This document shows, piece after piece, positions 1 to 64,000 of a stretch of DNA of 64,000 nucleotides. Each line of letters starts with the position of its first letter. Position 1 is the first letter of the stretch. The notes beneath the pieces are model-generated. The model worked only from the letters and a program-made list of their open reading frames with translations. It had not been told where the DNA came from and searched no databases. This DNA comes from Candidatus Rariloculaceae bacterium (GTDB taxonomy: Bacteria > Pseudomonadota > Gammaproteobacteria > Steroidobacterales > Rariloculaceae), in NCBI GenBank assembly GCA_965237785.1, contig OZ250159.1, positions 2,382,204-2,446,203 on the forward strand. The letters are read 5' to 3'. Position numbers and translations under genes: made by a program.

Positions 1-1132
1 TCCATTCGCCGGCCGCTTCTCCGTATTGGCCGCGGCTCGCGGCCATTAACGAATGCGGCGACTCCACGCCGGTCACGAAGATGCTGCCCGGCCGAAGCAC
101 GCAGTGGGTCGTTCCGGTGACCCGCGCTTGCGAGCATGCCAGCAGCGCCTCGATATCCCGGCAAACCGGGTCCAGCTGCTTGCCTTCGTGAATAAAGTCG
201 CCGTATGCATGGCTGACCTGGTCCTTGACGCGCTGTTGCAGGGCGGACAGGGTCAATTTTTCCAGTTCCCGGTGCGCTGTCAGGAGTACCTCGGCCGCCG
301 GCGCTTCAAACGCGACCCGCCCCTTGGTACCCAATATCGTGTCGCCCAGGTGGATCCCGCGGCCGACGCCGAATCGGGATCCGATACGCTCCAGGGCTTC
401 GATCAATTCCACCGGGTCGAGCCGGCCGCCATCGATGGCTACCGGCACACCGCCTTGAAACTCCAGCGACAGCTCCCGGGGCGGCGAGGCCTCTTCAAAG
501 GCGCCGCCGCTCAGAACCCAGGCGGACTCCGGGATGCTCCCGGCCGAATCCAGCGTCTCGGCGCCCCCGATGGTGACGCCCCACATCCCGCGGTTGATCG
601 AATAGGCCGAACCCGCGGCCGGACTCGGAAGCCCCCGTTCGTTCAGGTAGTCGAGTTGATCCCGCCGCGCCCAGGCGTGATCCCGTACCGGAGCCAATAC
701 GTCCAGATCCGGCGCCAACGTCTTCAGAACGATCTCGAAGCGCACCTGGTCGTTGCCGGCGGCGGTGCAGCCGTGGGCGACGGTATCGGACCCGAACCGC
801 CGCGCCAATTCGGCCAGGCACCTGGCCTGGATACCCCGTTCGGCGCCAACGCACAGCGGATACAGGTGCCCGCGGCGCACGTTGCCCATAATCAGGTACT
901 TGAGAACCTGATCGAAGAAATTCCCGCGGGCTTCCACGAGCACATGATCCACGGCTCCCAGCTTGGCGGCGCGCTCGGCCAGGGCCTCGGCATCGGCCGC
1001 ATCGATGCCGCCGGTGTTTACCGTGGCCGTGACGACCGGCCGCGCATACGTCTCCTTGAGCCACGGCACACAGAACGACGTATCCAGGCCGCCTGAAAAA
1101 GCCAGCAGGATCGGTTGGCGCGCGCCGCTCAT
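1..1132 (-). CDS. argG: Argininosuccinate synthase, N-terminal ~377 codons (C-terminus lies beyond window start)
   Basis: Not in the ORF track because it runs off the edge. My own minus-strand translation from ATG 1132-1130 reads MSGARQPILLAFSGGLDTSFCVPWLKETYARPVVTATVNTGGID...HGCTAAGNDQVRFE... It carries the AFSGGLDTS ATP motif. There is an ATGA start/stop overlap with argR. Confidence 0.85.
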   Translation of the reverse strand, partial: MSGARQPILLAFSGGLDTSFCVPWLKETYARPVVTATVNTGGIDAADAEALAERAAKLGAVDHVLVEARGNFFDQVLKYLIMGNVRRGHLYPLCVGAERGIQARCLAELARRFGSDTVAHGCTAAGNDQVRFEIVLKTLAPDLDVLAPVRDHAWARRDQLDYLNERGLPSPAAGSAYSINRGMWGVTIGGAETLDSAGSIPESAWVLSGGAFEEASPPRELSLEFQGGVPVAIDGGRLDPVELIEALERIGSRFGVGRGIHLGDTILGTKGRVAFEAPAAEVLLTAHRELEKLTLSALQQRVKDQVSHAYGDFIHEGKQLDPVCRDIEALLACSQARVTGTTHCVLRPGSIFVTGVESPHSLMAASRGQYGEAAGEW

Positions 1133-1599
1133 CGGGCCGCCGCCTTGTTCAGGGCCTCTCGCAGGCGGGCACTCAGCCGCCGCTGGGATCCGGCTCCGGC
1201 GGTGGCGACAAAAATCGTATCGTCGCCGGAAATCGTGCCGACCGCTTCCGGCCAGTTGGCGCGATCGAGGGTCACGCACACGCGCTGTGCCGCACCGATG
1301 GCGGTAACGATGACAAGGAGATTCGGTCCCGCCGAACGGATATCGCGGATGAATTCCGCCACCGCGTGCAGCGCCTGTTTGTTGATCCCGCCACGGGAAT
1401 CGGACAATCTGTAGCCCGCCCGCAGTTTAGCCACCCCCAGGTCACGCAGATCCCGGCTGACGCTGGACTGGGTAGCATCGAGCCCTTGTGCGCGGAGCAG
1501 TCGAACGATTTCGGACTGGCGGCGAATCACGTGGTTCTCCAAGAGTTCCGCGATGGCGAGGCGGCGATGTTGTTGGTTGCTGATGGTAGGCATGGCCAA
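1129..1599 (-). CDS. argR: Arginine repressor ArgR
   Basis: 156 aa. The N-terminal wHTH region reads QSEIVRLLRAQGLDATQSSVSRDLRDLG. The C-terminal oligomerisation motif is GTISGDDTIFVA (compare E. coli GTIAGDDTIF). It lies directly upstream of argG. Confidence 0.85.
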   Translation of the reverse strand: MAMPTISNQQHRRLAIAELLENHVIRRQSEIVRLLRAQGLDATQSSVSRDLRDLGVAKLRAGYRLSDSRGGINKQALHAVAEFIRDIRSAGPNLLVIVTAIGAAQRVCVTLDRANWPEAVGTISGDDTIFVATAGAGSQRRLSARLREALNKAAAR

Positions 1600-1703
1600 C
1601 TGGATAGCATAAAATTGCGCATAGACTAATCATTATGTGCAACATATGCAACGGTCAAACGTCTCCGGGAGGTTCCCTGGCGGTCAACCAAGGGGCAAAG
1701 CTC

Positions 1704-2363
1704 ATGAATACGCTTGAACTCAGTACCGGGGAAAGCCCGGCATGGAGTGTCGTTTTTCTACACGGTCTGGGAGCGGACGGCCACGACTTCGCGCCGCTGG
1801 TCGAGCAACTGGAATTGCCTGCAGCCGTGCGGTTTGTCTTTCCCCATGCGCCGGTACGCCCGGTCACCGTCAACGGCGGTTTCCCCATGCCTGCCTGGTA
1901 CGACATCCTTTCGCTGGATTGGAACGGTCCGGAGGACACCGCTGGAATTCGCGACGGCGCCGCCGAACTTCAGTGCCTTATCGAGCGAGAGGAGGAACGT
2001 GGCACTCCCTCGAACCGGGTGTTTATTGGCGGGTTCTCGCAAGGGGGCTCGGTGGCCCTCTATGCGGGCCCGCGCCATCCCCGGCCGCTGGCCGGCATAG
2101 TCGCCCTCTCGACCTGGTTGCCGCAGCCGTCAACGCTCCCCGCGGAGCGCACACCGGCCAACCGGACAGTACCGGTATTCATGGCTCATGGCACCGAGGA
2201 TGCAACCGTTCCGCCGATCTACGGCAGCCGCTCCCGGGACCGGCTGCGCGAACTGGGACACGGCGTGGATTGGCACACGTATCCCATGGAACATGCGGTC
2301 TGCGCGCGGGAGATCGCCGATCTCAACGAGTGGCTGTCAGCGCGTCTGCAGGTGCCGTCGTGA
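1704..2363 (+). CDS. Alpha/beta hydrolase, carboxylesterase/phospholipase family
   Basis: Contains FLHGLGADGHDF and the nucleophile elbow GFSQGG, with a C-terminal HG..D and H. The likely start is ATG 1704 (MNTLEL) behind AAGGGG, not the track start at 1635. Confidence 0.8.
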   Translation: MNTLELSTGESPAWSVVFLHGLGADGHDFAPLVEQLELPAAVRFVFPHAPVRPVTVNGGFPMPAWYDILSLDWNGPEDTAGIRDGAAELQCLIEREEERGTPSNRVFIGGFSQGGSVALYAGPRHPRPLAGIVALSTWLPQPSTLPAERTPANRTVPVFMAHGTEDATVPPIYGSRSRDRLRELGHGVDWHTYPMEHAVCAREIADLNEWLSARLQVPS

Positions 2364-3102
2364 AGCTGAACGCGGCCTCACCCGCGCGCCGACCGTCAGG
2401 CCCGAAGCGGCGCTCGAAGAACTGCACTTCACCGTTTCGCGACATCAGAACAACCGCCGAGGAGCGCGTTCCGTAGCGATCGTCCAGGGCGAAGACCTTG
2501 CGGGTACGCCAGTGCAGGTTGTCTCCTGCCTGCCTCTCGGCCAGTTGCTCGCGGTTTTCCAGCATCGCGAACAGACGCCGGGTCAAATCCCCGGGCGCAG
2601 GCCGATCCTGCAGGATAGCTGCAAGCCTGGATGCGGCGAAGTCCACTTTCGGCCACGGCGTACCCATCGGGGCATTGCTCAAGACATGAATACCGACCGG
2701 CAACTCCCGGGCCGGGGATCCATTGGTGGCGTAGCAGAGCCGCTCACCGTCAAAAATCAACAGGTTATAGGGTCCGTATCGTTCCGCCGCCGGCGCCAGC
2801 GCTTCGCAGAACCCTGCCGGCGAGCGCGCCGAGACCAGATAGTCGCTGACCAGCCGGCCCCTCGATCCGGGGAAGGTCCGGTCCCGGGATACGGGCCGGT
2901 TGGTGACCGCCGCCAGCCGCCCCAGACGATCGACGGCCAACCAGCTCCCGCCGGCCACAAGGTCCCGACCGCCGAGGATGCCGGCCGGATCCTCCCACCA
3001 GTCGGCAGCGGCAGTAGCCCGACGATGCGATTCGTCGCGGTTGGCCGCGACCGCCAGGGAATAGGGTTCGCCGACGCCGACGGCGAATGCGGCGAGGCAC
3101 AC
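2323..3102 (-). CDS. NRDE family protein (TANGO2/DUF833-like)
   Basis: N-terminal MC followed by VAANRDE, the family signature. 259 aa. Confidence 0.75.
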   Translation of the reverse strand: MCLAAFAVGVGEPYSLAVAANRDESHRRATAAADWWEDPAGILGGRDLVAGGSWLAVDRLGRLAAVTNRPVSRDRTFPGSRGRLVSDYLVSARSPAGFCEALAPAAERYGPYNLLIFDGERLCYATNGSPARELPVGIHVLSNAPMGTPWPKVDFAASRLAAILQDRPAPGDLTRRLFAMLENREQLAERQAGDNLHWRTRKVFALDDRYGTRSSAVVLMSRNGEVQFFERRFGPDGRRAGEAAFSFTTAPADALTATR

Positions 3103-3107
3103 GGAAG

Positions 3108-3692
3108 CTAACCCGCCGCCCGCCCGCTGCCGTAGGCTGCCCCCGGCGGGGAGCGCAGCGTCAGACAGGACGGACAGTCGCTGCGCGGCAACGCCAGTTG
3201 ATCGTAGACGTAGGAGATCGAGCAGATATCGCAGTGAGTCAATCCCAGTTCGTCACCCCGGCGAATACTCCGCATGAGGTTCCAGCCCCACTCGAAGGTC
3301 AACGTCGGGTTGGGAACCACCATCTTGTGCGTCTCGAAACACTGGCAGAAGCGGTGTCCCAAATCCACGTCCCCCTTGAGACGCGGCCCCGGCGGATCGT
3401 CGACAGAAACCAATCCGTTCACCAACAGCATGTTGACGAAGGCACCCGACTCCAGCGCGCGGGCAGGAGAGCGAATGAGTGGACCGATCTGCGTGGGAGA
3501 TTTGCCGCGCCGGCGCTTCACGGGCGCGCCGTCAACGAACTTGAAATAGCTCGTATAAAGTTTTCGGATTCGATCGTCGCTGAGGCTGGTCCAGTAGCGA
3601 ATGGTTCCTGTTCGGGCCTCGTGCCGGATCATTCGCATGGCCAGTTCGAACCGGTTGCGTTCACCTCTGTAGCGATTATCCGTTGCTCTCAT
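3108..3692 (-). CDS. FlhC-like zinc-ribbon transcriptional regulator (putative)
   Basis: FELAMRMIRHEARTGTIRYWTSLSDDRIRKLY parallels E. coli FlhC [32 protein letters not shown]. The C-terminal CxxC...CxxC (HCDICS...DCPSC) matches the FlhC Zn site arrangement. Confidence 0.45.
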   Translation of the reverse strand: MRATDNRYRGERNRFELAMRMIRHEARTGTIRYWTSLSDDRIRKLYTSYFKFVDGAPVKRRRGKSPTQIGPLIRSPARALESGAFVNMLLVNGLVSVDDPPGPRLKGDVDLGHRFCQCFETHKMVVPNPTLTFEWGWNLMRSIRRGDELGLTHCDICSISYVYDQLALPRSDCPSCLTLRSPPGAAYGSGRAAG

Positions 3693-3764
3693 TGTCGTTT
3701 TCCCTACATATCGCTCAGATTCGGGATATTAGCGTAGGCCGTTCTTTCTTGGTATTTTAGTTTT

Positions 3765-4382
3765 ATGCACAGACCGGATAAAAACGACTCCAATATGCTG
3801 CACCCTGGCCCACGTCCGGAAGATCTAAAAGATATCCGGGAACTGAATCTGCTGTTCCTTATCCTGCTTCAAAATCGGGCGCTCGAGGGCGTGGAATGTT
3901 TCGGCCTGGCTGCGCCGATTGCCCGGCGAATTCAAACCGCCTCGCATGCGGTTCTCCACGGTTTGTCGGCGTTTCCAAGAACCGTGTTCTGGCTGAACCT
4001 GAACTGCGCCGAATCGGAGACCACGGTCCCGGAGGAACGTGACGATCACACGCGCCGGGCGCGGCATGCACTGGCGTTGACGGCCATCCTCACCGCCTGG
4101 AACATGTCGCGGCAGCGCACATTCCTCGGTCGGGTGTTTCTCGGTTTGTCGGTCCCTGAATCCCGGTACCTGGCCACCCTGCCGATGATGAAGTTGCACG
4201 AGTTGGCGGAGAATCCGGCGCTGCTGCGTTGCGCGTTCCCCAATTCCGTGGGCCTGTGGGTACGACTGTTGCAACACGCCAAACAAGGATTGCCCCCCGC
4301 ACTGCAACTGCTTGGGTTACAGCCGCAGCTCACTGCGCGTGTCGACGAGCAAGGCAAATCGTATTCCTCCCGAATCGCCTGA
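3765..4382 (+). CDS. Hypothetical protein with two FlhD-like helical modules (putative)
   Basis: EDLKDIRELNLLFLILLQ resembles FlhD ELLKHIYDINLSYLLLAQ. The second half, LGLSVPESRYLATLPMMKLHELAENPALLRCAF, resembles FlhD [33 protein letters not shown]. It is divergent from the FlhC-like gene. The start is uncertain (3765 or 3795). Confidence 0.35.
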   Translation: MHRPDKNDSNMLHPGPRPEDLKDIRELNLLFLILLQNRALEGVECFGLAAPIARRIQTASHAVLHGLSAFPRTVFWLNLNCAESETTVPEERDDHTRRARHALALTAILTAWNMSRQRTFLGRVFLGLSVPESRYLATLPMMKLHELAENPALLRCAFPNSVGLWVRLLQHAKQGLPPALQLLGLQPQLTARVDEQGKSYSSRIA

Positions 4383-4421
4383 CCGGTCCGTCCGGGTCAG
4401 AGCCGCCCCATCGCTGCTCGG

Positions 4422-5501
4422 GTGCGATATACGAGCGGGCTAAGTAGAATAGCTGAAGAAGTTGACGGACGAGCCGGCGACGACCGGCTGGAGTTTCGGG
4501 AATTGGACGCCCTGGCGCTGCAAAAACTCCGCAAGATTTATCCGAATGGCGTGGAAGCGCTATCCGGAATCGATCTGCGCGTGACGCAGGGCGACTTCTT
4601 TGCGCTGCTGGGGCCCAACGGCGCGGGCAAGACCACGGCCATCGGCATCGTCACCTCCCTGGTCAACAAGACCAGCGGCAGCGTATCGGTCTTCGGCTAC
4701 GACCTGGACCGGCACCGGGAGGCAGCGAAGGCCTGCATCGGCGTGGTTCCCCAGGAAGTCAACCTCAATGTATTTGAGAAATGCTGGAACATACTGATCA
4801 ATCAGGCCGGCTACTATGGCGTGACCCGCGCCGTGGCCAATCGGCGAGCGGAGAAATACCTGAAGGAATTGCACCTCTGGGATCGCCGCGACGAGATCGC
4901 GAGGACGCTTTCCGGGGGAATGAAGCGCCGCTTGATGATCGCCCGGGCGTTGGTTCACGAGCCGCGGCTGCTGATCCTCGACGAACCCACCGCGGGCGTG
5001 GATATCGAGATCCGGCGATCCATGTGGAATCTGATGACCGAGCTCAACGATCTCGGCATGACCATCATCCTGACCACGCACTATCTACACGAGGCGGAAA
5101 GCTTCTGCCGCAACATCGCGATCATCGACGAGGGCCGCATCATCGAGAACGACACCATGGTCAACGTGGTGCGCAAGCTGAAGCGGGAATTCTTCGTATT
5201 GACACTGGAGGAATCGTTGCGGGAAGCACCGGCGTTGCCGGGGTATCCGGTCCGGTTGCGCAACGAAAACGAAATCGAGGTGGAAGTCGTCCAGGAGCAG
5301 GGCTTGAATGCGCTTTTCGAGGTGATCTCGACTCAGAACCTCCATGTCGCCAGCATGCGAACCCGATCGAACCGGCTCGAAGAATTGTTCATGCACCTGG
5401 TGGACGAAAAGGGGCACGCACCGGCGGATGGCGCGGCGCAGCCGCGAGGCCTGGAAGACGGTCATGCCGCGGAGCCGCAACGCGCGGCGGGTAGAAACTG
5501 A
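4422..5501 (+). CDS. ABC transporter ATP-binding protein (ABC-2/YadG-like)
   Basis: Walker A GPNGAGKTT, signature LSGGMKRRL and Walker B LLILDEPT. The track start is GTG 4422. In-frame TTG 4503 (MDALALQKL) is a plausible true start. The stop overlaps the permease start (ATGA-type, 5499-5503). Confidence 0.85.
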   Translation: MRYTSGLSRIAEEVDGRAGDDRLEFRELDALALQKLRKIYPNGVEALSGIDLRVTQGDFFALLGPNGAGKTTAIGIVTSLVNKTSGSVSVFGYDLDRHREAAKACIGVVPQEVNLNVFEKCWNILINQAGYYGVTRAVANRRAEKYLKELHLWDRRDEIARTLSGGMKRRLMIARALVHEPRLLILDEPTAGVDIEIRRSMWNLMTELNDLGMTIILTTHYLHEAESFCRNIAIIDEGRIIENDTMVNVVRKLKREFFVLTLEESLREAPALPGYPVRLRNENEIEVEVVQEQGLNALFEVISTQNLHVASMRTRSNRLEELFMHLVDEKGHAPADGAAQPRGLEDGHAAEPQRAAGRN

Positions 5502-6322
5502 TGTCCGCCATCCCCCCTGTGGCCACGCCGGCAAACGCGCCCGCAATCAACCTGTGGCGCATCAATCTGGTCGGGTTGACTACCATCGTCCGCAAGGAAG
5601 TGCATCGGATCGCCCGCATCTGGATACAGACCATCGTTCCGCCGGCGATCACCATGACGTTGTACTTCATCATATTCGGCAGTCTGATCGGCCGGCGTAT
5701 CGGTGACATGGGCGGCGTGCCCTATACCACGTTCATCGCCCCCGGGCTGATCATGATGGCGGTCATCACCAATTCCTTCGGCAACGTGGTGTCCTCGTTC
5801 TTTTCCGGCAAGCTGCAACTTCACCTGGAGGAAATGCTCGTCTCCCCACTGTCCTTTACCACCATCGTCACCGGTTACGTGATCGGCGGCGTGGTACGCG
5901 GGCTGGCGGTAGCGGCCCTGGTCACGGTTGTGGCGTCGATGTTTACGGAACTGCGCGTCGCCCACCCGCTGATCACCATCTCGGTGGTCGTGCTGACGGC
6001 TATGGTGTTCTCGCTGGCCGGGCTGCTCAACGCCATATTCGCCACGAACTTCGACGACATATCCATCATCCCGACGTTCTTGCTGACGCCGTTGACCTAC
6101 CTCGGGGGCGTATTCTTTTCCATCTCCCTGCTGCCGCCTTTCTGGCAGAACGTCTCGCTGGCCAATCCCATTCTCTATATGGTCAACGCGTTTCGCTACG
6201 GCATGCTCGGGTCGTCGGATATCCCCATCGGCATGGCTTACGCCATCATTCTGGTCGCCCTTTCAGGCTTGTTTCTGACGGTTCTAACGCTGCTGCGAAA
6301 GGGAGTTGGAATCCGATCATAA
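5501..6322 (+). CDS. ABC-2 type transporter permease (YadH-like)
   Basis: 273 aa, multi-TM and hydrophobic. It is translationally coupled to the ATPase. Confidence 0.8.
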   Translation: MSAIPPVATPANAPAINLWRINLVGLTTIVRKEVHRIARIWIQTIVPPAITMTLYFIIFGSLIGRRIGDMGGVPYTTFIAPGLIMMAVITNSFGNVVSSFFSGKLQLHLEEMLVSPLSFTTIVTGYVIGGVVRGLAVAALVTVVASMFTELRVAHPLITISVVVLTAMVFSLAGLLNAIFATNFDDISIIPTFLLTPLTYLGGVFFSISLLPPFWQNVSLANPILYMVNAFRYGMLGSSDIPIGMAYAIILVALSGLFLTVLTLLRKGVGIRS

Positions 6323-6364
6323 GACGGTCGCCGAACCACCCGGAGTCCCGATGCAAACTTGCGG

Positions 6365-7117
6365 CTAGCCGTACCACGCGCCGTAAAGCAACCGCGCCCC
6401 GGTCACAAACAGCAGCACCCGGATCAGGACGCCGAACAGTTCCGGGCGGACGAATTGCCGCAACCGGTTCCCTACCAGTATGCACGCCATGGCCGGCGCC
6501 ACGGCCAGCGCGCTTTGCCCGAACAGTAACGGCGAGTACGCCTGCAGCGATCCCAGGATGATCAGGTGGGTAAGGGATAACGACATGAAGACCGCCGAAA
6601 AGACAAAGACATAGGTCCGCGGCGAAGTACCCAGGGCATCCACGTAGGGCACGATGACCGGGGCGCAGATTCCCGTCGCGCCCTGCAGGATGCCGGAGAG
6701 GAATCCCACGGGAGCCGCCAGCTGGCGCCGGACCGGTTTGGACAACGACAGTTTCGGATGGACGAACCGCAGCACCAGGTAGGCCAGCACCCACAGGGCC
6801 AGCACGGTGGCCAGAAACCGCTCACTGGCAAGGTAAAGAACCGTGGCCCCGACAGCGATTCCGGGAATTCCGGCGATGGCGATTCGGGGAACTTCCGGTA
6901 CTTTCCCATAGCAGTCCCGGAGCCGCCACGCGAGCCAGAGGTTGGCCGACAATGTCGGCAACACCATGATCATCACCGCCTGCTCGACCCCCAGGAAGAT
7001 TGCCATGATGGGTATGGCAATTCCCGGCAACCCAAGCCCGGCCAGACCCTTGGTCAGACCTCCGGCGGCAAGCGCCAGCACGATGACCAGCCAGGCTTCC
7101 CACGCCAGTTCAGTCAC
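6365..7117 (-). CDS. TauE/SafE family sulfite/anion exporter
   Basis: Shows the typical TauE pattern LAAGGLTKGLAGLGLPGIAIPIMAIF plus the repeated half LSGILQGATGICAPVIVPY. GTG 7117 gives about 251 aa. The track's longer form to 7327 overlaps the dctP upstream region. Confidence 0.7.
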   Translation of the reverse strand: MTELAWEAWLVIVLALAAGGLTKGLAGLGLPGIAIPIMAIFLGVEQAVMIMVLPTLSANLWLAWRLRDCYGKVPEVPRIAIAGIPGIAVGATVLYLASERFLATVLALWVLAYLVLRFVHPKLSLSKPVRRQLAAPVGFLSGILQGATGICAPVIVPYVDALGTSPRTYVFVFSAVFMSLSLTHLIILGSLQAYSPLLFGQSALAVAPAMACILVGNRLRQFVRPELFGVLIRVLLFVTGARLLYGAWYG

Positions 7118-7262
7118 GCCCGGCTCGCGGCGATGCCGTTGCTGACAAACTTCTCCCCATCGATGCCATCTCCAGTTCGAACCGTCTCGCTTGACCCGAG
7201 CCACCGGCTCTGGGAAGATTCTATGCAATCGTTTGCAGCCATGCGAGAACTTGGAGGTGATT

Positions 7263-8297
7263 ATGATGCGTAGTCTCACCGATATGCGCGCCAATCTCCG
7301 GCTGGTAGCCGTGCTCGCCGCGGCCACCGCGCTGGGTGCCTGTGGAAGCGATAGCGCCGGTGACGGCGGCCAGTCCGCATCCAGCGAACCCTATGTGATC
7401 AAGTTTCCCCACGTCACCGCACCCGGCACACCCAAGGGCCGTACCGCGGAACGCTTCAAGGAAGTTGCCGAGGAACGATTCCCCGGCCGCGTCGTGGTGG
7501 AGGTTTACCCGTCCAGTCAACTCATGAACGACGACGACTCCCTGGAAGCGCTGGCCTTCGGCGAGATCCAGATGATCGCCGTCTCGCTCTCCAAGTTCGA
7601 CCGGCTTACCAAGGCATTTCAAATCTTCGACCTGCCCTTCCTGTTCCCGGATCTGACCTCGGTGGAACGTTTTCAGTCCAGTGATTACGGGCAGGAACTG
7701 CTCGATGTCATCACCGACAAGGGCTACCAGGGCCTCGCTTTCTGGCATAACGGCATGAAGCATTTCACCGGACCGCGGCCCATGCGGACACCGGAGGACG
7801 CCCGCGGTCTCAAGTTCCGCATCATGGAGTCCGATGTGCTCCAGGCACAGGTCCAGACCATCGGCGGGAACCCGCAGAAGATGGCATTGGGCGAGGTGTA
7901 CCAGGCACTGCAAACCGGCGCCATCGACGCCCAGGAGAACACCTGGTCGAATATCTACTCTTCCAAATTCTATGAAGTTCAGCCCTACGTGATGGAAACC
8001 AATCACGGCTATGTCGGCTATCTGGTCGCCGTGAATCCGCAATTCTGGGGCTCGCTGCCCGAGGACATTCGCACCGGACTGGAGGCAGTCGTGGCCGAGG
8101 TGACCGCCTGGGGGAATGCCCAGGCCGCGGCAATCAATCAGGACGCCCGCGGCCTGGTCGCCGATTCCGGACGCACCGAAATCGTCGGTCTGACGCCGGA
8201 GGAACTGACGTCATGGCGGGAGACCATGGCGCCCGTCTGGGAGCAGTTCGAACAGGATATCGGCGCCGAGCGCATCATCGCAGCCGCCGCGCCGTAG
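7263..8297 (+). CDS. dctP: TRAP transporter substrate-binding protein DctP family (lipoprotein-type signal)
   Basis: Start ATG 7263 behind GGAGGTG. The signal ends ...AATALGAC (lipobox-like). DctP-type body (FPHVTAPGTPKG..., FWHNGMKHF). Followed by dctQ and dctM. Confidence 0.85.
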   Translation: MMRSLTDMRANLRLVAVLAAATALGACGSDSAGDGGQSASSEPYVIKFPHVTAPGTPKGRTAERFKEVAEERFPGRVVVEVYPSSQLMNDDDSLEALAFGEIQMIAVSLSKFDRLTKAFQIFDLPFLFPDLTSVERFQSSDYGQELLDVITDKGYQGLAFWHNGMKHFTGPRPMRTPEDARGLKFRIMESDVLQAQVQTIGGNPQKMALGEVYQALQTGAIDAQENTWSNIYSSKFYEVQPYVMETNHGYVGYLVAVNPQFWGSLPEDIRTGLEAVVAEVTAWGNAQAAAINQDARGLVADSGRTEIVGLTPEELTSWRETMAPVWEQFEQDIGAERIIAAAAP

Positions 8298-8318
8298 GCG
8301 CGACCCCACCGGCGAGCC

Positions 8319-8852
8319 ATGTCCATCGGTACTCGCGCGCTCAGCGCCGTCAATCGCCTGGAAGAGGCCTTCATGGCGCTGGCACTGGCGTTCATGACAC
8401 TGCTGACCTTCATTCAGGTGGTGCTGCGTGAATTCGGCATGGGCTGGGTGTGGTCGCTGGAGGCCACCACCTATACCTTCGCGTGGCTGGTGCTGGTCGG
8501 GATGTCCTACGGCGTCAGGACCAAGAGCCATATCGCCGTGGATCTGGTCGCAAGGAAGCTGCCCACCCCGCAACGGCGACTGGTGGCGCTGGCGGCAGTG
8601 GCGCTATGTCTGGTCTACTGCGGATTCATGTTCTACGGCGGCAGCATTTTCGTGGACCGCCTCATGATATTGGGCAACAACGCCCGCGACATACCGCTGC
8701 CGCGCTGGTTGTTGACCGGCATCATGCCGGTGGCATTCGCATTGCTCGCATTTCGATTTCTCGAAGTCGGCTGGGCAGTACTCAAAGGCACTCAAATCAC
8801 TCTGACCGCCGACCACGGCTCCAACACGCACGATAGCGACCGCAACCCATGA
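8319..8852 (+). CDS. dctQ: TRAP transporter small permease DctQ family
   Basis: 177 aa, 4-TM type, located between dctP and dctM. The stop overlaps the dctM start. Confidence 0.8.
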   Translation: MSIGTRALSAVNRLEEAFMALALAFMTLLTFIQVVLREFGMGWVWSLEATTYTFAWLVLVGMSYGVRTKSHIAVDLVARKLPTPQRRLVALAAVALCLVYCGFMFYGGSIFVDRLMILGNNARDIPLPRWLLTGIMPVAFALLAFRFLEVGWAVLKGTQITLTADHGSNTHDSDRNP

Positions 8853-10132
8853 GCGCGCTGTTCCTGGTGGCGATTTTATTCGTCTGCCTCGGGCTGGGTG
8901 TACCCGTAGCCATCTCCCTCGGGCTCGCCAGCCTTTCCACCATCCTCTTGTTCGCCGATCAGAGCATGCTCTCGCTGGCGCAACGCTTCTTCCACACCAT
9001 GCAGGTCTACCCGCTGCTGGCGGTGCCGTTCTTCATCCTCGCGGCCACCTTCATGACGACCGGCGGTGTCGCGAAACGCATGATCGATTTCGCCAACGCG
9101 CTGGTGGGGCATTTCCGCGGCGGGTTGGCCATGGCGGCGCTTCTGGCTTGCGCGTTCTTTTCGGCGGTATCGGGATCGGCGCCGGCGACGGTGGTCGCCG
9201 TGGGGAGCGTCATGATCGGCGGCATGATCGGTTCCGGCTATTCGCCGCGCTTCGCGTCGGGCGTCATCTGTAACGCCGGGACTCTCGGGATATTGATTCC
9301 GCCGTCGCTGGTGATGGTCATCTACGGCGCCGTCACCGAATCGTCGATCGGCAACCTGTTCATCGCCGGAATACTCCCCGGCGCGATTCTGACGCTGGCG
9401 ATGATGGCTACCGTGGCGGTTATCGCGCGACGTCAGAACCTTCCCCGGCAACCAAGGGTGGGCTTCAAGGGAGCGCTGGTCGCCGGCCGCAAGGCATTCT
9501 GGGGACTGATCCTCCTGGTAATCATTCTCGGCGGAATCTATGCCGGTATCTTTACCCCCACCGAGGCAGCGGCGGTATCGGCGGTCTACGCTTTCGTGGT
9601 GGCGGTGTTCATCTACAAGGACATCAAACTCAAGGATGTGCCTGACGTCCTCACCGGAGCGGCCAAGACCACGGCCATGCTGATGTTCATCATCGCCAAC
9701 GCCTACCTGTTCGCCTTCGTGCTCACGACCGAGCAGATTCCCCAGGTGGCTTCCGAGTGGATCGTCGGTCTTGGATTACCGGTGTGGGGATTCCTGATCG
9801 TGGTCAACGTGCTGCTGCTGGTCTTCGGCAACTTCATGGAGCCCACATCCGTGGTGCTGATTCTGACGCCAATCATTTTCCCCATTGCGACGCAGATGGG
9901 TATCGATCCCATTCACCTGGGCGTAATGATGGTGTTGAACATGCAGATCGGACTGGTTACGCCACCCGTCGGATTGAATCTTTTCGTCACCGCAAGCGTC
10001 GCGAAGATGTCGATGGAAGAGGTTATCCGTGCCGCCCTGCCGTGGCTGATGGTGTTGCTCAGCGTGCTCATCATCGTCACCTACATTCCCGCGGTTTCGC
10101 TGATTGTGCCGTCGCTGCTGGGCGTGCTTTAG
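8849..10132 (+). CDS. dctM: TRAP transporter large permease DctM family
   Basis: 427 aa polytopic protein. Has typical DctM stretches (GGLAMAALLACAFFSAVSGSAPATV, GILIPPS). Confidence 0.9.
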   Translation: MSALFLVAILFVCLGLGVPVAISLGLASLSTILLFADQSMLSLAQRFFHTMQVYPLLAVPFFILAATFMTTGGVAKRMIDFANALVGHFRGGLAMAALLACAFFSAVSGSAPATVVAVGSVMIGGMIGSGYSPRFASGVICNAGTLGILIPPSLVMVIYGAVTESSIGNLFIAGILPGAILTLAMMATVAVIARRQNLPRQPRVGFKGALVAGRKAFWGLILLVIILGGIYAGIFTPTEAAAVSAVYAFVVAVFIYKDIKLKDVPDVLTGAAKTTAMLMFIIANAYLFAFVLTTEQIPQVASEWIVGLGLPVWGFLIVVNVLLLVFGNFMEPTSVVLILTPIIFPIATQMGIDPIHLGVMMVLNMQIGLVTPPVGLNLFVTASVAKMSMEEVIRAALPWLMVLLSVLIIVTYIPAVSLIVPSLLGVL

Positions 10133-10219
10133 CGCGCGAAGCACTCACCGATTTTCGTCGCGAGGAGGTCGAGGCCGCCGCGGCGGCGGACGCAACCGCG
10201 GACTTCTCGGATATTCCGG

Positions 10220-10675
10220 CTAAATCGCGGTAAAGCCGCGGGTGGAATGCTCCAGTCGCACGGTCAGCGACCCCTCGTTGATCAGCCACGGGCGCACCTC
10301 GAAGGTGCGTGCGCCGCTCGCATGCATGGGATCTTCGGCGGCGATGGCGCGCGCCGCAGCCAGATTATTTGCGCGGATGACCACCATGCCTTCACCCCGC
10401 CACTCCTGCTCATCGTCGGTCCAGAACGGGCCCGCGGCAAACAGGATGCCGCTCTTTTCCATGGAAATCTGATACTCCAGATGCTGCTCGAGAACTGCCA
10501 TCACCGGCTTCAGTCCGCTCACCGGCCTGGTGAACACCGCATAGAGCTGCAATTGCAACATGCCTTCGCAGGCGGCGCGTAAATCATCCGCTGTCACCCT
10601 GGGTTCGTCCGCTGCTACCTCTGCGGTCATATCCTGCTCTCCGTTTGAACCGCGTCCGGCCATCGCGTTGCCCAA
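10220..10675 (-). CDS. YciI family protein
   Basis: YCII-like core: HLEYQISMEKSGILFAAGPF...GMVVIRANNLAAARAIAAEDPMHASG. The true start may be the internal MTAEV (10630). Confidence 0.6.
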   Translation of the reverse strand: MGNAMAGRGSNGEQDMTAEVAADEPRVTADDLRAACEGMLQLQLYAVFTRPVSGLKPVMAVLEQHLEYQISMEKSGILFAAGPFWTDDEQEWRGEGMVVIRANNLAAARAIAAEDPMHASGARTFEVRPWLINEGSLTVRLEHSTRGFTAI

Positions 10676-10684
10676 AGGATCGCG

Positions 10685-12148
10685 TTAACCCAAAAAACGG
10701 TAGTACTCGATACCCTCGTCACTGAAAGCGGGATTCGACGTATCCCCAACAGAGTCCACCAGAAAGCCGGTCCCGAGACTTTCAAGCCCGTCGGCCACTC
10801 CGTTGTCGTGCAGGCTTTCGTACTGAACTCGCGTCAGCGTCTGCCGCGGCTCAAACGCCTCGCTAAAGCCGATGCGTGACGCGGCAGGCTGCCAATTGTC
10901 CACCAGTGTCATCGGGACGGCCTCGGCGGCGTCTCCGCTGCCGTAACCGACGGCCAGAATGTCTCGGCCGGCGAGGTCGCGCCCGTCGCGGGCCGCTTCC
11001 TCCAGACCCGCCGCCATCCAGGCGGGCAGTGCCGCGCAGTAGACGTTGCCGATGTCCTTCATGGGATCCGCGCCCAGCGACATTTTCGAGGAGAGCAGCT
11101 CCCGAAAGACATGCCCCCCACGAAAATCCTTCAGCAACGCCATACTGAGCGGGTATACGTCGTCGTTGATGTTGCCGTCGCGGACGAGTTGCAGCACATC
11201 CGGAGTCGAATTCATTTCCGCGATGACCAGGTCCGGGTCAAGACCGGCATGCCGGCAATAGGCTCTCAGTTCCGAGCGCCCGGATTCGCTGTCGTTCGCC
11301 AATCCGAACAGATAGCTCAACGCAAAAGATGTGAGCGGCATGCGATGGTAGGGTCGGTGCATGAATGCGGCGCCGAGTCCGTGGTAGTAGTTGGTGGGAT
11401 TCACGTTCAGACGGCGCATCATTTCCCCAAGCGCATGCATCGTCTCGTCCAGATAGCACGTGGTGGAGTACTTGCCGTTGAAAACCGGCAGATCCTGGAA
11501 GTGGCGGTTGAGTTGGTTGCGAATAAGGTTGCGAAGCACCGGTTTGCGAAAATCGACGGCCCGGTAGGATGAGGCGCTACCGACACACTTCAAGTTCACG
11601 GACAGCAATTCAGGGTCGCGCTCCAACAGCATCGCGACGGCGCCCGCGCCTTGCGTTGGCTCTCCCGAGCTACCCCGGGCATACTCGGCGATGTCGGCGC
11701 TGACCACGATCGCGCAACGGTCGTCGTCTTCCAGCGCCAGGTAACGCAGCCCATACTTGAGGGCATAAATGGCCCCGAGACAGGCGTGCTTGACTTCGGG
11801 TACTTCACAGTAGCGGTTGATGGCCGGCATTCCGCGTGCCGCGAGTTCCTGGTCCAACATTCCCTTGACGATGACCGCGCCGGCGGAATTATCCGTGCTC
11901 GATTCGGTACCGAGACCAAGAAAACCGATCCGACCGGGATCGACTCCATAGCGCTCGATCAGGCGCATGACGGCGGTACCCGCCATGGTGTAGACGCTCT
12001 CCCGCGGTCCGCGCATCCGAAAGCTGTTGCCGACGACCGCGCGAGTCTTTTCCCAGGGCGCCCCGGTCCACTGGCACCAATCTTCCAGACTCACTCGATA
12101 CGGAGGCACATAAACCGCGAATCCGCTGATCCCGACGTCACGTTTCAT
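10685..12148 (-). CDS. Hydroxymethylglutaryl-CoA synthase family protein (thiolase-fold condensing enzyme)
   Basis: GLGTESSTDNSAG, the catalytic Cys context VKHACLGAIYAL, and EPTQGAGAVAMLL are all typical of HMGS-like enzymes. 487 aa. Confidence 0.75.
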   Translation of the reverse strand: MKRDVGISGFAVYVPPYRVSLEDWCQWTGAPWEKTRAVVGNSFRMRGPRESVYTMAGTAVMRLIERYGVDPGRIGFLGLGTESSTDNSAGAVIVKGMLDQELAARGMPAINRYCEVPEVKHACLGAIYALKYGLRYLALEDDDRCAIVVSADIAEYARGSSGEPTQGAGAVAMLLERDPELLSVNLKCVGSASSYRAVDFRKPVLRNLIRNQLNRHFQDLPVFNGKYSTTCYLDETMHALGEMMRRLNVNPTNYYHGLGAAFMHRPYHRMPLTSFALSYLFGLANDSESGRSELRAYCRHAGLDPDLVIAEMNSTPDVLQLVRDGNINDDVYPLSMALLKDFRGGHVFRELLSSKMSLGADPMKDIGNVYCAALPAWMAAGLEEAARDGRDLAGRDILAVGYGSGDAAEAVPMTLVDNWQPAASRIGFSEAFEPRQTLTRVQYESLHDNGVADGLESLGTGFLVDSVGDTSNPAFSDEGIEYYRFLG

Positions 12149-12249
12149 TTAAGACTCCAGAGATTGCCGATACCGAACCGGAACTGGACGCGAACCAATT
12201 CACCGGATTCACCGAATTGCCATCATTGTAACCTTGTGGCGCCCGCGGG

Positions 12250-12567
12250 CTAGTACAACGGCGCCACTTCCAGGGTCAGTCCGTCGAGTTCTTCCGTCAC
12301 CTCGATCTGGCACGTCAGGCGGCTGTTGGATCGCCGTTCCGTGGCCGCTTCCAGCATGGAGTCCTCGATGACATCCATCGCCGGCAGCTTGTCCCACCAA
12401 TCCTCCCGAACATAACAGTGACACGTCGCACAGGAGCAGGCGCCGCCGCACTCGGCCTCGACCCCCTCCACGCCGTTGTTTACGGCGCCTTCCATGACCG
12501 AATAGCCCACCTCGACATCGACTTCCACAGCGTTTCCGTCCGGTTCGATGTATACGATTCTGGGCAT
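12250..12567 (-). CDS. 2Fe-2S ferredoxin, adrenodoxin/putidaredoxin type
   Basis: Cysteine pattern ECGGACSCATCHC ... LTCQ. 105 aa. Confidence 0.85.
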   Translation of the reverse strand: MPRIVYIEPDGNAVEVDVEVGYSVMEGAVNNGVEGVEAECGGACSCATCHCYVREDWWDKLPAMDVIEDSMLEAATERRSNSRLTCQIEVTEELDGLTLEVAPLY

Positions 12568-12860
12568 TCTCGGGTTCCTGGCGGCAGGCGATGCATGCTA
12601 GCGCCGAAACCTCCCGATAGGAAGGCCCCGAGGATGCGATCGCGCAATCCTTGCAATTCCCCTTGAACCGCCTGCCAGGCCACCGTGGAGCCGTTGAAAT
12701 TCAATGGCCGCCCATTGTAGCTCCCGTCCAGGCGTGTCGAGGCGCGCGCAACGGCGAGGTCGATCTTCCATAGATGACTGCCGCTCAAGCTGCGCGCGTC
12801 CTTCCATATCCGGTTTAAGATTTCTTTACTTGCGCAGGGCCACTGACAAGCGGTAGGGTT

Positions 12861-12885
12861 TGGTCTAACCAATTTGGTAGGACCA
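12861..12885. promoter_or_regulatory. Imperfect 25-bp palindrome, candidate GntR autoregulatory operator
   Basis: TGGTCTAACCAATTTGGTAGGACCA matches its own reverse complement at 20/25 positions. The outer arms are TGGTC/GACCA. It ends 3 nt before the GntR ATG (12889). Confidence 0.35.
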
Positions 12886-12888
12886 TCC

Positions 12889-13614
12889 ATGGAGGCGGTC
12901 GTGTCCCGAACCGAGGAAATTACCCGGACCCTGAGGGATGACATCCTGCGCGGCCAATACCGCGCCGGTGAGCGGGTACCCTCCGAACGGGATTTGGCGG
13001 CGCGATTCGCTACCAGCCGCGGCACCGTTCGCGAGGCGCTCAAGAAACTGGAACAGCTCGGCATCGCGTCCATCAACCCCGGCGGCGCCCGCGTCGTTCC
13101 GGTTCAGGAGTGCACCCTGGATGTGCTCGGGCCGCTGATGGAACTGGACGACGTCCCGGATGCCGCGCTCGTCGATCAGGTGCTGGAGGTTGGGGCCATG
13201 CTCATCGGCTATGCGGCGGAGATTGCCGTGGAGCGGGGCGACCCCGCCGCGCTGGAGGATGTGGAGGCGATCATCGCCGAGATTCTCGCGGCCTCGCCGG
13301 AGACCCTCGGCAAGATGCGCGCTCCCATGCGGCTGGGGCGCGCATTCGCCCGAGCGTCCGGCCACCTGGTGCTATTGCTGATCGTCAACGGCTTGCGCAC
13401 GCAGGTCGCGGATCCGAAGCGCATCCCGGGGTTCCCTCCCAAGCTGGACCCGAAGCCCCTGAAGAGGATCGTCGTTGAACTCAAGGCGGCGGTGACCGGC
13501 CGCGACGGAGCCGCGGCGAGCTTTTGCATGAGACAACTCGTGCAACTCGTCAGAGAGGCAGCCAGGGAGACGCTGCTCTCCCACGGTCCGGACACCAAGG
13601 AAAAGGAATCATGA
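12889..13614 (+). CDS. GntR family transcriptional regulator (FadR/FCD-type C-terminus)
   Basis: wHTH motif ERVPSERDLAARFATSRGTVREALKKLEQLG. ATG 12889 is preferred over the track's TTG 12874. The stop overlaps the efflux adaptor start (ATGA at 13611-13614). Confidence 0.8.
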   Translation: MEAVVSRTEEITRTLRDDILRGQYRAGERVPSERDLAARFATSRGTVREALKKLEQLGIASINPGGARVVPVQECTLDVLGPLMELDDVPDAALVDQVLEVGAMLIGYAAEIAVERGDPAALEDVEAIIAEILAASPETLGKMRAPMRLGRAFARASGHLVLLLIVNGLRTQVADPKRIPGFPPKLDPKPLKRIVVELKAAVTGRDGAAASFCMRQLVQLVREAARETLLSHGPDTKEKES

Positions 13615-14798
13615 ATCCCAAAATCATCGCCCCGGTTGCCGTCCTGGCCCTTGCCTTCGCCGGCACGGCGCTGCTGATGCTCAACAGCAGGCAGCTCAGC
13701 CCGAGCGCACCGGAAGCCGTTGCGCCCGCGGTCAGGGTGGTTCATGTGGCGCCCTCCAGTGTGCGCATGGTCGTTCACGCCCAGGGAACGGTTTCACCCC
13801 GCACCCAGGCCGATCTCGTGCCGGAGGTATCGGGCAACGTGCTGTGGGTGTCCGCCAACCTGGTGTCGGGCGGTTACTTCGAGGCAGGTGAACCGCTGCT
13901 GAGAATCGACGACCGCGACTACCGCAATACCGTGCAAAGGGCGCGGGCGGCGGTGAGCCGCGCCCAGGCGGAACAGGAATTCGCCCACTTCGAGCTGCAA
14001 CGGCTGGAGGAAATGGAGGCTCGCCAACTTATCAGCCGGTCCGATGTTGAGACCGGCATGCGCACGGCCCGCGTCGCCGACGCCTCGCTCGCCGATGCCG
14101 AAGCGGCGCTGGAGCAGGCGGAGCGCGATCTGTCGCGGACCGAGCTGGTGGCTCCGTTTGCGGGCCTGGTGAGAAGCGAGCAGGTCGACCCCGGGCAGTT
14201 CGTCAGCCGCGGGGCGCCGATAGCCAGCCTGTATGCCGTGGACTACGTCGAGGTGCGCCTGCCGATTGCCGATCAACAGCTCGCCTATCTCGATCTCCCG
14301 CCGATGCAGCGCGGTGAGCTGGACGAGTCCACGGCCCCGGCGGTCGTGTTGTCCGCGCAATTCGCCGGAAACGACTACCAATGGCAGGGCAAACTGGTGC
14401 GCACCGAAGCCGAGATCGACTCGCGCAGCCGTATGGTGCAGGCCGTGGCCCGCGTCAGCGCCACGGAAAGCGCGTTCGAGGATCCGCACAACCTGCCGCC
14501 CCCCGTCGGTCTGTTCGTACAAGCCGAGATCCAGGGCCGATCCGCCGACAACGTCGTCGTGCTGCCCAGATCGGCGATTCGCAATGGCAATCAGGTACTG
14601 ATCGTGGACGACGAAGACCGGTTGCGTTTCCGGGCCGTGCGCATCGCGCGCGTCTACGGCGATGACGCCTACATCGACGGCGGGCTCGAAAAGGGCGACC
14701 GGGTGTGCATATCCGCGCTGCAGGCGGTGGTGGACGGGATGCGCGTGGACGTGGTTGCCGATGAGCGCGCCGACCCGCGGGGAGTTTCCGGGTCATGA
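13611..14798 (+). CDS. Efflux RND transporter periplasmic adaptor subunit (MFP/HlyD family)
   Basis: Start ATG 13611 (MNPKIIAPVAVLALAF, signal/anchor). Has the coiled-coil hairpin and beta-barrel pattern of MFPs. The stop overlaps the RND pump start. Confidence 0.85.
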   Translation: MNPKIIAPVAVLALAFAGTALLMLNSRQLSPSAPEAVAPAVRVVHVAPSSVRMVVHAQGTVSPRTQADLVPEVSGNVLWVSANLVSGGYFEAGEPLLRIDDRDYRNTVQRARAAVSRAQAEQEFAHFELQRLEEMEARQLISRSDVETGMRTARVADASLADAEAALEQAERDLSRTELVAPFAGLVRSEQVDPGQFVSRGAPIASLYAVDYVEVRLPIADQQLAYLDLPPMQRGELDESTAPAVVLSAQFAGNDYQWQGKLVRTEAEIDSRSRMVQAVARVSATESAFEDPHNLPPPVGLFVQAEIQGRSADNVVVLPRSAIRNGNQVLIVDDEDRLRFRAVRIARVYGDDAYIDGGLEKGDRVCISALQAVVDGMRVDVVADERADPRGVSGS

Positions 14799-17700
14799 AG
14801 CGCATCATCGCCTGGTTTGTCGGCAACCCGGTGGCCGCGAATCTGCTGATGATGATACTTATCGCCGGCGGATTGATCTCCGTCGTCCAACTCAGACAGG
14901 AGGAAATGCCCACCATCGACCTGGGCACGGTACAGGTGACCGTACCGTACCTGGGCGCCGCGCCCGAGGAGGTGGAGAACGGCGTTGTCCTGAGGATCGA
15001 GGAAGCCCTGGAGGGCGTTCAGGACATCGACCGGATGACCTCGGTCTCCGGCGAAGGCGCCGCCAGCGTCATGGTGGAACTGGAAACCGGCGCGGACGAT
15101 ATCCAGGCACTGAACGAGATCAAGAGCCGAGTGGATGCCATATCCACCTTCCCCGCGGAAACGGAGCGGCCCATCGTCTCGCTGTTGACGATGCAGAGTG
15201 ACGGCGTGGAAATCGCCGTTTTCGGAGCAGCGGACGAGCGTACCCTCAAGGAACTGGCGCTGGAAATCCGCGACGATATAGCCGCCATCGACGGCATCTC
15301 CCAGGTGGAAGTGACTTACGTCCGTCCCGACGAAATCTCCATCGAGGTCTCCGAGCAAACCTTGCGGCGGCTGGGACTGACCTTCGATCAGGTAGCCGAC
15401 GCCGTGCGGCGCACTTCTCTGGATATGCCCGGCGGCTCGATCAAGGCCGAAGGCGGAGAAATTCTGCTCCGCACCCAGGGGCAAGCCTATCGGGGCGCGG
15501 ATTTTCGGGACATCGTGGTGGTCTCGCGAACGGACGGCACCAGCGTTCGCCTGGACGAGATCGCGGAGATCGTCGATGGTTTTCAGGAGGGGGATACCCA
15601 GGCCAGATTCGACGGCCGTCCCGCGGCGATGGTCAAGGTATACCAGGTGGGCAACGAAGACGTCGTACAGATCAGCGATCGGGTCGCGGCCTATGTAGAC
15701 CAGGCCCAGGCGCGCATGCCGGACGGCATCCAACTGACCATCTGGCAGGACGAATCGGACGAACTCAAGGCCCGCATCGATATTCTCCTCGGTACCGCCG
15801 CGGGCGGACTGGCCCTGGTGCTGCTGCTTCTGGCACTGCCCCTGCAGTTTCGGCTGGCGATGTGGGTCGCGGCCGGCATCCCCATCGCCATGCTGGGAAC
15901 CATCGCGGTTTTCGGCGCCGTGGGCATCACCATCAGCACCATGTCGGTGGTCGCCTTTATCCTCGTTCTCGGCATCGTGGTGGACGACGCCATCGTGGTG
16001 GGCGAGCGGGTGTTCGCTCACGAGCGCCACGGAGAGGATCAGATCACGGCCGCCGTGGAGGGCACGGCCGAAGTGGCCGTCCCGGTTATTTTCGGCGTGT
16101 TGACGACCATTGCGGCCTTCATACCGCTCATGTTCACCCCGGGGGACATCGGTCAACTGTTCTCCGTCGTCGGCTACGTGGTCGTCATCTGCCTGGTCTT
16201 CAGCATCATCGAATCCCAACTGATCCTGCCGGCTCACCTGGCGCACCGCCGCGTAACCGCCCCGTCGGCGAGCGGAAATGCGTTCACGGCCCGGTGGCGC
16301 CGATTTCAGAAGATCATTTCCACGGGGATCGAGCGTTACGCGACGGAAACCTATGGGCCGGCTCTGAACCGTGTCCTGGAGTGGCGCTACCTGGCATTGG
16401 CCGGCGGTGTCGGCGTGCTCGCGGTCGCCCTGGGACTGATTTTCAGCGGCCGCATCGAAATCCAGTTCCTGCCCGCCATCGAGGGCGACAGAATCCTCGC
16501 TCAATTGGAAATGCCCGAGGGCGTCGACGTCGCGGAAACCGCACGGGGGGCCCGGCAGATCGAGGCAGCGGCCCTGGTACTCAAGGAAGAGCTGGATGCC
16601 GCCTACACAGACCGTCCCTCACTCGTCCAGCATGTCTTCTCCTCGGTTGGCCAGGCCTTGGGCGGGCGGTTCAGGTCCGCCCCGCAAAGCCATACGGCCG
16701 AAATGGTGCTCGCCGTCCTCCCACTTCCGGAACGCGGCGACGTGTCGGTCACCGAGATGGCGGAGCGGTGGCGGGAGTTGACCGGCCCCATCCATGACAG
16801 CGTCCAACTCACGTTCTCTACCACCGGACTCACCGCGGGCGATGCCATTGCGATCCGGCTCCAGGGCAGAAATGTGGACGATCTGGCGAATGCCGCCGCG
16901 GAGCTGCGCGGCGAACTTGCGCGCTTCGACGGCGTCGCGGATATTTCCGACTCCTTCCGCTCGGGCAAACAGGAGGCCAAGCTCTCGCTGCGCCCCGAGG
17001 CGCGCCAATTGGGCCTGACGTTGAACGACCTGGCGCGTCAGGCGCGCCAGGCCTTCTACGGTGAGGAAGCGCAGCGCGTACAGCGGGGCAGCGAGGACGT
17101 CCGCGTCATGGTCCGCTATCCAGAGGCGGAGCGGCGCTCCCTCGGCGACCTGGAAAACATGCGGATCCGTGCCGCCGACGGCACCGAGATCCCGTTTGCG
17201 GCGGTGGCCGATATCACCCTGGGGCGAGGCTACTCCGACATTACCCGCATCGACCGCCAGCGCGTCGTCACGGTACGCGCCGACGTCGACCGCGACGCGG
17301 TCACCCCGGAAGCGGTGCTGCGCAGCATCGAAGCCGACGCCCTGCCGAGGATTCTGTCCCGCTACCGCGGCATCGGCTACACCTTGTCCGGTGAGCAGGA
17401 GGCGAGAAACGAGTCCGTCGGTGGGTTGATCAGTCTCATACCGCTGGCTCTGCTCATCATGTACGCACTGCTGGCCATCCCGCTGCGTTCCTACCTTCAG
17501 CCGCTGGTGATCATGAGCGTCATACCCTTCGGCGCGGTAGGCGCCATCGTCGGACACCTCGTGATGGGCTGGTCGCTTGTCATGCCCTCCATCTTCGGGT
17601 TGATTTCGCTCGCCGGCGTGGTGGTGAATTCCAGCCTGGTGCTGGTCGATTACATCAACCGGCAACGGCGCGCCGGCGTCGATGTACTCGAGGCGGTGCA

Positions 17701-17950
17701 GCGCTCCGGCATGGTGCGTTTTCGCCCCATTCTCATGACCTCTACGACGACCTTCGCGGGGCTGTTGCCGTTGATGCTCACGGACAACCCGGCCACCGCC
17801 TTCATTATCCCCATGGCGATCTCGCTGGCTTGGGGCGTGCTCTTCGCGACGGTGATCACGCTGTTCCTGGTACCCTGCCTGTACCTGATTCTGGAGGACT
17901 TGTTGCCGGTGAAGCAGGCCGCGGCAGTGGCCACCGCGGAAGGATGGTGA
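14795..17950 (+). CDS. Efflux RND transporter permease (AcrB/AcrD/AcrF family)
   Basis: 1051 aa with 12-TM/two-large-loop architecture. Typical N-terminus MKRIIAWFVGNPVAANLLMMILIAGG. Confidence 0.9.
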   Translation: MKRIIAWFVGNPVAANLLMMILIAGGLISVVQLRQEEMPTIDLGTVQVTVPYLGAAPEEVENGVVLRIEEALEGVQDIDRMTSVSGEGAASVMVELETGADDIQALNEIKSRVDAISTFPAETERPIVSLLTMQSDGVEIAVFGAADERTLKELALEIRDDIAAIDGISQVEVTYVRPDEISIEVSEQTLRRLGLTFDQVADAVRRTSLDMPGGSIKAEGGEILLRTQGQAYRGADFRDIVVVSRTDGTSVRLDEIAEIVDGFQEGDTQARFDGRPAAMVKVYQVGNEDVVQISDRVAAYVDQAQARMPDGIQLTIWQDESDELKARIDILLGTAAGGLALVLLLLALPLQFRLAMWVAAGIPIAMLGTIAVFGAVGITISTMSVVAFILVLGIVVDDAIVVGERVFAHERHGEDQITAAVEGTAEVAVPVIFGVLTTIAAFIPLMFTPGDIGQLFSVVGYVVVICLVFSIIESQLILPAHLAHRRVTAPSASGNAFTARWRRFQKIISTGIERYATETYGPALNRVLEWRYLALAGGVGVLAVALGLIFSGRIEIQFLPAIEGDRILAQLEMPEGVDVAETARGARQIEAAALVLKEELDAAYTDRPSLVQHVFSSVGQALGGRFRSAPQSHTAEMVLAVLPLPERGDVSVTEMAERWRELTGPIHDSVQLTFSTTGLTAGDAIAIRLQGRNVDDLANAAAELRGELARFDGVADISDSFRSGKQEAKLSLRPEARQLGLTLNDLARQARQAFYGEEAQRVQRGSEDVRVMVRYPEAERRSLGDLENMRIRAADGTEIPFAAVADITLGRGYSDITRIDRQRVVTVRADVDRDAVTPEAVLRSIEADALPRILSRYRGIGYTLSGEQEARNESVGGLISLIPLALLIMYALLAIPLRSYLQPLVIMSVIPFGAVGAIVGHLVMGWSLVMPSIFGLISLAGVVVNSSLVLVDYINRQRRAGVDVLEAVQRSGMVRFRPILMTSTTTFAGLLPLMLTDNPATAFIIPMAISLAWGVLFATVITLFLVPCLYLILEDLLPVKQAAAVATAEGW

Positions 17951-17961
17951 GACAGGCCGGC

Positions 17962-19197
17962 TCAGTACAACTCCACGGCGGCCGTCTTCAGCCGCTGGAC
18001 TTCACCAAAGTCTGTCCACGCAAAGGTCAGTTGTCGGCCATCGAATAACATCTGCGGAAAATCAAGGGGTCGGGCGGCGTCAATTAACGCAACCGCGATC
18101 GGATCCCCCGGTTCGCCCGAACGCGAGATCAGCCGGAGCGTCAGCGCAAGGCCGTCCTGTTCAGTTCGCAGCCAACTCACGGCGGTTTCGCCGTTGGCCA
18201 GCGCCGCCACGTCGACGTGCCCGAAACTGCCGGCGGAATCCACGTCGATGGCGTCGTCGAACGTGCGCCCGCCGTCGTTGGAGCGCACGACATGCACGAG
18301 TGGCCGATCGTCCGCCGCGCTGAACCAGGCCACCGCAACCCGATCGCCGCGAGCGTCGATGGCGGGCCCGTTGATGGGGCACGCCTCGATCGCCCAATTG
18401 TCCGGGGCCAGCGTAACTGCCGGCTGCCATCCCTCGGCCGTTAGCCGGCGCAGCACGATATCGCGGACCTCCTCCGTTGTTCGGTCCCGATAGGCCACCA
18501 ACGCATCGCCGCCCGTGAGTGCAACGTCGGTCTGACAACAATCGCAGGCAAGGGCATCGACCTCCGCCGCCGCCAGGCGTTCACCCTGGGCGCCGAAGCG
18601 CGCATAGCGCAGGCTCATGCCCAGCGGTTCGCCCGCCGGGTTCTCGAACGCGAACTCGCCGTCCTGAATCATGTTGCGCCCATCGAGCCAAACCGCGCCG
18701 AACCCGTCCTGCCAGGGGAAAAGGGTGACGAACCCATGCTCGGTGGGCGTTCCGTCGACATGCAGCGGGAAGGGTTCGCTCCAATCCACGCCGCCGTCGG
18801 TCGACCTCGACAGCATGACGTCGTAGCCAAAGCCCTGCCGTTGGTAGACCAGCCAGTGGGCTGCAAGCATATCCCCGCCGATGGGCGTGACGGAGGGAAA
18901 GTCGGCCCAGTTGACGAACCAGTCCGCGCCGCTGGCCACCGTGCCCGGGAGCGACCATGACTCGCCGCTTCGGGTCGAAAGTCGAAGCGCGTACCCGTCT
19001 TCCCCGGGTTCAAGCCAGCTCAACGCCACGGAACCATTCCCGGCCACGGCGAGGTGAGGCTGCGCGCTCCCCTCCGCCGCGACAATGGCCATCTCCCGGG
19101 GTGGCTGCGGGTCCGCGGCGGGGTTGGCACAGCCAGCGAGAAACAGGCTGGCGGAGCTCGCCAAAGCAGGCAGCACGACAGCGGTCGCAGTCTTCAT
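17962..19197 (-). CDS. BNR/Asp-box repeat (sialidase-fold) lipoprotein
   Basis: Start ATG 19197 (MKTATAVVLPALASSASLFLAGC, a lipobox). Asp-box motifs SRSTDGGVDW and RSNDGGRTF. Confidence 0.7.
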   Translation of the reverse strand: MKTATAVVLPALASSASLFLAGCANPAADPQPPREMAIVAAEGSAQPHLAVAGNGSVALSWLEPGEDGYALRLSTRSGESWSLPGTVASGADWFVNWADFPSVTPIGGDMLAAHWLVYQRQGFGYDVMLSRSTDGGVDWSEPFPLHVDGTPTEHGFVTLFPWQDGFGAVWLDGRNMIQDGEFAFENPAGEPLGMSLRYARFGAQGERLAAAEVDALACDCCQTDVALTGGDALVAYRDRTTEEVRDIVLRRLTAEGWQPAVTLAPDNWAIEACPINGPAIDARGDRVAVAWFSAADDRPLVHVVRSNDGGRTFDDAIDVDSAGSFGHVDVAALANGETAVSWLRTEQDGLALTLRLISRSGEPGDPIAVALIDAARPLDFPQMLFDGRQLTFAWTDFGEVQRLKTAAVELY

Positions 19198-19253
19198 CCT
19201 CTGAGTCCCTGTTGATGTCCAACGGATCGGGACAGTATAGGGAAACCGCTTCC

Positions 19254-20651
19254 TCACTGCCCGAGGAGGCTCGTCGGCGGATGCCGTTCATGCCAGGGCG
19301 TGGCCTGCTCGAAGGCGTGGGCGAAGCGCAGCACCTTGGCGTCCTGCCCCGTGCCGCCGCAGATCATCAATCCGACCGGCAGGCCCTGTCGGGTAAAACC
19401 GCAGGGGACGGAGATGGACGGCTGACCCGTGAAATCGAAGATGCAGGCGTTCTTGCGGCGTTCCTTGTCGTGTTCCGGTGGCTGCGCAACGATGGGCGCC
19501 GCCGGAACCGTGGATGTCGGCATCGCCAGCACGTCGGCGCGCTTCAATACGCCTTCCATCCCCACCTTGAACTGGGCCCGATGCGCCTGGGCCGACTCGT
19601 ATGCCGCCCGATCGTATCTGGCCATGGACGCAAAGCGGGTGCGGAACGGCTCGCTGAACGACTCGGGGTCGTCGTTCAGCGCCTTCCGGTGAATGTCGAT
19701 GATTTCGGAGAACGTCGCGTTTGCGGAGGCGTAGGCCTTGTGGCAATCGGGCAGTCGGACCGGCTCGATCCGCGCCCCGAGTTGCCGAAAAACCTCAAGT
19801 GCCTGCTCCACGACGGCAATGACTTCCGCGTCGCCGCCCGCAAAAAAATAGTCCCGCGGCACACCGACGATCCGCCCGGCGACCGGCGCGTCGATCCCGG
19901 CGACAAAGTCGTCAACCGGATGAACCGGTTGAGAAACACGTGTTGGGTTACCTTCGCCGGCTCCGGCAATGGCTTGAAGTACCAGGCCCGCATCGCGGAC
20001 GGAGCGAGTCATGGGACCCACATGATCCATGGAGGGCACCAGGCGCATGACGCCGGCGGTGCTGACAAGGCCGTATGTCGGCTTGTGACCCACGATGCCG
20101 CAGCACTGCGCGGGTTGGCGGATGGAACAACCGGTATCCGTTCCCAGCGCCGCGTACGCCATTCCCGCGGCGACGGCCACCGCCGAGCCGCCGCTGGACC
20201 CGCCGGGATGGAAGTCGGGACGCCAGGGGTTGGCGATCGCCCCGAAAAACGGGTTCACCGAAGTCGTACCGAAGGCCAACTCGTGCAGTCCGGTCTTGCC
20301 GAGGCATACGGCGCCAGCCTCCCTCAGATGGGTGACGGCGGCCGCGTCGGCGTCGGGTATGTGTTCGGCGTAGTACCTGGAACCGTAGGTGGTCCGCACG
20401 CCCGCGGTGTCGATGAGGTCCTTGATCGCCACGGGAATACCGTGCAGTGGACCGCGGTCGGTTCCATCGGCCAACTCCCGGTCCGCACGTTCGGCGTGTG
20501 CCAGGGCAAGATCCGCGGTTACGGTGATGAAGGCGTTGAGGCGGTCGTCCAGATCCTCGATGCGAGACAATGACAGTTCCGTCAGTTTCACGGCCGAGAC
20601 CCGCCCGGAACGGATCGCTGCGGCAGCCTGCGACAGTGTCGCGAATTCCAT
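19254..20651 (-). CDS. Amidase (amidase-signature family, GatA-like)
   Basis: AS-signature GGSSGGSAVAVAAG plus a conserved K and S-cisS context. Likely start ATG 20651 (MEFATLSQAAAAIRSG). Confidence 0.85.
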   Translation of the reverse strand: MEFATLSQAAAAIRSGRVSAVKLTELSLSRIEDLDDRLNAFITVTADLALAHAERADRELADGTDRGPLHGIPVAIKDLIDTAGVRTTYGSRYYAEHIPDADAAAVTHLREAGAVCLGKTGLHELAFGTTSVNPFFGAIANPWRPDFHPGGSSGGSAVAVAAGMAYAALGTDTGCSIRQPAQCCGIVGHKPTYGLVSTAGVMRLVPSMDHVGPMTRSVRDAGLVLQAIAGAGEGNPTRVSQPVHPVDDFVAGIDAPVAGRIVGVPRDYFFAGGDAEVIAVVEQALEVFRQLGARIEPVRLPDCHKAYASANATFSEIIDIHRKALNDDPESFSEPFRTRFASMARYDRAAYESAQAHRAQFKVGMEGVLKRADVLAMPTSTVPAAPIVAQPPEHDKERRKNACIFDFTGQPSISVPCGFTRQGLPVGLMICGGTGQDAKVLRFAHAFEQATPWHERHPPTSLLGQ

Positions 20652-20944
20652 ACCTTGATTGAGCACCCTACCCTCCCGTCGGAATTTCACTGATCGCCCG
20701 GTCACGCCCCACCGCGGTAACACCTCCCGCCAGCGCCCGATGCAGCTCCGGCCGTCGGCGGATATCTTAATCGTTCAACCCCGGCTGACCCGCGTCGGTC
20801 CCGGATTTTCGTATCGAGGGCGTGGCAACTCCGGTGTTGCGCCGCGTTCCGCATCCGGCCGCCGAGAAGGTGGTACGATCCAATTGGCGGGAACCTTAGT
20901 GAATTTGCGCGGCCGAAACTGAAAAGCACCCAACTTGGTGAATC

Positions 20945-23767
20945 ATGCGGACCATTCTCAAGGTATTCGGTATCGGGGCAGCGGTCATCGCCGCCATTCT
21001 CGCCGTGGGAGCGCTGCTCCTGTGGCTGCTCTTCGATCCGAACAACTATCGGGACGAGCTGGCCGAGCTGGTGGAAGCGAGAACCGGTCGTGAATTCGCC
21101 ATTGAAGACGACCTGACGCTGACCTTTTTTCCCTGGCTCGGAGTCGAGACGGGAAGCCTTCGGCTCGGTAACGCCGCAGGCTTCGGCGACGACGATTTTG
21201 CAAGCGTTGCCTCGATGGCGGTACGCGTTCGCCTGTTGCCGCTTTTCCGAAGGCGGCTGGAGGTCGGCACGGTGGTGCTGGACGGACTCGAACTCAATCT
21301 GGCCCGCAACGCCGAGGGACTGGATAACTGGTCGGATCTGCTGGATTCACCCGGGGCAGGCGCTACCGGCGAGGCACAGGCGGCCGGCGAACCCGGGTTC
21401 GGTGAATTCGACATCGCCGGAATCGACATCGGCAACGGGGTCGTCTTCTGGAGAGAGAACAGCACCGAGGTTCGCTATGTCGTTTCGGAACTGTCGTTGC
21501 GGACGGGTCCCATCGCCCCGGGTACGCCGGTGGATGCCCAGTTGAACCTGCAGTTGGTGGGCGTGGACCCGGCCTTCACCGCGCGACTCGATGGCCGCGC
21601 CACGGTCATGAGGGACGCTGCAACGCCGGGATACCGCGCCGAAAGTCTGCAACTCGAGTTTCGCCTCGAAGACGGCCAGCATGACGAACGTGCGACCGGG
21701 CGTTTGGCGGCGGATGTTGAGTACGACAGCGCCACGCGTGCCGTTCGGCTAGGCGAGGTCGACGTCGATTCCGAGCTGATCGACGCCCCCGCCGGGCCGC
21801 AACGCTACGGCGTCGCCTTCGTCTCGCCCGACGTCGTACTGGATGTTGCGGCAGGCACCGCCCGGATTCCGGACGCGGTGGCCACCGTCGACGGTACCGA
21901 GACACGCTGGGCGATTGCGGCGGACCGGCTGTTCGAGAACCCGCGGATCACGGGGACCGTGAGCGTTGCCGCGGCGCCGGTGGCTCAGGCGCTCGAGTTT
22001 CTGGGAATCGATCCGCCCACGGAGGCGGAATTGGGCGACTTCGAACTGACTTCAAGTCTCGTATTCGAGCCGGCGGCTGGACGCCTCTTGCTGGTGGACC
22101 TGGAGGGGGCCGTGCTCGACATGGCACTCGCCGGGAACGTTGCGTTCGACGACCTGGAAGTGGCCGGCACGATCGAAGCCCCCACCTTCGATCCCGGCAT
22201 GATCCTCAGCGTCCTGCCGCCGGAGTTTACGGCCGGAATCGACGTCACGGCAGTGGATCAACTGGCGCTCAGCGCGGATTTCGCCGTCGACCGGACCAGC
22301 CGCGACTTTTCCCTGCGAGAGTTTACCGCCACGGTTCCGGGGGGCACGGTCATCGGCGCTGTGGATCGCCTGGAAGACGGTGACCGCCTGCGCGGCCGGA
22401 TAGCCACGTCCGACCTGGACCCCGCGGTGCTGACCGCCATCGCGCCCGATCTTCTGCCGGATGGGCTCGGCCCGGAACAACTAGGCGCCGTAAACCTCCA
22501 AACCGCGTTCGACTACGAGGTGACGGCATCCGAACTGCGACTTGAAGAGTTCAGCGCGCAAGCGTTCGGCTTGCGACCCTCGGGCGAATTGACGGTACGG
22601 AATCCGATGGACTCCCCAAACGTCGCCGGAACGCTTCAGTTCGAGTCGTTTTCGCCGCGCGCGCTGCTGGGGCGGTTGGGCCGGGACGTCCCGACCACAG
22701 CCGATCCCGCGGCGCTGGGAAACGCCAGCCTGAGCGCCGAGGTCGCCTTCAACAGGGATCGGGCCGACTTCGAATCCCTGACGATGCGCCTCGATGACAC
22801 CACCTTGACCGGCCGTATTGCATGGGACCGGCGTGCCGGGGGGCGCTATGAATTCGATCTGATCATGGATCGGATCAACCTGGATCGTTATCTCCCGCCG
22901 ACATCCGGGGAAACGCCCGGACCCGCCACCGCAGACCGCGGCTTCAACACCAACGCCGTCGCCACGGTCAGTCTGGAAGGCCGGGTAAGCGCCGCGGAAA
23001 TGCAATTCTCGGGCCTGGCGCTCGAAGGGTTTTCCACCGCGATTCTCGTCGGCGATGGCATCGGCCGCGTTGAGCCCATCCAGGCCCGGCTTTACGGCGG
23101 CGAGATTCGCGGCGCCGTGGAACTCGACGCCCGCCCGGGTGGCCCCATCCTGTCGCTGCGGGGTTCCGCCGACTCCATCAACATGGAACCGCTGCTGACG
23201 GCGCTCTACGGCGACCCTGTCATTTCGGGTTCAGGGTCCTTCGACCTGGAGCTGACAGGGATCGGGACAAGCATGAACGACGTACTCTCCACCGCGACGG
23301 GGTCCATGGAGTTGGACCTTGGCGACGGCGCGATCCGGGGATTCAATCTCGACCACGCGCTTTGCGACGTCTACAACCGCATACAGGGCTATCCGCGGCC
23401 CGCGTCGACAACCGTTGACGCCACGCCCTACCGCACGCTGAGCGGAACCGCCCAGGTTTTCGACGGCATCGCGCAAACCGGCGATCTGCTCGCCGATTCC
23501 ACGAGCATTACGGTCAGCGGCGCCGGGCGAATGGATCTGGTCACCGGGGGAATCGACTACGACCTCGGCGCGGAGTTGACGGCCGGCATCCCCATTCCGG
23601 GGTGTGAACCGCTCGACGGCGTCGTCGGCGAATCGATTCCGCTGACCGTGAGCGGCACGTTGACGGAACCGCAGATCCTGCCCGACTTCGGGGAATTGCT
23701 GCGCCGGGGCCTGCAAGACGGGATCGAGGGCGCCCTGCTCGACAGGCTGCAAGAGTTGCTGGATTAG
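20945..23767 (+). CDS. AsmA family protein
   Basis: 940 aa. N-terminal anchor plus AsmA-type beginning (LLFDPNNYRDELAELVEARTGREFAIEDDLTLTFFPWLGVETGSLRLGN). Confidence 0.8.
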   Translation: MRTILKVFGIGAAVIAAILAVGALLLWLLFDPNNYRDELAELVEARTGREFAIEDDLTLTFFPWLGVETGSLRLGNAAGFGDDDFASVASMAVRVRLLPLFRRRLEVGTVVLDGLELNLARNAEGLDNWSDLLDSPGAGATGEAQAAGEPGFGEFDIAGIDIGNGVVFWRENSTEVRYVVSELSLRTGPIAPGTPVDAQLNLQLVGVDPAFTARLDGRATVMRDAATPGYRAESLQLEFRLEDGQHDERATGRLAADVEYDSATRAVRLGEVDVDSELIDAPAGPQRYGVAFVSPDVVLDVAAGTARIPDAVATVDGTETRWAIAADRLFENPRITGTVSVAAAPVAQALEFLGIDPPTEAELGDFELTSSLVFEPAAGRLLLVDLEGAVLDMALAGNVAFDDLEVAGTIEAPTFDPGMILSVLPPEFTAGIDVTAVDQLALSADFAVDRTSRDFSLREFTATVPGGTVIGAVDRLEDGDRLRGRIATSDLDPAVLTAIAPDLLPDGLGPEQLGAVNLQTAFDYEVTASELRLEEFSAQAFGLRPSGELTVRNPMDSPNVAGTLQFESFSPRALLGRLGRDVPTTADPAALGNASLSAEVAFNRDRADFESLTMRLDDTTLTGRIAWDRRAGGRYEFDLIMDRINLDRYLPPTSGETPGPATADRGFNTNAVATVSLEGRVSAAEMQFSGLALEGFSTAILVGDGIGRVEPIQARLYGGEIRGAVELDARPGGPILSLRGSADSINMEPLLTALYGDPVISGSGSFDLELTGIGTSMNDVLSTATGSMELDLGDGAIRGFNLDHALCDVYNRIQGYPRPASTTVDATPYRTLSGTAQVFDGIAQTGDLLADSTSITVSGAGRMDLVTGGIDYDLGAELTAGIPIPGCEPLDGVVGESIPLTVSGTLTEPQILPDFGELLRRGLQDGIEGALLDRLQELLD

Positions 23768-23810
23768 CCTCAATATTGGGGCTGCCAGCCGGTCGGACTA
23801 ATATAGGAAT

Positions 23811-24587
23811 ATGCGGATCCCGATTTATCTCGCCACGGCGGCGCTGATTCTTGCCGCCAGCCTGACCGCCGCGGCACCTGCCCATGGCCAGGGCTGGAAC
23901 CTCGAATATCCCGAGGCCGAATTCCACATCGCCCGGCTGATGCCCAGCGGATCGCAGGCCTATCGAGGCGGCTACCGGCAGTGGTATGCCATCGATTGGC
24001 CGGAAGCCGAGGATCACCTGTCCCAGGGTTTGCGGCGGCTGACCCGGCTTGAAGTCGCCGGCGACAGCGTACATGTGCAAACCCTGGACGATCGCATCTT
24101 CAATCACCCGTGGCTGTTCGCGCAGCAGGTCGGCCGCTGGACGCTGTCCGATGAGGAAACCGACCGGTTGAGGGAATACCTGATGCGGGGCGGATTTCTC
24201 GTGGTGGACGACTTCCATGGCGAATACGAATGGTCGATCTTCAATTCGACGATCCAGCGGGTGCTGCCCGGCTATCCGATCGTCGAGATTCCCGACGAAG
24301 ACCCGCTGTTGCACGTGCTGTACGACCTCGACCGCAACACCCAGATCCCCGGGGCCAGACACCTGTATCGCGGCCCTGGCGGACAAATCATGGCCCAGCT
24401 TCCCGGCGGGCCGCCTCACTGGCGCGGCATCTACGACGATCGGGGACGGCTGCTGGTTGCGATCAACTACAACATGGACATGGGCGACGCCTGGGAGCAT
24501 GCCGACGACCCCTGGTATCCGAATCCCATGACCGCATTGGCGTATCGGTTCGCCATCAACTACATCATTTATGCAATGACCCACTGA
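23811..24587 (+). CDS. DUF4159 domain-containing protein (secreted)
   Basis: Signal peptide followed by WPEAEDHL..., LREYLMRGGFLVVDDFHG and INYIIYAMTH, as I remember for DUF4159. Confidence 0.65.
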   Translation: MRIPIYLATAALILAASLTAAAPAHGQGWNLEYPEAEFHIARLMPSGSQAYRGGYRQWYAIDWPEAEDHLSQGLRRLTRLEVAGDSVHVQTLDDRIFNHPWLFAQQVGRWTLSDEETDRLREYLMRGGFLVVDDFHGEYEWSIFNSTIQRVLPGYPIVEIPDEDPLLHVLYDLDRNTQIPGARHLYRGPGGQIMAQLPGGPPHWRGIYDDRGRLLVAINYNMDMGDAWEHADDPWYPNPMTALAYRFAINYIIYAMTH

Positions 24588-24611
24588 TCGACCGATCAGG
24601 CGCATGACTCG

Positions 24612-24875
24612 ATGAGCGATATTTCAACTCTTCTCGTCGCCATCGTCGTGGTCGCGGCGATACTCCTGGCACCGCGGCTGCGACGCGGATTCGGCGCCGG
24701 GCGGAAGGGCCGACGCCGCGGGATTGACGTCGAAGCCGACCTGCGGCGCGCCTGCGGCGGGGACAAGGCGATGATGGAACGGCTGATTCAGTACGAGACC
24801 AATCGCAAACCGGACCTGTCCCGCGGGGGAGCCGCGCTCATGGCGCTATCGAGGCTGCGGTCGGATCGGCGCTGA
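24612..24875 (+). CDS. Small hypothetical membrane-anchored protein
   Basis: 87 aa with an N-terminal TM (LLVAIVVVAAILLA). The codon pattern is compatible with the host. No recognisable motif. Confidence 0.35.
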   Translation: MSDISTLLVAIVVVAAILLAPRLRRGFGAGRKGRRRGIDVEADLRRACGGDKAMMERLIQYETNRKPDLSRGGAALMALSRLRSDRR

Positions 24876-24880
24876 CTGAC

Positions 24881-25696
24881 TCAGTCGCCAACCGCACTGG
24901 GAAGCGGCAAGAGTGTGAACGGATCTACCCGGGCGTCGAGTATCCTCGCGCCCCAATGCAGATGCGGCCCGGTGACCCGGCCGGTGTCTCCCGCCAAGCC
25001 CACCGCCTGGCCTCGCTCGACGACATCTCCCACCTCCACGAGAAACTCCGAAAGGTGCAGGTACATCGTATAGACGCCGAGGCCGTGATCGATAAAGACC
25101 GCGTTGCCGTTGAAGAAAAAATCCTTCGCCAGCACGACCCGGCCGGCATTCGAAGCACGGATCTCGGTACCGGTGGCCGCGGTTAGATCGGCGCCGGAAT
25201 GGGGGGCTCTCGGTTCGCCGTTGAACACTCGCCGGTGCCCGAAATTGCGGCCTCCCGTCGCGCCGGGGATGGGTACGGCGAAGGGTTCGGCCCACAGCGC
25301 CATCGGCGTCAACGTCGCATAGACGGCGCCGATCTCCCGGGATTCTCTCGCCGCGCGCTCCTGGTTCTCCGGACTGAGCTGGACGAATCCCGGTGCGACG
25401 GTGAGTTCGGTCGTCGGAAAGCTCTTGCCCTGCACTTCCAGGGTCTCGGTCCGCACGTCGGTCCGCCCATCGGCATAGGCGAAGGTGACCTGCGCCGGGT
25501 AGCTCCCCGAACCGGTGTCCAGGTCGATGCCGATGACCGTGAACCATCCGCTCTCGCCGCGTACGAACGGAACGCTTCGCTCCGACCACTCGACCTCGAT
25601 GGACTCAAGGCCCGTTTCATGAGGATATTCGAGTTGCAGCGCCTGACCCTGTACCGCGGTCAGCGTTGCCAGAAACAGCGAAACCGTCGCTCCCAT
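24881..25696 (-). CDS. M23 family metallopeptidase
   Basis: HSGADL (HxxxD) and GPHLHWG (HxH) motifs. N-terminal signal. Confidence 0.85.
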   Translation of the reverse strand: MGATVSLFLATLTAVQGQALQLEYPHETGLESIEVEWSERSVPFVRGESGWFTVIGIDLDTGSGSYPAQVTFAYADGRTDVRTETLEVQGKSFPTTELTVAPGFVQLSPENQERAARESREIGAVYATLTPMALWAEPFAVPIPGATGGRNFGHRRVFNGEPRAPHSGADLTAATGTEIRASNAGRVVLAKDFFFNGNAVFIDHGLGVYTMYLHLSEFLVEVGDVVERGQAVGLAGDTGRVTGPHLHWGARILDARVDPFTLLPLPSAVGD

Positions 25697-25779
25697 TGAA
25701 TTTTCCTCTCACGCCTCCCGTCACGACTACGCTTCGTCCCGAGGATACCGCATTGTAGCCTCACCAGGTTTTGGCACAT

Positions 25780-26808
25780 TTATATAATTAATGCCGCGCG
25801 GCCCGTTACCTCGCCTTTTTCAACTAATTCATGAACGATTTCGGCTTCTTCGAGAGGTCTGATCTCAGAAACAATCGGCCAAACTTCCTTGCGCACCATA
25901 AGCTCATAGGTTTCAATGATTTCCAGACGGGTGACATAACGGCTGCCAAGGACGTCTATTTCGTTGTTGAGGAGATGCTGTGCATCAACTTCAAATGTTT
26001 TGCCCACGCCCCCCAAAGTAACCATGCGGCCTTGCTTGCCCAGGGACTGCACCGCTTGTTCCAGTGTTTCCCTGGCAGAGACATAATCGATAGCGACATC
26101 AACACCGCTGCCGTTCGTCAAGTCCATCAAGGCATCAACAACATTTTCCTGAGATGCGTCGATTACTTCATTCGCGCCGGCCTGTCGGCAAGCATCGAAT
26201 TTATTAGCTTTGGTATCGATTGCAATCACACGAGCATTTGCCCATTTCGCCATCATGAGTTGATGAATACCGAGCCCTCCGCCGGCGCCAAAAACAGCCA
26301 CAGTTTCACCCGATCGAATGCGGGCGCGCCGTAACACTTTATAAGGTGTGGCCAGCGCATCCATGGCGACGCCAATATGAGCGGGCCGATTCCGCCAATC
26401 GAGGCCATCCGGCAATTTAATGAACCAACGCTCGGGCAGTTTCATATATTCAGCATAACCACCATCAATTTCCCGGCCAACATAACCACCAAGATTTTCA
26501 CACATTGGCTCCAATTTTGAGAGGCACCACTTGCAGTGACCGCAATTCATATAAAAGTACGATGTCACAATATCGCCGATCGACAGACTGTGAACACCGG
26601 CGCCAATTTCAACAATCTCAGCACAAACTTCATGACCGATGATTCGCGGAAACACCATGGGCGATCTGCCCGCTTTAAAATGCTGAATCGTTAATCCTGA
26701 ACCACAGGCATAAATCCTGGCTACGGCTTCACCCGGTTTGGCGACAGGATCCGGAACGTCTTTTAAGATAAATGGCGTATTCGGAGCCTCCAGTACCATT
26801 GCTCTCAT
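25780..26808 (-). CDS. Zinc-dependent alcohol dehydrogenase family (MDR) oxidoreductase
   Basis: GHEVCAEIVEIG, the structural-Zn cluster CGHCKWCLSKLEPMC and Rossmann motif VFGAGGGLG. Lies in an AT-richer block (28/60 G+C at 26401-26460). Confidence 0.85.
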   Translation of the reverse strand: MRAMVLEAPNTPFILKDVPDPVAKPGEAVARIYACGSGLTIQHFKAGRSPMVFPRIIGHEVCAEIVEIGAGVHSLSIGDIVTSYFYMNCGHCKWCLSKLEPMCENLGGYVGREIDGGYAEYMKLPERWFIKLPDGLDWRNRPAHIGVAMDALATPYKVLRRARIRSGETVAVFGAGGGLGIHQLMMAKWANARVIAIDTKANKFDACRQAGANEVIDASQENVVDALMDLTNGSGVDVAIDYVSARETLEQAVQSLGKQGRMVTLGGVGKTFEVDAQHLLNNEIDVLGSRYVTRLEIIETYELMVRKEVWPIVSEIRPLEEAEIVHELVEKGEVTGRAALII

Positions 26809-26814
26809 GAGTAA

Positions 26815-27999
26815 TCAGTCCGTATACATGAAGTTTGCGGCCTTCAGGAACAGAGTACGATTTACCCCATCTGAATGAAGGAAAGCAGCGGCATCCCGAA
26901 CCAACTTTTCGACACCATATTCTTTCATATATCCATACCCGCCATGGATTTCGAGGCACCACGTCGCAATTTTCCACCCGGCTTGCGAGGCATAGACTTT
27001 AGGGTAAACACCTAGTGTCTTGTTCCAGCCCTTGTCCTGGTTGTCGGCAAGATAACAAGCCTTATGAATATAGGTTCGTGCCACGTCCAGGAGCATTTGC
27101 ATTTCCGATAATTGCGCTCGAATTCCGTCATGCTCAATCAGGGGCTTCCCTCCCTGGACGCGAATTTTTGCCCAATCGAGCGCTTTCTCATAAAGGGCAC
27201 CGGCACAACCCAGGATACTCGCACCCGCATAGGCATTCGATTGAGGAAAAAACTCGGACAAGACGCTAAAACCATTGCCGGCATCACCGATAACGTTCTC
27301 ATCGGGAATGAAGCAATCTTGAAAAATCAGCTCAGCATTATTGGCGAGGCGCTCTCCCATCTTGTCGTGGACCCGTCCGATCGTGAAGCCGGGCCACTCT
27401 CGTTCAACCAGGAAACATGTACTGCCCGTCGAGAGCGTTTTTTCCTTCTCTGTCTGCACAAATAGAAGATAGAATTTCGATCGATTTCCGTTGGAAATAA
27501 AATGCTTCATACCGTTGACGACCCACCCGCCTTCGGTTCGCTCCGCCGCCGTTCGAAAGGGCGTTGGATGCGGTATCAAATAATTTGAAGCATTGTCAGG
27601 TTCAGTAATTCCTATGGCCAGCATTGCCGCGGGATCATCTACGAAGGCTGGTAAAACCCGCAATTTTTGCTCCTCTGTGAGGGCTTTCTCCATAATTTGA
27701 GCAATTTTTAAAGTCTGAGCAAAGGCCACCGATACGCCAATGTCTCCCCGACCAAGCTCTTCGACCACCATTGCAGTTGTCAGAGAGTCGACACCCAATC
27801 CTCCCCATTCTTCGCTCAAGGTCATTGTTCGAAGACCCAGCTCATTTGCTTTGGCAACAATCTCAAGAGAATAACCATCTTCAGGATTTTTCCGGGCATC
27901 CAATTCGGATGAACGCGGAAGCACTTCTTCTTCGACAAACTTCCTGACTGAATTCAATATGGATTGTTGATCTTCCGTACACTCAATAGCGTCCCACAT
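26815..27999 (-). CDS. Acyl-CoA dehydrogenase family protein
   Basis: ACAD-like throughout (MWDAIECTEDQQSILNSVRKFVEEE..., C-terminal IHGGYGYMKEYGVEKLVRDA). Start ATG 27999. The track's Arg-rich extension to 28164 is not credible. Confidence 0.85.
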   Translation of the reverse strand: MWDAIECTEDQQSILNSVRKFVEEEVLPRSSELDARKNPEDGYSLEIVAKANELGLRTMTLSEEWGGLGVDSLTTAMVVEELGRGDIGVSVAFAQTLKIAQIMEKALTEEQKLRVLPAFVDDPAAMLAIGITEPDNASNYLIPHPTPFRTAAERTEGGWVVNGMKHFISNGNRSKFYLLFVQTEKEKTLSTGSTCFLVEREWPGFTIGRVHDKMGERLANNAELIFQDCFIPDENVIGDAGNGFSVLSEFFPQSNAYAGASILGCAGALYEKALDWAKIRVQGGKPLIEHDGIRAQLSEMQMLLDVARTYIHKACYLADNQDKGWNKTLGVYPKVYASQAGWKIATWCLEIHGGYGYMKEYGVEKLVRDAAAFLHSDGVNRTLFLKAANFMYTD

Positions 28000-28112
28000 A
28001 AACACTCTCTTCGATCCACTCCCGGATGCGTTGAAGTTTACCCCGCCGGGCTTCGTCTTCGAAACCGATGGGTACCCCGCCGAGGACTGCGTCGCGTTTT
28101 CCACGGCCTGTC

Positions 28113-28238
28113 CACGGGGGCGGGGTCGTCTACGTCTCCGCCGATCTCGGCATCGCCGACGCAATGGGCCTCGGCCGGATCGCCGACCGGGAACTTCTCT
28201 ACGGCAGCCAGGGACCCACGTCCCTCGACCTGATATAA
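28113..28238 (+). pseudogene. Internal fragment of a tctC-like substrate-binding gene
   Basis: About 115 bp nearly identical to 35253-35370 of the intact tctC-like gene, differing by about 4 substitutions and a 2-nt indel. It encodes ...GGVVYVSADLGIADAMGLGRIADRELLYGSQGPTSLDL then a stop. Weaker similarity continues upstream to about 28060. Confidence 0.6.
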
Positions 28239-28283
28239 ACCGATTTTCCGGGACACTGGAGTAGTAGACTGGACTGCCGAACC

Positions 28284-28661
28284 ATGCAAGCTAACCCCTA
28301 CATCGTGGTATTCGACGGCATCTGCAACCTGTGCAGTTCACTCGTCGATTTCATCACCGCACGGGACCCCGGCAAGGTGTTCACGTTCGTTCCCATGCAG
28401 TCGCCGCGGGGACAGGAACTTCTGGAAGAGCACGGCCTGTCGATCGATCGCGTCGATACGTTCCTGCTCATCGGAAACGGCGGCGCGCTCGTCAGGAGCG
28501 ATGCTGCCATCGCCATCGCGGCGGAACTCAGGCGCCCGTGGAATATCCTCGCTGTACTGCGCCATATACCGAGACCGATTCGCGATTGGGTCTATTCCCT
28601 GGTAGCGACAAACCGCTACAAGTGGTTCGGGAAACGCACCACCTGCAAGTTTACGAATTGA
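28284..28661 (+). CDS. Thiol-disulfide oxidoreductase DCC family protein (DUF393)
   Basis: N-terminal VVFDGICNLCS (DxxCxxC) signature. 125 aa. Confidence 0.8.
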   Translation: MQANPYIVVFDGICNLCSSLVDFITARDPGKVFTFVPMQSPRGQELLEEHGLSIDRVDTFLLIGNGGALVRSDAAIAIAAELRRPWNILAVLRHIPRPIRDWVYSLVATNRYKWFGKRTTCKFTN

Positions 28662-28663
28662 CA

Positions 28664-28732
28664 CTTTCACCGGTTCTCTAATACAAATTTCACCTGATCC
28701 CTAATACAACTTTCACCCGATCTCTACTGACG
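28664..28732. repeat. Three tandem imperfect 23-bp repeats (with a degenerate 4th unit after)
   Basis: Units are CTTTCACCGGTTCTCTAATACAA, ATTTCACCTGATCCCTAATACAA and CTTTCACCCGATCTCTACTGACG, followed by ATTTCCCCGG... They lie between the DCC stop (28661) and the sulfatase start (28845). Confidence 0.8.
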
Positions 28733-28844
28733 ATTTCCCCGGCGAGCGCCGGTACGTATTGCCGGTAAGCTGTTTGTGGGGCGGATAAACTGATGCGCAG
28801 TATCATCAACCCCTGACGGAAGAAGACTGGACGAAAAAAGATCA

Positions 28845-30371
28845 ATGGAGCATTGCCCAATGAATAGATGCAAAATCCTCCTGGCTCACATCGCATTCCT
28901 GCTCGGCGCCCACCCGGCGGCCGCGCAAAACATCGTGCTGATTCTGTCGGATGACCAGGGTTGGACCGGCACCTCCGTCCGCATGGACGACCGCGTGGCC
29001 GATTCGGTGAGCGACCTGTACCAGACCCCGAGCCTCGAGCGCCTGGCCGCCGAGGGGATGAAGTTCTCCAACGCCTATTCGCCGGCGCCGAACTGTTCGC
29101 CCACGCGGATGAGCATCCAGACCGGGAAAACGGCGGCGCGGCTGGGGGCCACCGACATCATCGACGTGGTGGCCGACGAGAACGGGCGCGCCAACATACA
29201 GGTATTCCACGACACCATGTATCACAACAAACCGATGATCGTGCCCTTCCCCGTCAGCGATATCGCGGACGAGGAGACGACCATCGCGGAGCTGCTCAAG
29301 CAGCACGACCCCGCCTACGCAACCGGCCACTTCGGCAAGTGGCACATGGGCGGCGGCTCACCGGAGCGCCACGGCTACGATGCGCATAACGGCCTGACAA
29401 CGAACAATGAGGGTTTTGCGAACCAACCCGACCCGAAACGCAGCGACGAGGTGACGGACGGGGCGATTGCCTTCATCGACGAGCAGGTGCAATCCGGCCG
29501 GACCTTTTTCGTGCAGGTTTCGTATTACGCGGTACACACACCGGTTCGGGCGCGGCCGGAAACCGTGTCGAAGTTTGCCGAGTACCAGATGCAGAGAAAT
29601 CTCGGCATGTTTGGGGACCAAACGCATACCAATTCCGCGTACGCAGCGATGACCGAGGAGATGGACCAGGGCGTGGGACGCATCCTCGACACGCTGGACC
29701 GTCTCGGCGTCGACGATGACACCTACGTAATTTTCACCTCGGACAACGGGGGAGAATCCGATAATCCGGTGACGAGCAACGTTCCGCTGGCGTGGGGCAA
29801 GACCCACGTCTGGGAAGGCGGTATCCGGGTTCCGTTGTTCGTGCGCGGCCCCGGCATCGAGGCCGGTACCCAGAGCGACGTTCCCGTCGTCGGCTACGAC
29901 TTTCTGCCGACGATTGCCGAGTGGGTGGGGGCCGCCGACCGGTTGCCCGGCGACCTGGACGGGGGCAGCCTGGTTCCGGTTCTGGAGAACGGCGGCGATG
30001 GGTCGGTAAACCGGCCGACGGAACCGCTGATCTGGTACTACGGCGCTTACCGCAACCAGAAACACGTCACGCCCCAGGCGGCCATCCGGCGCGGCAGCCA
30101 CAAGCTGATCTGGGAACTCGAGCCGGACCGGACGTACCTGTACGATCTCGATGCGGATCTACGGGAATCGACCGACCTGTCGCGATTCCGCCCGGAGATC
30201 GCCGAGTCGATGTTCACGGAGCTCAAGGCCTACCTGGACGACGTTGGTACGAAGCTTCCAACGCCGAATCCCGACTATGACCCGGCGCTGGACGGTGGGC
30301 TGATGCCGTTGGTGTTCGAAGACCGGGTAGAAGAACCTTCCGGCCCGTCCTCGTGCACCAGGCCTAGATAG
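28845..30371 (+). CDS. Sulfatase (Cys-type, formylglycine-dependent)
   Basis: LILSDDQGW and the CSPTRMSIQTGK (C-x-P-x-R) active-site signature, with a signal peptide. The last roughly 25-30 codons read through the antisense of a gene fragment, so the tail is probably non-native. Confidence 0.85.
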   Translation: MEHCPMNRCKILLAHIAFLLGAHPAAAQNIVLILSDDQGWTGTSVRMDDRVADSVSDLYQTPSLERLAAEGMKFSNAYSPAPNCSPTRMSIQTGKTAARLGATDIIDVVADENGRANIQVFHDTMYHNKPMIVPFPVSDIADEETTIAELLKQHDPAYATGHFGKWHMGGGSPERHGYDAHNGLTTNNEGFANQPDPKRSDEVTDGAIAFIDEQVQSGRTFFVQVSYYAVHTPVRARPETVSKFAEYQMQRNLGMFGDQTHTNSAYAAMTEEMDQGVGRILDTLDRLGVDDDTYVIFTSDNGGESDNPVTSNVPLAWGKTHVWEGGIRVPLFVRGPGIEAGTQSDVPVVGYDFLPTIAEWVGAADRLPGDLDGGSLVPVLENGGDGSVNRPTEPLIWYYGAYRNQKHVTPQAAIRRGSHKLIWELEPDRTYLYDLDADLRESTDLSRFRPEIAESMFTELKAYLDDVGTKLPTPNPDYDPALDGGLMPLVFEDRVEEPSGPSSCTRPR

Positions 30372-30661
30372 ATGTCGGTTCCCGGATCGAGTCGCAAGTC
30401 GCGGAACGGTTTGAAGTAGGCGTCGTCGCCCCTGGCGATGGGCACCGGCACGTGCACGTAGGCCAGCGGGTGTTCGGCAGCCTGCACGATGGCATTCGCC
30501 AGGCTGACCTGGAAGCGAACATCCTGCGGGACATCGCCGCGGTCTCGCGCCGCGCAGAAATCCTGGTAGGAGATGCGCGCTTCGCGGCAATAGCCGAGTT
30601 CACCGAAACGGATTTCTGCAGGGTTGACGCCCGGTGCGAGTTCCAGCGGAACCAGGTTCAT
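30275..30661 (-). pseudogene. Truncated fragment of an unidentified enzyme gene (MetE-C/URO-D-like TIM-barrel family suspected)
   Basis: 128-aa ORF. Residues ...FGELGY...RFQVSLANA...YVHVPVPIARGDDAYF...IYLGLVHEDGPEG look like an internal segment. Its 3' end overlaps the sulfatase 3' end by 97 nt. The family assignment comes from memory only. Confidence 0.3.
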
Positions 30662-30847
30662 GCTATCGCCGATGGGCCTCAGCTAGGGGCTCGGCCGCAT
30701 GTCCGTGCTCCCTATCGTCATCTCGGGGTTGAGTGGCGGATAGTATCGTAGGGGCGCTCACGGCTGCCAGCGGTCAGAATCGCCATCGCCAATGCCACTA
30801 CAATTGCCGAACAGGTCATCCAGAGGCACAGCGATTGAAACTTTCCA

Positions 30848-30868
30848 AAAGTAGATTTCATCTACTTT
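30848..30868. promoter_or_regulatory. Perfect inverted repeat, candidate operator of the DUF433/DUF5615 operon
   Basis: AAAGTAGAT-TTC-ATCTACTTT (9-bp arms, 3-nt spacer). It sits 52 bp upstream of ATG 30921. RBS AAGGAG is at 30908-30913. Confidence 0.5.
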
Positions 30869-30920
30869 ATCTAGTATCCTGCGGTTGTCTTCGAAACTTG
30901 CTTTGTAAAGGAGCTCCGGA

Positions 30921-31547
30921 ATGGCTCACGATTTGATCGACCAGCGGGATCAGGCAGTCATGAATATCTCGCGCTACCAAACCGAGCTTAAAGAGAACCC
31001 TCGGCTCGCGGCGCTGATGAAGCAGGTGCACGCATGGTATGCGGTCAGATCCGATGATTCGGCCTGGCTCTTTGCGCCGTCCAAATTCGTCGGGTATGCA
31101 GGCAACACCGCCGAAACCTACCTGTCAGAAGCCGGTGTCAGAGACGGTGGTCTGACCGAGGCTGTTCTCAAGAGTTGGTTCGACGTTGTGCCACCCTCCT
31201 CCCGTCGTCGCACCGAACTCGACAACGCGTTGCGGAAATTCCTGAACACATATGGGCATTCCGGTCCCCGAAAGGGTGCACGGATTTGCGTCCTCAAGGA
31301 GGTCCTGACCGAGGGTGTTAGCCCGGACGTTCTGGATCGCGTCCATATCGACCTTGCGATCTGTGGCGGACGCCCACATATGCGGGGCACTCGAGTCCGC
31401 GTGTCCGACATTCTGGACCTGCTGGCTAATGGAGTGACGTCGTCGGATATTCTCGCCGACTACCCCTATCTTAGCGAATCGGACCTGCGGGCGGCCCTGG
31501 CCTTTGGCGCGGCGGCAAGCGAGCACCGCGTCATCCTCGCCGCCTGA
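30921..31547 (+). CDS. DUF433 domain protein (antitoxin-like) with ~135-aa N-terminal extension
   Basis: The C-terminus ICGGRPHMRGTRVRVSDILDLLANGVTSSDILADYPYLSESDLRAALAFG matches the DUF433 pattern. I do not recognise the N-terminal domain. Confidence 0.7.
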   Translation: MAHDLIDQRDQAVMNISRYQTELKENPRLAALMKQVHAWYAVRSDDSAWLFAPSKFVGYAGNTAETYLSEAGVRDGGLTEAVLKSWFDVVPPSSRRRTELDNALRKFLNTYGHSGPRKGARICVLKEVLTEGVSPDVLDRVHIDLAICGGRPHMRGTRVRVSDILDLLANGVTSSDILADYPYLSESDLRAALAFGAAASEHRVILAA

Positions 31548-31549
31548 CC

Positions 31550-31876
31550 TTGCGTTTCCTCATCGACGCGCAATTGCCGCCGGGCCTGGCGAAGTGGCTT
31601 GCCGCGAACGGCTATCCGTCCGACCATGTCAACGATCTTGGTCTCGGTGCAGCCTCAGACAATGAGATTGAAGCCAAGGCGCGCGAGATGCAGGCAGTTA
31701 TCTGGTCGAAGGACAATGACTTTGCCGACCGGGCGCGGCGGCGCCGGGGACTGCAGGTGGTCTGGCTGCGGTTCGGCAACACCACCAATGCCTCGCTTCA
31801 GACCAAACTGGCACCGCATATGCCAGCCATTGAAGCCGCCCTGATGGATGGGGAGTCCTTGATCGAAATCAGGTGA
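31550..31876 (+). CDS. DUF5615 family PIN-like (Mut7-C-like) protein, toxin-like partner of DUF433
   Basis: MRFLIDAQLPPGLAKWLAANGY...SDNEI...WSKDNDFADR fits DUF5615. The TTG start lies 2 nt after the DUF433 stop. Confidence 0.7.
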   Translation: MRFLIDAQLPPGLAKWLAANGYPSDHVNDLGLGAASDNEIEAKAREMQAVIWSKDNDFADRARRRRGLQVVWLRFGNTTNASLQTKLAPHMPAIEAALMDGESLIEIR

Positions 31877-32037
31877 CGGGCATTAGCGCTTTTCCACCAG
31901 GAAGTCGCCACGGCCGTGTACTCATTGAGTTACCGACGTCTTGCTCCCAACTTCGCTGCATGCGCGATGACCCCTTGATCTGAAAAAATTCGGTTCCGGT
32001 ATGCTTCCCTGTTGAAATCTCCCAAGCGCGTAGTTTT

Positions 32038-32508
32038 TTGACTGCTTCTGTGTCCCGAGTGTTGATCGTCGGCGGCGGCAACAGCCGCTTCACCGCCGGG
32101 GCGTTCCGCTGTGCGTATTCAGGGGTCGAGGACCTGGTGGAGTGCCTGGTACGCCAGTCCGCGCCGACCATGAACTGGATGCGGGACAAGGGCGTGCGGT
32201 TCATGCCGATTTATGGCCGACAGGCCTTCAAGGTCAACGGCAAGTTCACGTTCTGGGGCGGGCTGACGGTGGAAGCCGTCGGGGGGGCGGCCCCGGGCTC
32301 GTGGACAGCCTGACCGAGTCCTGCCTGAACCGCGGCATCGAGATCCAGTACGACGCGCGAGCCGTGGCACTGGCGTCCGACGGCAAGAACGTCACCGGCG
32401 TGGCGGTGCGCCGGTGCGGGGCTAATGGCGGGTGCGGTGTTCGGGAAGATCGCGGGTACTTCCGCGGCGCTGGTAGCTGCCGATCGGGCCGGTGCAGGTA
32501 GCTGTTGA
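32038..32508 (+). pseudogene. Degraded FAD-dependent oxidoreductase gene (tricarballylate dehydrogenase TcuA / fumarate-reductase flavoprotein-like)
   Basis: The pieces lie in different frames. They are VLIVGGGN|SRFTAGAFR...MNWMRDKGVRFMP...FWGG (32038-), GGPGLVDSLTESCLNRGIEIQYDARAVALASDGKNVTGVAV (32142-frame), and the C-terminal MAGAVFGKIAGTSAA... ending TGA 32506-32508. Large internal parts are missing. Confidence 0.6.
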
Positions 32509-32568
32509 CCGGACCGAGACGATGCGAATACTGCCACGCCAAGGGCTACGGAGGACAGTAGCCGCCGG

Positions 32569-32772
32569 CTACGCTCCGCCCGGGGGATCGACGGTGCGCA
32601 GGTATTCGATGCTGCTCTTGATCTCGCCGAAATCCCGGGCCGCTTCCACCCGATGTTCCGTGAGCGCATCCTCCAGCCGGTCTATGCGATTTCCGTGCAC
32701 CCGCTGAGCGTTCAGAATCAGCCCGGCGAGGATGACGCCGATGCCGATCAACCATCGCACCTCTTCTTTCAT
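32569..32772 (-). CDS. Small hypothetical membrane protein
   Basis: 67 aa from ATG 32772 (MKEEVRWLIGIGVILAGLILNA...). One TM followed by a helical tail. No motif. Confidence 0.35.
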   Translation of the reverse strand: MKEEVRWLIGIGVILAGLILNAQRVHGNRIDRLEDALTEHRVEAARDFGEIKSSIEYLRTVDPPGGA

Positions 32773-32896
32773 GCCCCCAATGTAACATACCGTTTCTCGG
32801 CCCGGCATCGCGCAAAACTGGCCCCAGAATCGAGAATGACGAGCTTGCATGGAACAACACTCTGTTCCTGCGCGTCAGCCTGACGGGATCAAAACC

Positions 32897-33304
32897 ATGA
32901 AATTGCAAATCGCAAGCGACATACATCGGGAATTCGGCCATTCGCCGGAACTGCCGGACGTGGGAGCCGACGTGCTCGTGCTGGCCGGCGACATCGGCAC
33001 GGCAGACGATGAGGCCGTGGTGTTTCTGACGGAGACGGTCAAGCCCGGCGATATCGTCATTACGCACTGGCCGCCGACCCTTAAGGCTCGGCACATGGGC
33101 ATTCCGATGGATGACATCGCCAGGTATTTCAACGCCGACATTCCGGAAGTCGTGGAGTCCACCCGGCCCGAACTGTGGATCTGCGGTCACACGCACTACA
33201 ACGTGGACTTCATGTTCGGAGAGACCCGGATTCTGTCGAATCAGGGCGGCTATCCGCACGAGACACTCACCGGATACGATCCGGGGCTGATCGTCGAGGT
33301 TTAG
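32897..33304 (+). CDS. Metallophosphoesterase-like protein, apparently internally shortened
   Basis: MKLQIASDIH (DxH), LVLAGDIG (GD), ITHWPP and ICGHTHY (GHxH) are present. The GNH(E/D) motif region is missing and the spacing is too short, so the protein is possibly inactive. Confidence 0.5.
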   Translation: MKLQIASDIHREFGHSPELPDVGADVLVLAGDIGTADDEAVVFLTETVKPGDIVITHWPPTLKARHMGIPMDDIARYFNADIPEVVESTRPELWICGHTHYNVDFMFGETRILSNQGGYPHETLTGYDPGLIVEV

Positions 33305-33346
33305 CGCCGCAATGAGTTTGCGCCTTGCCTGGCGCTTCGCTCACGC

Positions 33347-34558
33347 TCAATCCACCGGATACAGTCGCGGAAACCAGCGTTCGACGACATCGAGCGGAAA
33401 TCCAAGGCGAACCGGTGCTCGAGGTCCTTTCGACACCAGCAGTCCTTTGTTCAGAAGCGTTGAGAGAATCTCGCGCGCCCGGCGCTCCTGGTAGCCCGTT
33501 ATTTCAGGCGCTCGACCTCGCGCGACCTCGCCAATCAGCAGCGCCTCACGAAGCAAAGCCATGGAACGGGGCGGGAGTCGTCGGGCTGCTTGTTCATCGT
33601 CGGCATACAATTTCATGCGACGCAATAGCTCACCGGGTTGTAGTAGCGATCCCATGAAATCGACCTGATCGGTACATACACGCAGGAAGAACGCACAAAA
33701 TTCGTCGAGTTGCGCAGCCGACAGCGCGCCCCTTCCGTCCAAGTCTCCCTGCCTGGGAGCGTCCGCGTTAGCAAGCCTGGCCTTGTATTCGGTCGAGTTG
33801 CGCGCAAGCCCCCGGGCGACCGACCAGATACTGCTGTCTATTCCACGACGCAGAAGCAAGGCATGGGCCATGAGCCGCGCTACACGTCCATTACCGTCGT
33901 AGAACGGGTGTATCCACAAGAAGCGATGGTGCGCAGCCGCAACGGCAATGATGGCCTGCGGCGCGGACAGCCGTTCATTTTCGTACGCGGCCTGGAATCG
34001 ATCGAGAAAGACCGGCAGATCGGCAGCCGGCGGCGGCACGTGGGACCCTACCCGCACTTCGCCGTCACGAAGTTCGCCCGGCGCAACCCGCACGCGTGCA
34101 CCGGTTTCCGGGTTCTCGACCCGCAGCAGTTCGTCCGGCAACCGGCGACAAAATTCCTCGTGGACCCACCTGATGTATGTCGCCGAATAGGGAGACTCCT
34201 CGGGGTCGTCCCCGTAATCGATCAATCGCTGTACCTCGATATGCGCGCGAGCTTCAAGTTGCAGAATGCGTCTTTTCGGATCCGGGGAATAGTCGTCTGC
34301 CAAAGCCGCATCGATGTCGCGCGGCTGAGTATCGTGGCCCTCAATGAGATTCGAGTAGTAGCAATTCATCGAGCGCACGAGATCGCCGATGCTCTCGCGA
34401 ACCGTCCATTGAATCTGGCCCGACAGGTGGCTGGCCCTTGCGATCAGGTCGACGGCGAGATCTGTCAAGTCGGTGTTTCCGTCACGGGGAAACATCGGTT
34501 GCATGGCGGATGGGGTCATAACGCCGGTAATAATGCCGGTTTTTATACCGGATAACAA
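33347..34558 (-). CDS. Fic family protein (class II, N-terminal inhibitory helix), C-terminal wHTH-like tail
   Basis: Fic motif HPFYDGNGRVAR. An upstream SNLIEG fits the [ST]xxxE[GN] auto-inhibition motif. Confidence 0.85.
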   Translation of the reverse strand: MLSGIKTGIITGVMTPSAMQPMFPRDGNTDLTDLAVDLIARASHLSGQIQWTVRESIGDLVRSMNCYYSNLIEGHDTQPRDIDAALADDYSPDPKRRILQLEARAHIEVQRLIDYGDDPEESPYSATYIRWVHEEFCRRLPDELLRVENPETGARVRVAPGELRDGEVRVGSHVPPPAADLPVFLDRFQAAYENERLSAPQAIIAVAAAHHRFLWIHPFYDGNGRVARLMAHALLLRRGIDSSIWSVARGLARNSTEYKARLANADAPRQGDLDGRGALSAAQLDEFCAFFLRVCTDQVDFMGSLLQPGELLRRMKLYADDEQAARRLPPRSMALLREALLIGEVARGRAPEITGYQERRAREILSTLLNKGLLVSKGPRAPVRLGFPLDVVERWFPRLYPVD

Positions 34559-34807
34559 TCCATATAAATCAGATAATTAAAAAACAAATGGGCAGTCATC
34601 ACTGCTATAAATTGCCGATATTATTACCGGTTAAGGCTTCGGCTGTTCGCATTCGATGATTTTGCCTCGAGGCGCAGATGGAGCGATGCGGAGCGATTGA
34701 GACGAGTGCAAATGGGTGTCAAGCATGTCAGCATCCCATCCTTGGACGTGGAGCGACTGGCCGTGCATCATTGCTACGGCAAACGGGTAGCCAACAGGGA
34801 ATACCAA

Positions 34808-34867
34808 ATGACGGGCGCCGTTTTCGGAAAGATCGCAGGTACGTTCGCAGCGAGAGGAAGCGCTTGA
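34808..34867 (+). pseudogene. 3'-terminal remnant of a tcuA-like gene abutting tctC
   Basis: Encodes MTGAVFGKIAGTFAARGSA*, about 78% nt identity to 32425-32469 (MAGAVFGKIAGTSAA). Its TGA (34865-67) overlaps the tctC TTG start (34864-66). Confidence 0.5.
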
Positions 34868-35961
34868 GCACAATCGACCGAAGAAAGTTCTTAGGCTCGA
34901 CCGCGCTCGCAATGAGCGGGCTGGGTCTCCTCCCCGCCCGCAGCCAAACCCCCAACTTCTCCGGCCGCATCATCGAACTCATCATCCCCTTCAAGGAGGG
35001 CGGCGGATCCGACACCTGGGGACGCTTCAATGCCCCGTTCCTTTCACGCTACCTCCCGGGCCAGCCCACCGTGGTGGTGCGCAACGTCCCGGGCGGCAAC
35101 TCCATCGCCGGCGCCAACCGCTTCGCCGCGCGCGCCCGGCCGGACGGGCTCTCGGTGCTGGGCACGTCCGCGTCCACCCAGTTTCCCTATCTCATGGACG
35201 ATCCCCGGGTCCGATACGAGTATCGGGACTGGCGCGTCCTGATGGCCTACGGCACGGGCGGGGTCGTCTACGTTTCCGCCGATCTCGGCATCGCCGACGC
35301 AATGGGCCTCGGCCGGATCGCCGACCGGGAACTTCTCTACGGCAGCCAGGGGCCCACGTCGCTGGACCTGGTCCCGGTACTGGGGTTCGGGCTCCTCGGG
35401 CTGAACGTCCGGCCCATCTTCGGGATGAGCGGGCGCGGCGCCGGGCGGCTCTCATTCGAACGGGGCGAGGTCAATATCGACTACCAGACCTCCACCGCCT
35501 ACCTGCGCAACGTGGTGCCGCTCATCGAGCAGGGCGACGCCGTGCCGCTGTTCTCGTGGGGCGCACTCGACGGCGGCGGGAACCTGATCCGCGACCCCAC
35601 GTTCCCGGATCTGCCCCACTACGGGGAAGCCTACGAACTGCTGCATGGCGAACCGCCGAGCGGCCCCGGCTGGGAGAGCTGGTTCGCCTTCTTCACTGCG
35701 GGATTCCCGGCGCAGAAGCTGCTCGTTGCGCCCGCGGACACCCCGGACGAGATCGTTCTCGCCTACGAGGACGCGGTGCACGCCATGCGCGAGGACCCCG
35801 AATACATCGCCAGAAAGCCCGCGGCGCTCGGCACCTACGAGCAAGTGACCGGGCCCGCGGCGCAGAGAATCTACGAACTGGCCACGGACGTACCGCAAAG
35901 CGCGCGCACCTGGGTCAGGACGTGGCTCAAGGATGAATTCCGCGTAAACCTCGAGGCCTGA
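34864..35961 (+). CDS. tctC: Tripartite tricarboxylate transporter substrate-binding protein (TctC/Bug family), Tat-type signal
   Basis: TTG 34864 behind GAGAGGAAG gives MSTIDRRKFLGSTALAMSGLGLL (twin-Arg). Bug motif NVPGGNSIAGANRFAARARPDGLSVLG. The track ORF starts further upstream (34678). Confidence 0.8.
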   Translation: MSTIDRRKFLGSTALAMSGLGLLPARSQTPNFSGRIIELIIPFKEGGGSDTWGRFNAPFLSRYLPGQPTVVVRNVPGGNSIAGANRFAARARPDGLSVLGTSASTQFPYLMDDPRVRYEYRDWRVLMAYGTGGVVYVSADLGIADAMGLGRIADRELLYGSQGPTSLDLVPVLGFGLLGLNVRPIFGMSGRGAGRLSFERGEVNIDYQTSTAYLRNVVPLIEQGDAVPLFSWGALDGGGNLIRDPTFPDLPHYGEAYELLHGEPPSGPGWESWFAFFTAGFPAQKLLVAPADTPDEIVLAYEDAVHAMREDPEYIARKPAALGTYEQVTGPAAQRIYELATDVPQSARTWVRTWLKDEFRVNLEA

Positions 35962-36164
35962 TCGTTGTCCGAGTCGCTCGGCGCGCGGATCGGGTAACGG
36001 GGCCTCGAATCGTGAGACCGGTGCCTACTGCATTGGGGCCGAGAAAAGATAACCAATCCGGCAAATCGCGCGTTTACTTTACTTTTTTGGAAGAAAAATA
36101 TAACTGAACCGTCGGTATGGGCGTATAGTTACCTTTTCAATCGCGGTCCTGGAAGGGAGTCATC

Positions 36165-37925
36165 ATGACGTTCAGCGTTCGCGGAACGGAACCGATCGAC
36201 GCGCTTGTTGAGCAAGCGCTGCATCGATTGTCGCAAGGCGAGCCGCCCGAACGCATCGAACTGGAGCGGCTGGACTTCAAGGAAGAGCCGGGCCGACGAG
36301 GTTCCGATGGGACCGTTTCCCCTGGCGGGACGACCAATGAGCACGCCGCCGCGCACTTGGCGGCGGAAATGGCTTGCATGGCGAACACTCCAGGCGGCGG
36401 CGCGGTCATTGTAGGCGTCTCCGACGATGGCGCCCGGATAGGTACACGACTCGACGCGGACTGGCTCCGCCATCGCATCTGGGAGCTCACCTCGCATCAA
36501 CTGACGATCGCGGTCCGCGAGGAACGTCTTGACGAATGCCGCCTCTTGATCCTGACCTGCATCGAGGCACTCGCGCCCGTCCGCTACCGCAGGAAGCTGC
36601 GGTGGCGGGTGGGTACCAACTGCGTCGAAGTCGATCCGGTCGTCTGGCAATCGAGGATGCTGGAGAGGGTCGGCTTCGACTGGTCGGATCAGCCGTCCGG
36701 CCAGACCCTGGACGATGTGAGCCCGGCCGCCATCGAGGTTGCCCGGCGTTACCTGCGGGACGCCAACGGCGACGACTCCGCCACCAGCCTGACCAACGCC
36801 ACGGACGCCGATCTCCTCCGGCGGCTGAATCTGGTCAAGGGCTCGCGCGAGCTCACCAACGCCGGATCGCTGCTGTTCGTGGCGACTCCGTGGCCGGCCG
36901 TCGACTACATTCGCCGCGACCTGCCGGGAGGCGACAGCACGCTTCGCATTGAGGGCGCCGGGCCGCTGCTCGTGCAAGTGCGCGAGATCGAACAGGCGAG
37001 CCAGGTGGCCAATCGCGTGACGCACACGGCCGAGGGCTTCGCCCACGGCAGGCTCCGGGCGATCCCTCCCAGGACGCTGCGCGAGGCCATCGTGAACGGT
37101 CTCGTCCACCGCGACTGGCTGGCGCCGCGGCCCACCGTCATCGAGCACATCGGCGACACGCTGACCGTGACCTCGCCGGGTGGGTTCGTGGGCGGCGTGA
37201 CGCCCGACAACATCATCACCCACCCGGCGGTCCCCCGCTATCGAAACCTGTCCGAGTCCATGGCCTCTCTGGGTCTGGCCGAGCGAGAGGGGATCGGGGT
37301 CGACAGGATGGTGCGGGACATGCTCGCCATCGGGCGGCCCGCGCCGGTGATCGCGGAGATCGATGGACCCTACGTGCGAGTCGCGCTGCTCGGCGGCACC
37401 CCCGATATCGCCGTCGTCGACTTCGTGTCTGCGCTGACCCCAGCGTGGGCCGGCAGCGTGGAGTCGCTTCTGTTGATAGAACACCTGACCCGGAACGGTT
37501 GGGTGGACGCGGAGTCTGCGACTCCGTTTCTCCAGCGATCTTCGGTGGAGGAAGCCGACGAGGCGATCCGCCGACTGGCGGATGCGCGCCTGGTCGCCGG
37601 CGGTTCGGCCTCCGTGATTACGCGCGTGCAGGGGATCCCCCCGCACCAACCGGTTGCCTTTCGTCTATCCGGCTCGGTCCGGGACCGGCTCGCTCACCGG
37701 CTCGCTACGCTACGTGCCCCCGAAGGCCGCGAAGCGCTGGTTCTGGACTGGAGCCGTGCCCGGGAACGTGTCTCCTCGACCGAGGTTGCCGACCTGACGG
37801 GGCTCAGCAAGGTCTCCGCCGGCAAGCTCCTGACAAGGCTGGAAGCTGTCGGGCATCTCAAGGCGGGACGGTCCGTGCGCAGGGGCCGGGGATTCTTTTA
37901 CGTTCCGGCTGAGCCGGGGGAATGA
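36165..37925 (+). CDS. AlbA_2 (Schlafen-like) + HATPase_c_4 (RecG-C-like) + wHTH putative transcriptional regulator
   Basis: N-terminal ERIELERLDFKEE (AlbA_2 type), central REAIVNGLVHRDW (HATPase_c_4 signature) and C-terminal wHTH-like SSTEVADLTGLSKVSAGKLLTRLEAVGHL. Confidence 0.7.
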   Translation: MTFSVRGTEPIDALVEQALHRLSQGEPPERIELERLDFKEEPGRRGSDGTVSPGGTTNEHAAAHLAAEMACMANTPGGGAVIVGVSDDGARIGTRLDADWLRHRIWELTSHQLTIAVREERLDECRLLILTCIEALAPVRYRRKLRWRVGTNCVEVDPVVWQSRMLERVGFDWSDQPSGQTLDDVSPAAIEVARRYLRDANGDDSATSLTNATDADLLRRLNLVKGSRELTNAGSLLFVATPWPAVDYIRRDLPGGDSTLRIEGAGPLLVQVREIEQASQVANRVTHTAEGFAHGRLRAIPPRTLREAIVNGLVHRDWLAPRPTVIEHIGDTLTVTSPGGFVGGVTPDNIITHPAVPRYRNLSESMASLGLAEREGIGVDRMVRDMLAIGRPAPVIAEIDGPYVRVALLGGTPDIAVVDFVSALTPAWAGSVESLLLIEHLTRNGWVDAESATPFLQRSSVEEADEAIRRLADARLVAGGSASVITRVQGIPPHQPVAFRLSGSVRDRLAHRLATLRAPEGREALVLDWSRARERVSSTEVADLTGLSKVSAGKLLTRLEAVGHLKAGRSVRRGRGFFYVPAEPGE

Positions 37926-38068
37926 TTGGCGGGGCGGAGTTGGTGGCGCAACGGGTTCATGGGATCGCGCTGGGGCATGGGGACCCGGACGAGATCGTCG
38001 GCGCCTACGAGGACGCTTGGGTCAGGACGCGGCTCAAGGATGAATTCCGCGTAAACCTCGAGGCCTGA
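37922..38068 (+). pseudogene. In-frame, internally deleted 3' remnant of tctC
   Basis: Encodes MIGGAELVAQRVHGIALGHGDPDEIVGAYEDAWVRTRLKDEFRVNLEA*. Positions 37979-38016 match 35736-35774 and 38017-38068 match 35909-35961. The native stop/TTGTCCGA junction to tctA is retained. Confidence 0.6.
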
Positions 38069-38071
38069 ACA

Positions 38072-40087
38072 TTGTCCGAAGCGCTGCTCACCGCACTCGC
38101 GAATCTGGCAACGTTCGAGCACCTCTTCCACCTCGCGCTCGGCGTGATGCTGGGACTGGCGGTCGGCGCCTTCCCCGGGCTCGGCGGCATTGCCGGGCTC
38201 GCCATCATGATGCCCTTCCTGTACGGGATGGATACCGTCTCGGCGCTGGCCACGCTGGTGGGCCTGGTCGCGGTGATCCCCACATCCGATACCTTCACTT
38301 CCGTGCTCATGGGGATCCCCGGCTCAAGCGCCAGCCAGGCCACGGTGCTGGACGGCTTCCCCCTGTCGCAGCAGGGGCACGCCGCCCGTGCGCTCTCCGC
38401 CGCGTTCACCGCGTCGCTGATGGGCGGCCTCGTCGGCGCGGTGATCCTCACGCTGTTCGTGCAGGTTGCCCGCCCGCTCATCCTCACGTTCGGCTCGGCA
38501 GAACTGTTCATGCTGGCCCTGCTGGGCCTTTCCATGGTGGGCGTGCTTTCCGGGGCGAGCCTGATCAAGGGACTCGCCGCCTGCGGACTCGGGCTGATCG
38601 TCGGGTCCATCGGCGGCGCGCCCGCGACCGGCGAGTTCCGAATGACATTCGGCGTCGATTATCTCTACGACGGGCTGCCGCTGGTCATCATGGGCATCGG
38701 GCTCTTCGCCTTCCCGGAAATCACCGAACTGCTGCGCAGGAACCGCGCCATCGCTTCAAGCCGCATGCTCGCAGCGGACTGGTTCGAAGGCATTCGGGAC
38801 GTCTTCCGGCACTGGTTCCTGTGTCTGCGATGCGCGGGACTCGGCACCCTGATCGGCGCCATCCCCGGACTCGGAGGCACCGTCGTGGACTGGATCGCCT
38901 ACGGCCACGTCGTGCAGACCGCAAAGGACAAGTCCCGCTTCGGCAAGGGGGACATCCGCGGCGTGCTCGCCCCGGAGTCGGCCAACAACGCCAAGGAAGG
39001 CGGAGGACTGGTGCCGACGCTGCTCTTCGGCATTCCCGGCTCCGGCGGCATGGTGCTGCTGGGGATCGAAGCCGGGCCGGCCATGGTATCCAGCAACCTC
39101 GATCTGACCTATACGATCATCTGGTCGCTGGCGCTGGCGAACGTCCTCGGGGCGGGAAGCTGCATGCTGCTGGCCCGGCCCATTGCGCGGCTGACCACGA
39201 TCCCGTTCAACCTGCTGGCGCCGTTCATGATCGTGGTGGTCAGCTTTGCCGCGTTTCAGGCGACGCGCCAGTTCATGGACCTGGTGGCGCTGCTGGCAGT
39301 GGGGGTGTTGGGGGTGCTGCTGCGCCGGTTCGGGTGGTCGCGGCCGGCGTTTCTGATCGGATTCGTGCTTGCGCCGCAGGCCGAGGGGTATTTGAATCTG
39401 GCGGTGCAGTTTTATGGGTGGGAGATGTTGGCGCGGCCGGGGGTGTTGGTGATTCTTGGGATTACGGTGGTGTCGGTGTGGCTTGGGGCGCGTGGGCAGG
39501 GAGGCAGGGTTCAAGGTGCTCAGCCGGCGGCGGACGGATCGCGTCGAAGCCCGCCGGCCCGGAATGTCGTCCCGCAACTCGCTTTTGTCGGCGGGGCGAT
39601 TGCATTCATGGTCTACGCGGTATGGAGCAGCCTCAGGCTCTCGCCGCTGGGCCGGATATTCCCGCTGAGTGTGGCGGTAGCGACGCTGGTGTTGTGCGTT
39701 GCGTTGGTGGTGGTGTTGAGGTTGAGGCCGTCCGCCAGCCCCGCCAATGTCGACCTTGAGTACGATGCCGAAGGCGCCAATGGCGACTTCGAGCCCGATG
39801 CCGAGGCCGACCCCGGGTCGCGCGGGAGCGGTACGTGGCGAAGCGCCGGTTGGTTCGGCGTGCTGGTCGCGGCGGCGGGCTTGTTGGGCTTTCTGCCGGG
39901 CGCCCTCGTGTTCTTCCTGGCGTTTCTGAGGCGCAAGGCAAAGCAGTCCTGGGGATTGACGCTGGCGCTGACGGCTTGCGTGATCGTGGCCCTAGCGGCC
40001 GTCGCCAACCTCTTGCTGGTGGAATTGCCCGGCGGCCTGATTGCAGAATACGTCGACCAACCCTGGCTGACGGGACAAGTTCGATGA
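38072..40087 (+). CDS. tctA: Tripartite tricarboxylate transporter permease TctA with C-terminal TctB-like 4-TM extension (fusion)
   Basis: TctA-type N-terminus GAFPGLGGIAGLAIMMPFLYGMD...IPGSSASQATVLDG. At 671 aa it exceeds the roughly 500 aa typical of TctA. The last roughly 170 aa are four hydrophobic segments, and no separate tctB gene is present. Confidence 0.8.
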   Translation: MSEALLTALANLATFEHLFHLALGVMLGLAVGAFPGLGGIAGLAIMMPFLYGMDTVSALATLVGLVAVIPTSDTFTSVLMGIPGSSASQATVLDGFPLSQQGHAARALSAAFTASLMGGLVGAVILTLFVQVARPLILTFGSAELFMLALLGLSMVGVLSGASLIKGLAACGLGLIVGSIGGAPATGEFRMTFGVDYLYDGLPLVIMGIGLFAFPEITELLRRNRAIASSRMLAADWFEGIRDVFRHWFLCLRCAGLGTLIGAIPGLGGTVVDWIAYGHVVQTAKDKSRFGKGDIRGVLAPESANNAKEGGGLVPTLLFGIPGSGGMVLLGIEAGPAMVSSNLDLTYTIIWSLALANVLGAGSCMLLARPIARLTTIPFNLLAPFMIVVVSFAAFQATRQFMDLVALLAVGVLGVLLRRFGWSRPAFLIGFVLAPQAEGYLNLAVQFYGWEMLARPGVLVILGITVVSVWLGARGQGGRVQGAQPAADGSRRSPPARNVVPQLAFVGGAIAFMVYAVWSSLRLSPLGRIFPLSVAVATLVLCVALVVVLRLRPSASPANVDLEYDAEGANGDFEPDAEADPGSRGSGTWRSAGWFGVLVAAAGLLGFLPGALVFFLAFLRRKAKQSWGLTLALTACVIVALAAVANLLLVELPGGLIAEYVDQPWLTGQVR

Positions 40088-40235
40088 TGCAGCGGAAGCA
40101 GATCGCGTTGACTTGACAAACCCAATGGCAAATAATTGGCGAAGATGGATGCATACGAGGCTGCGTGAGCGGCGTTCATCGACCGCCGGGAAACCGGTTC
40201 CAGCCGTGCTGGAATATTGAAGCGTACTCGCGAGG

Positions 40236-40262
40236 AAAAGGCCCCTCAAGAAGGGGCCTTTT
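40236..40262. terminator. Bidirectional rho-independent terminator hairpin
   Basis: AAAAGGCCCCT-caaga-AGGGGCCTTTT, an 11-bp perfect stem flanked by A/T tracts on both sides. It lies 7 nt downstream of the stop of the minus-strand 196-aa ORF and about 150 nt after the tctA stop. Confidence 0.7.
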
Positions 40263-40268
40263 GCTCTT

Positions 40269-40859
40269 CTAGCGCCGCTGCGGCCGTATGATCGGTTCAC
40301 CGCGCAGCTTCTTGGCCAACAGTAACTTGCCCCCAATCTTGTACTCCCGCTTGAAGTCGCTTGGCCGACGGATTTTGTGGTGCTCAGTACGGACGTACGC
40401 GCTTTCGACGTAGAGCCTCAAGAAATTGCTGCTCTGGCGAGTCACGTCGAAATAGACCTCATAGACCAGATTCCGCCCTTGGGGATCCAGAATCTCTATT
40501 GCCAGCCAATTGCGATGGCCGGTGAAGTAACACGTTCGACCCGATGGAAGCGACCGTATGATTCCCGGCAAATTCGCCGACCAGCGGTACCGATCAATGC
40601 TAAAGCATCGCTCATTGCCTCGCTCATCAATGACCAGGCAGTCGTGTCCTATCTCAGCAAAGTCAAGTCGCTCGCCACTTGGAGGGCCAGTGGTCACGCA
40701 ATGGCTGCTGTATTGGATCAAAATACCGGCATTGATTTCAGGGTGGCGCTTAGTAGCGGGGATGGTGAATTTAATGTTCGAGTTCTGTAGGTGCCGCAGA
40801 TCATAGATATGACCAGCAACTTGCTTGGAGCCGGCCAGCTTGATTTGACGCCAATGCAC
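40269..40859 (-). CDS. Hypothetical protein (196 aa), orphan gene of islet C
   Basis: Clean ORF with its own terminator and lower G+C (32/60 at 40561-40620). No motif I recognise. Basic C-terminal tail (KKLRGEPIIRPQRR). Confidence 0.5.
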   Translation of the reverse strand: MHWRQIKLAGSKQVAGHIYDLRHLQNSNIKFTIPATKRHPEINAGILIQYSSHCVTTGPPSGERLDFAEIGHDCLVIDERGNERCFSIDRYRWSANLPGIIRSLPSGRTCYFTGHRNWLAIEILDPQGRNLVYEVYFDVTRQSSNFLRLYVESAYVRTEHHKIRRPSDFKREYKIGGKLLLAKKLRGEPIIRPQRR

Positions 40860-41073
40860 CGTGTGTCGCGTGATCTATGGTAGGCCCGTACTCGGGAGTG
40901 CAGGAGTGGCGTCTTGCACTTCCGAGAGTAGTGCGCGAACCGTGAGTCCCTGTTTGCTCTTCGGCCAGAATGCAAGCCCAACACGAATATCCCCCGGTCC
41001 GGCGGCGCCGGCAAGGCGGAAATTTCGACAAAACGGGGGGATTCGCAAGCACAGGTGAGTTGCGCCCCCTGGA

Positions 41074-41159
41074 GCCGCCAATCCGTTGCTGGTAGAACTT
41101 CCTGCGGCCCAATTGCACAATACATCGACCAACCCTGGCTGACAGGACAATTGCGATGA
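41074..41159 (+). pseudogene. Decayed 3' remnant of tctA retaining native junction to the prpF-like gene
   Basis: Aligns to 40001-40087 (...ELP..LIAEYVDQPWLTGQVR* versus ...YIDQPWLTGQLR*) with a 1-nt indel upstream. It ends in an ATGA overlap with the prpF-like start (41156). Confidence 0.55.
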
Positions 41160-42274
41160 CGCAGCGTGCGATTCCATGCATGTTCATGCGCGGCGGAACG
41201 TCCCGCGGTCCGTTTTTCCTGCTCGACGACCTGCCGGCGGATCCCCAGGTTCGCGATCGCGTGCTGCTGGCCGCCATGGGCTCGCCCGACCGGCGCCAGA
41301 TCGACGGACTAGGGGGCGCCGATATGTTGACGAGCAAGGTGGCGATGGTTAGTCCGTCGGAACGGCCGGGTATTGATGTTGACTATCGGTTCGCGCAGGT
41401 GTGGCTCGACAAGGCCATCGTTGATACGTCGCCCTCCTGCGGGAACATGCTCGCCGGCGTTGGACCGTTTGCTATTGAACGCGGGCTGGTGACTGCGGGC
41501 GGGGACGAGACACGGGTTCGTATCTTTGATGTCAACACCGGGAGCCGGATTGAGGCTATCGTCCAGACGCCGGGTGGGACGGTGACGTATGCCGGCGATG
41601 AGCGTATTGATGGGGTGCCGGGCACCGCGGCGCTGATTATGCTCAACTTTACTGATGTGGTGGGGTCCAGGTGCGGCGCGCTGTTGCCGACCGGCGCAGT
41701 TCAGGAAGAAATCGATGGGGTGCCGGTCAGTTGCGTCGATGTGGCCATGCCGATGGTGATTATGCGCGCCGGGGACCTGGGCCTCAGCGGCTACGATTCG
41801 GGTGAGATCACCGGCAATTCGGTCCTCATGCAACGAATTGAGAAGATAAGGCTTGAGGCCGGACGCCGTATGCGGCTCGGCGATGTTGCCGAATCGATCA
41901 TCCCCAAGGTCGGTATCCTGGCACCGCCGCGGCGTGGGGGCGCGGTGTATTCGTGTTACCTGACGCCGCACCACGTCCATGCCGCCCATGCGGTGACCGG
42001 CGCGATCTGTGTGGCTTGCTGTGCGGCGATCCGGGCGACCGTTGCGGGCATTGTTGCCCGGCCACCGGCAAGGCGAGGAATCGGGCCTGCCGCGAACGCC
42101 GTTGAGACCGTCCGCATCGAGCATCCTTCCGGTACCATCGACGTACGCCTGGAAACGGAGGGAGACAGTGCGGAATTGCAGGTTCGGCGTGCCGGCATTG
42201 TTCGCACGTCACGGAAGATCATGGATGGCAGGGTGTTCGTGCACGAAAGAGTCTGGTCGCAGCCTCGCTCCTGA
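41156..42274 (+). CDS. PrpF family protein (AcnD-accessory / 4-oxalomesaconate tautomerase-like isomerase)
   Basis: The N-terminus IPCMFMRGGTSRGPFF and SPSCGNMLAGVGPFA are characteristic of PrpF/GalD. Confidence 0.85.
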   Translation: MTQRAIPCMFMRGGTSRGPFFLLDDLPADPQVRDRVLLAAMGSPDRRQIDGLGGADMLTSKVAMVSPSERPGIDVDYRFAQVWLDKAIVDTSPSCGNMLAGVGPFAIERGLVTAGGDETRVRIFDVNTGSRIEAIVQTPGGTVTYAGDERIDGVPGTAALIMLNFTDVVGSRCGALLPTGAVQEEIDGVPVSCVDVAMPMVIMRAGDLGLSGYDSGEITGNSVLMQRIEKIRLEAGRRMRLGDVAESIIPKVGILAPPRRGGAVYSCYLTPHHVHAAHAVTGAICVACCAAIRATVAGIVARPPARRGIGPAANAVETVRIEHPSGTIDVRLETEGDSAELQVRRAGIVRTSRKIMDGRVFVHERVWSQPRS

Positions 42275-42940
42275 ACGCATCCGGCAGGCGTAGTAGGAAA
42301 GCACGTCAGCTTAGACAAAGCGGATGCATTCGCGGTCAAGGTAGCGCGGGCGGCCCACGTTGAGCAAGGCGAAGAAGTCTTAGCCTAGAGATTGGCACAG
42401 CAGGCAGCGTCAGCGCCGAAGGGGGGTGCGGTCGCGTTGAAGTTCAAGGAGGCGCTTTCCTGTTTCGCGACGGATTTATCGTTTAGACTCGACAACTACC
42501 GTTCCACGATCGACCCCCAAGAGGAAAGGGATCGTCGGGATTCGTAGCGACGAACAACGAATAACCGAATAGTTAGGAACCCAGATGCATTCGGCTTCCG
42601 GGAAATCAATAGCCAACAATCGCGGCGCATGGCGTGGCGAGTCCGCCCGGGTTGCTGAGCATGCCCATGTCAACGGCACGGTCACGATTCTAGCACGCCT
42701 TCTCTGCAGTTCCGTGCAGTGCAATGCATCAGTACTGCCGCTAGGGATCCAACAATGAAAGCGGACATAAAGTCGGCAATTTTTTTGGTGGAGCGATTGA
42801 ACTAGGAAACGCGTTTACGCAGGAAACAAGACGTCGAGCAAAGTTGATTCTGCTTGACAGTTGCCGCCGCCATTTACCGTTTGATGAGAACAGCAGCATA
42901 TTGATACATCAACCATAGACGATATGACTGAGGTTACCAA

Positions 42941-44065
42941 GTGCAGTTATATCAGACGCTGATCAGTCAACCAGAACACGCGCCGCCAGAGTGGAAGATC
43001 GCATGCACTCATAGCGAATCGACGTTGCATCAACTTTCGCCATATATTGGTAAGTTGAAGAGCTCAATCGCATACGATTTGATCGCAGCGTACTCAAGAA
43101 AAGGAGATGTGATCGCGGATGTATTTTGCGGCAGCGGTACGATCCCTCTGGAATCTGCGCGAATGGGACGACGTGTGTTCGCTTCCGATGCGAGCCTCTA
43201 CGCAATAGCGCTAACTAAAGGGAAATTGCGTGCTCCAGATAGCTTGGATGCGGCATTCGCAACCTTGGATAAATGTCTATTGGCAGCACGATCATATCAA
43301 GTGGACCTCCAAGACGTTCCAAAATGGGTTTGCGACTTCTATCACCCGAAAACGCTTAAAGAAACTCTAGGGCTGTTCTCTGTGCTACGTAAGCGTAGAG
43401 AATATTTTCTGCTAGCCTGTCTGCTTGGTATTTCACACCACCAACGCCCAGGCTTCTTATCATTTCCCAGTAGTCATCTTGTTCCATATTTGCGGTCAAG
43501 AAAGTATCCTAGAGACGATTATCCCGAATTGTATGAGTACCGTCCCGTGGAACCTCGTATTCGGGCAAAGGTTGAACGCGCACTAAGACGGTACGAAAGA
43601 ATCGATCCACGCTTGATTCTAGGCGTTCGGCGATCCACAGTACAATTTCTGAGCCCGCCGACAATGGTAAATTGTTTCATTACGAGCCCTCCTTATATGA
43701 ACGCCCTCGATTATGGGCGAGATAATCGGCTTCGAAATTGGTTGTTGTCCGGAAACACTCAGGAGCGAATGGACAGAGGACTCTCCGATGATGAGGGATT
43801 TCGTCGCATGATATCATCATATGCCCGAATACTTACGAAAACATTAGTAATGGGAGGTAAATGTGTGTTCGTGGTAGGCGAAAAATCCAAAAGAAAAACT
43901 GACAGGTTTCCGTCGGAGACTATTTCTGAAATAATGGATCACTTGGCACCAAGTTTGCGACTTGAAGAAATCATAAGTGATAGTATCCCTGACATTAGAC
44001 GTTCGCGGCGCCATCTAACCGGTGTGCGGACAGAAAACATTTTAGTTTACGAACGAAACTCTTAG
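42941..44065 (+). CDS. DNA amino-methyltransferase (N6-adenine or N4-cytosine), motif I before motif IV
   Basis: GDVIADVFCGSGTIPLESARMGRRVFASD (AdoMet motif I region) lies about 180 aa before CFITSPPYMNALDY (motif IV, SPPY). GTG start behind GAGG. Low G+C. Confidence 0.8.
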   Translation: MQLYQTLISQPEHAPPEWKIACTHSESTLHQLSPYIGKLKSSIAYDLIAAYSRKGDVIADVFCGSGTIPLESARMGRRVFASDASLYAIALTKGKLRAPDSLDAAFATLDKCLLAARSYQVDLQDVPKWVCDFYHPKTLKETLGLFSVLRKRREYFLLACLLGISHHQRPGFLSFPSSHLVPYLRSRKYPRDDYPELYEYRPVEPRIRAKVERALRRYERIDPRLILGVRRSTVQFLSPPTMVNCFITSPPYMNALDYGRDNRLRNWLLSGNTQERMDRGLSDDEGFRRMISSYARILTKTLVMGGKCVFVVGEKSKRKTDRFPSETISEIMDHLAPSLRLEEIISDSIPDIRRSRRHLTGVRTENILVYERNS

Positions 44066-44066
44066 T

Positions 44067-45803
44067 ATGAGAAAGAACCTGCCGGATCCGGACCATTTCT
44101 TAGGGGTAATTCTACCTCAATTCCAAAATTATCGAATTGTTGAGAGGGTCGGTTCAGGGTTCAACGGACACGTTTATCGAGCACATTCAAAGGAGATAGA
44201 GGGTGATTTGGCGTTCAAGTTTGTGCCGACGGAAAATCTTCCGGCGGACCCAGAGCGACGCGGCATCTACTTGGCGGAGGCAAAAAAGGCTAACTCGCTG
44301 GAGAATGAATGTGTTGTCCGATACGTAGAAGTTCTACCCTGGGAGGATGATGCGTTACGCCGAACTTTTGTCGTATTTGTATGTCAGTATGTATCAGGCA
44401 CCTCTTTGCAGGAATTCATAAAGAAGAAGCGTAACGAAATTAGCGTCGCCTTTATAGAAACATTTTTGAGGACGATGTTTGGCTTGCTCTTTGAACTCGA
44501 TCAGCGCGACATGGAACATGGAGACCTCCATGCTGGAAATGTACTTGTATCACAATCGAAATATAGTCTTAGCGGCGAGGCAACATTCAAAGTCACTGAC
44601 TTCGGAATCACCGAAATAACCGGTATGACTCATACCAGCGATTATTTGTTCGTGGCCCGAATACTTAGGGATTTGCTAAAGCGCACTAACTACCATGAAC
44701 AGCAATCGCGTGATCGGTACGTATACGATATTTTGCGACTTGACTTTTTGGGACGGCATCTCATAGAAACGGATCCATTGGCGGACCCATTGGCGCGCAA
44801 TCCGCGAAATCTAAATAAAAAACTACTGTCGGTTGATGACGAGTTTCTCGAGGCTACAAAAAATCATACAGTGACCAAAATGGTCACTCCGTTTGACTAT
44901 CCTAATTGCGAACAAATGGGTAATTCCCATCTGCTGATGAGGAACTTATATTCGGATCGACTATTAGGATTAAGGGAAATTCGTGCTAGGTCAAACCTAG
45001 TGCTCACTGGCCCACGAGGTTGTGGAAAAACAACTGTCTTCCGTGCGTTGAGTCTGGACTATCTGACCTCTGTCGATGCCGATGGTCCAGCAAGGCTCCA
45101 ATTCTCTGGTGTCTACTATCGTTGCGACGATTTGTATTTTTCTTTCCCACGCTATGAATTGCCGAAACGGCCAGACGCAATCGACATTCCGATGCATTTT
45201 GTTGTTGTTAGTCTAATGGCTGAAACGTTGCGCCATGTAGGTGCTTGGGCAAAAGGGCATTTCGAGCCAGAGTTTCGCAAAAAAGAGTCTACGGTAACTG
45301 CAAAGCTGTGGAAAATTTTAGGTTTCACGCAGCCTACTGATCCCGCGGCACGTGGCTTTTCACCTTTGATTGCGAAACTCATGAAACAGCGAGCTAGAGC
45401 GGCGAAGAAGCAACGTCTTTGCCATCTGCCTGGTCAGCCAATTAAAGGCTATCTTGGCCCTAGAGCGCTAGTCGATTTTTGTGGGGAACTAATTTCGACA
45501 TTTTCTTTTCTGCGTGAACGACCGTTTTTCTATTTTATCGATGATTATTCGACACCAAAAATTACATCGGACCTACAGCTAAATCTCAATAGGCTATTTA
45601 TGCATCGAAGCTGCGATGTGTTTTTCAAGCTTTCTACAGAGAGTCCAATTTCGTTCGAGCGTCGAGATATTGATGGTAAACAATTCGTTGAAGAGCGCGA
45701 ATTTGATCTGTTAAATTTAGGGTTACGTTATCTTGGGCATAATGGCATGCAAGTGCAGGTCTTCCTTGGGGATCTTTTCGAACGTCGTTTTCGAGAGGTG
45801 TAA
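44067..45803 (+). CDS. Ser/Thr protein-kinase-like domain fused to P-loop (AAA/ORC-like) NTPase
   Basis: Kinase motifs: GSGFNGHVY, LAFKF, HGDLHAGNVLV, KVTDFGITE. NTPase motifs: Walker A LTGPRGCGKTT and Walker B-like FFYFIDDY. The ATG lies 1 nt after the MTase stop. The ORF ends at TAA 45801-45803, which is followed by a same-frame ORF. Confidence 0.75.
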   Translation: MRKNLPDPDHFLGVILPQFQNYRIVERVGSGFNGHVYRAHSKEIEGDLAFKFVPTENLPADPERRGIYLAEAKKANSLENECVVRYVEVLPWEDDALRRTFVVFVCQYVSGTSLQEFIKKKRNEISVAFIETFLRTMFGLLFELDQRDMEHGDLHAGNVLVSQSKYSLSGEATFKVTDFGITEITGMTHTSDYLFVARILRDLLKRTNYHEQQSRDRYVYDILRLDFLGRHLIETDPLADPLARNPRNLNKKLLSVDDEFLEATKNHTVTKMVTPFDYPNCEQMGNSHLLMRNLYSDRLLGLREIRARSNLVLTGPRGCGKTTVFRALSLDYLTSVDADGPARLQFSGVYYRCDDLYFSFPRYELPKRPDAIDIPMHFVVVSLMAETLRHVGAWAKGHFEPEFRKKESTVTAKLWKILGFTQPTDPAARGFSPLIAKLMKQRARAAKKQRLCHLPGQPIKGYLGPRALVDFCGELISTFSFLRERPFFYFIDDYSTPKITSDLQLNLNRLFMHRSCDVFFKLSTESPISFERRDIDGKQFVEEREFDLLNLGLRYLGHNGMQVQVFLGDLFERRFREV

Positions 45804-45833
45804 GATTTTCCCTGTAAGACACTTGTAGAACTC

Positions 45834-46565
45834 TTGGGTGAAAATGAGAGGAATGAAAACGAAGCTGCGAGGCGCATTCGAGAGAAAAAACGTCATACTA
45901 ACTATTTTGGCGTTCAGACCGTCACCGCAATGTGCAGTGGGGATATTCATTACATGATCCGACTCGTTGGGAAGATGGTCGAGGACGCGGGTGAAATTTC
46001 CGTTGGGAACTACAATCCCAGTGAGCCAAGAATATCGCGCGCACAGCAATCAGGCACTATTCGAAGAGCGGCCGGTGAGTTTATGGAATCAGTGCGTAAT
46101 TTGCCGAAGCACGGAGATGCACTTGCTGCGACCGTAAGTGCGATCGGAAATGTCGCGAGTTCATATTTACGATATCGTGATGCAGCTAACGAAAAGGGCA
46201 ATCCTCCTCATCAAGCATCGAGAATTGAACCGTATGAGCCGCTAGTTTTGTCTTCGGACGCGCGCGATCTATTGAATGACTTGATTCGATTTTCGATTTT
46301 GTTGATGGATCCTCGCGGTAAGAGTCGTCGCGGAGGAGTTGTACCTCGCTTTTATCTCAGGCGATATTTGATTCCCCATTTTAATCTAACGTTCAGTAAG
46401 AGGGATTCTCTTGAGCTTGAAAATAGAGATATTGAACTGCTCCTAACGAATCCCGATGTATTTTACGACCAAAAACGCATTAAGAGCTCCAAAGATCCAC
46501 GAGCCACTAAGTGGGAGGATCAGTTCCAAGCAAGATTATTCGATGAGGGTAACAATGAGCAATGA
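45834..46565 (+). CDS. Hypothetical protein; same reading frame as 44067-45803, likely the C-terminal part of the NTPase
   Basis: The frame is identical to the upstream ORF, and only one stop (TAA) plus 10 sense codons separate them. The track start is TTG. The sequence is helical and basic (..MCSGDIHYMIRLVGKMV.., ..RFYLRRYLIPHFNLTFSKRD..). Confidence 0.5.
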   Translation: MGENERNENEAARRIREKKRHTNYFGVQTVTAMCSGDIHYMIRLVGKMVEDAGEISVGNYNPSEPRISRAQQSGTIRRAAGEFMESVRNLPKHGDALAATVSAIGNVASSYLRYRDAANEKGNPPHQASRIEPYEPLVLSSDARDLLNDLIRFSILLMDPRGKSRRGGVVPRFYLRRYLIPHFNLTFSKRDSLELENRDIELLLTNPDVFYDQKRIKSSKDPRATKWEDQFQARLFDEGNNEQ

Positions 46566-47595
46566 AGAAATTCCGAACATGCCGCTCAGATTGGATGAAC
46601 AGCTTTCCAAAATGAGTTGGTCGGAAATGGTACCGATTGATGACATTTCACTAGGTTCAGAGGATTGTATTGTTGTTGCTGCAGGCTTTGAGGATAGGGC
46701 TTTGTGCGGACTTAAACGAGCGTATCAGGCGTCTATGAATTTTCACGTTATATTGGTTCGATATCTTCCCAAGATCGCGGAGAACCAAGGTTTGGCTAGT
46801 ATCGAATATTGTAAAGAGCACGGCCTAGACTTCAAGGAATTTGTGTATGATCGGGAGAGTCCCTCAGGTATGGGTCTTTTGCTCGCGGAATATGTGTCGC
46901 GCTTTAGTAAAGTATTTGTGGATATTTCTGGAATGTCTCGGCTGCTAATTGTACAAATCATTGTAGCTTTGGTTAGGCAGAGAAAAGAGTTTAATATTTT
47001 ATACGCCGAGGCTGAAACTTATCCGCCCCTTGAACAAGAATATAGGGAATCTAATGCAGTAGAAAATTTAAACCCGTCGTTTATTTCCAGTGGAATTTTT
47101 GAGGTCGTTTCGACCCCAGAATTAAGTTCAGTCTCTATGTTGGGAGGTGCCATTCGGTTAATTTCATTTCCAACATTTGACTATATGCAGCTGTCAAATC
47201 TGGTCCAGGAGATTCAGCCGACTCACAACGATGTAGTCCATGGTGTACCTCCGAGCAGAGAAATGTCTTGGAGGACTGCCGCGATCGACCAATTGAACGA
47301 ACCGATAATAGAGGCGCTTCAGCGCGTGACGATTCACAGGGCAAGTACTCTAGACTATCGTGATACTCTGAATCTAATACTGGATCTTTATGGTCGTTAC
47401 TCGGTGTTTGATCGGATCATAATCGCCCCAACTGGGAGCAAAATGCAATCAGTGGCAATCGGTATTTTGCGGGGAATCTTAACAGATTTACAAATTGTGT
47501 ATCCGACGCCACTAAAGTTTGTTGATCCGGACCACTATACAGAGGGGATAAAACGAATTTATTGCCTTGAAGTTGGGGATTTATGCCACTCGTAG
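46555..47595 (+). CDS. Hypothetical protein with Rossmann/CARF-like N-terminal pattern
   Basis: ATG 46555 (MSNEEIPN) overlaps the upstream stop by 11 nt. IVVAAGFEDRA ... VFVDISGMSRLLIVQIIVAL resembles the Csa3-type CARF pattern GF(D/N)E ... DxT/SxGxR, recalled from memory. A second alpha/beta unit contains IIIAPTGSKMQSVAIG. Confidence 0.5.
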   Translation: MSNEEIPNMPLRLDEQLSKMSWSEMVPIDDISLGSEDCIVVAAGFEDRALCGLKRAYQASMNFHVILVRYLPKIAENQGLASIEYCKEHGLDFKEFVYDRESPSGMGLLLAEYVSRFSKVFVDISGMSRLLIVQIIVALVRQRKEFNILYAEAETYPPLEQEYRESNAVENLNPSFISSGIFEVVSTPELSSVSMLGGAIRLISFPTFDYMQLSNLVQEIQPTHNDVVHGVPPSREMSWRTAAIDQLNEPIIEALQRVTIHRASTLDYRDTLNLILDLYGRYSVFDRIIIAPTGSKMQSVAIGILRGILTDLQIVYPTPLKFVDPDHYTEGIKRIYCLEVGDLCHS

Positions 47596-48135
47596 AGCTA
47601 GTAAGCTTGATGAAAATGGCGGGTTGACATCACAGCTGTTTTTGAATTAAGCGTTTTTCTTAGTCATCCTGAAATTGACCCGATATCGCAAGAACGCCCA
47701 ACTACCTGCAGAGGATTAAGTGAAGCCGCTTCTGGTTTGTTTCTCTGTTTGTACTTGCCCTACTAGTCTGCAATGAAGGGCAGTGGGTGCGGCCGCCTGT
47801 TGGCGCCCACCAAGCTTCGGGCGTTGTGGTCTGACGAATGTTTGGTAGTTCGCCTAGTACCGATATTCTGTCAGGTTACCTGCGCCTCTTTCAATGTTTT
47901 GTATGGATGCGTAAGCACCGACACCTGTGGCAGAGACCAGAGGCGGGGTATAACACCTCAAACGATCCTTCATGGGCCGATAAGAGCAATCAGTAGAATG
48001 CCACGTCGCTTTGAGGTTCGTCACCTCCAATATGGTCAATTTTGAATCACCGAATGATCAGTGTTCAGTCGGCGTTAAGATGCAAGCGCATTAGTTGAGT
48101 TGCGTGGCCGTTGACGTTCTCTAGAATGGGAAACG

Positions 48136-48768
48136 ATGGATATTCATATGGACTGGCTTTACCTAGCCTCATATTCGCCACGGCGGCGCGAACTGCTGGC
48201 CGGACTCGGCTACCGTTTCAACGTACTTGACGCCCGCGTTGATGAAAGCCGAGTGGCTGGTGAGTTGCCCTCGCGCTATGTTAAGCGGCTGGCGCGGGAA
48301 AAAGCGCTTGCGGGCTTTAGACTTGTTTCGTGTCAGCCGATGACGGCTGGAGACGAATTGGTTCGCCCGGTGGTGGTCGGGGCTGATACGGCCGTGGTCG
48401 TAGACGGTCGGGTTCTCGGCAAACCACGGGACGAAGCCGAGATCCTGACCCACCTGCAATGGCTTTCTGGCCGGGCTCACGATGTCCTCTCAGCCGTGGC
48501 CGTGGTTTCCGGGAACACCGCGTCACCCCGGCTTGAAGTGCGCATATGCCCAAGCCGAGTGTGGTTTCGCACTTTGACGGCAGCCGAATGCGAAGCCTAT
48601 CGGGCCACCGGGGAACCCGTAGACAAGGCGGGGAGCTATGCCATCCAGGGACTAGCCGCCGCCTTCGTAACGCGCCTAGAGGGCAACTGGAGCGCAGTGG
48701 TCGGACTGCCCTTGCCCGACACTGTGGAACTGCTTGAGCGAGCGGGAGTACCGTATCTAAAGTCATAA
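48136..48768 (+). CDS. maf: Maf family nucleoside-triphosphate pyrophosphatase
   Basis: LASYSPRRRELLAGLGY...VVGADTAVVVDGRVLGKP...KAGSYAIQG, typical Maf. The start is 48136 or 48148. Confidence 0.85.
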   Translation: MDIHMDWLYLASYSPRRRELLAGLGYRFNVLDARVDESRVAGELPSRYVKRLAREKALAGFRLVSCQPMTAGDELVRPVVVGADTAVVVDGRVLGKPRDEAEILTHLQWLSGRAHDVLSAVAVVSGNTASPRLEVRICPSRVWFRTLTAAECEAYRATGEPVDKAGSYAIQGLAAAFVTRLEGNWSAVVGLPLPDTVELLERAGVPYLKS

Positions 48769-48953
48769 GAGCGAACAACGGAGGTGGAGACGGTGTGGTT
48801 TGTGAGTGATTGTTCGCGTTGCCTCACGACAATTAAATCTTTCGGCGGTGAAAGAAATAGTTGACGCTGGCCACACTGTGCCGGGAACGGGATGGGAAAT
48901 CTGCTAACGGTCAAATTTAGTTATCACGACCCAATTTTGAAGCAAAGCGTTCA

Positions 48954-48988
48954 TCACGCTGCCTCCATTTCGTTTACGGCTGGCTCTA
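48954..48988 (-). pseudogene. Displaced original 3' end of hsdS (cut off by IS630)
   Basis: Joining ...GAAGCAC|TA (right flank of the IS) to the left flank continues the hsdS frame as ...REALEPAVNEMEAA* with TGA at 48956-48954. Confidence 0.6.
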
Positions 48989-49073
48989 GTACACCAACAA
49001 CTTTGAAATGATCGATACTTCATGTAGACTCTCAAATTTGAATTACAACCTATTAATAGTTGGGAGTTTTAAT

Positions 49074-49532
49074 ATGATGAAGAAGTACAAGGTGACCTTA
49101 ACGACAGAAGAGCAGGCGATGCTAAGGGACTTGGTGTCCGTGGGCAAAGCCGCCGCCCGCAAGATCACGCACGCCAGAATACTGTTGCTGGCGGATGAGC
49201 ATTCGGAGGACGGCAACCAGACAGACGATGCGATCGTCAGGGCGTTGCAAGTCGGCTCCGCGACCGTCGCTCGGGTTCGCCGTCGTTTTGTGGAACAAGG
49301 CCTCGAAGCGGCATTGAATCGCCAGTTTCAGCGTAACCGCAGAGCCAAGAAATTGGATGGCGAGGGCGAGGCGTTTCTGGTGGCGACGGCCTGTTCGGAG
49401 GCGCCGGAGGGACGCACATCCTGGACATTGAGGTTGTTGGCGGATCGGCTGGTCGAATGCAACATTGTCGATTCCATCAGTCCCGAGGCGGTGAGACAGA
49501 CGCTAAAAAAAACGAACTTAAGCCTTGGTTGA
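49074..49532 (+). CDS. IS630 transposase, N-terminal HTH part (orfA)
   Basis: MMKKYKVTLTTEEQAMLRDLVSVGKAAARKITHARILLLAD... is typical of the IS630/Tc1 HTH region. It ends shortly after the A8 run at 49505-49512. Confidence 0.8.
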   Translation: MMKKYKVTLTTEEQAMLRDLVSVGKAAARKITHARILLLADEHSEDGNQTDDAIVRALQVGSATVARVRRRFVEQGLEAALNRQFQRNRRAKKLDGEGEAFLVATACSEAPEGRTSWTLRLLADRLVECNIVDSISPEAVRQTLKKTNLSLG

Positions 49533-50209
49533 AGGACTGCTGGTGCATTGCGCCGAAACGCAATGCCGACTTCGTCTGCGCGATGGAGGATGTCCTGGAA
49601 GTGTATCGGCGTGATTTTGCCGAGGACGAGGTCCTGGTTTGCATGGATGAAACGAGTAAGCAACACATCAAGGAAACCCGCACGCCGACGCCGACGCGAC
49701 CGGGCGATGCGGCGAAATACGACTACGAATACGAACGCAATGGCGTCAGCAACCTGTTCATGCTGTGCGCACCGCTGGAGGGTTGGCGGCATGTCAAGGT
49801 GACGGACCGTCACACGAAGGTCGATTGGGCGGAATTGATCGAGGAATTAGTGGACGACCATTTCCCGGAGAAACGCAAGATCGTGTTGGTGATGGACAAT
49901 TTGAACACCCATAAATTGTCCTCGCTCTATGAAGCCTTCGACCCGGCGAAGGCGCGCCGGATAGCCGAGCGGCTGGAAATTCATTTCACCCCCAAGCATG
50001 GCAGTTGGTTGAACATGGCTGAAATTGAAATCGGCGTCATGGCGCGTCAATGCCTTAATCGCCGCTTGGGAAACCAACGCATCCTGAGAAGCGAAATTGA
50101 CGCATGGCGGAAACAGCGCAATGAGGAAGCCACGCGCGTCAACTGGCGCTTCACAACGGATGATGCACGCACGAAGTTGAAGTCACTTTATCCATCAATA
50201 CAAAGTTGA
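49457..50209 (+). CDS. IS630 transposase, DDE catalytic part (orfB, -1 frame relative to orfA)
   Basis: ...KKNELKPWLKDCWCIAP..., VCMDETS, LVMDNLNTHK and HGSWLNMAEIE give the DDE triad context. The functional protein needs a -1 shift in the A8 run. Confidence 0.8.
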   Translation: MQHCRFHQSRGGETDAKKNELKPWLKDCWCIAPKRNADFVCAMEDVLEVYRRDFAEDEVLVCMDETSKQHIKETRTPTPTRPGDAAKYDYEYERNGVSNLFMLCAPLEGWRHVKVTDRHTKVDWAELIEELVDDHFPEKRKIVLVMDNLNTHKLSSLYEAFDPAKARRIAERLEIHFTPKHGSWLNMAEIEIGVMARQCLNRRLGNQRILRSEIDAWRKQRNEEATRVNWRFTTDDARTKLKSLYPSIQS

Positions 50210-51852
50210 CGTAGTACTAGTGCTTCCCGAAGGAGTGATTCAAGGAGGTAATGGCGGCCAGTATCGACAGTATCAAGACTGGCTTCCAGTCGGTCGCACA
50301 GGGTCATGAGTTCATCGACTTTGGCGACAATGCGCCGCTGCTCCGCGAGGGGCGGAACAGCGACTACTATACGATCCATTTTGTACTTTGGGAGGCCACC
50401 ACGTCCTGCGCCGGTCTGCTCGTCGAAGATAAACGCTTGGAAATACGGTGATAGCACGAGTTGTTGAAGGAAGTCAGCCATTTCAGAAACTGCTGGGCGA
50501 ATTATGGAAACGTGCTGGCTGACATTGGCTTCGCTAAATTCGTCGGGCACGAAACAGCAACGACCCATAGAGCCGCCCGTAATGTTCAGAAGGATGTCCC
50601 TTGATCGAACTGCAGTGCCCGCCATTCGAGCGTGAACGTCGGGTTCAATGTAGGCTACATCGTCGAGTCGCAGACCATCGTTATACACATTTTGCGAGCG
50701 AAGGAACGGAACACCAACTTTCTTATATACGTTCTTGCCACCGCGCGGAGTGCTACCAGAACCGGTTTTGGTGCAAAGCTCACCAATCCGGCTCCAGAGC
50801 CAACCCACCGGAAGAGAAAATGGGATTTCGTCCGTGCTAAGCGGCTTCACGTGGTGCCGAACTTTCAGCCGCAATTTTTCCCCGGCGATCCGCTTCAGCA
50901 GTTCCGACGCCGGTTCATTCGCCGGATCCTGCTCCACCAGCTTGCCCCGCACGGCAAGGTCGAGAATGGTCTGGCGTAGGCGTTTGACCTGATGCGCGCG
51001 AGCTGCTAGTGCGGGAAGGGCATCGACGACGAAACGCGCATGGGATCGAAAAGTGACATCATCCGTATTGGATACCCTTAGGCGAGCATAGCTCGCGTTG
51101 GTCAGCCGGTCGCGGGCGTCCTCGCGCGCGACGCGAGCTTCTTCCAGCCGGTCGCACAGGGCCATGAGTTCATCGACTTTGGCGACGATGCGACGCTGCT
51201 CGGCGAGGGGTGGAAGCGGAATCATGAAATCTCTGTAGTCCCTACTCTCAATGCGGCATGTTCCATGGCTGGATCGCTTAACTCGCTTCAGTACTTGTAG
51301 CTTTAGGCCCTTCAGGGCGCGAAGCAAATACTCAGCCATTTCGGGTTTCTTCAAGGTGATAGCTTTCACGTCCTGATTTATCGTGAGCGGAACGCGAGAG
51401 ATTGCAACAGGGAAGCTGTGCGCAAGGATCATGCCGCGGACCACAAAGAGGATGCTTTCCGCTTCGATAAGGTTTACCGCAGAGCTTGCGATGGACGTCT
51501 CCGTGATATTCAACTGTGTTTCTGCGATGTAATCGACCTTCATATCCTTGGGGGAAACCCAAGGTATGCTGCCGTTCCAGAAGTCCTCACGAGCCTTGGA
51601 AGGAGTTCCACCACCCTTGAGCATTCCAAGGGCGCGAAGTCGCGACCATCGCCAATTCGGCGGGACTGGAAACGGCGGCTCTAAATCGTGAGGGATCGTT
51701 GGGTCAAGACGAGGCGGTGGCTCATCCTCCGGGTCCTGCTCCACCAGCTTCCCCCGCACGGCGAGATCCAGCACAAAGCGACGAAGGTGCGGGACGGCAT
51801 CCGGTGCATCGGCCACCCGGTCGAAATGGGCAAGCAGGTGTTCGGCGTTCAT
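50188..51852 (-). CDS. hsdS: Type I restriction-modification specificity subunit HsdS (3' end altered by IS630)
   Basis: Two TRDs separated by duplicated conserved regions (LDLAVRGKLVEQDP.. twice; PLAEQRRIVAKVDELM.LCDRLE twice). The last 10 codons (50188-50217) are IS-derived (VLRQLCIDG*). Confidence 0.85.
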   Translation of the reverse strand: MNAEHLLAHFDRVADAPDAVPHLRRFVLDLAVRGKLVEQDPEDEPPPRLDPTIPHDLEPPFPVPPNWRWSRLRALGMLKGGGTPSKAREDFWNGSIPWVSPKDMKVDYIAETQLNITETSIASSAVNLIEAESILFVVRGMILAHSFPVAISRVPLTINQDVKAITLKKPEMAEYLLRALKGLKLQVLKRVKRSSHGTCRIESRDYRDFMIPLPPLAEQRRIVAKVDELMALCDRLEEARVAREDARDRLTNASYARLRVSNTDDVTFRSHARFVVDALPALAARAHQVKRLRQTILDLAVRGKLVEQDPANEPASELLKRIAGEKLRLKVRHHVKPLSTDEIPFSLPVGWLWSRIGELCTKTGSGSTPRGGKNVYKKVGVPFLRSQNVYNDGLRLDDVAYIEPDVHARMAGTAVRSRDILLNITGGSMGRCCFVPDEFSEANVSQHVSIIRPAVSEMADFLQQLVLSPYFQAFIFDEQTGAGRGGLPKYKMDRIVVAVPPLAEQRRIVAKVDELMTLCDRLEASLDTVDTGRHYLLESLLREALVLRQLCIDG

Positions 51853-52205
51853 TTTCCCGGCGGTTCCAGTTCGGCAAGCAGCGCCTGCACGACATTGCGC
51901 AATTGCGGCAGGCTGCTGGATGCATAAAGCCAGACGAGTCTCGGCGCTACATCGTCATAGCCATGGGCAAGAAAGTTCCGAAAGTCGACGATGCGACGCA
52001 TCCCGGGAATCTTCTTGGCAAGTTCGGGATGATCCTTGTGCAGGCGGTTTACCGCCTCGCCAATAATTTCGAACTTGCGCTCAACCGCAGCCTGCGTTCG
52101 CGTATCGGCAGCGAATGCGGCGCTGTCCATGCCGTCGGTGAAAATTTCGATATCGGCGCCTGCCTGGTCGATATCCGTCAACAATACACGAGCGTCACGA
52201 CGCAT
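51849..52205 (-). CDS. hepT: HepT-like HEPN (DUF86) toxin
   Basis: Start ATG 52205 (MRRDARVLLTDI...). Rx4H motif FRNFLAHGY. ATGA overlap with the hsdS start, and an 11-nt overlap with mntA. Confidence 0.8.
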   Translation of the reverse strand: MRRDARVLLTDIDQAGADIEIFTDGMDSAAFAADTRTQAAVERKFEIIGEAVNRLHKDHPELAKKIPGMRRIVDFRNFLAHGYDDVAPRLVWLYASSSLPQLRNVVQALLAELEPPGK

Positions 52206-52512
52206 AAACAACTTCGCGCGATTCGTTGATGGAGGCACGCAGATACGGGTTGCGGAACTCGTGATTTTCGACCATGTCGACCGGGCGCCCCAATGCCTCA
52301 CGCAGCTCGTCGACAAGGCCGAAGAACTGTTCGAGAGGCGGCAGATCGCTGTTGGGATCGAACTCGACAAGGAAGTCGGCATCACTTGTGTCGGGATTGA
52401 AATCCGTCCCGCGCGCCGCCGAGCCGAAGACCTCTAGCCTCGCCACGTCGTAGCGCCGGCAGACTTCGGCCAGTTCTTCCCGTTTGTCAGCAATGGCAGC
52501 GTGCATGTTCAA
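52195..52512 (-). CDS. mntA: MntA-like minimal nucleotidyltransferase antitoxin
   Basis: NTase motif LEVFGSAARGTDFNPDTSDADFLVEF (GSxxRG...DxD). Confidence 0.8.
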   Translation of the reverse strand: MNMHAAIADKREELAEVCRRYDVARLEVFGSAARGTDFNPDTSDADFLVEFDPNSDLPPLEQFFGLVDELREALGRPVDMVENHEFRNPYLRASINESREVVYAS

Positions 52513-52551
52513 CCCTCCCGCTTCGGCGGCAAACTGTGCCCTTCCACGGCG

Positions 52552-54003
52552 CTATCGTAACAGCGCCTCCGCCAGCATTCCTTTCAACTGCTCTTGCACC
52601 GATTTCACTTCGGCCTCAGCGGTGGTCAGGTCCGCAAGAATCGACTCGGGATCGCCGTAGTCCTCCTCCCCCGTATGAGGATTCCTGATATCGAGGTTGT
52701 AGCCGCGCGTCTTGATCTCTTCGGCGCCGACCTTCCAGGCGCGATCTCCTTCCTCGCGGCCAGCACGCGCAGCGCCGCCCCACCAGGCTGCGCAATCGTC
52801 CAGATGCTCGAGCTTGATGGGCCTGGTCATGGAATAGGCCTTTTGCCCCTCGGGCACGAGGTGCTCCCAGAACCAGATGTCCCTCGTCGGCTCTCCCTTC
52901 TCGAAAAACAGCAGGTTCGTTCCGATCGAGGCATAGGGCCGGAAGACCGAGTTCGGCAGGCGCACGATGGTGTGAAGGTTGCATTCCTCCATCAGATGCT
53001 CCTTGAGCCTGGTCTTGATGCCCTCGCCAAACAGCGAGCCGTCGGGTAGGACCACCGCCGCCCTGCCGCCGGGTTTGAGAAGCCGGACGATCAGGGCGAG
53101 GAACAGATCGGCCGTCTCCCGCGTCTTGAAATGCTTTGGGAAATTGGACTCGATGCCATCTTCTTCCTTTCCGCCGAAGGGCGGATTGGTCAGCACGATA
53201 TCCACGCGCTCGTCCTGGCCCCAGGAGATGTAGGGACGCGCCAGCGTGTTGTCATGACGAAGGAAGGACGGATCCTCAATGCCGTGCAGCAGCATGTTCG
53301 TGACGGCGAGCATGTGAGGAAGCGGCTTCTTTTCCACCGCGCGGAGCGAGGCCTGCATCCTGGCCTCGTCTTCGGGCCGTTTCACGTAGCGCTCGCGCAT
53401 ATGGCGGATGGCGCAGGTGAGGAATCCGCCGGTGCCGCAGGCCGGGTCGAACAGCGTCTCTCCGGGTTTCGGGTCGATCATCCGCGCCATGAAGGAGGTC
53501 ACGGCGCGCGGCGTGTAGTATTCGCCTGCGTTGCCGGCAGATTGCAAGTTATTCAGGATTTGCTCGTAAATGTCGCCGAAGTGCTGGCGTTCGGCCAGGT
53601 CATTGAAGTCGATGCCGTTGATCTTGTTGACGACCTGCCGCATCAGCTGGCCGGACTTCATGTAGTTGTGGGCATCCTCGAACACATCGCGCACGACGTT
53701 GGCCCGGGGGCCGCTCCCGGGCGGAAGCCCCTTGAGCTTCGGAAAGAGATCGCCGTTGACAAAGGCGAGGAGTTCCTCGCCGGTGATGCCTTCCGGGTCG
53801 GCGGCCCAGTCGCGCCATTGCAGTTGGGCGGGGATAGGCGAGCGATAGTCGTCGCTGAACTCTTCGAGTTCCTGATCCTGGTCGTCGATGATCTTGAGGA
53901 AGAACATCCAGCAGAGCTGACTGATGCGCTGGGCATCCCCATCGACGCCCACATCCTGGCGCATGATATCCTGAATGGATTTCACGAGATTGCTGACGGC
54001 CAT
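52552..54003 (-). CDS. hsdM: Type I restriction-modification N6-adenine DNA methyltransferase HsdM
   Basis: Start ATG 54003 (MAVSNLVKSIQDIMRQD...). Motifs DPACGTGGFL and VLTNPPFGGKEE (NPPF). The track's Arg-rich extension to 54162 overlaps hsdR and is rejected. Confidence 0.9.
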   Translation of the reverse strand: MAVSNLVKSIQDIMRQDVGVDGDAQRISQLCWMFFLKIIDDQDQELEEFSDDYRSPIPAQLQWRDWAADPEGITGEELLAFVNGDLFPKLKGLPPGSGPRANVVRDVFEDAHNYMKSGQLMRQVVNKINGIDFNDLAERQHFGDIYEQILNNLQSAGNAGEYYTPRAVTSFMARMIDPKPGETLFDPACGTGGFLTCAIRHMRERYVKRPEDEARMQASLRAVEKKPLPHMLAVTNMLLHGIEDPSFLRHDNTLARPYISWGQDERVDIVLTNPPFGGKEEDGIESNFPKHFKTRETADLFLALIVRLLKPGGRAAVVLPDGSLFGEGIKTRLKEHLMEECNLHTIVRLPNSVFRPYASIGTNLLFFEKGEPTRDIWFWEHLVPEGQKAYSMTRPIKLEHLDDCAAWWGGAARAGREEGDRAWKVGAEEIKTRGYNLDIRNPHTGEEDYGDPESILADLTTAEAEVKSVQEQLKGMLAEALLR

Positions 54004-54005
54004 GC

Positions 54006-56483
54006 TCAGGCGGTATCCCTGTAGAGCGCGGATTGAAGGTCGTGCACAGCCCGCTCGAAACCCGGCCTGCCGCCGAACGCGCGGACCAGTTCGAGCGGCG
54101 TGCCGAGCCTGTCGATCGGCGGAATCCTGAGCACGTTGGCGTCGTCGAGGTTGAGCACGCACTCGTCGGCGTACTTGTCGAGCAGCGCATCGAGCACGGC
54201 GCGGGCCTGCTCTCCGTACTTCGTGAACGCGTCGCGTTTCTTGACGTTGTCGGCCCGCTCGCGGCGCGTCAGCGGTTTGGCATCGAACGCCACATGGCAG
54301 ATTAGATCGAAAGGATCGAGATCCCTCCCCAACTCGTCGACGAGCACGGTCAACGGCAGACCCTCGGCCGCCATTTCCTCGATAATCGCCTGCTTGCGCT
54401 CGGCGGCATTCCAGCGTCTCAGAAAGTCGTCAAGGCTTGCGAAACGCTTACGCAGGGCTTTCCTGGTGAAGTCGCGCAGCGACTCGGTAACAAGCTTGCC
54501 ATGCTCGTCGAGGTATTCCACCCGCTCGGCGACTATGGCCGCGTCGACGCCGTCGACGTAGACCTTCTTTTGCGGCCCGTTCCCGGGCGGCGGCGGAAGG
54601 TCGGGATCGTCGATGACTATTTCGCCATCGTCAGGGTGGTCGGGAAGCGTGCCGCCGTCGTCATCGACGGGCGGTACCTCGGGCGGGTCGATGGGATCGT
54701 CGTCGCCGGGTTCGTAGATCTGCACCGGTTCCCCGTCGAACTCCGGATCTGCGAAATGACTGGTCGCGCCCCGGCAGTCGATCAGCGTGAAATAGAATTT
54801 GCGCGTGTCCTCGTGCACCCGGGTGCCGCGGCCGACGATCTGCTTGAACTCGGTCATTGAACCAACGGCCCGGTCAAGCACGATCAGCCGGCAAGTCTGC
54901 ACGTCGACGCCGGTGGAAAGCAGGCGTGACGTGGTGACAAGGACGGGGTATTTGGATTCCGGGTCGATGAAGTTGCCGAGCTCGTTCTGCCCCTCGGCAT
55001 CGCTGCCGGTGATGCGCATGACATAGCGGCGGTTCCCGTCCACGAGATCCGCGTTCTCATTGACCAGCGCCTGACGCATGCGCGCGGCGTGTTCCTGATC
55101 GACGCAAAAGACGATGGCCTTCTGAAAGCGATCTCCACTCTCCTTCAGGAATTGCGAGACCTTTTGCGCCACCAGCCTTGTGCGCCCGTCTATGACAAGC
55201 GTGCGGTCGAAATCCTTCACGTTGTAGATGCGATCCTCGACCTCCTCACCCTCTCGGTCGAGCTGGCCCATTTCCGGGCGGTAGCCCTGCACGTCGCGGT
55301 CGATGTGGACCTTGACCACCTTGTAGGGCGCGAGGAAGCCGTCGCGGATGCCCTGCTTCAGGGAATAGGAGAACACCGGCTCCCCGAAATAGGCGATGTT
55401 GGACACGTATTTTGTCTCTTTCGGTGTCGCGGTGAGGCCGATCTGGGTGGCCGAGGAGAAATATTCCAGTATCTCGCGCCATGCCGAATCTTCGGCGGCA
55501 CTGCCCCGGTGGCACTCATCGATCACGATCAGATCGAAAAAACCAGGCGAAAACTCCCGATAGATCTTCTGGTGTTCCTCCGGCCCGGTGATCGCCTGGT
55601 AGAGTCCGAGATAGATTTCAAAGGCTGTGTCGATGCGGCGCTTCTTGTCGATGGCTCGCGTCATGTCGATCTGGCTGCCATCGTCGCGCTCGATGGTCTT
55701 GGCATAAGTCGACAGCTTGGCCATTGCACCGCCGAATGGGCGGAAATCGTTCACCATGGTCTGGTCGATCAGCACGTTGCGGTCGGCAAGGAATAGGGTG
55801 CGCTTCTTGCGTCCCGACTTCCACAGCCGCCAGATGATCTGAAATGCAGTGTAGGTCTTGCCCGTGCCGGTTGCCATGACGAGCAGGATGCGATCTTGCC
55901 CCTTGGCGATCGCCTCAATGGCGGCGTTTATGGCGTTGTTTTGATAGTAACGTGGCTTCTTGCCGCTGCCGTCTTCGTGATAGTTCTGAAGGACGATCTT
56001 CTCGGACTCTGGGTCAAGTCCTTTCCAGGTCCGATAGCGGGACCATAGTTCGGCGGGCGGGGGAAATTCTTTCAGGGAGAGGTTCGTCTCGCGCGGTGTC
56101 GTGGCGCCGGCGCCGGCGCCGGCGCCGGTGCGGTCGTGAAACACGAAGCCGTCGCCGTTGGAGGAGAACACGAAGGGGATGTTCAGCGTTTCGGCGTAGC
56201 CGAGCGCTTGTTGCATGCCGTCGCCGACGCTGTGTTTATTGTCCTTGGCCTCAATGACGGCAAGGGGAATGTTGGGCTTGTAGTAGAGGATGTAGTCGGC
56301 GCGCTTGGCTTGGCCGCGCGTGACCAGCTTGCCGCGGACGATGATGCGGCCGTTGGTGAAGCTTACCTCCTCGCGGATTTGCTGCATTTCGTCCCAGCCA
56401 GCCCTGCGGAGAGCGGGGGTGATGAACTTGGTGCAGATGTCGCGTTCGGAGAGGCTTCGTTTGTCCATGACGGTTAACGACAT
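54006..56483 (-). CDS. hsdR: Type I restriction enzyme endonuclease/translocase subunit HsdR
   Basis: N-terminal PD-(D/E)xK (RADYILYY...PLAVIEAKD). SF2 motifs MATGTGKT and VIDECHRGS. 825 aa. Confidence 0.9.
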   Translation of the reverse strand: MSLTVMDKRSLSERDICTKFITPALRRAGWDEMQQIREEVSFTNGRIIVRGKLVTRGQAKRADYILYYKPNIPLAVIEAKDNKHSVGDGMQQALGYAETLNIPFVFSSNGDGFVFHDRTGAGAGAGATTPRETNLSLKEFPPPAELWSRYRTWKGLDPESEKIVLQNYHEDGSGKKPRYYQNNAINAAIEAIAKGQDRILLVMATGTGKTYTAFQIIWRLWKSGRKKRTLFLADRNVLIDQTMVNDFRPFGGAMAKLSTYAKTIERDDGSQIDMTRAIDKKRRIDTAFEIYLGLYQAITGPEEHQKIYREFSPGFFDLIVIDECHRGSAAEDSAWREILEYFSSATQIGLTATPKETKYVSNIAYFGEPVFSYSLKQGIRDGFLAPYKVVKVHIDRDVQGYRPEMGQLDREGEEVEDRIYNVKDFDRTLVIDGRTRLVAQKVSQFLKESGDRFQKAIVFCVDQEHAARMRQALVNENADLVDGNRRYVMRITGSDAEGQNELGNFIDPESKYPVLVTTSRLLSTGVDVQTCRLIVLDRAVGSMTEFKQIVGRGTRVHEDTRKFYFTLIDCRGATSHFADPEFDGEPVQIYEPGDDDPIDPPEVPPVDDDGGTLPDHPDDGEIVIDDPDLPPPPGNGPQKKVYVDGVDAAIVAERVEYLDEHGKLVTESLRDFTRKALRKRFASLDDFLRRWNAAERKQAIIEEMAAEGLPLTVLVDELGRDLDPFDLICHVAFDAKPLTRRERADNVKKRDAFTKYGEQARAVLDALLDKYADECVLNLDDANVLRIPPIDRLGTPLELVRAFGGRPGFERAVHDLQSALYRDTA
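56104..56127. repeat. (GCGCCG)x4 in-frame hexanucleotide repeat inside hsdR
   Basis: Reads GCGCCGGCGCCGGCGCCGGCGCCG on the + strand. It encodes the GAGAGAGA linker in HsdR (..DRTGAGAGAGATTP..). Confidence 0.8.
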
Positions 56484-56499
56484 CCCTGTCCGTTGCCTT

Positions 56500-56724
56500 T
56501 CATCCCCGTGCCTTCCTTTCCGGGTGTGATTCAGGCGACTCTGGCGACTTCAGCCGCTTGAATTCCTCAACCGAGAGCAGGATAACCATTGACCGTCCAT
56601 GATTGATCATCGAAATAGGCTCCGCGCGGGCGAAGGTGAACAGGTGCCAAAGTCGCAGGGAGCGTCTTTGGCACCCTGGGCCTGTCCGAATCTTCCCGTC
56701 GGTGCCAGCAGCAATATTGGCCAA
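56500..56724 (-). CDS. Small ORF with Phd/YefM-antitoxin-like C-terminal segment (doubtful/possibly remnant)
   Basis: EPISMINHGRSMVILLSVEEFKRLK resembles Phd [25 protein letters not shown]. The N-terminal 35 aa do not fit, and no cognate toxin gene is adjacent. It lies 16 nt upstream of hsdR. Confidence 0.3.
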   Translation of the reverse strand: MANIAAGTDGKIRTGPGCQRRSLRLWHLFTFARAEPISMINHGRSMVILLSVEEFKRLKSPESPESHPERKARG

Positions 56725-57108
56725 TTTAGCCGAAAACGCAACAGATCAGCCTTCTCCGGAGCCGTCCTTCGCTTCATGGCACCCGTTAGCCGTATCCAGA
56801 ATAGTGTGCCGTCGCTGACGCCATCACTCGGAGTTTTGATACTATATCCGGGCAATAATCAGGGCGAGGCATGTCCGGCCTTTTGTCGGGGTAGCGGCTA
56901 TTTCCAGCATTAGCCACCACATTCTCCCCTACAATCGCCCGATTAGCAGCGCTATTGTCTGGTTTAATAGTCATTATCCTGGAAACAATCATTAAACGTG
57001 GAAAATTCGGTCGACGCGCCAATTACGCACCGATTGAATCGACTTGGCCCGCAGTCGTTGGACGAGTTTGCGGTAGGCCCCTCATTGCCAGCTCCGTTTT
57101 GAATAGCG

Positions 57109-57903
57109 ATGCCGTTTGACCAAGCCCGGACCGAGCTCGTCCTTCAATTCGCACTGTTGGTCGCTGGCGAAGAAGATAGCCCTTTTGATCGCCAGCTCGG
57201 GCCAATTCACTTGCTCAAGTACGTCTATCTCGCCGACTTGGTGAATGCGCGTCGAAACGATGGAAAGGTCTTTACCGGCGCGGATTGGCGTTTCCACAAG
57301 TTTGGTCCCTGGTCCAATGCGATACATGAAGTTATTGATCCGGCGCTACGAAAGATCGGAGCAGAAAAGCTGGAGTTCGCGAGCGATTACGGAGAAGACG
57401 ATTGGGTCCGATACTCGGTTCGAGATGATCGCCTGCTAACCGAAAAGGGACGCTCGCTTCCAACTTGGATTGCGATGGAACTACGCCGTGATATTCATAA
57501 GTTTGGCAAGGACACGCCGGCATTGCTGGATTATGTATACAAGACCAAACCGATGCTTTCGGCCAGCCCGAATGACTATCTTGATTTCTCGCTCGAAGTG
57601 GAATCCTTCACCGAGATGATGCGAGAACGGCAGCAGCTAAGAGTCGACAAACTATCTGCAAGAAAAAGAAAACGATTCAGGGAGCGGCTTGGAAAACTGC
57701 GAAATGAGCAACAGCGAAGAAAAACGGTACGCCCGAATCTGCTGGATCCCGTTGCGAGCCCCAGGCACGACGATATCTACGAGGAGGGAATAGCTTGGCT
57801 TGATCAACTTGCCGGTCCTCAGTTAGAGAGCGGGGACTGTTTGGTCGAGTTCTCTGGGGAAGTCTGGAATTCTCCCACGCGTAAGAGGGGAGATGTTTCC
57901 TGA
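57109..57903 (+). CDS. Panacea/DUF4065 (SocA/GepA-like) antitoxin-domain protein
   Basis: IHLLKYVYLADLVNARRNDGKVFTGADWRFHKFGPWSNAIHEVI fits the DUF4065 core (KLxKLLYxAD...G...W..GPV). The C-terminal region is basic coiled coil. Confidence 0.65.
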   Translation: MPFDQARTELVLQFALLVAGEEDSPFDRQLGPIHLLKYVYLADLVNARRNDGKVFTGADWRFHKFGPWSNAIHEVIDPALRKIGAEKLEFASDYGEDDWVRYSVRDDRLLTEKGRSLPTWIAMELRRDIHKFGKDTPALLDYVYKTKPMLSASPNDYLDFSLEVESFTEMMRERQQLRVDKLSARKRKRFRERLGKLRNEQQRRKTVRPNLLDPVASPRHDDIYEEGIAWLDQLAGPQLESGDCLVEFSGEVWNSPTRKRGDVS

Positions 57904-58603
57904 CGACTGCATACAGGCGATCATTCAGCCATCCGACTGGTGGTTAAAGAATTCCCGCCCGCGGCTTTGTCGCGGTTCTTTGATCTACGCGTTTGTACCG
58001 CACGTAGATCAGGTGCCATACACATTCGATCCTATCGGGCGCCGTCAGCCTGACGAGCACACAACAGCAGAGGTTCGCATCGCTCCGCTTAGAATAGCGC
58101 AGGCACGAAGGACAACAAATCTCCCGGTTGCTGCGATGCCCCTATACTCCGGTGAAGTCTGGACTACCTATCGGGCGAAAAAACGACCATGCCTCGTGAT
58201 CGGGTGCGATAGTCCGTTAGTAGAGAGAAAACTTGTAAGGGGAATGCCGAATCGCTCAAGCGCACCGATCCTGCTGGCCGCACCCTATTACGGAGCTGAT
58301 AAGGACGGCAAACGGAGTGGGTATAACCCGGTTTTCCTTGAGAGAATACGGCACTGTGAATACCCGCAATTTGTTTGGGATAGTCTTCCGATCGGCGGTC
58401 CCAAAGAATCGATACTTCGGCTGGATCACATTCAACCTATTGGTACAAATCACAACTCTTACGAGTTATCTGGTTTTGAACTTAGCGCAGATGCGATTGA
58501 AGTAGTTGACGAACACATTCGTTGGTTGATTTGGGGCGGTGTACTGGAAGACAGCTTGATTGCGCTCTATCGAGATGAGATCGAATCCACTTTCGACCAA
58601 TAG
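57893..58603 (+). CDS. Putative toxin, extended MazF/PemK(CcdB)-like fold
   Basis: Overlaps the upstream gene by 11 nt, with RBS AGAGGGG. The order of elements parallels MazF: RGSLIYAFVPH (GDLIWVDFDP), KKRPCLVIG (HRPAVVLS), ILLAAPYYG, ESILRLDHIQPIG, and a C-terminal helix. A roughly 50-aa insertion follows strand 1. Confidence 0.45.
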   Translation: MFPDDCIQAIIQPSDWWLKNSRPRLCRGSLIYAFVPHVDQVPYTFDPIGRRQPDEHTTAEVRIAPLRIAQARRTTNLPVAAMPLYSGEVWTTYRAKKRPCLVIGCDSPLVERKLVRGMPNRSSAPILLAAPYYGADKDGKRSGYNPVFLERIRHCEYPQFVWDSLPIGGPKESILRLDHIQPIGTNHNSYELSGFELSADAIEVVDEHIRWLIWGGVLEDSLIALYRDEIESTFDQ

Positions 58604-58662
58604 CGTGAAATTGGAGCAATCCCGCATCCTGCGCTCTTCCTGTTCAAATCAACTGCAGCTGA

Positions 58663-61626
58663 CTACTTTCCGCGCCCCGCTTCCGACGCTTGCCTCAAGT
58701 TCCGCGTATAGCTGCAACCCGGCCAATTCGAACAGCCCAGAAATCGACCGTATTGGCCCATCCTTGTCTCCAACCAACCATCGCAGTCGGGGCACGTCTC
58801 CAGGAGCTCACCGCAGTCGCGGCAACGGTGATCGTCGCCTGTCCTTACCGCCAGTCCGGTCCCGCAACTTGGACACGGCCGTCGGGTGAGGCTGCAATAC
58901 GGCCAATTGGAACAGCCATAGAAAGTACTTCCGCTTCTTGGGTTTTCGCGGCGCTCCAGGCGACCCTCCTTGCATTGCGGACAGGGGACGTCGGCTTGCG
59001 GCAGCCGACCGAATACGTTCACGTCGTATCGTCCGTGCATCAGTTCCCGGGCGAACGGTGATGGCGGTCCGCCTTCGGCCAGCAGGTAGACCTGGCGTCG
59101 TGCCCGGGTAATGGCGACGTAGAGAAGGCGCCGCTCTTCGGCATTCGGGTGCGCTTCGGGCGCCGCTAACACCAGGTCGAGCAACGGATCGTCGGTGATC
59201 TCGGAGGGGAAACCGTGTTTGCCGGAACACAAGCCGAGTACCACGGCATAGTCGGCCTCGAGGCCCTTCGAGCGATGCACGGTCCTGTAGAAAAAACGAA
59301 GTCCCGGATATCGCTGTGCCAGACGGCCCATGTTCTGGGGCCTCAAGTGTCGGTATCGGCCCATCAGCAGCACGCTGGAGGTTCCGTCGTGCCGGCTGGC
59401 ATCCTCGGCAATCCTGTCGAGCGCCTCCTTCAACAGCGGAGGGCCTTCCTGTTCCGGCAGGCCGAGATGCACGGCCGGGCGGTCCGCCTTGTGCATCGGA
59501 CGGACGGTCTTGCGAATCTGCGCAGGGTTGCGTAGCACGAAGTTAGTCGCCACCTCCGCGATACGGTCGCAGGTCCGGAACATGGTTTCCAGGTCGATGC
59601 GCAAGTAGTCGCCGAACCACGTTTTGAACTCCCGCATGACAGCGATATCGGATCCGCCGAACCGGTAGATGGCCTGCCAGTCATCGCCGACGGCGAAGAG
59701 CTGGGAGTCGGGGGAGCTGTCCAGCAACGCCTTGAGCAGCCTCGCCCGCGCCGGGGAAATATCTTGAAACTCGTCGACCATGATGTATCCAAACGGACTG
59801 CGGTAGCGGCCCGACTCCACCAGGTCGGTCGCCCGGTTGATCATGTCGTGAAAATCGATCGTGCCGGAGCGGGTCAGCGATTCCTGGTAGCGCTCGAATA
59901 CCGGCCGGAACACGGCCAGGAACGCTTCCGCCCGCTTGCGGTCAGCGAGGGATGCCGCCCGTTGGGAGATTTCTGCAAAGGACAGCCGGGAGCCCTTGAA
60001 GTGTTGCAGGAATGTCGCGAGCAGTCGCGTGAACGGGTCGATTCGGCCTTGTTGTTCGAGGACGCCAAACAGGTCGTCCCGGGGGATCGGCGAGAGGACG
60101 ACACCATGGGCGCTGAGCTTTTCCGCCAGGTTGCACAGCAGGCGGCCATCGGCGTGCTCGTGGCTGAAGGTTTCGATCAGCGCGGTGCCGTGCTCTTCAT
60201 GGACCCGGCGCTTCCAATCCATCTCAAGGTGGTACTTGTCGTTGTCGACGAACGACGCGGTCTTGCCCTCGGCATCGAGCCCGAAATGCTCGATGTAGAT
60301 GCCGTGATCCGGGAGATGAAAATCGGGTTGGTACTGGCGCTTGTCCGACGTGGCGGTATCGTGCTCGTAGGATGCTTCGTATTCGTAGGCGATGCCGTTG
60401 AGATAGAGGTAGTTCGCGATCTCGCATTCCTCGTAGCTCTTGACTTTCTCGCCCTTCAGGGAGCGGATGTCGTGGCGGCGGATGTAGTTCCAGTATTCTC
60501 CCCAATTTCTGAATTCGTGCTCGCTCTTGTAGGGCGCGAACTGGTCCCGGAACCATTCCAGCATCGTCCCCGACAGCCCACCGTCAGCAAGCAGGTCGGC
60601 GACGATGTCCTTCAACAGTTCGAACAGCGCCCGGTCGCTCTCGGCGGAGGGTGCGAGCGCGGGTCGCCTGCCTTCGGCTTGGCCAATAATCGCCAGCCCC
60701 AGGCTGTGGAATGTGCGAACTGTCACGCCGCGCGCTGCGGTTGGGCCGAGGCGTTTGCGGATCCGCTGCTGCATCTCGTGGCGGGCGTCGCGCGCGAAGG
60801 CCAGGAGGAGTAGTTCGGACGGGCGCCGGTAGCCACGCTTGATGAGCCAGCCGGCCTTGGCCACGATTACGGAGGTTTTGCCGCTGCCGGCTGCGGCGAC
60901 GACCAGGTTGCGGTGGTCGTCGAGGACGACGGCGTGGCGCTGTTCCTCGGTGAGGGGCATGGCCTCGATCGTGTCGAACAAGGTGCGTGAGCGGGATAGC
61001 TCGTTGGCAATGCGTGCCTCGTTTGCTTTCTCGCGGGCACGGTCTGGTGCTTCCAGGAATTCCAGAATGTCCTTCAGCATTCGGATCTCTGGGGCATCGG
61101 CCAGCGATGATGGCCACCGCCCCACCAAGCCACCGGCGGCCACCTGCGCATCACGCGTGAGATCGCGTATGTCGGCGACACGGACGTAGTTTGGCGGATC
61201 CGCGAGCTGCGTGAGGCAATCGTGTATGGATCGCAACTTCCCGATTTGCGGTGCCAAGGCACGGCGCCACCAGCGGACCCTCACGTTTTCCAGTGATTCG
61301 TTAAGCGCTTTCGCATCATCTCGCGCCAGCCCCGATACAGTTACCCCGCCCCCGATGTGACGCAGATACACGCTCGCCCAGTGGCGGTGGTTCTTCACGC
61401 TTACGGCCTTCAGATCACCTATGGAGATATCCCTTGATCTGAACGCTAAGCTCACTCTCACGACGTTGGCAATTACCGCAACTGCCCTTGCGTCGCGTGG
61501 GTGCAGGACGGCGAACAACATCGACGCCAGTCCCGTTCGATTCGCCTTGAAGATGTCTTCGGCTTGCGAGTGTGGTTCAGGAGGACTTTGCTTGGTGCTC
61601 GGCGGTGCTTTAGAGGCGGTGGTCAA
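58663..61626 (-). CDS. UvrD/Rep-family SF1 helicase, helicase IV (HelD)-like, with C-terminal topoisomerase-type C4 zinc ribbons
   Basis: LTEEQRHAVVLDDHRNLVVAAAGSGKTSVIVAK (motifs Q/I), MVDEFQDISP (motif II), VHRSKGLEADYAVV and LLYVAITRAR (motif VI). The C-terminus has CPQCKEG...YGCSNWPYC, CPSCG...CRDCG and CPDCDG...LGCSNWPGC. Confidence 0.85.
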   Translation of the reverse strand: MTTASKAPPSTKQSPPEPHSQAEDIFKANRTGLASMLFAVLHPRDARAVAVIANVVRVSLAFRSRDISIGDLKAVSVKNHRHWASVYLRHIGGGVTVSGLARDDAKALNESLENVRVRWWRRALAPQIGKLRSIHDCLTQLADPPNYVRVADIRDLTRDAQVAAGGLVGRWPSSLADAPEIRMLKDILEFLEAPDRAREKANEARIANELSRSRTLFDTIEAMPLTEEQRHAVVLDDHRNLVVAAAGSGKTSVIVAKAGWLIKRGYRRPSELLLLAFARDARHEMQQRIRKRLGPTAARGVTVRTFHSLGLAIIGQAEGRRPALAPSAESDRALFELLKDIVADLLADGGLSGTMLEWFRDQFAPYKSEHEFRNWGEYWNYIRRHDIRSLKGEKVKSYEECEIANYLYLNGIAYEYEASYEHDTATSDKRQYQPDFHLPDHGIYIEHFGLDAEGKTASFVDNDKYHLEMDWKRRVHEEHGTALIETFSHEHADGRLLCNLAEKLSAHGVVLSPIPRDDLFGVLEQQGRIDPFTRLLATFLQHFKGSRLSFAEISQRAASLADRKRAEAFLAVFRPVFERYQESLTRSGTIDFHDMINRATDLVESGRYRSPFGYIMVDEFQDISPARARLLKALLDSSPDSQLFAVGDDWQAIYRFGGSDIAVMREFKTWFGDYLRIDLETMFRTCDRIAEVATNFVLRNPAQIRKTVRPMHKADRPAVHLGLPEQEGPPLLKEALDRIAEDASRHDGTSSVLLMGRYRHLRPQNMGRLAQRYPGLRFFYRTVHRSKGLEADYAVVLGLCSGKHGFPSEITDDPLLDLVLAAPEAHPNAEERRLLYVAITRARRQVYLLAEGGPPSPFARELMHGRYDVNVFGRLPQADVPCPQCKEGRLERRENPRSGSTFYGCSNWPYCSLTRRPCPSCGTGLAVRTGDDHRCRDCGELLETCPDCDGWLETRMGQYGRFLGCSNWPGCSYTRNLRQASEAGRGK

Positions 61627-61822
61627 TGCTTGGTAGCTTAGAAATAGGGATGGAACAAAAAAGGGATTTGGCTTTGTATCGGATATGCAGGAGGCTGGTA
61701 AATGAGGCGGTTCGTACTTTTAGGCTCCGGTCGTGAGTTGTCCCGTACACATTCTTTACCGTGCGGATATTCCGAATAGAATTCTCGCGCGAAGCGCAGG
61801 GCACTAAATCCAAGGCAGTAAA

Positions 61823-63160
61823 TTATGTCCCTTCGGCGCTTCCAGCATTATCGGGGCGCTCTATTGGATCGCGTTTCTTTATGGGAGGTGGCGGTGGAAC
61901 CCAAGCCCGAAGCTTCTGACCGATGCGGTCATAGAACTCCGGTACAAGCGTTTCCAGATCTTCAATAAATGTCTTGCTCCCGGAAAAGCGAACACCAAGC
62001 TCCCTTAGCATGAACACTTCAAACCGAATGGGTGATGCCACTGTTTGATCGCTCAGGAGACAGGTAGGATCCTCCAGTGAATCCGCCAACGGTGCCTGCG
62101 TGGGCATTACTCTTCCCGGCCAGTGCACTCGAACAAAGACGTTTGTACCGTCTACCTTTTTTAACTGACGAAGGAGCCAGTTTATTCTTGCCCTGGCGCT
62201 CTTCTTGTCCCGTGGAGCGATTAGCCGCATTGAGCTCGAGATTGTTCTGGTTTGTAAATTTGCGGCCACATCAAGATCGCTCGCAGCGTCCTGAATTGTG
62301 AAGGCGGAACACAGTTCATGGGATGTGATCAGTCGATCGCAGGCATCTTTAAGCCGGAGTTCTGGGTCGAGTCTGTGCTTTCGAGTAAGGCGCAGGACAA
62401 CCCGTTTGGTGATCCGACGATTCAGAATCAAGCAAATATCCCGCTCCTCCTGGAACCAACTTGCTACAGTGTTTTCGATCTCCGGGGAAGTGCGTTTGAA
62501 TTGCGCGGCGCTCCGAACGCTCAATACGAGTCCGCGCCATTCTGAATTCATTTTGTCGAATCGCCTTACCCCTGAGCTCCCATGCTCGAAGAAGCGGACC
62601 ATTTCCCCAAGAATGAATTCCTGTTCCGTATCCAAGCCACCCATGTCCCTTAAAATAAGCGACGCCCGCGTTAGCAGGCTGATCCACGAAAAATGGTAAA
62701 AATTTACGCGACTCGATATTCTCTTGGGTACAAAATAGGGTATATGGGTAGGCGACGAAACTAACTGATTCGACAGCGTTATGACGGCATCAGCCCCATA
62801 TTTCTTGGCGATTTCACCATAGCGGTGAACCTGCTCTTCGTTTAGTCGCGCATTGTCAATTTTGGCTTCAACCAAAGCCGTCCACGTTACTTTGCGCGTT
62901 TCAATACGAAGCACGCCATCTGGCCGTTCAATGCTGCCGTCGCGAATGCCTGGAAACGATACTTCCGTATAACTATCCAGTTTGGTTGTCTTTCCCATCC
63001 GCACACCGCAACGATGTAGCAACTCCTTCGCGAGTGGACGGACGACAGTCAACGTCGCGAGCAGTATTGAGACGATTCGTTCTTCCTTACGGGATGGGGC
63101 TACTGTTGGAATGAGCCTCGCTGATTGCGCCCCCGCCAAGATTTCATCGAGCTTGGACAT
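61823..63160 (-). CDS. Hypothetical protein with N-terminal PD-(D/E)xK nuclease-like motif
   Basis: ...IERPDGVLRIETRKVTWTALVEAKID... gives the D ... ExK arrangement. The remaining roughly 300 aa have no motif I recognise. It lies upstream of and co-directional with the helicase (196-bp gap). Confidence 0.5.
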   Translation of the reverse strand: MSKLDEILAGAQSARLIPTVAPSRKEERIVSILLATLTVVRPLAKELLHRCGVRMGKTTKLDSYTEVSFPGIRDGSIERPDGVLRIETRKVTWTALVEAKIDNARLNEEQVHRYGEIAKKYGADAVITLSNQLVSSPTHIPYFVPKRISSRVNFYHFSWISLLTRASLILRDMGGLDTEQEFILGEMVRFFEHGSSGVRRFDKMNSEWRGLVLSVRSAAQFKRTSPEIENTVASWFQEERDICLILNRRITKRVVLRLTRKHRLDPELRLKDACDRLITSHELCSAFTIQDAASDLDVAANLQTRTISSSMRLIAPRDKKSARARINWLLRQLKKVDGTNVFVRVHWPGRVMPTQAPLADSLEDPTCLLSDQTVASPIRFEVFMLRELGVRFSGSKTFIEDLETLVPEFYDRIGQKLRAWVPPPPPIKKRDPIERPDNAGSAEGT

Positions 63161-63198
63161 GCGTTAGATTGTAGGAAATACCGCGGTGGATATCTACT

Positions 63199-63537
63199 TC
63201 AAGAAAAGTTGCCGTCGTTCGTCAACAGGCGTTTTCGCTTTCGCCAATAGGCCAATGGCAGCACTACGCCCAACGCAAGCCCGCCCAAGAGCGTCGCCAA
63301 GATCAAGTAGTCTGGGGCACCGCTCAGTGGACTCGCCACAAGCGTTGCTACGGACCAGTACACCGTCGCGATGGCAAGCCGGGGCGCCGCCTGGAGATAC
63401 GCCAGCCCCACGGGCAACGTGATGAAGCCAACGAACACGGCGGGCGTGAACAGTGCGAAGCTCGGGATCCAGGCCAGCACGGCCAATACCAGAACGATCC
63501 AGCACCCCGTCGCCCGACTTGTTTTTTTCATGCCCAT
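63199..63537 (-). CDS. Small hypothetical membrane protein (3 predicted TM)
   Basis: Hydrophobic segments CWIVLVLAVLAWIPSFALF, FVGFITLPVGLAYL and LILATLLGGLALGVVLPLAYW. Confidence 0.45.
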   Translation of the reverse strand: MGMKKTSRATGCWIVLVLAVLAWIPSFALFTPAVFVGFITLPVGLAYLQAAPRLAIATVYWSVATLVASPLSGAPDYLILATLLGGLALGVVLPLAYWRKRKRLLTNDGNFS

Positions 63538-63723
63538 TCCTGAGTCAAGTAACCAATGCGGACTCCGGCTTCATTCGCGGAGTAGTTACGTAGCACAGGG
63601 TATCGCGATCATCGGTCTTCTGGAAACTCAAGCGTGCTCGACTTGCGTAATAAGGACCGGGGTCACTCCACTTTTTGTACTGGCGTCTCTGGAAATCCCG
63701 GGACGGTTCAGCGCGTCTTTGCC

Positions 63724-64000
63724 TCACATGCTGTTCAAGTAACCATCGCATCCAGTGAAATAGCCCGCGACCCCATTCATCACGTCGGCCAACGTAGGTA
63801 GGTAAAATTCGCTGTAAGCAATTCGCAAGGGATTGCCCTGCCGATCCACCGGATAACGATAGGCGTATGAGGCGGGGTCGATATTGGCAAACTCTAGGAT
63901 AATCTCAGCGACGACGGGATCGGCCTCATCGGGGTCTACGGTTCCGTATAGTTCAAGCATTCCCATGAATGCTGCCCACAGCTCTTCGAGATCGTGCGAG
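63724..64000 (-). CDS. Partial ORF (N-terminus beyond window end), HEPN-like C-terminal pattern
   Basis: The minus-strand frame is open to the window edge: ...SHDLEELWAAFMGMLELYGTVDPDE...PASYAYRYPVD... The H-D-L ... RYP spacing is reminiscent of classical HEPN domains. This assignment is tentative. Confidence 0.35.
   Translation of the reverse strand, partial: SHDLEELWAAFMGMLELYGTVDPDEADPVVAEIILEFANIDPASYAYRYPVDRQGNPLRIAYSEFYLPTLADVMNGVAGYFTGCDGYLNSM

Follow-up and report, generated by a model that had tools for sequence, protein, structure and literature searches.

The window analyzed here, a 64-kb stretch of DNA from a Candidatus Rariloculaceae bacterium, carries an operon of tcuA, tctC, tctA-tctB and prpF in which an islet lies at each of the three gene junctions, between two copies of that junction. 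The features are the following:

28116..28233, + strand: internal tctC fragment of 115 nt, 97% identical to window positions 35256-35370
32038..32508, + strand: tcuA pseudogene (FAD-dependent tricarballylate dehydrogenase), judged against intact orthologues
32424..32469, + strand: junction 1, left copy, 46 nt of the tcuA 3' end, aligned to 34807-34852
32470..34806, no strand assigned: islet 1, two cargo genes and an altered tail of tcuA that carries junction-like scars in tandem
32849-33304, + strand: internally deleted metallophosphoesterase pseudogene of islet 1 (PADLOC PDC-S10-like)
33347-34558, - strand: intact Fic gene of islet 1 (PADLOC SoFic, E 4e-28)
34807..34867, + strand: junction 1, right copy, the native tcuA 3' remnant, with its TGA overlapping the tctC TTG start (gcgcTTGAgc)
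34864..35961, + strand: intact gene for a tctC-like periplasmic binding protein (weak Pfam TctC match, below the cutoff)
35736..35978, + strand: junction 2, left copy, with the tctC 3' end, the stop and the first 14 nt of tctA (TTGTCCGAGTCGCT)
35979..37983, + strand: islet 2, AT-rich leader followed by a 586-aa gene
36165-37925, + strand: 586-aa gene of islet 2, AlbA_2/Schlafen and HATPase_c_4 (MarR_2 (HTH) weak, below the cutoff)
37984..38085, + strand: junction 2, right copy, with the in-frame tctC 3' remnant, the native stop and the tctA start
38072..40087, + strand: intact tctA-tctB fusion gene, 671 aa (dN/dS 0.12-0.16)
40003..40095, + strand: junction 3, left copy, with the tctA 3' end and ATGA overlap, plus the initial 12 nt of prpF
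40096..41073, no strand assigned: islet 3, a 12-nt linker and a discrete 969-nt module (40106-41074)
40106-40268, + strand: conserved noncoding element of islet 3, promoter-led and terminator-ended
40269-40859, - strand: PF27200 family gene of islet 3, 196 aa
41074..41166, + strand: junction 3, right copy, with the tctA 3' remnant (about -83 relative to the prpF start), the native ATGA and the prpF start
41156..42274, + strand: intact PrpF-family gene (NCBIfam 4-oxalomesaconate tautomerase, 477 bits; dN/dS about 0.17)

The polarity of these arrangements was decided by comparison with about 30 related loci (denoted by L numbers). In 17 more distant loci, with TctA 71-85% identical, the order tcuA-tctC-tctA/B-prpF is compact, with gaps of -4, +2 and -4 nt. 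Junction spacers, of 75-4467 nt, were found among the loci compared only in the close clade, which consists of uncultured Gammaproteobacteria, part of them labelled Ca. Rariloculaceae. The comparison shows that the compact operon, whose stop and start codons overlap or abut (TTGA, TGA-nn-TTG and ATGA), is the ancestral state. An empty state of every junction is also present within the close clade, such as tcuA|tctC in L005 and tctA|prpF in L002, L062 and L100-102; together with the compact outgroup loci, these empty sites bear out the view of the initial annotation that the islets are insertions at operon junctions. At uninterrupted sites, the repeats of the window align to a single copy (tcuA|tctC in L005, L092, L093 and L103; tctC|tctA in L092, L093, L103 and other outgroups; tctA|prpF in L002, L062 and L100-102).

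With dN/dS of 0.09-0.18 across tctC, tctA and prpF, and the same range for tctC against its relatives, purifying selection is shown to still act on the flanking operon genes. The N-terminus of the tctC product is, by eye, of the twin-arginine type (RRKF). The left copy of tcuA, initially described as already decayed, is indeed a pseudogene with three internal deletions at microhomologies of 7-12 nt and an altered C-terminal tail; the L005 orthologue is intact (NCBIfam NF006130 TcuA match, 589 bits). The tctC fragment at 28116..28233, which did not form part of the original finding, is filler between a low-GC islet (ADH and acyl-CoA dehydrogenase) and the DCC1 upstream region, and relatives match it only through their own tctC.

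Self-blastn of the whole window and alignment recovered the three reported repeat pairs, in the reported order of left copy, islet, short remnant with the native junction and next gene. At tctC|tctA, positions 35911-35978 match 38018-38085 (93% identity over 68 nt, E 2e-21) and positions 35742-35774 match 37984-38016 (91% over 33 nt). Because these are two separate matches, the right remnant is an internally deleted copy, as claimed, with 136 nt missing; it retains the TGA and the TTGTCCGA start of tctA, and sits in a 48-codon ORF (37922-38068) whose ATG overlaps the stop of the AlbA_2 gene (ATGA). At tctA|prpF, positions 40003-40094 and 41076-41166 are 83% identical over 92 columns (E 1e-18), and the single gap and the prpF start agree with the initial description; the left copy has ATGATGCAGCG where the right copy has ATGACGCAGCG. 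A Chi-like GCTGGTGG lies at 40015-40022, within the left copy of this pair. The tcuA|tctC repeat is real as well, but shorter and weaker than first described: only 46 nt align (32424-32469 with 34807-34852, 37 of 46 identical, 80%), which misses the blastn threshold of E<1e-3. This pair is the best non-self match of the 60-nt remnant in the window, with a score of 45 against a maximum of 26 in 2925 random windows. The reported overlap of TGA with the tctC TTG is present in the right copy, which can be read as a mini-ORF of 19 codons beginning with the ATG at 34808 (MTGAVFGKIAGTFAARGSA, then the stop); the last codons and the TTGA overlap of the intact L005 tcuA align with window positions 34808-34867, including GAGAGGAAGCGCTTGA. 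A repeat search of the window agrees with self-blastn on pairs 2 and 3, whose exact cores measure 38 and 19 nt.

In the window, the left copy of every pair also extends 10-25 nt into the downstream gene. What was duplicated thus spans the junction: the duplicated 3' ends reported initially are present, but the unit exceeds them. Left copies end 10-29 nt into the downstream gene, with at least five different boundaries. At tctA|prpF, the left boundaries fall at +10 to +24 and the right boundaries form three classes (about -83/-69, -29, and -16 to -21); with these classes, and with no motif found in common among the three junction sequences, the suggestion of site-directed insertion is not borne out. 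In the repeat search of the window, no inverted repeat coincides with the islet ends. Judged by self-blastn, other overlapping junctions in the 64-kb window are untouched, and no further fragments of tcuA, tctC or tctA were found upstream of the window remnants.

The islets, of about 1.0-2.3 kb, are small defence or toxin-antitoxin-type modules. The cargo genes lie in mixed orientation, each apparently with its own promoter region or terminator, and evolve with dN/dS of 0.18-0.36 (0.21 for the AlbA_2/HATPase gene of islet 2 against L106); the cargo of relatives includes TacA-GNAT and Phd-MazF pairs. The PF27200 module is bounded identically at both ends in two contexts, junction 3 of the window and junction 1 of L002/L109, which hints that it is a discrete mobile entity, although its left end coincides with the -35 box of a promoter, offering a functional explanation for that end. 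For the PF27200 protein, a fold was predicted with confidence (pLDDT 88.6), and a PDB search gave no match to it. In L111, a distant homologue is encoded at about 3.4 kb from an integrase of the phage type. In agreement with the initial annotation, scans of the islet ORFs, alternative frames included, gave no recombinase, integrase or transposase domain, and no recombinase was found in or beside the islets across at least 15 related loci; no tRNA was found at the islets. A single transposase was found (DDE_3, 49457-50209), 7 kb away from the region considered here. The hallmarks of transposons and IS elements, namely terminal inverted repeats, a transposase and a target duplication of 2-14 bp, are absent from the islets, and the conclusion that short target-site duplications do not explain these long ones, of tens to about 250 nt, holds.

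The three remnants of the window are orthologous to those of L049, a sister species at dS of about 0.3, with the same internal deletion, the same boundaries and shared substitutions. Being common to both, the duplications are old, and the comparison shows that all three predate the split of the two species; they are not recent or separate events in this genome. Consequently, the 78-95% identity of the copies reflects a combination of age, relaxed selection acting on the remnants, and apparent gene conversion. Such conversion between junction copies is suggested by a site where GTAAACC is found in both window copies and GTGAATC in both L049 copies. The cargo differs between close relatives and, from the same comparisons, has evidently turned over after the duplications. 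Three relatives, L105, L001 and L049, contain junction-cargo-junction-cargo-junction stacks, with three copies of the tctA|prpF junction in L001 and four in L049. In L105 the order is tctA, junction, a 327-aa gene with TacA and a GNAT toxin, junction (-21..+12), PF27200 module, junction (-83) and prpF. The cargo-free tctC|tctA sites of L003, L004, L001, L062, L099 and L105 hold one to three extra degenerate junction units, which shows that these "empty" sites bear tandem junction scars, and in L002 and L003 a tcuA|tctC insertion is present without duplication. L049 has two full tandem copies of prpF (1.6-kb units, 89.5% identical, dS 0.37) and a third fragment, each preceded by a junction copy; a prpF fragment in L049 is joined via a 12-nt microhomology. 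Full tandem paralogues in relatives, initially named as a sign of ordinary paralogue decay, are thus found in part; tandem amplification belongs to the dynamics of the locus, yet it leaves the foreign cargo and the empty sites unexplained.

The dS matrices are incongruent across the junctions: tctA of L003 is close to that of L002/L005 (0.11-0.13), yet its tctC is far from theirs (0.43-0.49), and prpF dS is about twice that of tctA. L105 looks like a product of homologous recombination that joined two differently loaded alleles within a 28-nt junction core. Through these two observations, the initial alternative of an imported foreign allele receives indirect support. Four of the five deletions in the region occurred between repeats of 7-12 nt, which shows that non-functional DNA here is trimmed by deletion between microhomologies. 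The region contains microhomology joints, filler DNA and alleles whose histories differ across the junctions; at the three window islets, the original joints can no longer be read because of their age. Concatenation of strain variants of the operon during assembly could be imagined, given a source that probably is a metagenome assembly, copies diverged like alleles and patchy GC content; this artefact is effectively refuted by the same repeats in the independent long-read assembly L110 (99.8% identical over 32290-48859), by the collinearity of L106, a different species (88% identical), from tctC into the pair 3 remnant, by the orthologous remnants in L049 and L105, and by the inserts themselves, which are non-homologous genes under purifying selection, not allelic copies.

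We lean, with modest confidence, towards recombinase-independent insertion filtered by selection, followed by spread and reshuffling through homologous recombination between junction copies. The compact operon would have been split at each junction, in one clade, by small modules lacking a recombinase, through insertion with long target duplication, after which each flank of the insert carries the final 45-250 nt of the upstream gene together with the initial 10-25 nt of the downstream one. With a junction copy on either side, the upstream gene keeps its own end and stop codon and the downstream gene its native start context. The primary insertions may have arisen by illegitimate joining, a candidate route being homology-facilitated illegitimate recombination with the illegitimate joint inside the anchor, and an alternative one a template switch that re-copies the junction. 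Because overlapping stop and start codons leave no neutral insertion point, selection would retain an insertion only where the junction is duplicated or the gene tail replaced. The junction copies could then act as portable homology, and homologous recombination between them would move, stack, amplify, convert and delete cargo. Several observations count against this explanation. The left boundaries cluster tightly, at 10-29 nt, perhaps beyond what deletion trimming can account for, and could reflect site preference; all examples within the 64-kb window and the ~20-kb flanks of relatives come from this one operon, whereas a general untargeted process is expected to reach others; and the duplication-free tcuA|tctC insertions, the whole-gene duplication in L049 and the constant ends of the PF27200 module also fit poorly.

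The tandem prpF copies of L049, the cargo-free junction units at tctC|tctA and the shrinkage of local pseudogenes, and of the pair 2 remnant, by internal deletion would all fit if tandem duplication came first, by unequal crossing-over of operon segments or import of a second allele in tandem, and unrelated genes later entered the dispensable spacer left by the decaying copy; the remnants would then be residues of formerly complete paralogues. We regard this order of events as unlikely: it needs two events per junction, with insertion exactly between the copies at three junctions, the joint inheritance of the same cargo-remnant boundaries is left unexplained, the window has no more fragments of tcuA, tctC or tctA upstream of the remnants, and left copies that stop 10-29 nt into the downstream gene probably reflect a short duplicated unit. 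Some integrative elements rebuild the 3' end of their target, among them phage 21 and e14, which insert in icd, and the islands of tRNA or tmRNA genes. The same succession of a gene with a surrogate 3' end, an insert and a diverged native 3' remnant is seen here, hotspots of such elements can also accumulate arrays of partial targets, and the exact cores in pairs 2 and 3, the integrase near the PF27200 homologue of L111 and the rampant deletion in these genomes, which makes integrase loss plausible, would fit islets that originally carried an integrase and a surrogate 3' end. Elements of this type depend on a site-specific recombinase and on a fixed crossover core; neither a tyrosine nor a serine recombinase was found in or beside the islets of the window or of at least 15 related loci, the right boundaries at tctA|prpF (-83, -29 and -16) vary, unlike a single crossover core, three unrelated junctions within 6 kb would require three specificities, and L105 is accounted for by homologous recombination in the junction core, so that an origin from decayed integrative elements appears quite improbable.

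The stacks of L105, L001 and L049 resemble integron cassette arrays, with serial cargos, toxin-antitoxin and defence genes included, separated by a repeated sequence, and it is conceivable that dedicated machinery, encoded elsewhere in the genome or by the cargo, targets translationally coupled stop/start junctions, places cassettes in them and copies the junction each time, in the manner of an integron-like array without attC. The use of all three operon junctions, the left boundaries at +10 to +29, the defined ends of the PF27200 module in two contexts and the PF27200 fold without a PDB match point in this direction. Unlike in integrons, however, the cargo has mixed orientation and its own promoters, and the repeat is a copy of a host gene junction; the window ORFs scanned gave no match to IntI or Phage_integrase, and a general inverted-repeat search gave no attC-like repeats at the islet ends. 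As no motif is common to the three junctions or to the cargo ends, other overlapping junctions of the window are untouched, and homologous recombination, microhomology joints and selection suffice, we consider dedicated machinery very unlikely.

The first report of insertion with long target duplication, in Helicobacter pylori, is said to be that of Nobusato et al. in 2000. The process was recognized in a whole-genome comparison of that species (reference 37 of PMC2853133) and surveyed by Furuta, Abe and Kobayashi (2010; PMC2853133), using direct repeats longer than 30 bp that are single-copy at the uninterrupted site and inserts below 20 kb without mobility genes; the survey also screened for restriction and modification genes, which is a screening criterion and not a mechanistic feature. 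Apart from restriction-modification cargo, the window pattern agrees with this operational definition: the inserts of about 1.0-2.3 kb, without integrase, transposase or tRNA, are flanked by direct repeats of 46 nt, 68 and 33 nt, and 92 nt that are single-copy in related empty alleles. The repeats here, from 46 to about 250 nt, compare with 46-423 bp in the survey and far exceed transposon target duplications. In its Haemophilus examples, the repeat overlaps a gene 3' end by 2-15 bp, and the authors suggest that the repeats also mediate amplification, in line with the stacks and tandem units described above; their hypothesis of insertion driven by restriction-enzyme breaks has no obvious application here. 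Different from those cases are the three adjacent junctions of a single operon, the overlapping stop and start codons spanned by the duplicated unit, and the age of the events, which can be compared across at least 15 genomes with stacking, scars and turnover. A second parallel is provided by the orphan immunity gene arrays in Vibrio T6SS clusters, for which homology-facilitated illegitimate recombination was proposed (PMC5361080, which also cites the 'orphan' C-terminal tips of Rhs and CDI). There, too, a conserved upstream anchor acquires new cargo, the old 3' part remains downstream as a remnant, and repeated rounds build arrays without an integrase. Those systems, however, displace a functional toxin tip or immunity gene and diversify the 3' end of one gene, whereas here the flanking genes are metabolic and transport genes, the remnant is non-functional and both neighbours are intact.

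In contrast to the surveyed cases, the cargo here is not of the restriction-modification type, consisting in the window of a SoFic-like Fic gene, an AlbA_2/HATPase_c_4 gene and a PF27200 gene. The three modules at the junctions of one operon represent a clear, multi-genome example of the little-understood process of insertion with long target duplication.

The operon region at 32-42.3 kb of the window holds four genes, all on the + strand, with three inserts (islets) at its successive junctions: tcuA|tctC (junction 1), tctC|tctA (junction 2) and tctA|prpF (junction 3).

32038-32508, +, tcuA pseudogene (the intact orthologue in the related locus L005 matches NCBIfam TcuA with 589 bits)
32470-34806, islet 1, a metallophosphoesterase pseudogene with an internal deletion and, on the - strand, an intact Fic gene (PADLOC SoFic, E 4e-28)
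34864-35961, +, tctC-like binding-protein gene (Pfam TctC match weak, below cutoff)
35979-37983, islet 2, a gene for a 586-aa AlbA_2/Schlafen + HATPase_c_4 protein (MarR_2 match weak, below cutoff)
38072-40087, +, tctA-tctB fusion
40096-41073, islet 3, a 196-aa gene at 40269-40859, -, assigned to PF27200 via the precomputed annotation of its homologues
41156-42274, +, PrpF-family gene (NCBIfam 4-oxalomesaconate tautomerase, 477 bits)

The 196-aa protein had no matches in the local Pfam, PADLOC and NCBIfam libraries, and exact-protein look-ups of the TctA and PrpF of the window returned nothing on record. A domain scan of the islet ORFs in every frame found no recombinase or transposase, in agreement with the initial annotation; the window contains no tRNA gene and no Rfam match, and no inverted repeat coincides with any islet end. 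Predicted promoters and terminators were no more numerous than in shuffled sequence and are therefore uninformative on co-transcription. Judging from dN/dS against relatives (0.09-0.18 for tctC, tctA and prpF; 0.18-0.36 for the inserted cargo genes), all genes except tcuA and the metallophosphoesterase appear functional.

The initial annotation had described duplicated gene 3' ends around each islet, and this description holds for all three junctions. Self-blastn of the whole window recovered the copies at junction 2 (35911-35978 vs 38018-38085, 93% identity, E 2e-21, plus 35742-35774 vs 37984-38016, 91%) and at junction 3 (40003-40094 vs 41076-41166, 83% with one gap, E 1e-18). The pair at junction 1 is weaker, with only 46 nt aligned (32424-32469 vs 34807-34852, 80%); nevertheless, it is the top non-self match of the right-hand copy (the remnant) in the window and scores above all 2925 random windows. 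In L005, a TTGA overlap joins tcuA to tctC, and this sequence aligns with 34808-34867 as far as the overlap. The left copies of all three pairs extend about 12-25 nt into the downstream gene, so that the duplicated unit is the junction itself. Decay of full paralogues was not adopted for the window, given that a sensitive search detected no additional tcuA, tctC or tctA fragments upstream of the remnants. An assembly artefact was rejected: the independent long-read assembly L110, 99.8% identical over 16.6 kb, has the identical structure, and L106, at 88% identity, is collinear from tctC into the third remnant.

A TctA scan of reference genomes and metagenomes yielded 104 loci. The compact operon, with gaps of -4, +2 and -4 nt, is found in 17 loci whose TctA is 71-85% identical to that of the window, and expanded junctions (75-4467 nt) are confined to the closest clade (TctA 86-95% identical), whose members are uncultured Gammaproteobacteria and in some cases carry the label Candidatus Rariloculaceae. 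Within this clade, L005 has an empty tcuA|tctC, and L002, L062 and L100-102 have an empty tctA|prpF. No pristine tctC|tctA was found anywhere in the close clade; the cargo-free spacers at this junction (L003, L004, L001, L062, L099 and L105) contain one to three extra degenerate junction units, with a pseudo-tctA start at the beginning and a pseudo-tctC stop at the end. Comparison of these loci indicates that the islets are insertions into operon junctions.

The initial interpretation stands in part: recombinase-less insertion at junctions, accompanied by long duplications, is real, but the events are old, inherited and reshuffled. All three remnants of the window are orthologous to those of the sister species L049: the junction 1 remnants share the first base, following a shared GGAATACCAA; those at junction 2 have a common internal deletion and a common TGG-to-CGG change; and those at junction 3 carry GCCCAATTGCACAATAC in place of the GCCTGATTGCAGAATAC of the real genes. 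The duplications are therefore older than the divergence of these lineages, which differ by a dS of about 0.3. Some variants are common to the two copies of one genome, with GTAAACC in both window copies and GTGAATC in both L049 copies. They point to gene conversion, which would make the copy-to-copy identity unusable as a clock. The cargo varies among close relatives. The window, L106 and L110 have the AlbA_2 gene at full length; it is N-terminally deleted in L002, L005 and L109, and in L049 and L091 only its leader is left, with two prpF fragments joined in. At junction 3, the window, L105, L106 and L110 carry the PF27200 module, L003, L004 and L005 a TacA-GNAT pair, and L001 and L049 different ORFs. 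The module is located at junction 1 in L002 and L109; a junction 3 origin for the 155 nt to its left in L002 was rejected because they match islet 1 pieces of L005, L062 and L091.

At tctA|prpF, the left-hand copies extend as far as +10 to +24 relative to the prpF start, and the right-hand ones start at about -83/-69, -29 or -16 to -21. These multiple boundary classes imply several events or rearrangements, and the site-directed insertion proposed in the initial annotation is not borne out by such variable right boundaries. In L105, tctA is followed by a junction copy, a 327-aa gene with TacA and GNAT toxin genes, a second junction copy (-21 to +12), the PF27200 module, a third copy (from -83) and prpF. 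In the middle copy, an L003-type islet with its right end and a window-type islet with its left end are fused at +12, exactly the product that homologous recombination within the shared core of about 28 nt would yield. L001 has three junction copies and L049 four, the latter together with two full prpF copies (dS 0.37) and one fragment. The dS matrices are incongruent across junctions: L003 tctA is near those of L002 and L005 (0.11-0.13), its tctC is far from them (0.43-0.49), and prpF divergence is about twice that of tctA for the same genome pairs. In L049, 13092-16381 is a tandem of junction remnant plus prpF in 1.6-kb units (89.5% identical), and 8981-9140 holds the two prpF fragments between tctC and tctA. 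The E. coli Chi octamer GCTGGTGG occurs at 11 sites in the window (including 40015-40022 and 38254-38261) vs 2.3 expected, a fivefold excess. Of the seven sites upstream of 41 kb, six are on the + strand; the four beyond 50 kb are all on the - strand. One of the 11 lies at the left boundary of the duplication at junction 3; in L049, the remnant begins exactly at this Chi-like site, and the window remnant has GCTGGTAG. We do not rely on this excess, for which codon usage could account.

Illegitimate joints are evident in and around the operon. One prpF fragment of L049 is fused to a pseudo-tctA start via a 12-nt microhomology, CTGCTGGCCGCC. Seven kb upstream of tctC, a 115-nt internal tctC fragment (28116-28233, 97% identical to 35256-35370) lies exactly where the conserved DCC1 upstream region meets a low-GC islet (25780-28164) encoding an alcohol dehydrogenase and an acyl-CoA dehydrogenase; it resembles templated filler at an illegitimate joint. 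Direct repeats of 7-12 nt bound the three tcuA deletions and the single deletion of the metallophosphoesterase gene, and tctA of L109 is a pseudogene with two internal deletions. More generally, the pseudogenes of this lineage (30372-30720, 32038-32508, 32849-33304 and L109 tctA) decay via several internal deletions between such repeats rather than through point mutations or frameshifts. The DUF433/PIN pair (30921-31876) was considered as an insertion with an empty site in L062, but L062 instead has a deletion between GCCAGC microhomologies.

The surroundings (25.7-63 kb) are a GC mosaic of 42-70% with many defence genes, namely the DUF433/PIN pair, a DNA methyltransferase, a kinase plus ORC/CDC6-like ATPase, a CARF-like protein, type I restriction-modification S and R subunits, HepT and a UvrD-like helicase. 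Directly after prpF lies a low-GC (~45%) defence islet with the methyltransferase (42941-44065), the kinase/ATPase gene and the CARF-like gene (46456-47595). In the window, two ORFs, 44067-45803 and 45834-46565, make up the kinase/ATPase gene (44067-46565), which is a single 832-aa ORF in L110; either the frameshift is real or one of the two assemblies contains a sequencing error. The other direct repeats of the window (50283-50357/51141-51215 and 50912-50964/51719-51771) are internal conserved repeats of the specificity gene hsdS (50188-51852, -), whose neighbours are the HepT toxin gene (51849-52385) and hsdR (54006-56483).

For the PF27200 protein, 81 homologues were found across many Proteobacteria; their length hardly varies, and they are usually encoded in defence/toxin-antitoxin islands or as singletons. 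Invariant residues include W3, H23, S52-H53, D78, R84, R90 and C110. The AlphaFold model is confident (pLDDT 88.6, pTM 0.84), and a Foldseek search against the PDB found no matching chain (best E 0.18, TM below 0.25); the predicted structure would speak neither for nor against a hidden recombinase or nuclease. Adjoining the gene is a noncoding element of about 165 nt (40106-40268, +), which is better conserved than the gene itself (84-85% nucleotide identity in L111 and L115, vs ~65% for the protein). L049 has kept the element and lost the gene by deletion, and L115 has a second copy of the element without the gene. It contains the region's best sigma-70-like site (TTGACT-17-AATAAT, 40108-40136), four predicted hairpins with three compensatory pairs and, at its 3' end, a bidirectional terminator hairpin immediately past the stop codon of the PF27200 gene. 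Rfam assigned it to no family and gave only sub-threshold matches near 40200-40280. These features mark 40140-40268 of the element as a candidate new small RNA paired with PF27200 genes, possibly antitoxin-like.

On the contig of another related locus, L107, the module occurs in a different context. Here, within an unrelated toxin-antitoxin island, the PF27200 module and a PIN gene are flanked by a 64-nt direct repeat (5268-5331/6756-6819 in the orientation of the window, 94% identical) of the terminal 3' sequence of a MazE-like antitoxin gene. This repeat may be a further case of an insert surrounded by a long duplicated gene 3' end. L107 9153-12720 is 92-95% identical to window 56810-59938, the UvrD-like helicase region, in which L107 also has an internal 560-nt direct repeat. 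This match, combined with the different context of PF27200, indicates that island blocks are shuffled between related genomes.

The native junctions overlap or abut (TTGA, TGA-nn-TTG and ATGA), so that an insert can spare both neighbours only if the junction is duplicated or a new stop codon is donated; the latter is seen at junction 1 of L002 and L003, where the tcuA tail has been replaced. Such survivorship would explain why the arrangement is always left gene, insert, remnant carrying the native junction and next gene. The explanation that we favour, with somewhat better than even confidence, combines recombinase-independent insertion with long target duplication, filtering of insertions by the need to preserve both overlapping genes, and subsequent reworking of the junction copies by homologous recombination, conversion, tandem amplification and microhomology deletion. 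As a possible route, a donor fragment with an anchor homologous to the upstream gene would recombine on the left and join illegitimately on the right; a right joint inside the anchor region would leave the junction duplicated.

A targeted mechanism would account for the tight clustering of the left boundaries, the restriction of every example to one operon and the defined ends of the PF27200 module in two contexts; we assign it a low probability. The remnants themselves are open reading frames terminating at the native stop codon. At junction 2, a 48-codon ORF (37922-38068) starts with an ATG overlapping the AlbA_2 stop codon; in L106, the stop codon of this remnant is retained via a TGA-to-TAG double change, and L001 and L105 contain 46-codon bridge ORFs. 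These frames may reflect selection for translational coupling, a weak indication because chance open frames are frequent at 65% GC. They also point towards an alternative that we regard as improbable, namely that coupled junctions would be reusable docking sites for recombinase-less defence/toxin-antitoxin cassettes, each entry copying the junction, the copies acting as recombination sites of an integron-like array made from stop/start overlaps of the host itself and the mini-ORFs being kept open to pass on translational coupling.

Among known systems, site-specific elements that rebuild their target, such as phage 21/e14 in icd, require a recombinase and a fixed core. They produce the same gene order as here, but neither a recombinase nor a fixed core was found at this locus. 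Integron and transposon readings also fail, with no integrase or transposase domain in the islet ORFs and no inverted repeat at the islet ends. As operationally defined in the survey of Furuta et al. 2010 (PMC2853133), insertion with long target duplication describes the islets, which are shorter than 20 kb, free of mobility genes and flanked by direct repeats of more than 30 bp that are single-copy in the empty allele; they differ in lacking the restriction-modification cargo required by the survey. In its Haemophilus examples, the repeats overlap gene 3' ends, and its authors propose repeat-mediated amplification. For T6SS effector-immunity arrays, a displacement model invokes homology-facilitated illegitimate recombination (PMC5361080), and the route outlined above for the junctions follows this model.

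Work on defence islands has yet to explain how defence and toxin-antitoxin genes that carry no recombinase are mobilized. The value of this locus is limited by the uncultured state of the organisms and the age of the primary events; it nevertheless offers three such insertions in one operon, comparable over at least 15 genomes, with the same junctions seen in empty, loaded, stacked and scarred states, and extends insertion with long target duplication to non-restriction cargo. It yields a testable rule, that overlapping stop and start codons force junction duplication, and points to a later role of the duplicated junction as portable homology in the exchange of cassettes.

What the first reader, a model, noticed from the sequence alone, without database searches (positions are those of the whole stretch)
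42941..47595. Low-GC operon MTase + kinase::P-loop NTPase (+ same-frame ORF) + Rossmann/CARF-like protein: candidate undescribed methylation-linked defence system
Seen in sequence:
- Four co-directional ORFs are tightly packed. TAG 44063-65 is followed by ATG 44067, the ORF2/ORF3 junction is in the same frame, and there is an 11-nt overlap at 46555-46565.
- The block's G+C (24/60 at 43021-43080) is far below the flanks (40/60 at 14461-14520).
- ORF1 has FCGSGT (motif I) about 180 aa before ITSPPY (motif IV), so it is an amino-MTase.
- The ORF2 N-terminus carries a complete, apparently catalytically competent kinase motif set: GSGFNGHVY, AFKF, HGDLHAGNVLV and VTDFG.
- The ORF2 C-half has Walker A GPRGCGKTT and Walker B-like FFYFIDDY.

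Known: MTase plus Ser/Thr kinase plus ATPase is the logic of Pgl/BREX type 2 (PglX, PglW, PglY). There the kinase and ATPase are separate proteins and a PglZ phosphatase is part of the core. I see no PglZ-, BrxC- or obvious nuclease-like ORF here.

Inference: this is a compact self/non-self methylation module. The kinase::NTPase fusion would be the sensor or switch, and the last ORF a ligand sensor or effector. A type I R-M, HepT/MntA, a Panacea TA and a helicase/nuclease pair lie within the next 16 kb, which fits a defence island.
Basis: partly seen in the sequence, partly recalled or inferred. Interest (0 to 1): 0.9.

Follow-up and report, generated by a model that had tools for sequence, protein, structure and literature searches.

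The report
Methylase, kinase-ATPase, CARF-like defence cassette
A horizontally acquired three-gene cassette (a DNA-methylase-like enzyme, a protein kinase fused to an ORC/Cdc6-type ATPase, and a CARF-like sensor protein) recurs in the same order across many bacterial phyla, often beside restriction-type and toxin genes, and is probably an uncharacterised modification-linked immune system, but the copy here has a stop codon in its central gene.

Summary
Every sequence observation checks out: coordinates, motifs, junctions and the G+C drop. The "four ORFs" are three genes. ORF2 and ORF3 are one 832-aa gene (Ser/Thr-type kinase plus ORC/Cdc6-like AAA+ ATPase) split by a single G-to-T nonsense change at 45801. 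A 99.93%-identical sister assembly reads GAA there and has the gene intact. The order methylase, kinase-ATPase, 346-aa CARF-like protein is kept in 58 of 70 genome loci from many phyla, and cassette G+C is below the flanks in 47 of 47 loci tested. Flanking genes differ from locus to locus; restriction-type helicases, methylases and PIN toxins are the commonest. A divergent branch replaces the methylase with a DruA/Mom-family gene, which suggests that a nucleic-acid-modifying partner is the constant requirement. The cassette is not BREX/Pgl or MADS, because their defining proteins are absent and the profile scores fail. The kinase–AAA+–CARF module is already catalogued: Makarova 2014 described a fused "small family", and PADLOC carries a CARF6 STK_AAA model. 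I found no description of the methylase-linked cassette and no experimental work on it. The defence role and the mechanism are inferred. No nuclease or cyclase is present, so the kinase is the presumed output. I rate it a new variant of a known kind, moderately interesting, and probably inactive in this genome.

The parts
42941..44065 (+). Gene 1: 374-aa amino-methyltransferase. Motif I (FxGxG, residues 62-66) lies N-terminal and motif IV (SPPY, residues 249-252) C-terminal, the reverse of the order in the beta-class enzyme TTHA0409.
   Evidence: Pfam N6_N4_Mtase scores 37.3 bits against a cut-off of 26.7. The PDB sequence match to 2zie has its two halves swapped. F62/G64/G66 and S249/P250/P251/Y252 are 98-100% conserved in 63 family members. 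A homologue sits directly upstream of the kinase-ATPase gene in 58 of 70 loci.
44067..46565 (+). Gene 2: 832-codon kinase plus ORC/Cdc6-like AAA+ ATPase, here split into ORF2 (44067-45803) and ORF3 (45834-46565). Kinase, residues about 20-190. Walker A GPRGCGKTT, 315-323. Walker B DD, 492-493. C-terminal helical bundle plus a possible winged helix, about 580-832.
   Evidence: Homologues are about 830 aa. Pfam ORC-CDC6-like covers profile positions 26-303 in ORF2 and 403-571 in ORF3. K51, D153, N158, D178, K321 and D492/D493 are invariant in the 16-sequence alignment A1. The best Foldseek hit for the C-terminal part is Orc1/Cdc6 2qby_B at E 0.048, which is only suggestive.
45801..45803 (+). In-frame TAA nonsense codon (Glu579 to stop) that splits gene 2.
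   Evidence: The sister assembly L073 is 99.93% identical over 13,041 bp and reads GAA here, with an intact 832-aa gene. The family consensus reads through this position.
46555..47595 (+). Gene 3: 346-aa protein with two Rossmann-like halves, CARF-like, and no recognisable effector domain. It overlaps gene 2 by 11 nt.
   Evidence: PADLOC CARF6--CARF_STK_AAA at E 3.5e-15 (residues 7-340 against profile 862-1184 of 1187) and CARF6 stand-alone models to 5.4e-10. AF2 model with pLDDT 77.8 and pTM 0.83. Foldseek to the CARF domains of Csa3 (6wxq_A, 2wte_A, rmsd 3.2) and Cam1 (8t66, rmsd 4.1-4.2) at E about 4e-4 to 1e-3. D123-x-S125-x3-R129 after the strand at 119-123 fits the CARF signature [DN]X[ST]XXX[RK].
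42800..48100 (.). Low-GC block (about 0.45) carrying the cassette, between PrpF (41156-42274) and Maf (48136-48768).
   Evidence: Composition. Flanking genes. No tRNA, integrase or flanking repeats at this site.

Best explanation
This is one copy of a widespread, horizontally mobile three-gene cassette.

Genes:
- Gene 1 is an amino-methyltransferase, presumably acting on DNA at N6-adenine or N4-cytosine.
- Gene 2 fuses a catalytically complete Hanks-type kinase core to an active ORC/Cdc6-like AAA+ ATPase with a C-terminal lid and a probable DNA-binding winged helix.
- Gene 3 is translationally coupled to gene 2 and is a two-lobed CARF-like nucleotide-sensor protein without an effector domain.

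Most likely mechanism (inferred):
- The methylase marks the host's nucleic acid.
- The ATPase module engages DNA and, together with the CARF-like partner, reports unmodified or foreign DNA or an infection-derived nucleotide ligand.
- ATP-dependent assembly then switches on the kinase, whose phosphorylation of host or phage targets arrests infection. This would be an abortive or growth-arrest outcome, because no nuclease is present.

In this window the system is probably disabled, or at best split, by a Glu579-to-stop mutation in gene 2.

Shown: gene content, motif integrity, conserved synteny, mobility signature, replacement of the modification gene, and the nonsense mutation.
Inferred: the defence role, a DNA substrate, the sensing logic, and the kinase as the output.
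For: - Synteny: all three genes occur in the same order in 58 of 70 genome loci, from many phyla plus one MAG labelled archaeon. Seven of the other 12 loci are cut by contig ends.
- Identities of the three proteins fall in parallel across loci, so they are inherited as a unit.
- Tight coupling: a 1-nt gap and an 11-nt overlap in the window. In other loci the methylase match ends a few bases before the kinase gene starts.
- Catalytic residues of the kinase, Walker A and B, and methylase motifs I and IV are invariant or nearly so.
- Cassette G+C is below its flanks in 47 of 47 loci, on average 0.485 against 0.579.
- Neighbours vary, with 105 Pfam families among 124 flanking ORFs. The commonest are ResIII, SNF2, DNA methylase/DUF1156, PIN and AbiEii-like families; integrases and transposases also occur.
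- In the window a type I R-M with nested HepT lies within 3 kb of the cassette's end.
- A divergent branch (22-26% identity, same GPRGCGKTT P-loop) keeps the kinase-ATPase and CARF-like genes but has a DruA/Mom-family gene in the methylase position. This holds in at least 6 independent loci.
- L044 has a conventional beta-class methylase instead.
- CARF assignment rests.
- Rare fusions of the CARF-like domain to a histidine kinase or a calcineurin-like phosphoesterase fit a sensor-input role.
- Nonsense mutation.
Against: - There is no experimental evidence for defence, methylation or kinase activity anywhere in this family.
- No nuclease and no cyclase, Cas10 or CD-NTase is in or constantly beside the cassette. 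Both the ligand of a CARF-like protein and the killing step are therefore unexplained.
- The Pfam kinase match stops at profile position about 150 of 263, with no canonical C-lobe. The substrate need not be a protein.
- The methylase segment between motifs I and IV is the most conserved part of the protein (0.94 mean column identity). R-M and BREX methylases usually vary here. This fits a fixed or non-DNA substrate as well as it fits self-marking.
- The winged-helix assignment is not statistically significant.
- Structural matches of ORF4 to CARF domains are weak (E about 1e-4, TM 0.25-0.3 on the query) and mixed with generic Rossmann hits.
- The cassette was absent from 50,697 phage records and nearly absent from 72,556 plasmid records, so its vehicle is unknown.
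Confidence: 0.55

Rival explanations
1. It is a selfish addiction (toxin-antitoxin-like) module rather than an immune system. The kinase-ATPase would be toxic unless the methylase, or the DruA-like enzyme, keeps the genome or another target modified. The cassette would then persist through post-segregational killing, like a nuclease-free R-M system.
For: - Mobile and low-GC, with patchy phyletic spread.
- No nuclease.
- The modification gene is always retained or replaced.
- Central-gene disruptions occur: the nonsense codon here, and apparent truncations or insertions in L043, L055, L064 and L067. That is expected if the kinase-ATPase is costly.
- From my own knowledge, not checked here: Streptomyces Pgl has been described as toxin/antitoxin-like, with methylase, kinase and ATPase activities.
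Against: Addiction and defence are not mutually exclusive. The neighbours are mostly defence genes rather than plasmid-maintenance genes, and the cassette is almost absent from sequenced plasmids. A dedicated CARF-like sensor is hard to explain in a pure addiction module.
Confidence: 0.15
2. The methyltransferase does not mark DNA. It modifies RNA, a protein or a nucleotide-like small molecule, and the cassette is a signalling pathway in which the CARF-like protein senses that product, or an infection-derived nucleotide, and controls the kinase-ATPase.
For: - The inter-motif segment of the methylase is invariant across phyla.
- ORF1 also hits RNA-methylase families in the motif I region: UPF0020 at 32.6 bits, and Trm14 weakly.
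- The kinase lacks a canonical C-lobe and also hits families of atypical or small-molecule kinases: ABC1, APH, Kdo and TCAD9.
- CARF domains are nucleotide-ligand sensors (PMC4012209).
- No cyclase is present.
Against: The SPPY motif with Pfam N6_N4_Mtase above its cut-off, and the best PDB match to a DNA modification methylase, favour DNA. The replacement gene hits the DruA family and, in L069, the phage Mu Mom DNA-modification family. L044 carries a classical DNA methylase in that role.
Confidence: 0.12
3. It is a housekeeping or regulatory module of a mobile element, for example epigenetic or replication control by an ORC/Cdc6-like initiator with a kinase, and has no role in conflict with phages.
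For: ORC/Cdc6-type ATPases are replication initiators in archaea, and the best structural hit for the C-terminal part is Orc1/Cdc6 on origin DNA. Integrases are often nearby.
Against: The cassette is not linked to a constant element, integrase or origin-like repeats, and the flanks differ in every locus. The CARF-like partner and the modification enzyme are typical of conflict systems. The commonest neighbours are restriction helicases, methylases and toxins.
Confidence: 0.08
4. It is a reduced or divergent member of an already named system: BREX type 2/Pgl, or MADS.
For: It shares the methylase, Ser/Thr kinase and ATPase logic. ORF2 hits PADLOC mad6 (E 3.8e-16) and ORF1 hits mad2 (E 2.3e-6). 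PglW also combines kinase and ORC/Cdc6-like domains (PMC12839542).
Against: - The hits cover only the generic kinase core (mad6 profile 50-208 of 659) and the methylase motif I region.
- NCBIfam MAD6 scores 20.5 bits against a cut-off of 460.
- MADS detection requires MAD6, MAD7 and MAD8. There is no MAD7, and mad8 matches only the P-loop.
- No PglZ, PglX, BrxC/PglY or BrxD match appears, even at E 0.1 for the ATPase part.
Confidence: 0.05

Closest known systems
Kinase–AAA+–CARF fusion family (Makarova et al. 2014, PMC4012209; PADLOC-DB model PDLC01925 'CARF6--CARF_STK_AAA', carrying a 'CARF6' clade label whose source paper I could not read)
   Same: The same three modules occur in the same order. 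The kinase comes first, then a distinctive AAA+ ATPase with an arginine inside the P-loop (GPRGCGKTT here), then the CARF domain. ORF2, ORF3 and ORF4 match the 1187-position profile collinearly at positions 42-356, 627-671 and 862-1184.
   Different: Here the CARF part is a separate, translationally coupled gene. No N-terminal Zn ribbon is present: no CxxC was found in the N-termini of the 950-aa relatives, and the 830-aa proteins have only about 20 residues before the kinase. No wHTH follows the CARF-like part. The 2014 text calls it a small family and mentions no methylase or DruA-like partner. This cassette family is large and always has one.
Pgl / BREX type 2 (PglX methylase, PglW kinase, PglY/BrxC ATPase, PglZ)
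   Same: It combines a DNA-methylase-type enzyme, a Ser/Thr-type kinase and an ORC/Cdc6-class ATPase in one defence-island operon. PglW itself carries kinase plus an (inactive) ORC/Cdc6-like domain, according to PMC12839542.
   Different: No PglZ is present. No PglX, BrxC or BrxD profile match was found. The ATPase here is catalytically intact and fused directly to the kinase. There is no NERD nuclease. A CARF-like partner is present. The unit is three genes and about 4.7 kb, against much larger BREX loci.
MADS (methylation-associated defence system, mad1-8; bioRxiv 10.1101/2023.03.30.534895)
   Same: Methylation-associated logic with a kinase (mad6) and ATPase components. [quoted passage not shown]
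   Different: MADS has eight genes, and MAD6, MAD7 and MAD8 are mandatory for detection. Here only generic kinase-core and P-loop similarity exists, and NCBIfam MAD6 scores 20.5 bits against a cut-off of 460.
CARF sensors of type III CRISPR (Csa3, Cam1, Csm6/Csx1)
   Same: Rossmann-like fold, the [DN]X[ST]XXX[RK] loop after strand 4, and weak structural matches to Csa3 and Cam1 CARF domains.
   Different: No Cas10 or other cyclase is nearby. No fused nuclease, HTH or pore effector is present. The partner is a kinase-ATPase.

Membership tests
BREX type 2 / Pgl | PglZ alkaline-phosphatase-family protein in the locus | tested here: not met
   The cassette has only three genes. None hits PglZ in Pfam or PADLOC. 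The flanking genes are PrpF and Maf.
BREX type 2 / Pgl | BrxC/PglY-type ATPase and PglX-type methylase | tested here: not met
   A PADLOC scan of the ATPase part at E <= 0.1 gives only P-loop-length hits (mad8, PtuA, GajA, IetA) and no BrxC, PglY or BrxD. The 25 ORF1 hits shown (of 43) are generic MTase_II and DUF1156 motif I matches, with no PglX.
MADS | MAD6, MAD7 and MAD8 all present (mandatory in the authors' detection model) | tested here: not met
   NCBIfam MAD6 scores 20.5 bits against a cut-off of 460. PADLOC mad6 aligns only to the kinase core. mad8 aligns only to about 28 residues of the P-loop. There is no mad7 hit.
CARF superfamily (clade labelled CARF6 in PADLOC-DB) | Rossmann-like core with the [DN]X[ST]XXX[RK] loop after strand 4, and a profile match to CARF models | tested here: met
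   D123-I-S125-G-M-S-R129 follows the predicted strand at 119-123. D123 is invariant, and S125 and R129 are at least 90% conserved. PADLOC CARF6 models score E 3.5e-15 to 1e-7 over nearly the full length. Foldseek hits to Csa3 and Cam1 CARF domains are weak, E about 4e-4 to 1e-3. Pfam Csa3_N is below its cut-off at 14 bits against 27.
CARF superfamily (clade labelled CARF6 in PADLOC-DB) | Binds a cyclic oligonucleotide or other nucleotide ligand | not testable with these tools
   No ligand-generating enzyme was found in the cassette or its neighbours. This needs biochemistry.
Kinase–AAA+–CARF fusion family (Makarova 2014) | S/T/Y kinase, then an AAA+ ATPase with arginine in the P-loop, then CARF, in that order | tested here: met
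   GPRGCGKTT with R317 invariant. Collinear match of ORF2, ORF3 and ORF4 to PDLC01925. Here the module is split into two genes rather than fused.
Kinase–AAA+–CARF fusion family (Makarova 2014) | N-terminal Zn ribbon and a wHTH after the CARF domain | tested here: not met
   No CxxC pairs occur in the N-termini of the 950-aa relatives, and the 830-aa proteins have no N-terminal extension. The ORF4 model ends with the second Rossmann-like half.
ORC/Cdc6-like AAA+ ATPases (Pfam PF24389) | Profile match above the curated cut-off, with intact Walker A and B | tested here: met
   80.2 bits (ORF2) and 61.0 bits (ORF3) against a cut-off of 27, together covering profile positions 26-571. K321 and D492/D493 are invariant.
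ORC/Cdc6-like AAA+ ATPases (Pfam PF24389) | C-terminal winged-helix DNA-binding domain | tested here: inconclusive
   The AF2 model of the C-terminal 253 aa has pLDDT 64.7. The best Foldseek hit is Orc1/Cdc6 2qby_B at E 0.048, and the PadR/MarR-type hits are not significant.
Amino-methyltransferases (N6A/N4C, Pfam N6_N4_Mtase) | SAM-binding motif I (FxGxG) and catalytic motif IV ((S/D/N)PP(Y/F)) | tested here: met
   Both motifs are present and 98-100% conserved in 63 sequences. Pfam scores 37.3 bits against 26.7. The domain order is permuted relative to TTHA0409 (2zie).
Amino-methyltransferases (N6A/N4C, Pfam N6_N4_Mtase) | The substrate is DNA at a specific sequence motif | not testable with these tools
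   This needs methylome data. The inter-motif segment is unusually invariant.
Hanks-type (eukaryote-like) protein kinases | Gly-rich loop, VAIK Lys, alpha-C Glu, HxD...N catalytic loop and DFG | tested here: met
   G31, K51, E71, H151/D153/N158 and D178-F-G are invariant in the 16 sequences of alignment A1. Pfam Pkinase scores 50.7 bits against 31.7. The match ends at profile position 150 of 263, so a canonical C-lobe was not detected.
Classical type II restriction-modification | Cognate restriction endonuclease next to the methylase | tested here: not met
   No nuclease domain was detected in any cassette protein, and no constant fourth gene exists across loci.

The most novel reading that the evidence does not exclude
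This would be a widespread, nuclease-free and cyclase-free immune system. An active ORC/Cdc6-type ATPase would read the modification state of DNA. A stand-alone two-lobed CARF-like protein would gate a fused kinase effector. The self-marking enzyme would be interchangeable, either an amino-methyltransferase or a DruA/Mom-family modifier. That would place CARF-type sensing outside CRISPR and CBASS, wired to protein (or nucleotide) phosphorylation instead of nucleases.
Probability: 0.35. Interest if true: 0.8.

Novelty: new variant of a known kind. Interest (0 to 1): 0.58.

Why it matters
If the cassette is a working immune system, it would be one of the smallest modification-linked systems, at about 4.7 kb and three genes. 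It would also tie together three themes usually studied apart: epigenetic self-marking, Ser/Thr-kinase signalling, and CARF-type nucleotide sensing.

- It has no nuclease and no cyclase. Working out what the CARF-like protein binds and what the kinase phosphorylates could therefore reveal a new trigger or a new output.
- The swap between a methylase and a DruA/Mom-family gene offers a handle on what DruA-family proteins do. As far as I know their function is still unclear.
- The family is common in uncultured lineages, including sponge and worm symbionts and soil phyla, where defence repertoires are poorly charted.
- For this genome the practical message is narrower: the copy is probably knocked out by one nonsense mutation.

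Tried and rejected
- Four-gene reading: rejected. ORF2 and ORF3 are one gene.
- Programmed read-through or recoding at the TAA: rejected as unnecessary. A 99.93%-identical assembly has GAA there.
- BREX/Pgl or MADS membership: rejected on profile tests.
- A constant fourth (effector) gene: I suspected one from large downstream ORFs in several loci. They proved heterogeneous (DUF1156 methylase, ResIII or SNF2 helicases), and a census of 124 flanking ORFs found no shared family beyond 9 of 124.
- Integration-site signatures: no tRNA in the window and no meaningful flanking repeats.
- Promoter and terminator scans gave counts no higher than shuffled sequence.
- Internal duplication in ORF4 (tandem CARF): hhalign of the N-half against the C-half gave E 0.32, not significant, although the DISGMSR and PTGSK loops align.
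- PDB sequence search with the ORF4 family profile gave no hit even at E 10.
- Phage and plasmid collections: no phage hit, and one weak ATPase-only plasmid hit.
- Literature: the Makarova 2020 CARF classification is not in the held library. Searches combining CARF, kinase, methyltransferase, ORC and AAA+ returned only a 2026 BREX survey that does not describe this cassette. A DruA/Mom search was uninformative.

Full report
**1. Observation**

- The junctions are TAG then ATG with one base between, and an 11-nt overlap.
- The two 60-base G+C counts are exact, 24/60 and 40/60. The cassette is 45.3% G+C against 62.8% for the 12 kb to its left.
- All quoted peptide motifs are present.
- Pfam supports them above curated cut-offs: N6_N4_Mtase for ORF1, and Pkinase plus ORC-CDC6-like (PF24389) for ORF2.

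**2. ORF2 and ORF3 are one gene**

- PF24389 covers profile positions 26-303 in ORF2 and 403-571 in ORF3.
- The 120 homologues of ORF2 listed (841 database clusters at E <= 1e-5) are almost all 805-845 aa.
- The family consensus reads straight through the window's TAA at 45801-45803.
- A second public assembly of the same locus (L073) has the same PrpF, Maf, IS630 and type I R-M surroundings. It is 99.93% identical over 13,041 bp, with 9 substitutions and no gaps.
- L073 has GAA (Glu579) where the window has TAA, and its gene is called as 832 aa.
- The unit therefore has three genes. This copy carries a recent nonsense mutation, or an assembly error, that separates the kinase and AAA+ core from the C-terminal third.

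**3. What the three proteins are**

*Gene 1, the methylase*
- It has motif I (F62-x-G64-x-G66) about 185 residues before motif IV (S249-P-P-Y252).
- Both motifs are 98-100% conserved in 63 family members.
- Its best solved relative is the beta-class modification methylase TTHA0409 (2zie), matched with the two halves in swapped order. It is therefore a permuted amino-methyltransferase.
- Unexpectedly, the segment between the motifs (residues about 160-185) is the most conserved part of the protein.

*Gene 2, the kinase-ATPase*
- It has every catalytic kinase residue invariant in a 16-sequence alignment: G31, K51, E71, H151/D153/N158 and D178-F-G.
- The kinase profile match ends after the DFG motif, at profile position 150 of 263.
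- The ATPase has an invariant GPRGCGKTT Walker A, with an arginine inside the P-loop, and a DD Walker B.
- The C-terminal 253 residues model as a helical bundle followed by a small alpha/beta unit, with pLDDT 64.7.
- The top structural hit for that part is archaeal Orc1/Cdc6 on DNA at E 0.048. This suggests a lid plus winged helix but is not significant.

*Gene 3, the CARF-like protein*
- It has no match above Pfam's cut-off (Csa3_N 14 bits against 27), and no NCBIfam or PDB sequence match.
- It matches PADLOC's CARF6 models over nearly its whole length, E 3.5e-15 to 1e-7.
- Its AF2 model (pLDDT 77.8, pTM 0.83) shows two Rossmann-like halves.
- The low-rmsd structural hits are the CARF domains of Csa3 and Cam1, at E about 4e-4 to 1e-3, among generic Rossmann folds.
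- The loop D123-I-S-G-M-S-R129 after the strand at 119-123 fits the published CARF signature [DN]X[ST]XXX[RK].
- No effector domain is present.

**4. Conservation and context**

- A scan of one genome per species returned 70 loci, from Proteobacteria, Nitrospirota, Acidobacteriota, Verrucomicrobiota, Planctomycetota, Chloroflexota, Actinomycetota, Myxococcota, Spirochaetota, Bacteroidota, several candidate phyla and one MAG labelled archaeon. Many are sponge or worm symbionts.
- In 58 of the 70 loci all three genes are present in the same order and orientation.
- Of the other 12, seven are cut by contig ends, one is truncated, and four have a different first gene.
- Identities of the three proteins decline together across loci.
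- Cassette G+C is below its flanks in 47 of 47 loci tested.
- The two ORFs on each side in 31 loci (124 ORFs) belong to 105 Pfam families with no constant partner.
- The commonest flanking families are ResIII (9), SNF2, Helicase_C and DEAD helicases (5 each), and N6_N4 methylases, DUF1156 and PIN (4 each). NOV_C, AbiEii-like ATPases and integrase cores follow with 2 each.
- Individual loci also show integrases, transposases, KAP NTPase, RES toxin and type I R-M genes.
- In the window, Maf, an IS630-type transposase and a type I R-M with a nested HepT toxin follow within 3 kb of the cassette's end, and a GajB-like helicase lies further on.
- The ORF4 family comprises 942 clusters at 50% identity at E <= 1e-3 (197 at <= 1e-30) among 1.84 billion representatives.

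**5. The informative variant**

- A divergent branch of the kinase-ATPase is about 950 aa and 22-26% identical. It has the same GPRGCGKTT, HxDLHxGN and DFG motifs.
- It keeps the CARF6-like downstream gene but has a DruA-family (PF14236) gene where the methylase should be. The L069 copy also hits the phage Mu Mom family.
- This holds in L069, L070, L072, L074, L076/L077 and L078.
- L044 has a conventional beta-class DNA methylase on the other strand.
- Non-orthologous replacement of the first gene, with the other two held constant, argues that a nucleic-acid-modifying partner is the functional requirement. This is the best computational support for modification-linked logic, but it remains an inference.

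**6. Comparison with known systems**

- BREX type 2/Pgl and MADS share the methylase, kinase and ATPase theme, but membership fails.
- For BREX/Pgl there is no PglZ, PglX, BrxC/PglY or BrxD match, even at E 0.1 for the isolated ATPase part.
- For MADS, NCBIfam MAD6 scores 20.5 bits against a cut-off of 460. MADS detection requires MAD6, MAD7 and MAD8, and here only a generic kinase core and a P-loop align.
- The closest described entity is the "small family" of Makarova et al. 2014. [quoted passage not shown]
- PADLOC-DB's CARF6--CARF_STK_AAA profile (1187 positions) matches ORF2, ORF3 and ORF4 collinearly.
- The window's genes are thus a split version of that module, without the Zn ribbon or terminal wHTH, and with a dedicated modification gene.
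- The 2014 text does not mention a methylase partner. I could not obtain the 2020 CARF classification, so I cannot exclude that the linkage was noted there.
- NCBIfam (June 2026) has no model for ORF3 or ORF4.
- Full-text searches found no paper describing the cassette.

**7. Mechanism**

*Shown*
- A conserved, translationally coupled, mobile three-gene unit with intact catalytic motifs.
- An interchangeable modification gene.
- A CARF-like partner that is fused to the kinase-ATPase in a related family.
- Rare fusions of that partner to a histidine kinase or a calcineurin-like phosphoesterase, as expected for a sensor input domain.

*Inferred*
- The methylase marks self nucleic acid.
- The ORC/Cdc6-like module binds DNA and, with the CARF-like protein, senses unmodified DNA or an infection-derived nucleotide.
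- ATP-driven assembly activates the kinase as the output.

*Weak points*
- There is no nuclease or cyclase.
- The kinase has no canonical C-lobe, so the substrate may not be a protein.
- The methylase "specificity" segment is invariant.
- The winged-helix and CARF structural evidence is weak.
- There are no experiments.

*Rivals*
- An addiction module.
- A non-DNA methylation and signalling pathway.
- Mobile-element housekeeping.

**8. Verdict**

- The cassette is real, conserved and not a named system by the tests I could run. Its core module was already catalogued, and this copy is probably inactive.
- I rate it a new variant of a known kind (modification-linked kinase/ATPase defence, CARF6 STK-AAA family), with interest 0.58.

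Noticed in passing
window 50188-56483 (- strand): A type I restriction-modification operon: hsdS 50188-51852, hsdM 52552-54162, hsdR 54006-56483. A HepT toxin ORF (51849-52385) is nested between hsdS and hsdM. In the sister locus L073 the called genes are a HepT and MntA (NTP_transf_2) pair.
   Followed up: partly
window 49008-50209 (+): An IS630-type transposase in two overlapping frames: HTH part 49008-49532 and DDE_3 part 49457-50209. It sits between Maf and the type I R-M.
   Followed up: partly
window 57109-63160: A UvrD/GajB-like helicase with Top1-type zinc-ribbon matches (58663-61626, - strand) lies next to a 445-aa ORF (61823-63160, - strand) with no Pfam or PADLOC hit. Two further ORFs (57109-57903 and 57893-58603, + strand) also have no hit. 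This may be another defence pair, and no GajA-like partner was detected.
   Followed up: partly
window 25780-28164 (- strand): A second low-GC stretch (0.49-0.50) holds ordinary metabolic genes: a zinc alcohol dehydrogenase and an acyl-CoA dehydrogenase. Low G+C in this window is therefore not specific to defence genes.
   Followed up: partly
L007 1415-12546; L012; L019: In several genomes the cassette sits between components of another system. An SNF2 helicase with a NOV_C nuclease-like domain lies upstream, and a DUF1156-type methylase lies immediately downstream. That is a nested arrangement of defence systems.
   Followed up: partly
P0322 (724 aa), P0356 (670 aa): Rare proteins carry the ORF4-like domain at the N-terminus fused to a calcineurin-like phosphoesterase (Metallophos) or to a histidine kinase (HisKA plus HATPase_c). 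This fits a ligand-sensing input role. I did not check whether they are true fusions or gene-calling artefacts.
   Followed up: partly
window 43418-43495 (ORF1 residues about 160-185): The segment between methylase motifs I and IV (consensus GISHHQRPGFLSFPSSHLVPYLR) is the most conserved part of the protein across phyla. DNA methylases of R-M systems usually vary in this region. I have no explanation for it.
   Followed up: no
L043, L055, L064, L067, L014, L028 (matches around 6001-9740): Several other genomes appear to carry disrupted copies of the kinase-ATPase gene: longer-than-expected match spans that suggest insertions, truncations, or fragmented matches. I did not verify them individually. 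Together with the nonsense codon here, they suggest the central gene is often inactivated.
   Followed up: no
L069 4327-5250; L070 4442-5446; L072 818-1690; L074 3106-4011; L076 3111-4004; L078 3048-3989: The DruA-family genes that replace the methylase in the divergent cassette branch hit Pfam DruA, and one also hits the Mom family. The one copy scanned (L072) has no PADLOC hit, so it may be distinct from Druantia DruA proper.
   Followed up: partly
window 40554-53595 versus L073: There are nine substitutions between the window and the sister assembly. Six fall in the 5.1 kb from 42134 to 47187. Four of the five inside the cassette genes change the protein: F268L in ORF1, E579* and S816W in gene 2, and I211M in ORF4. 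The sample is too small to interpret.
   Followed up: partly
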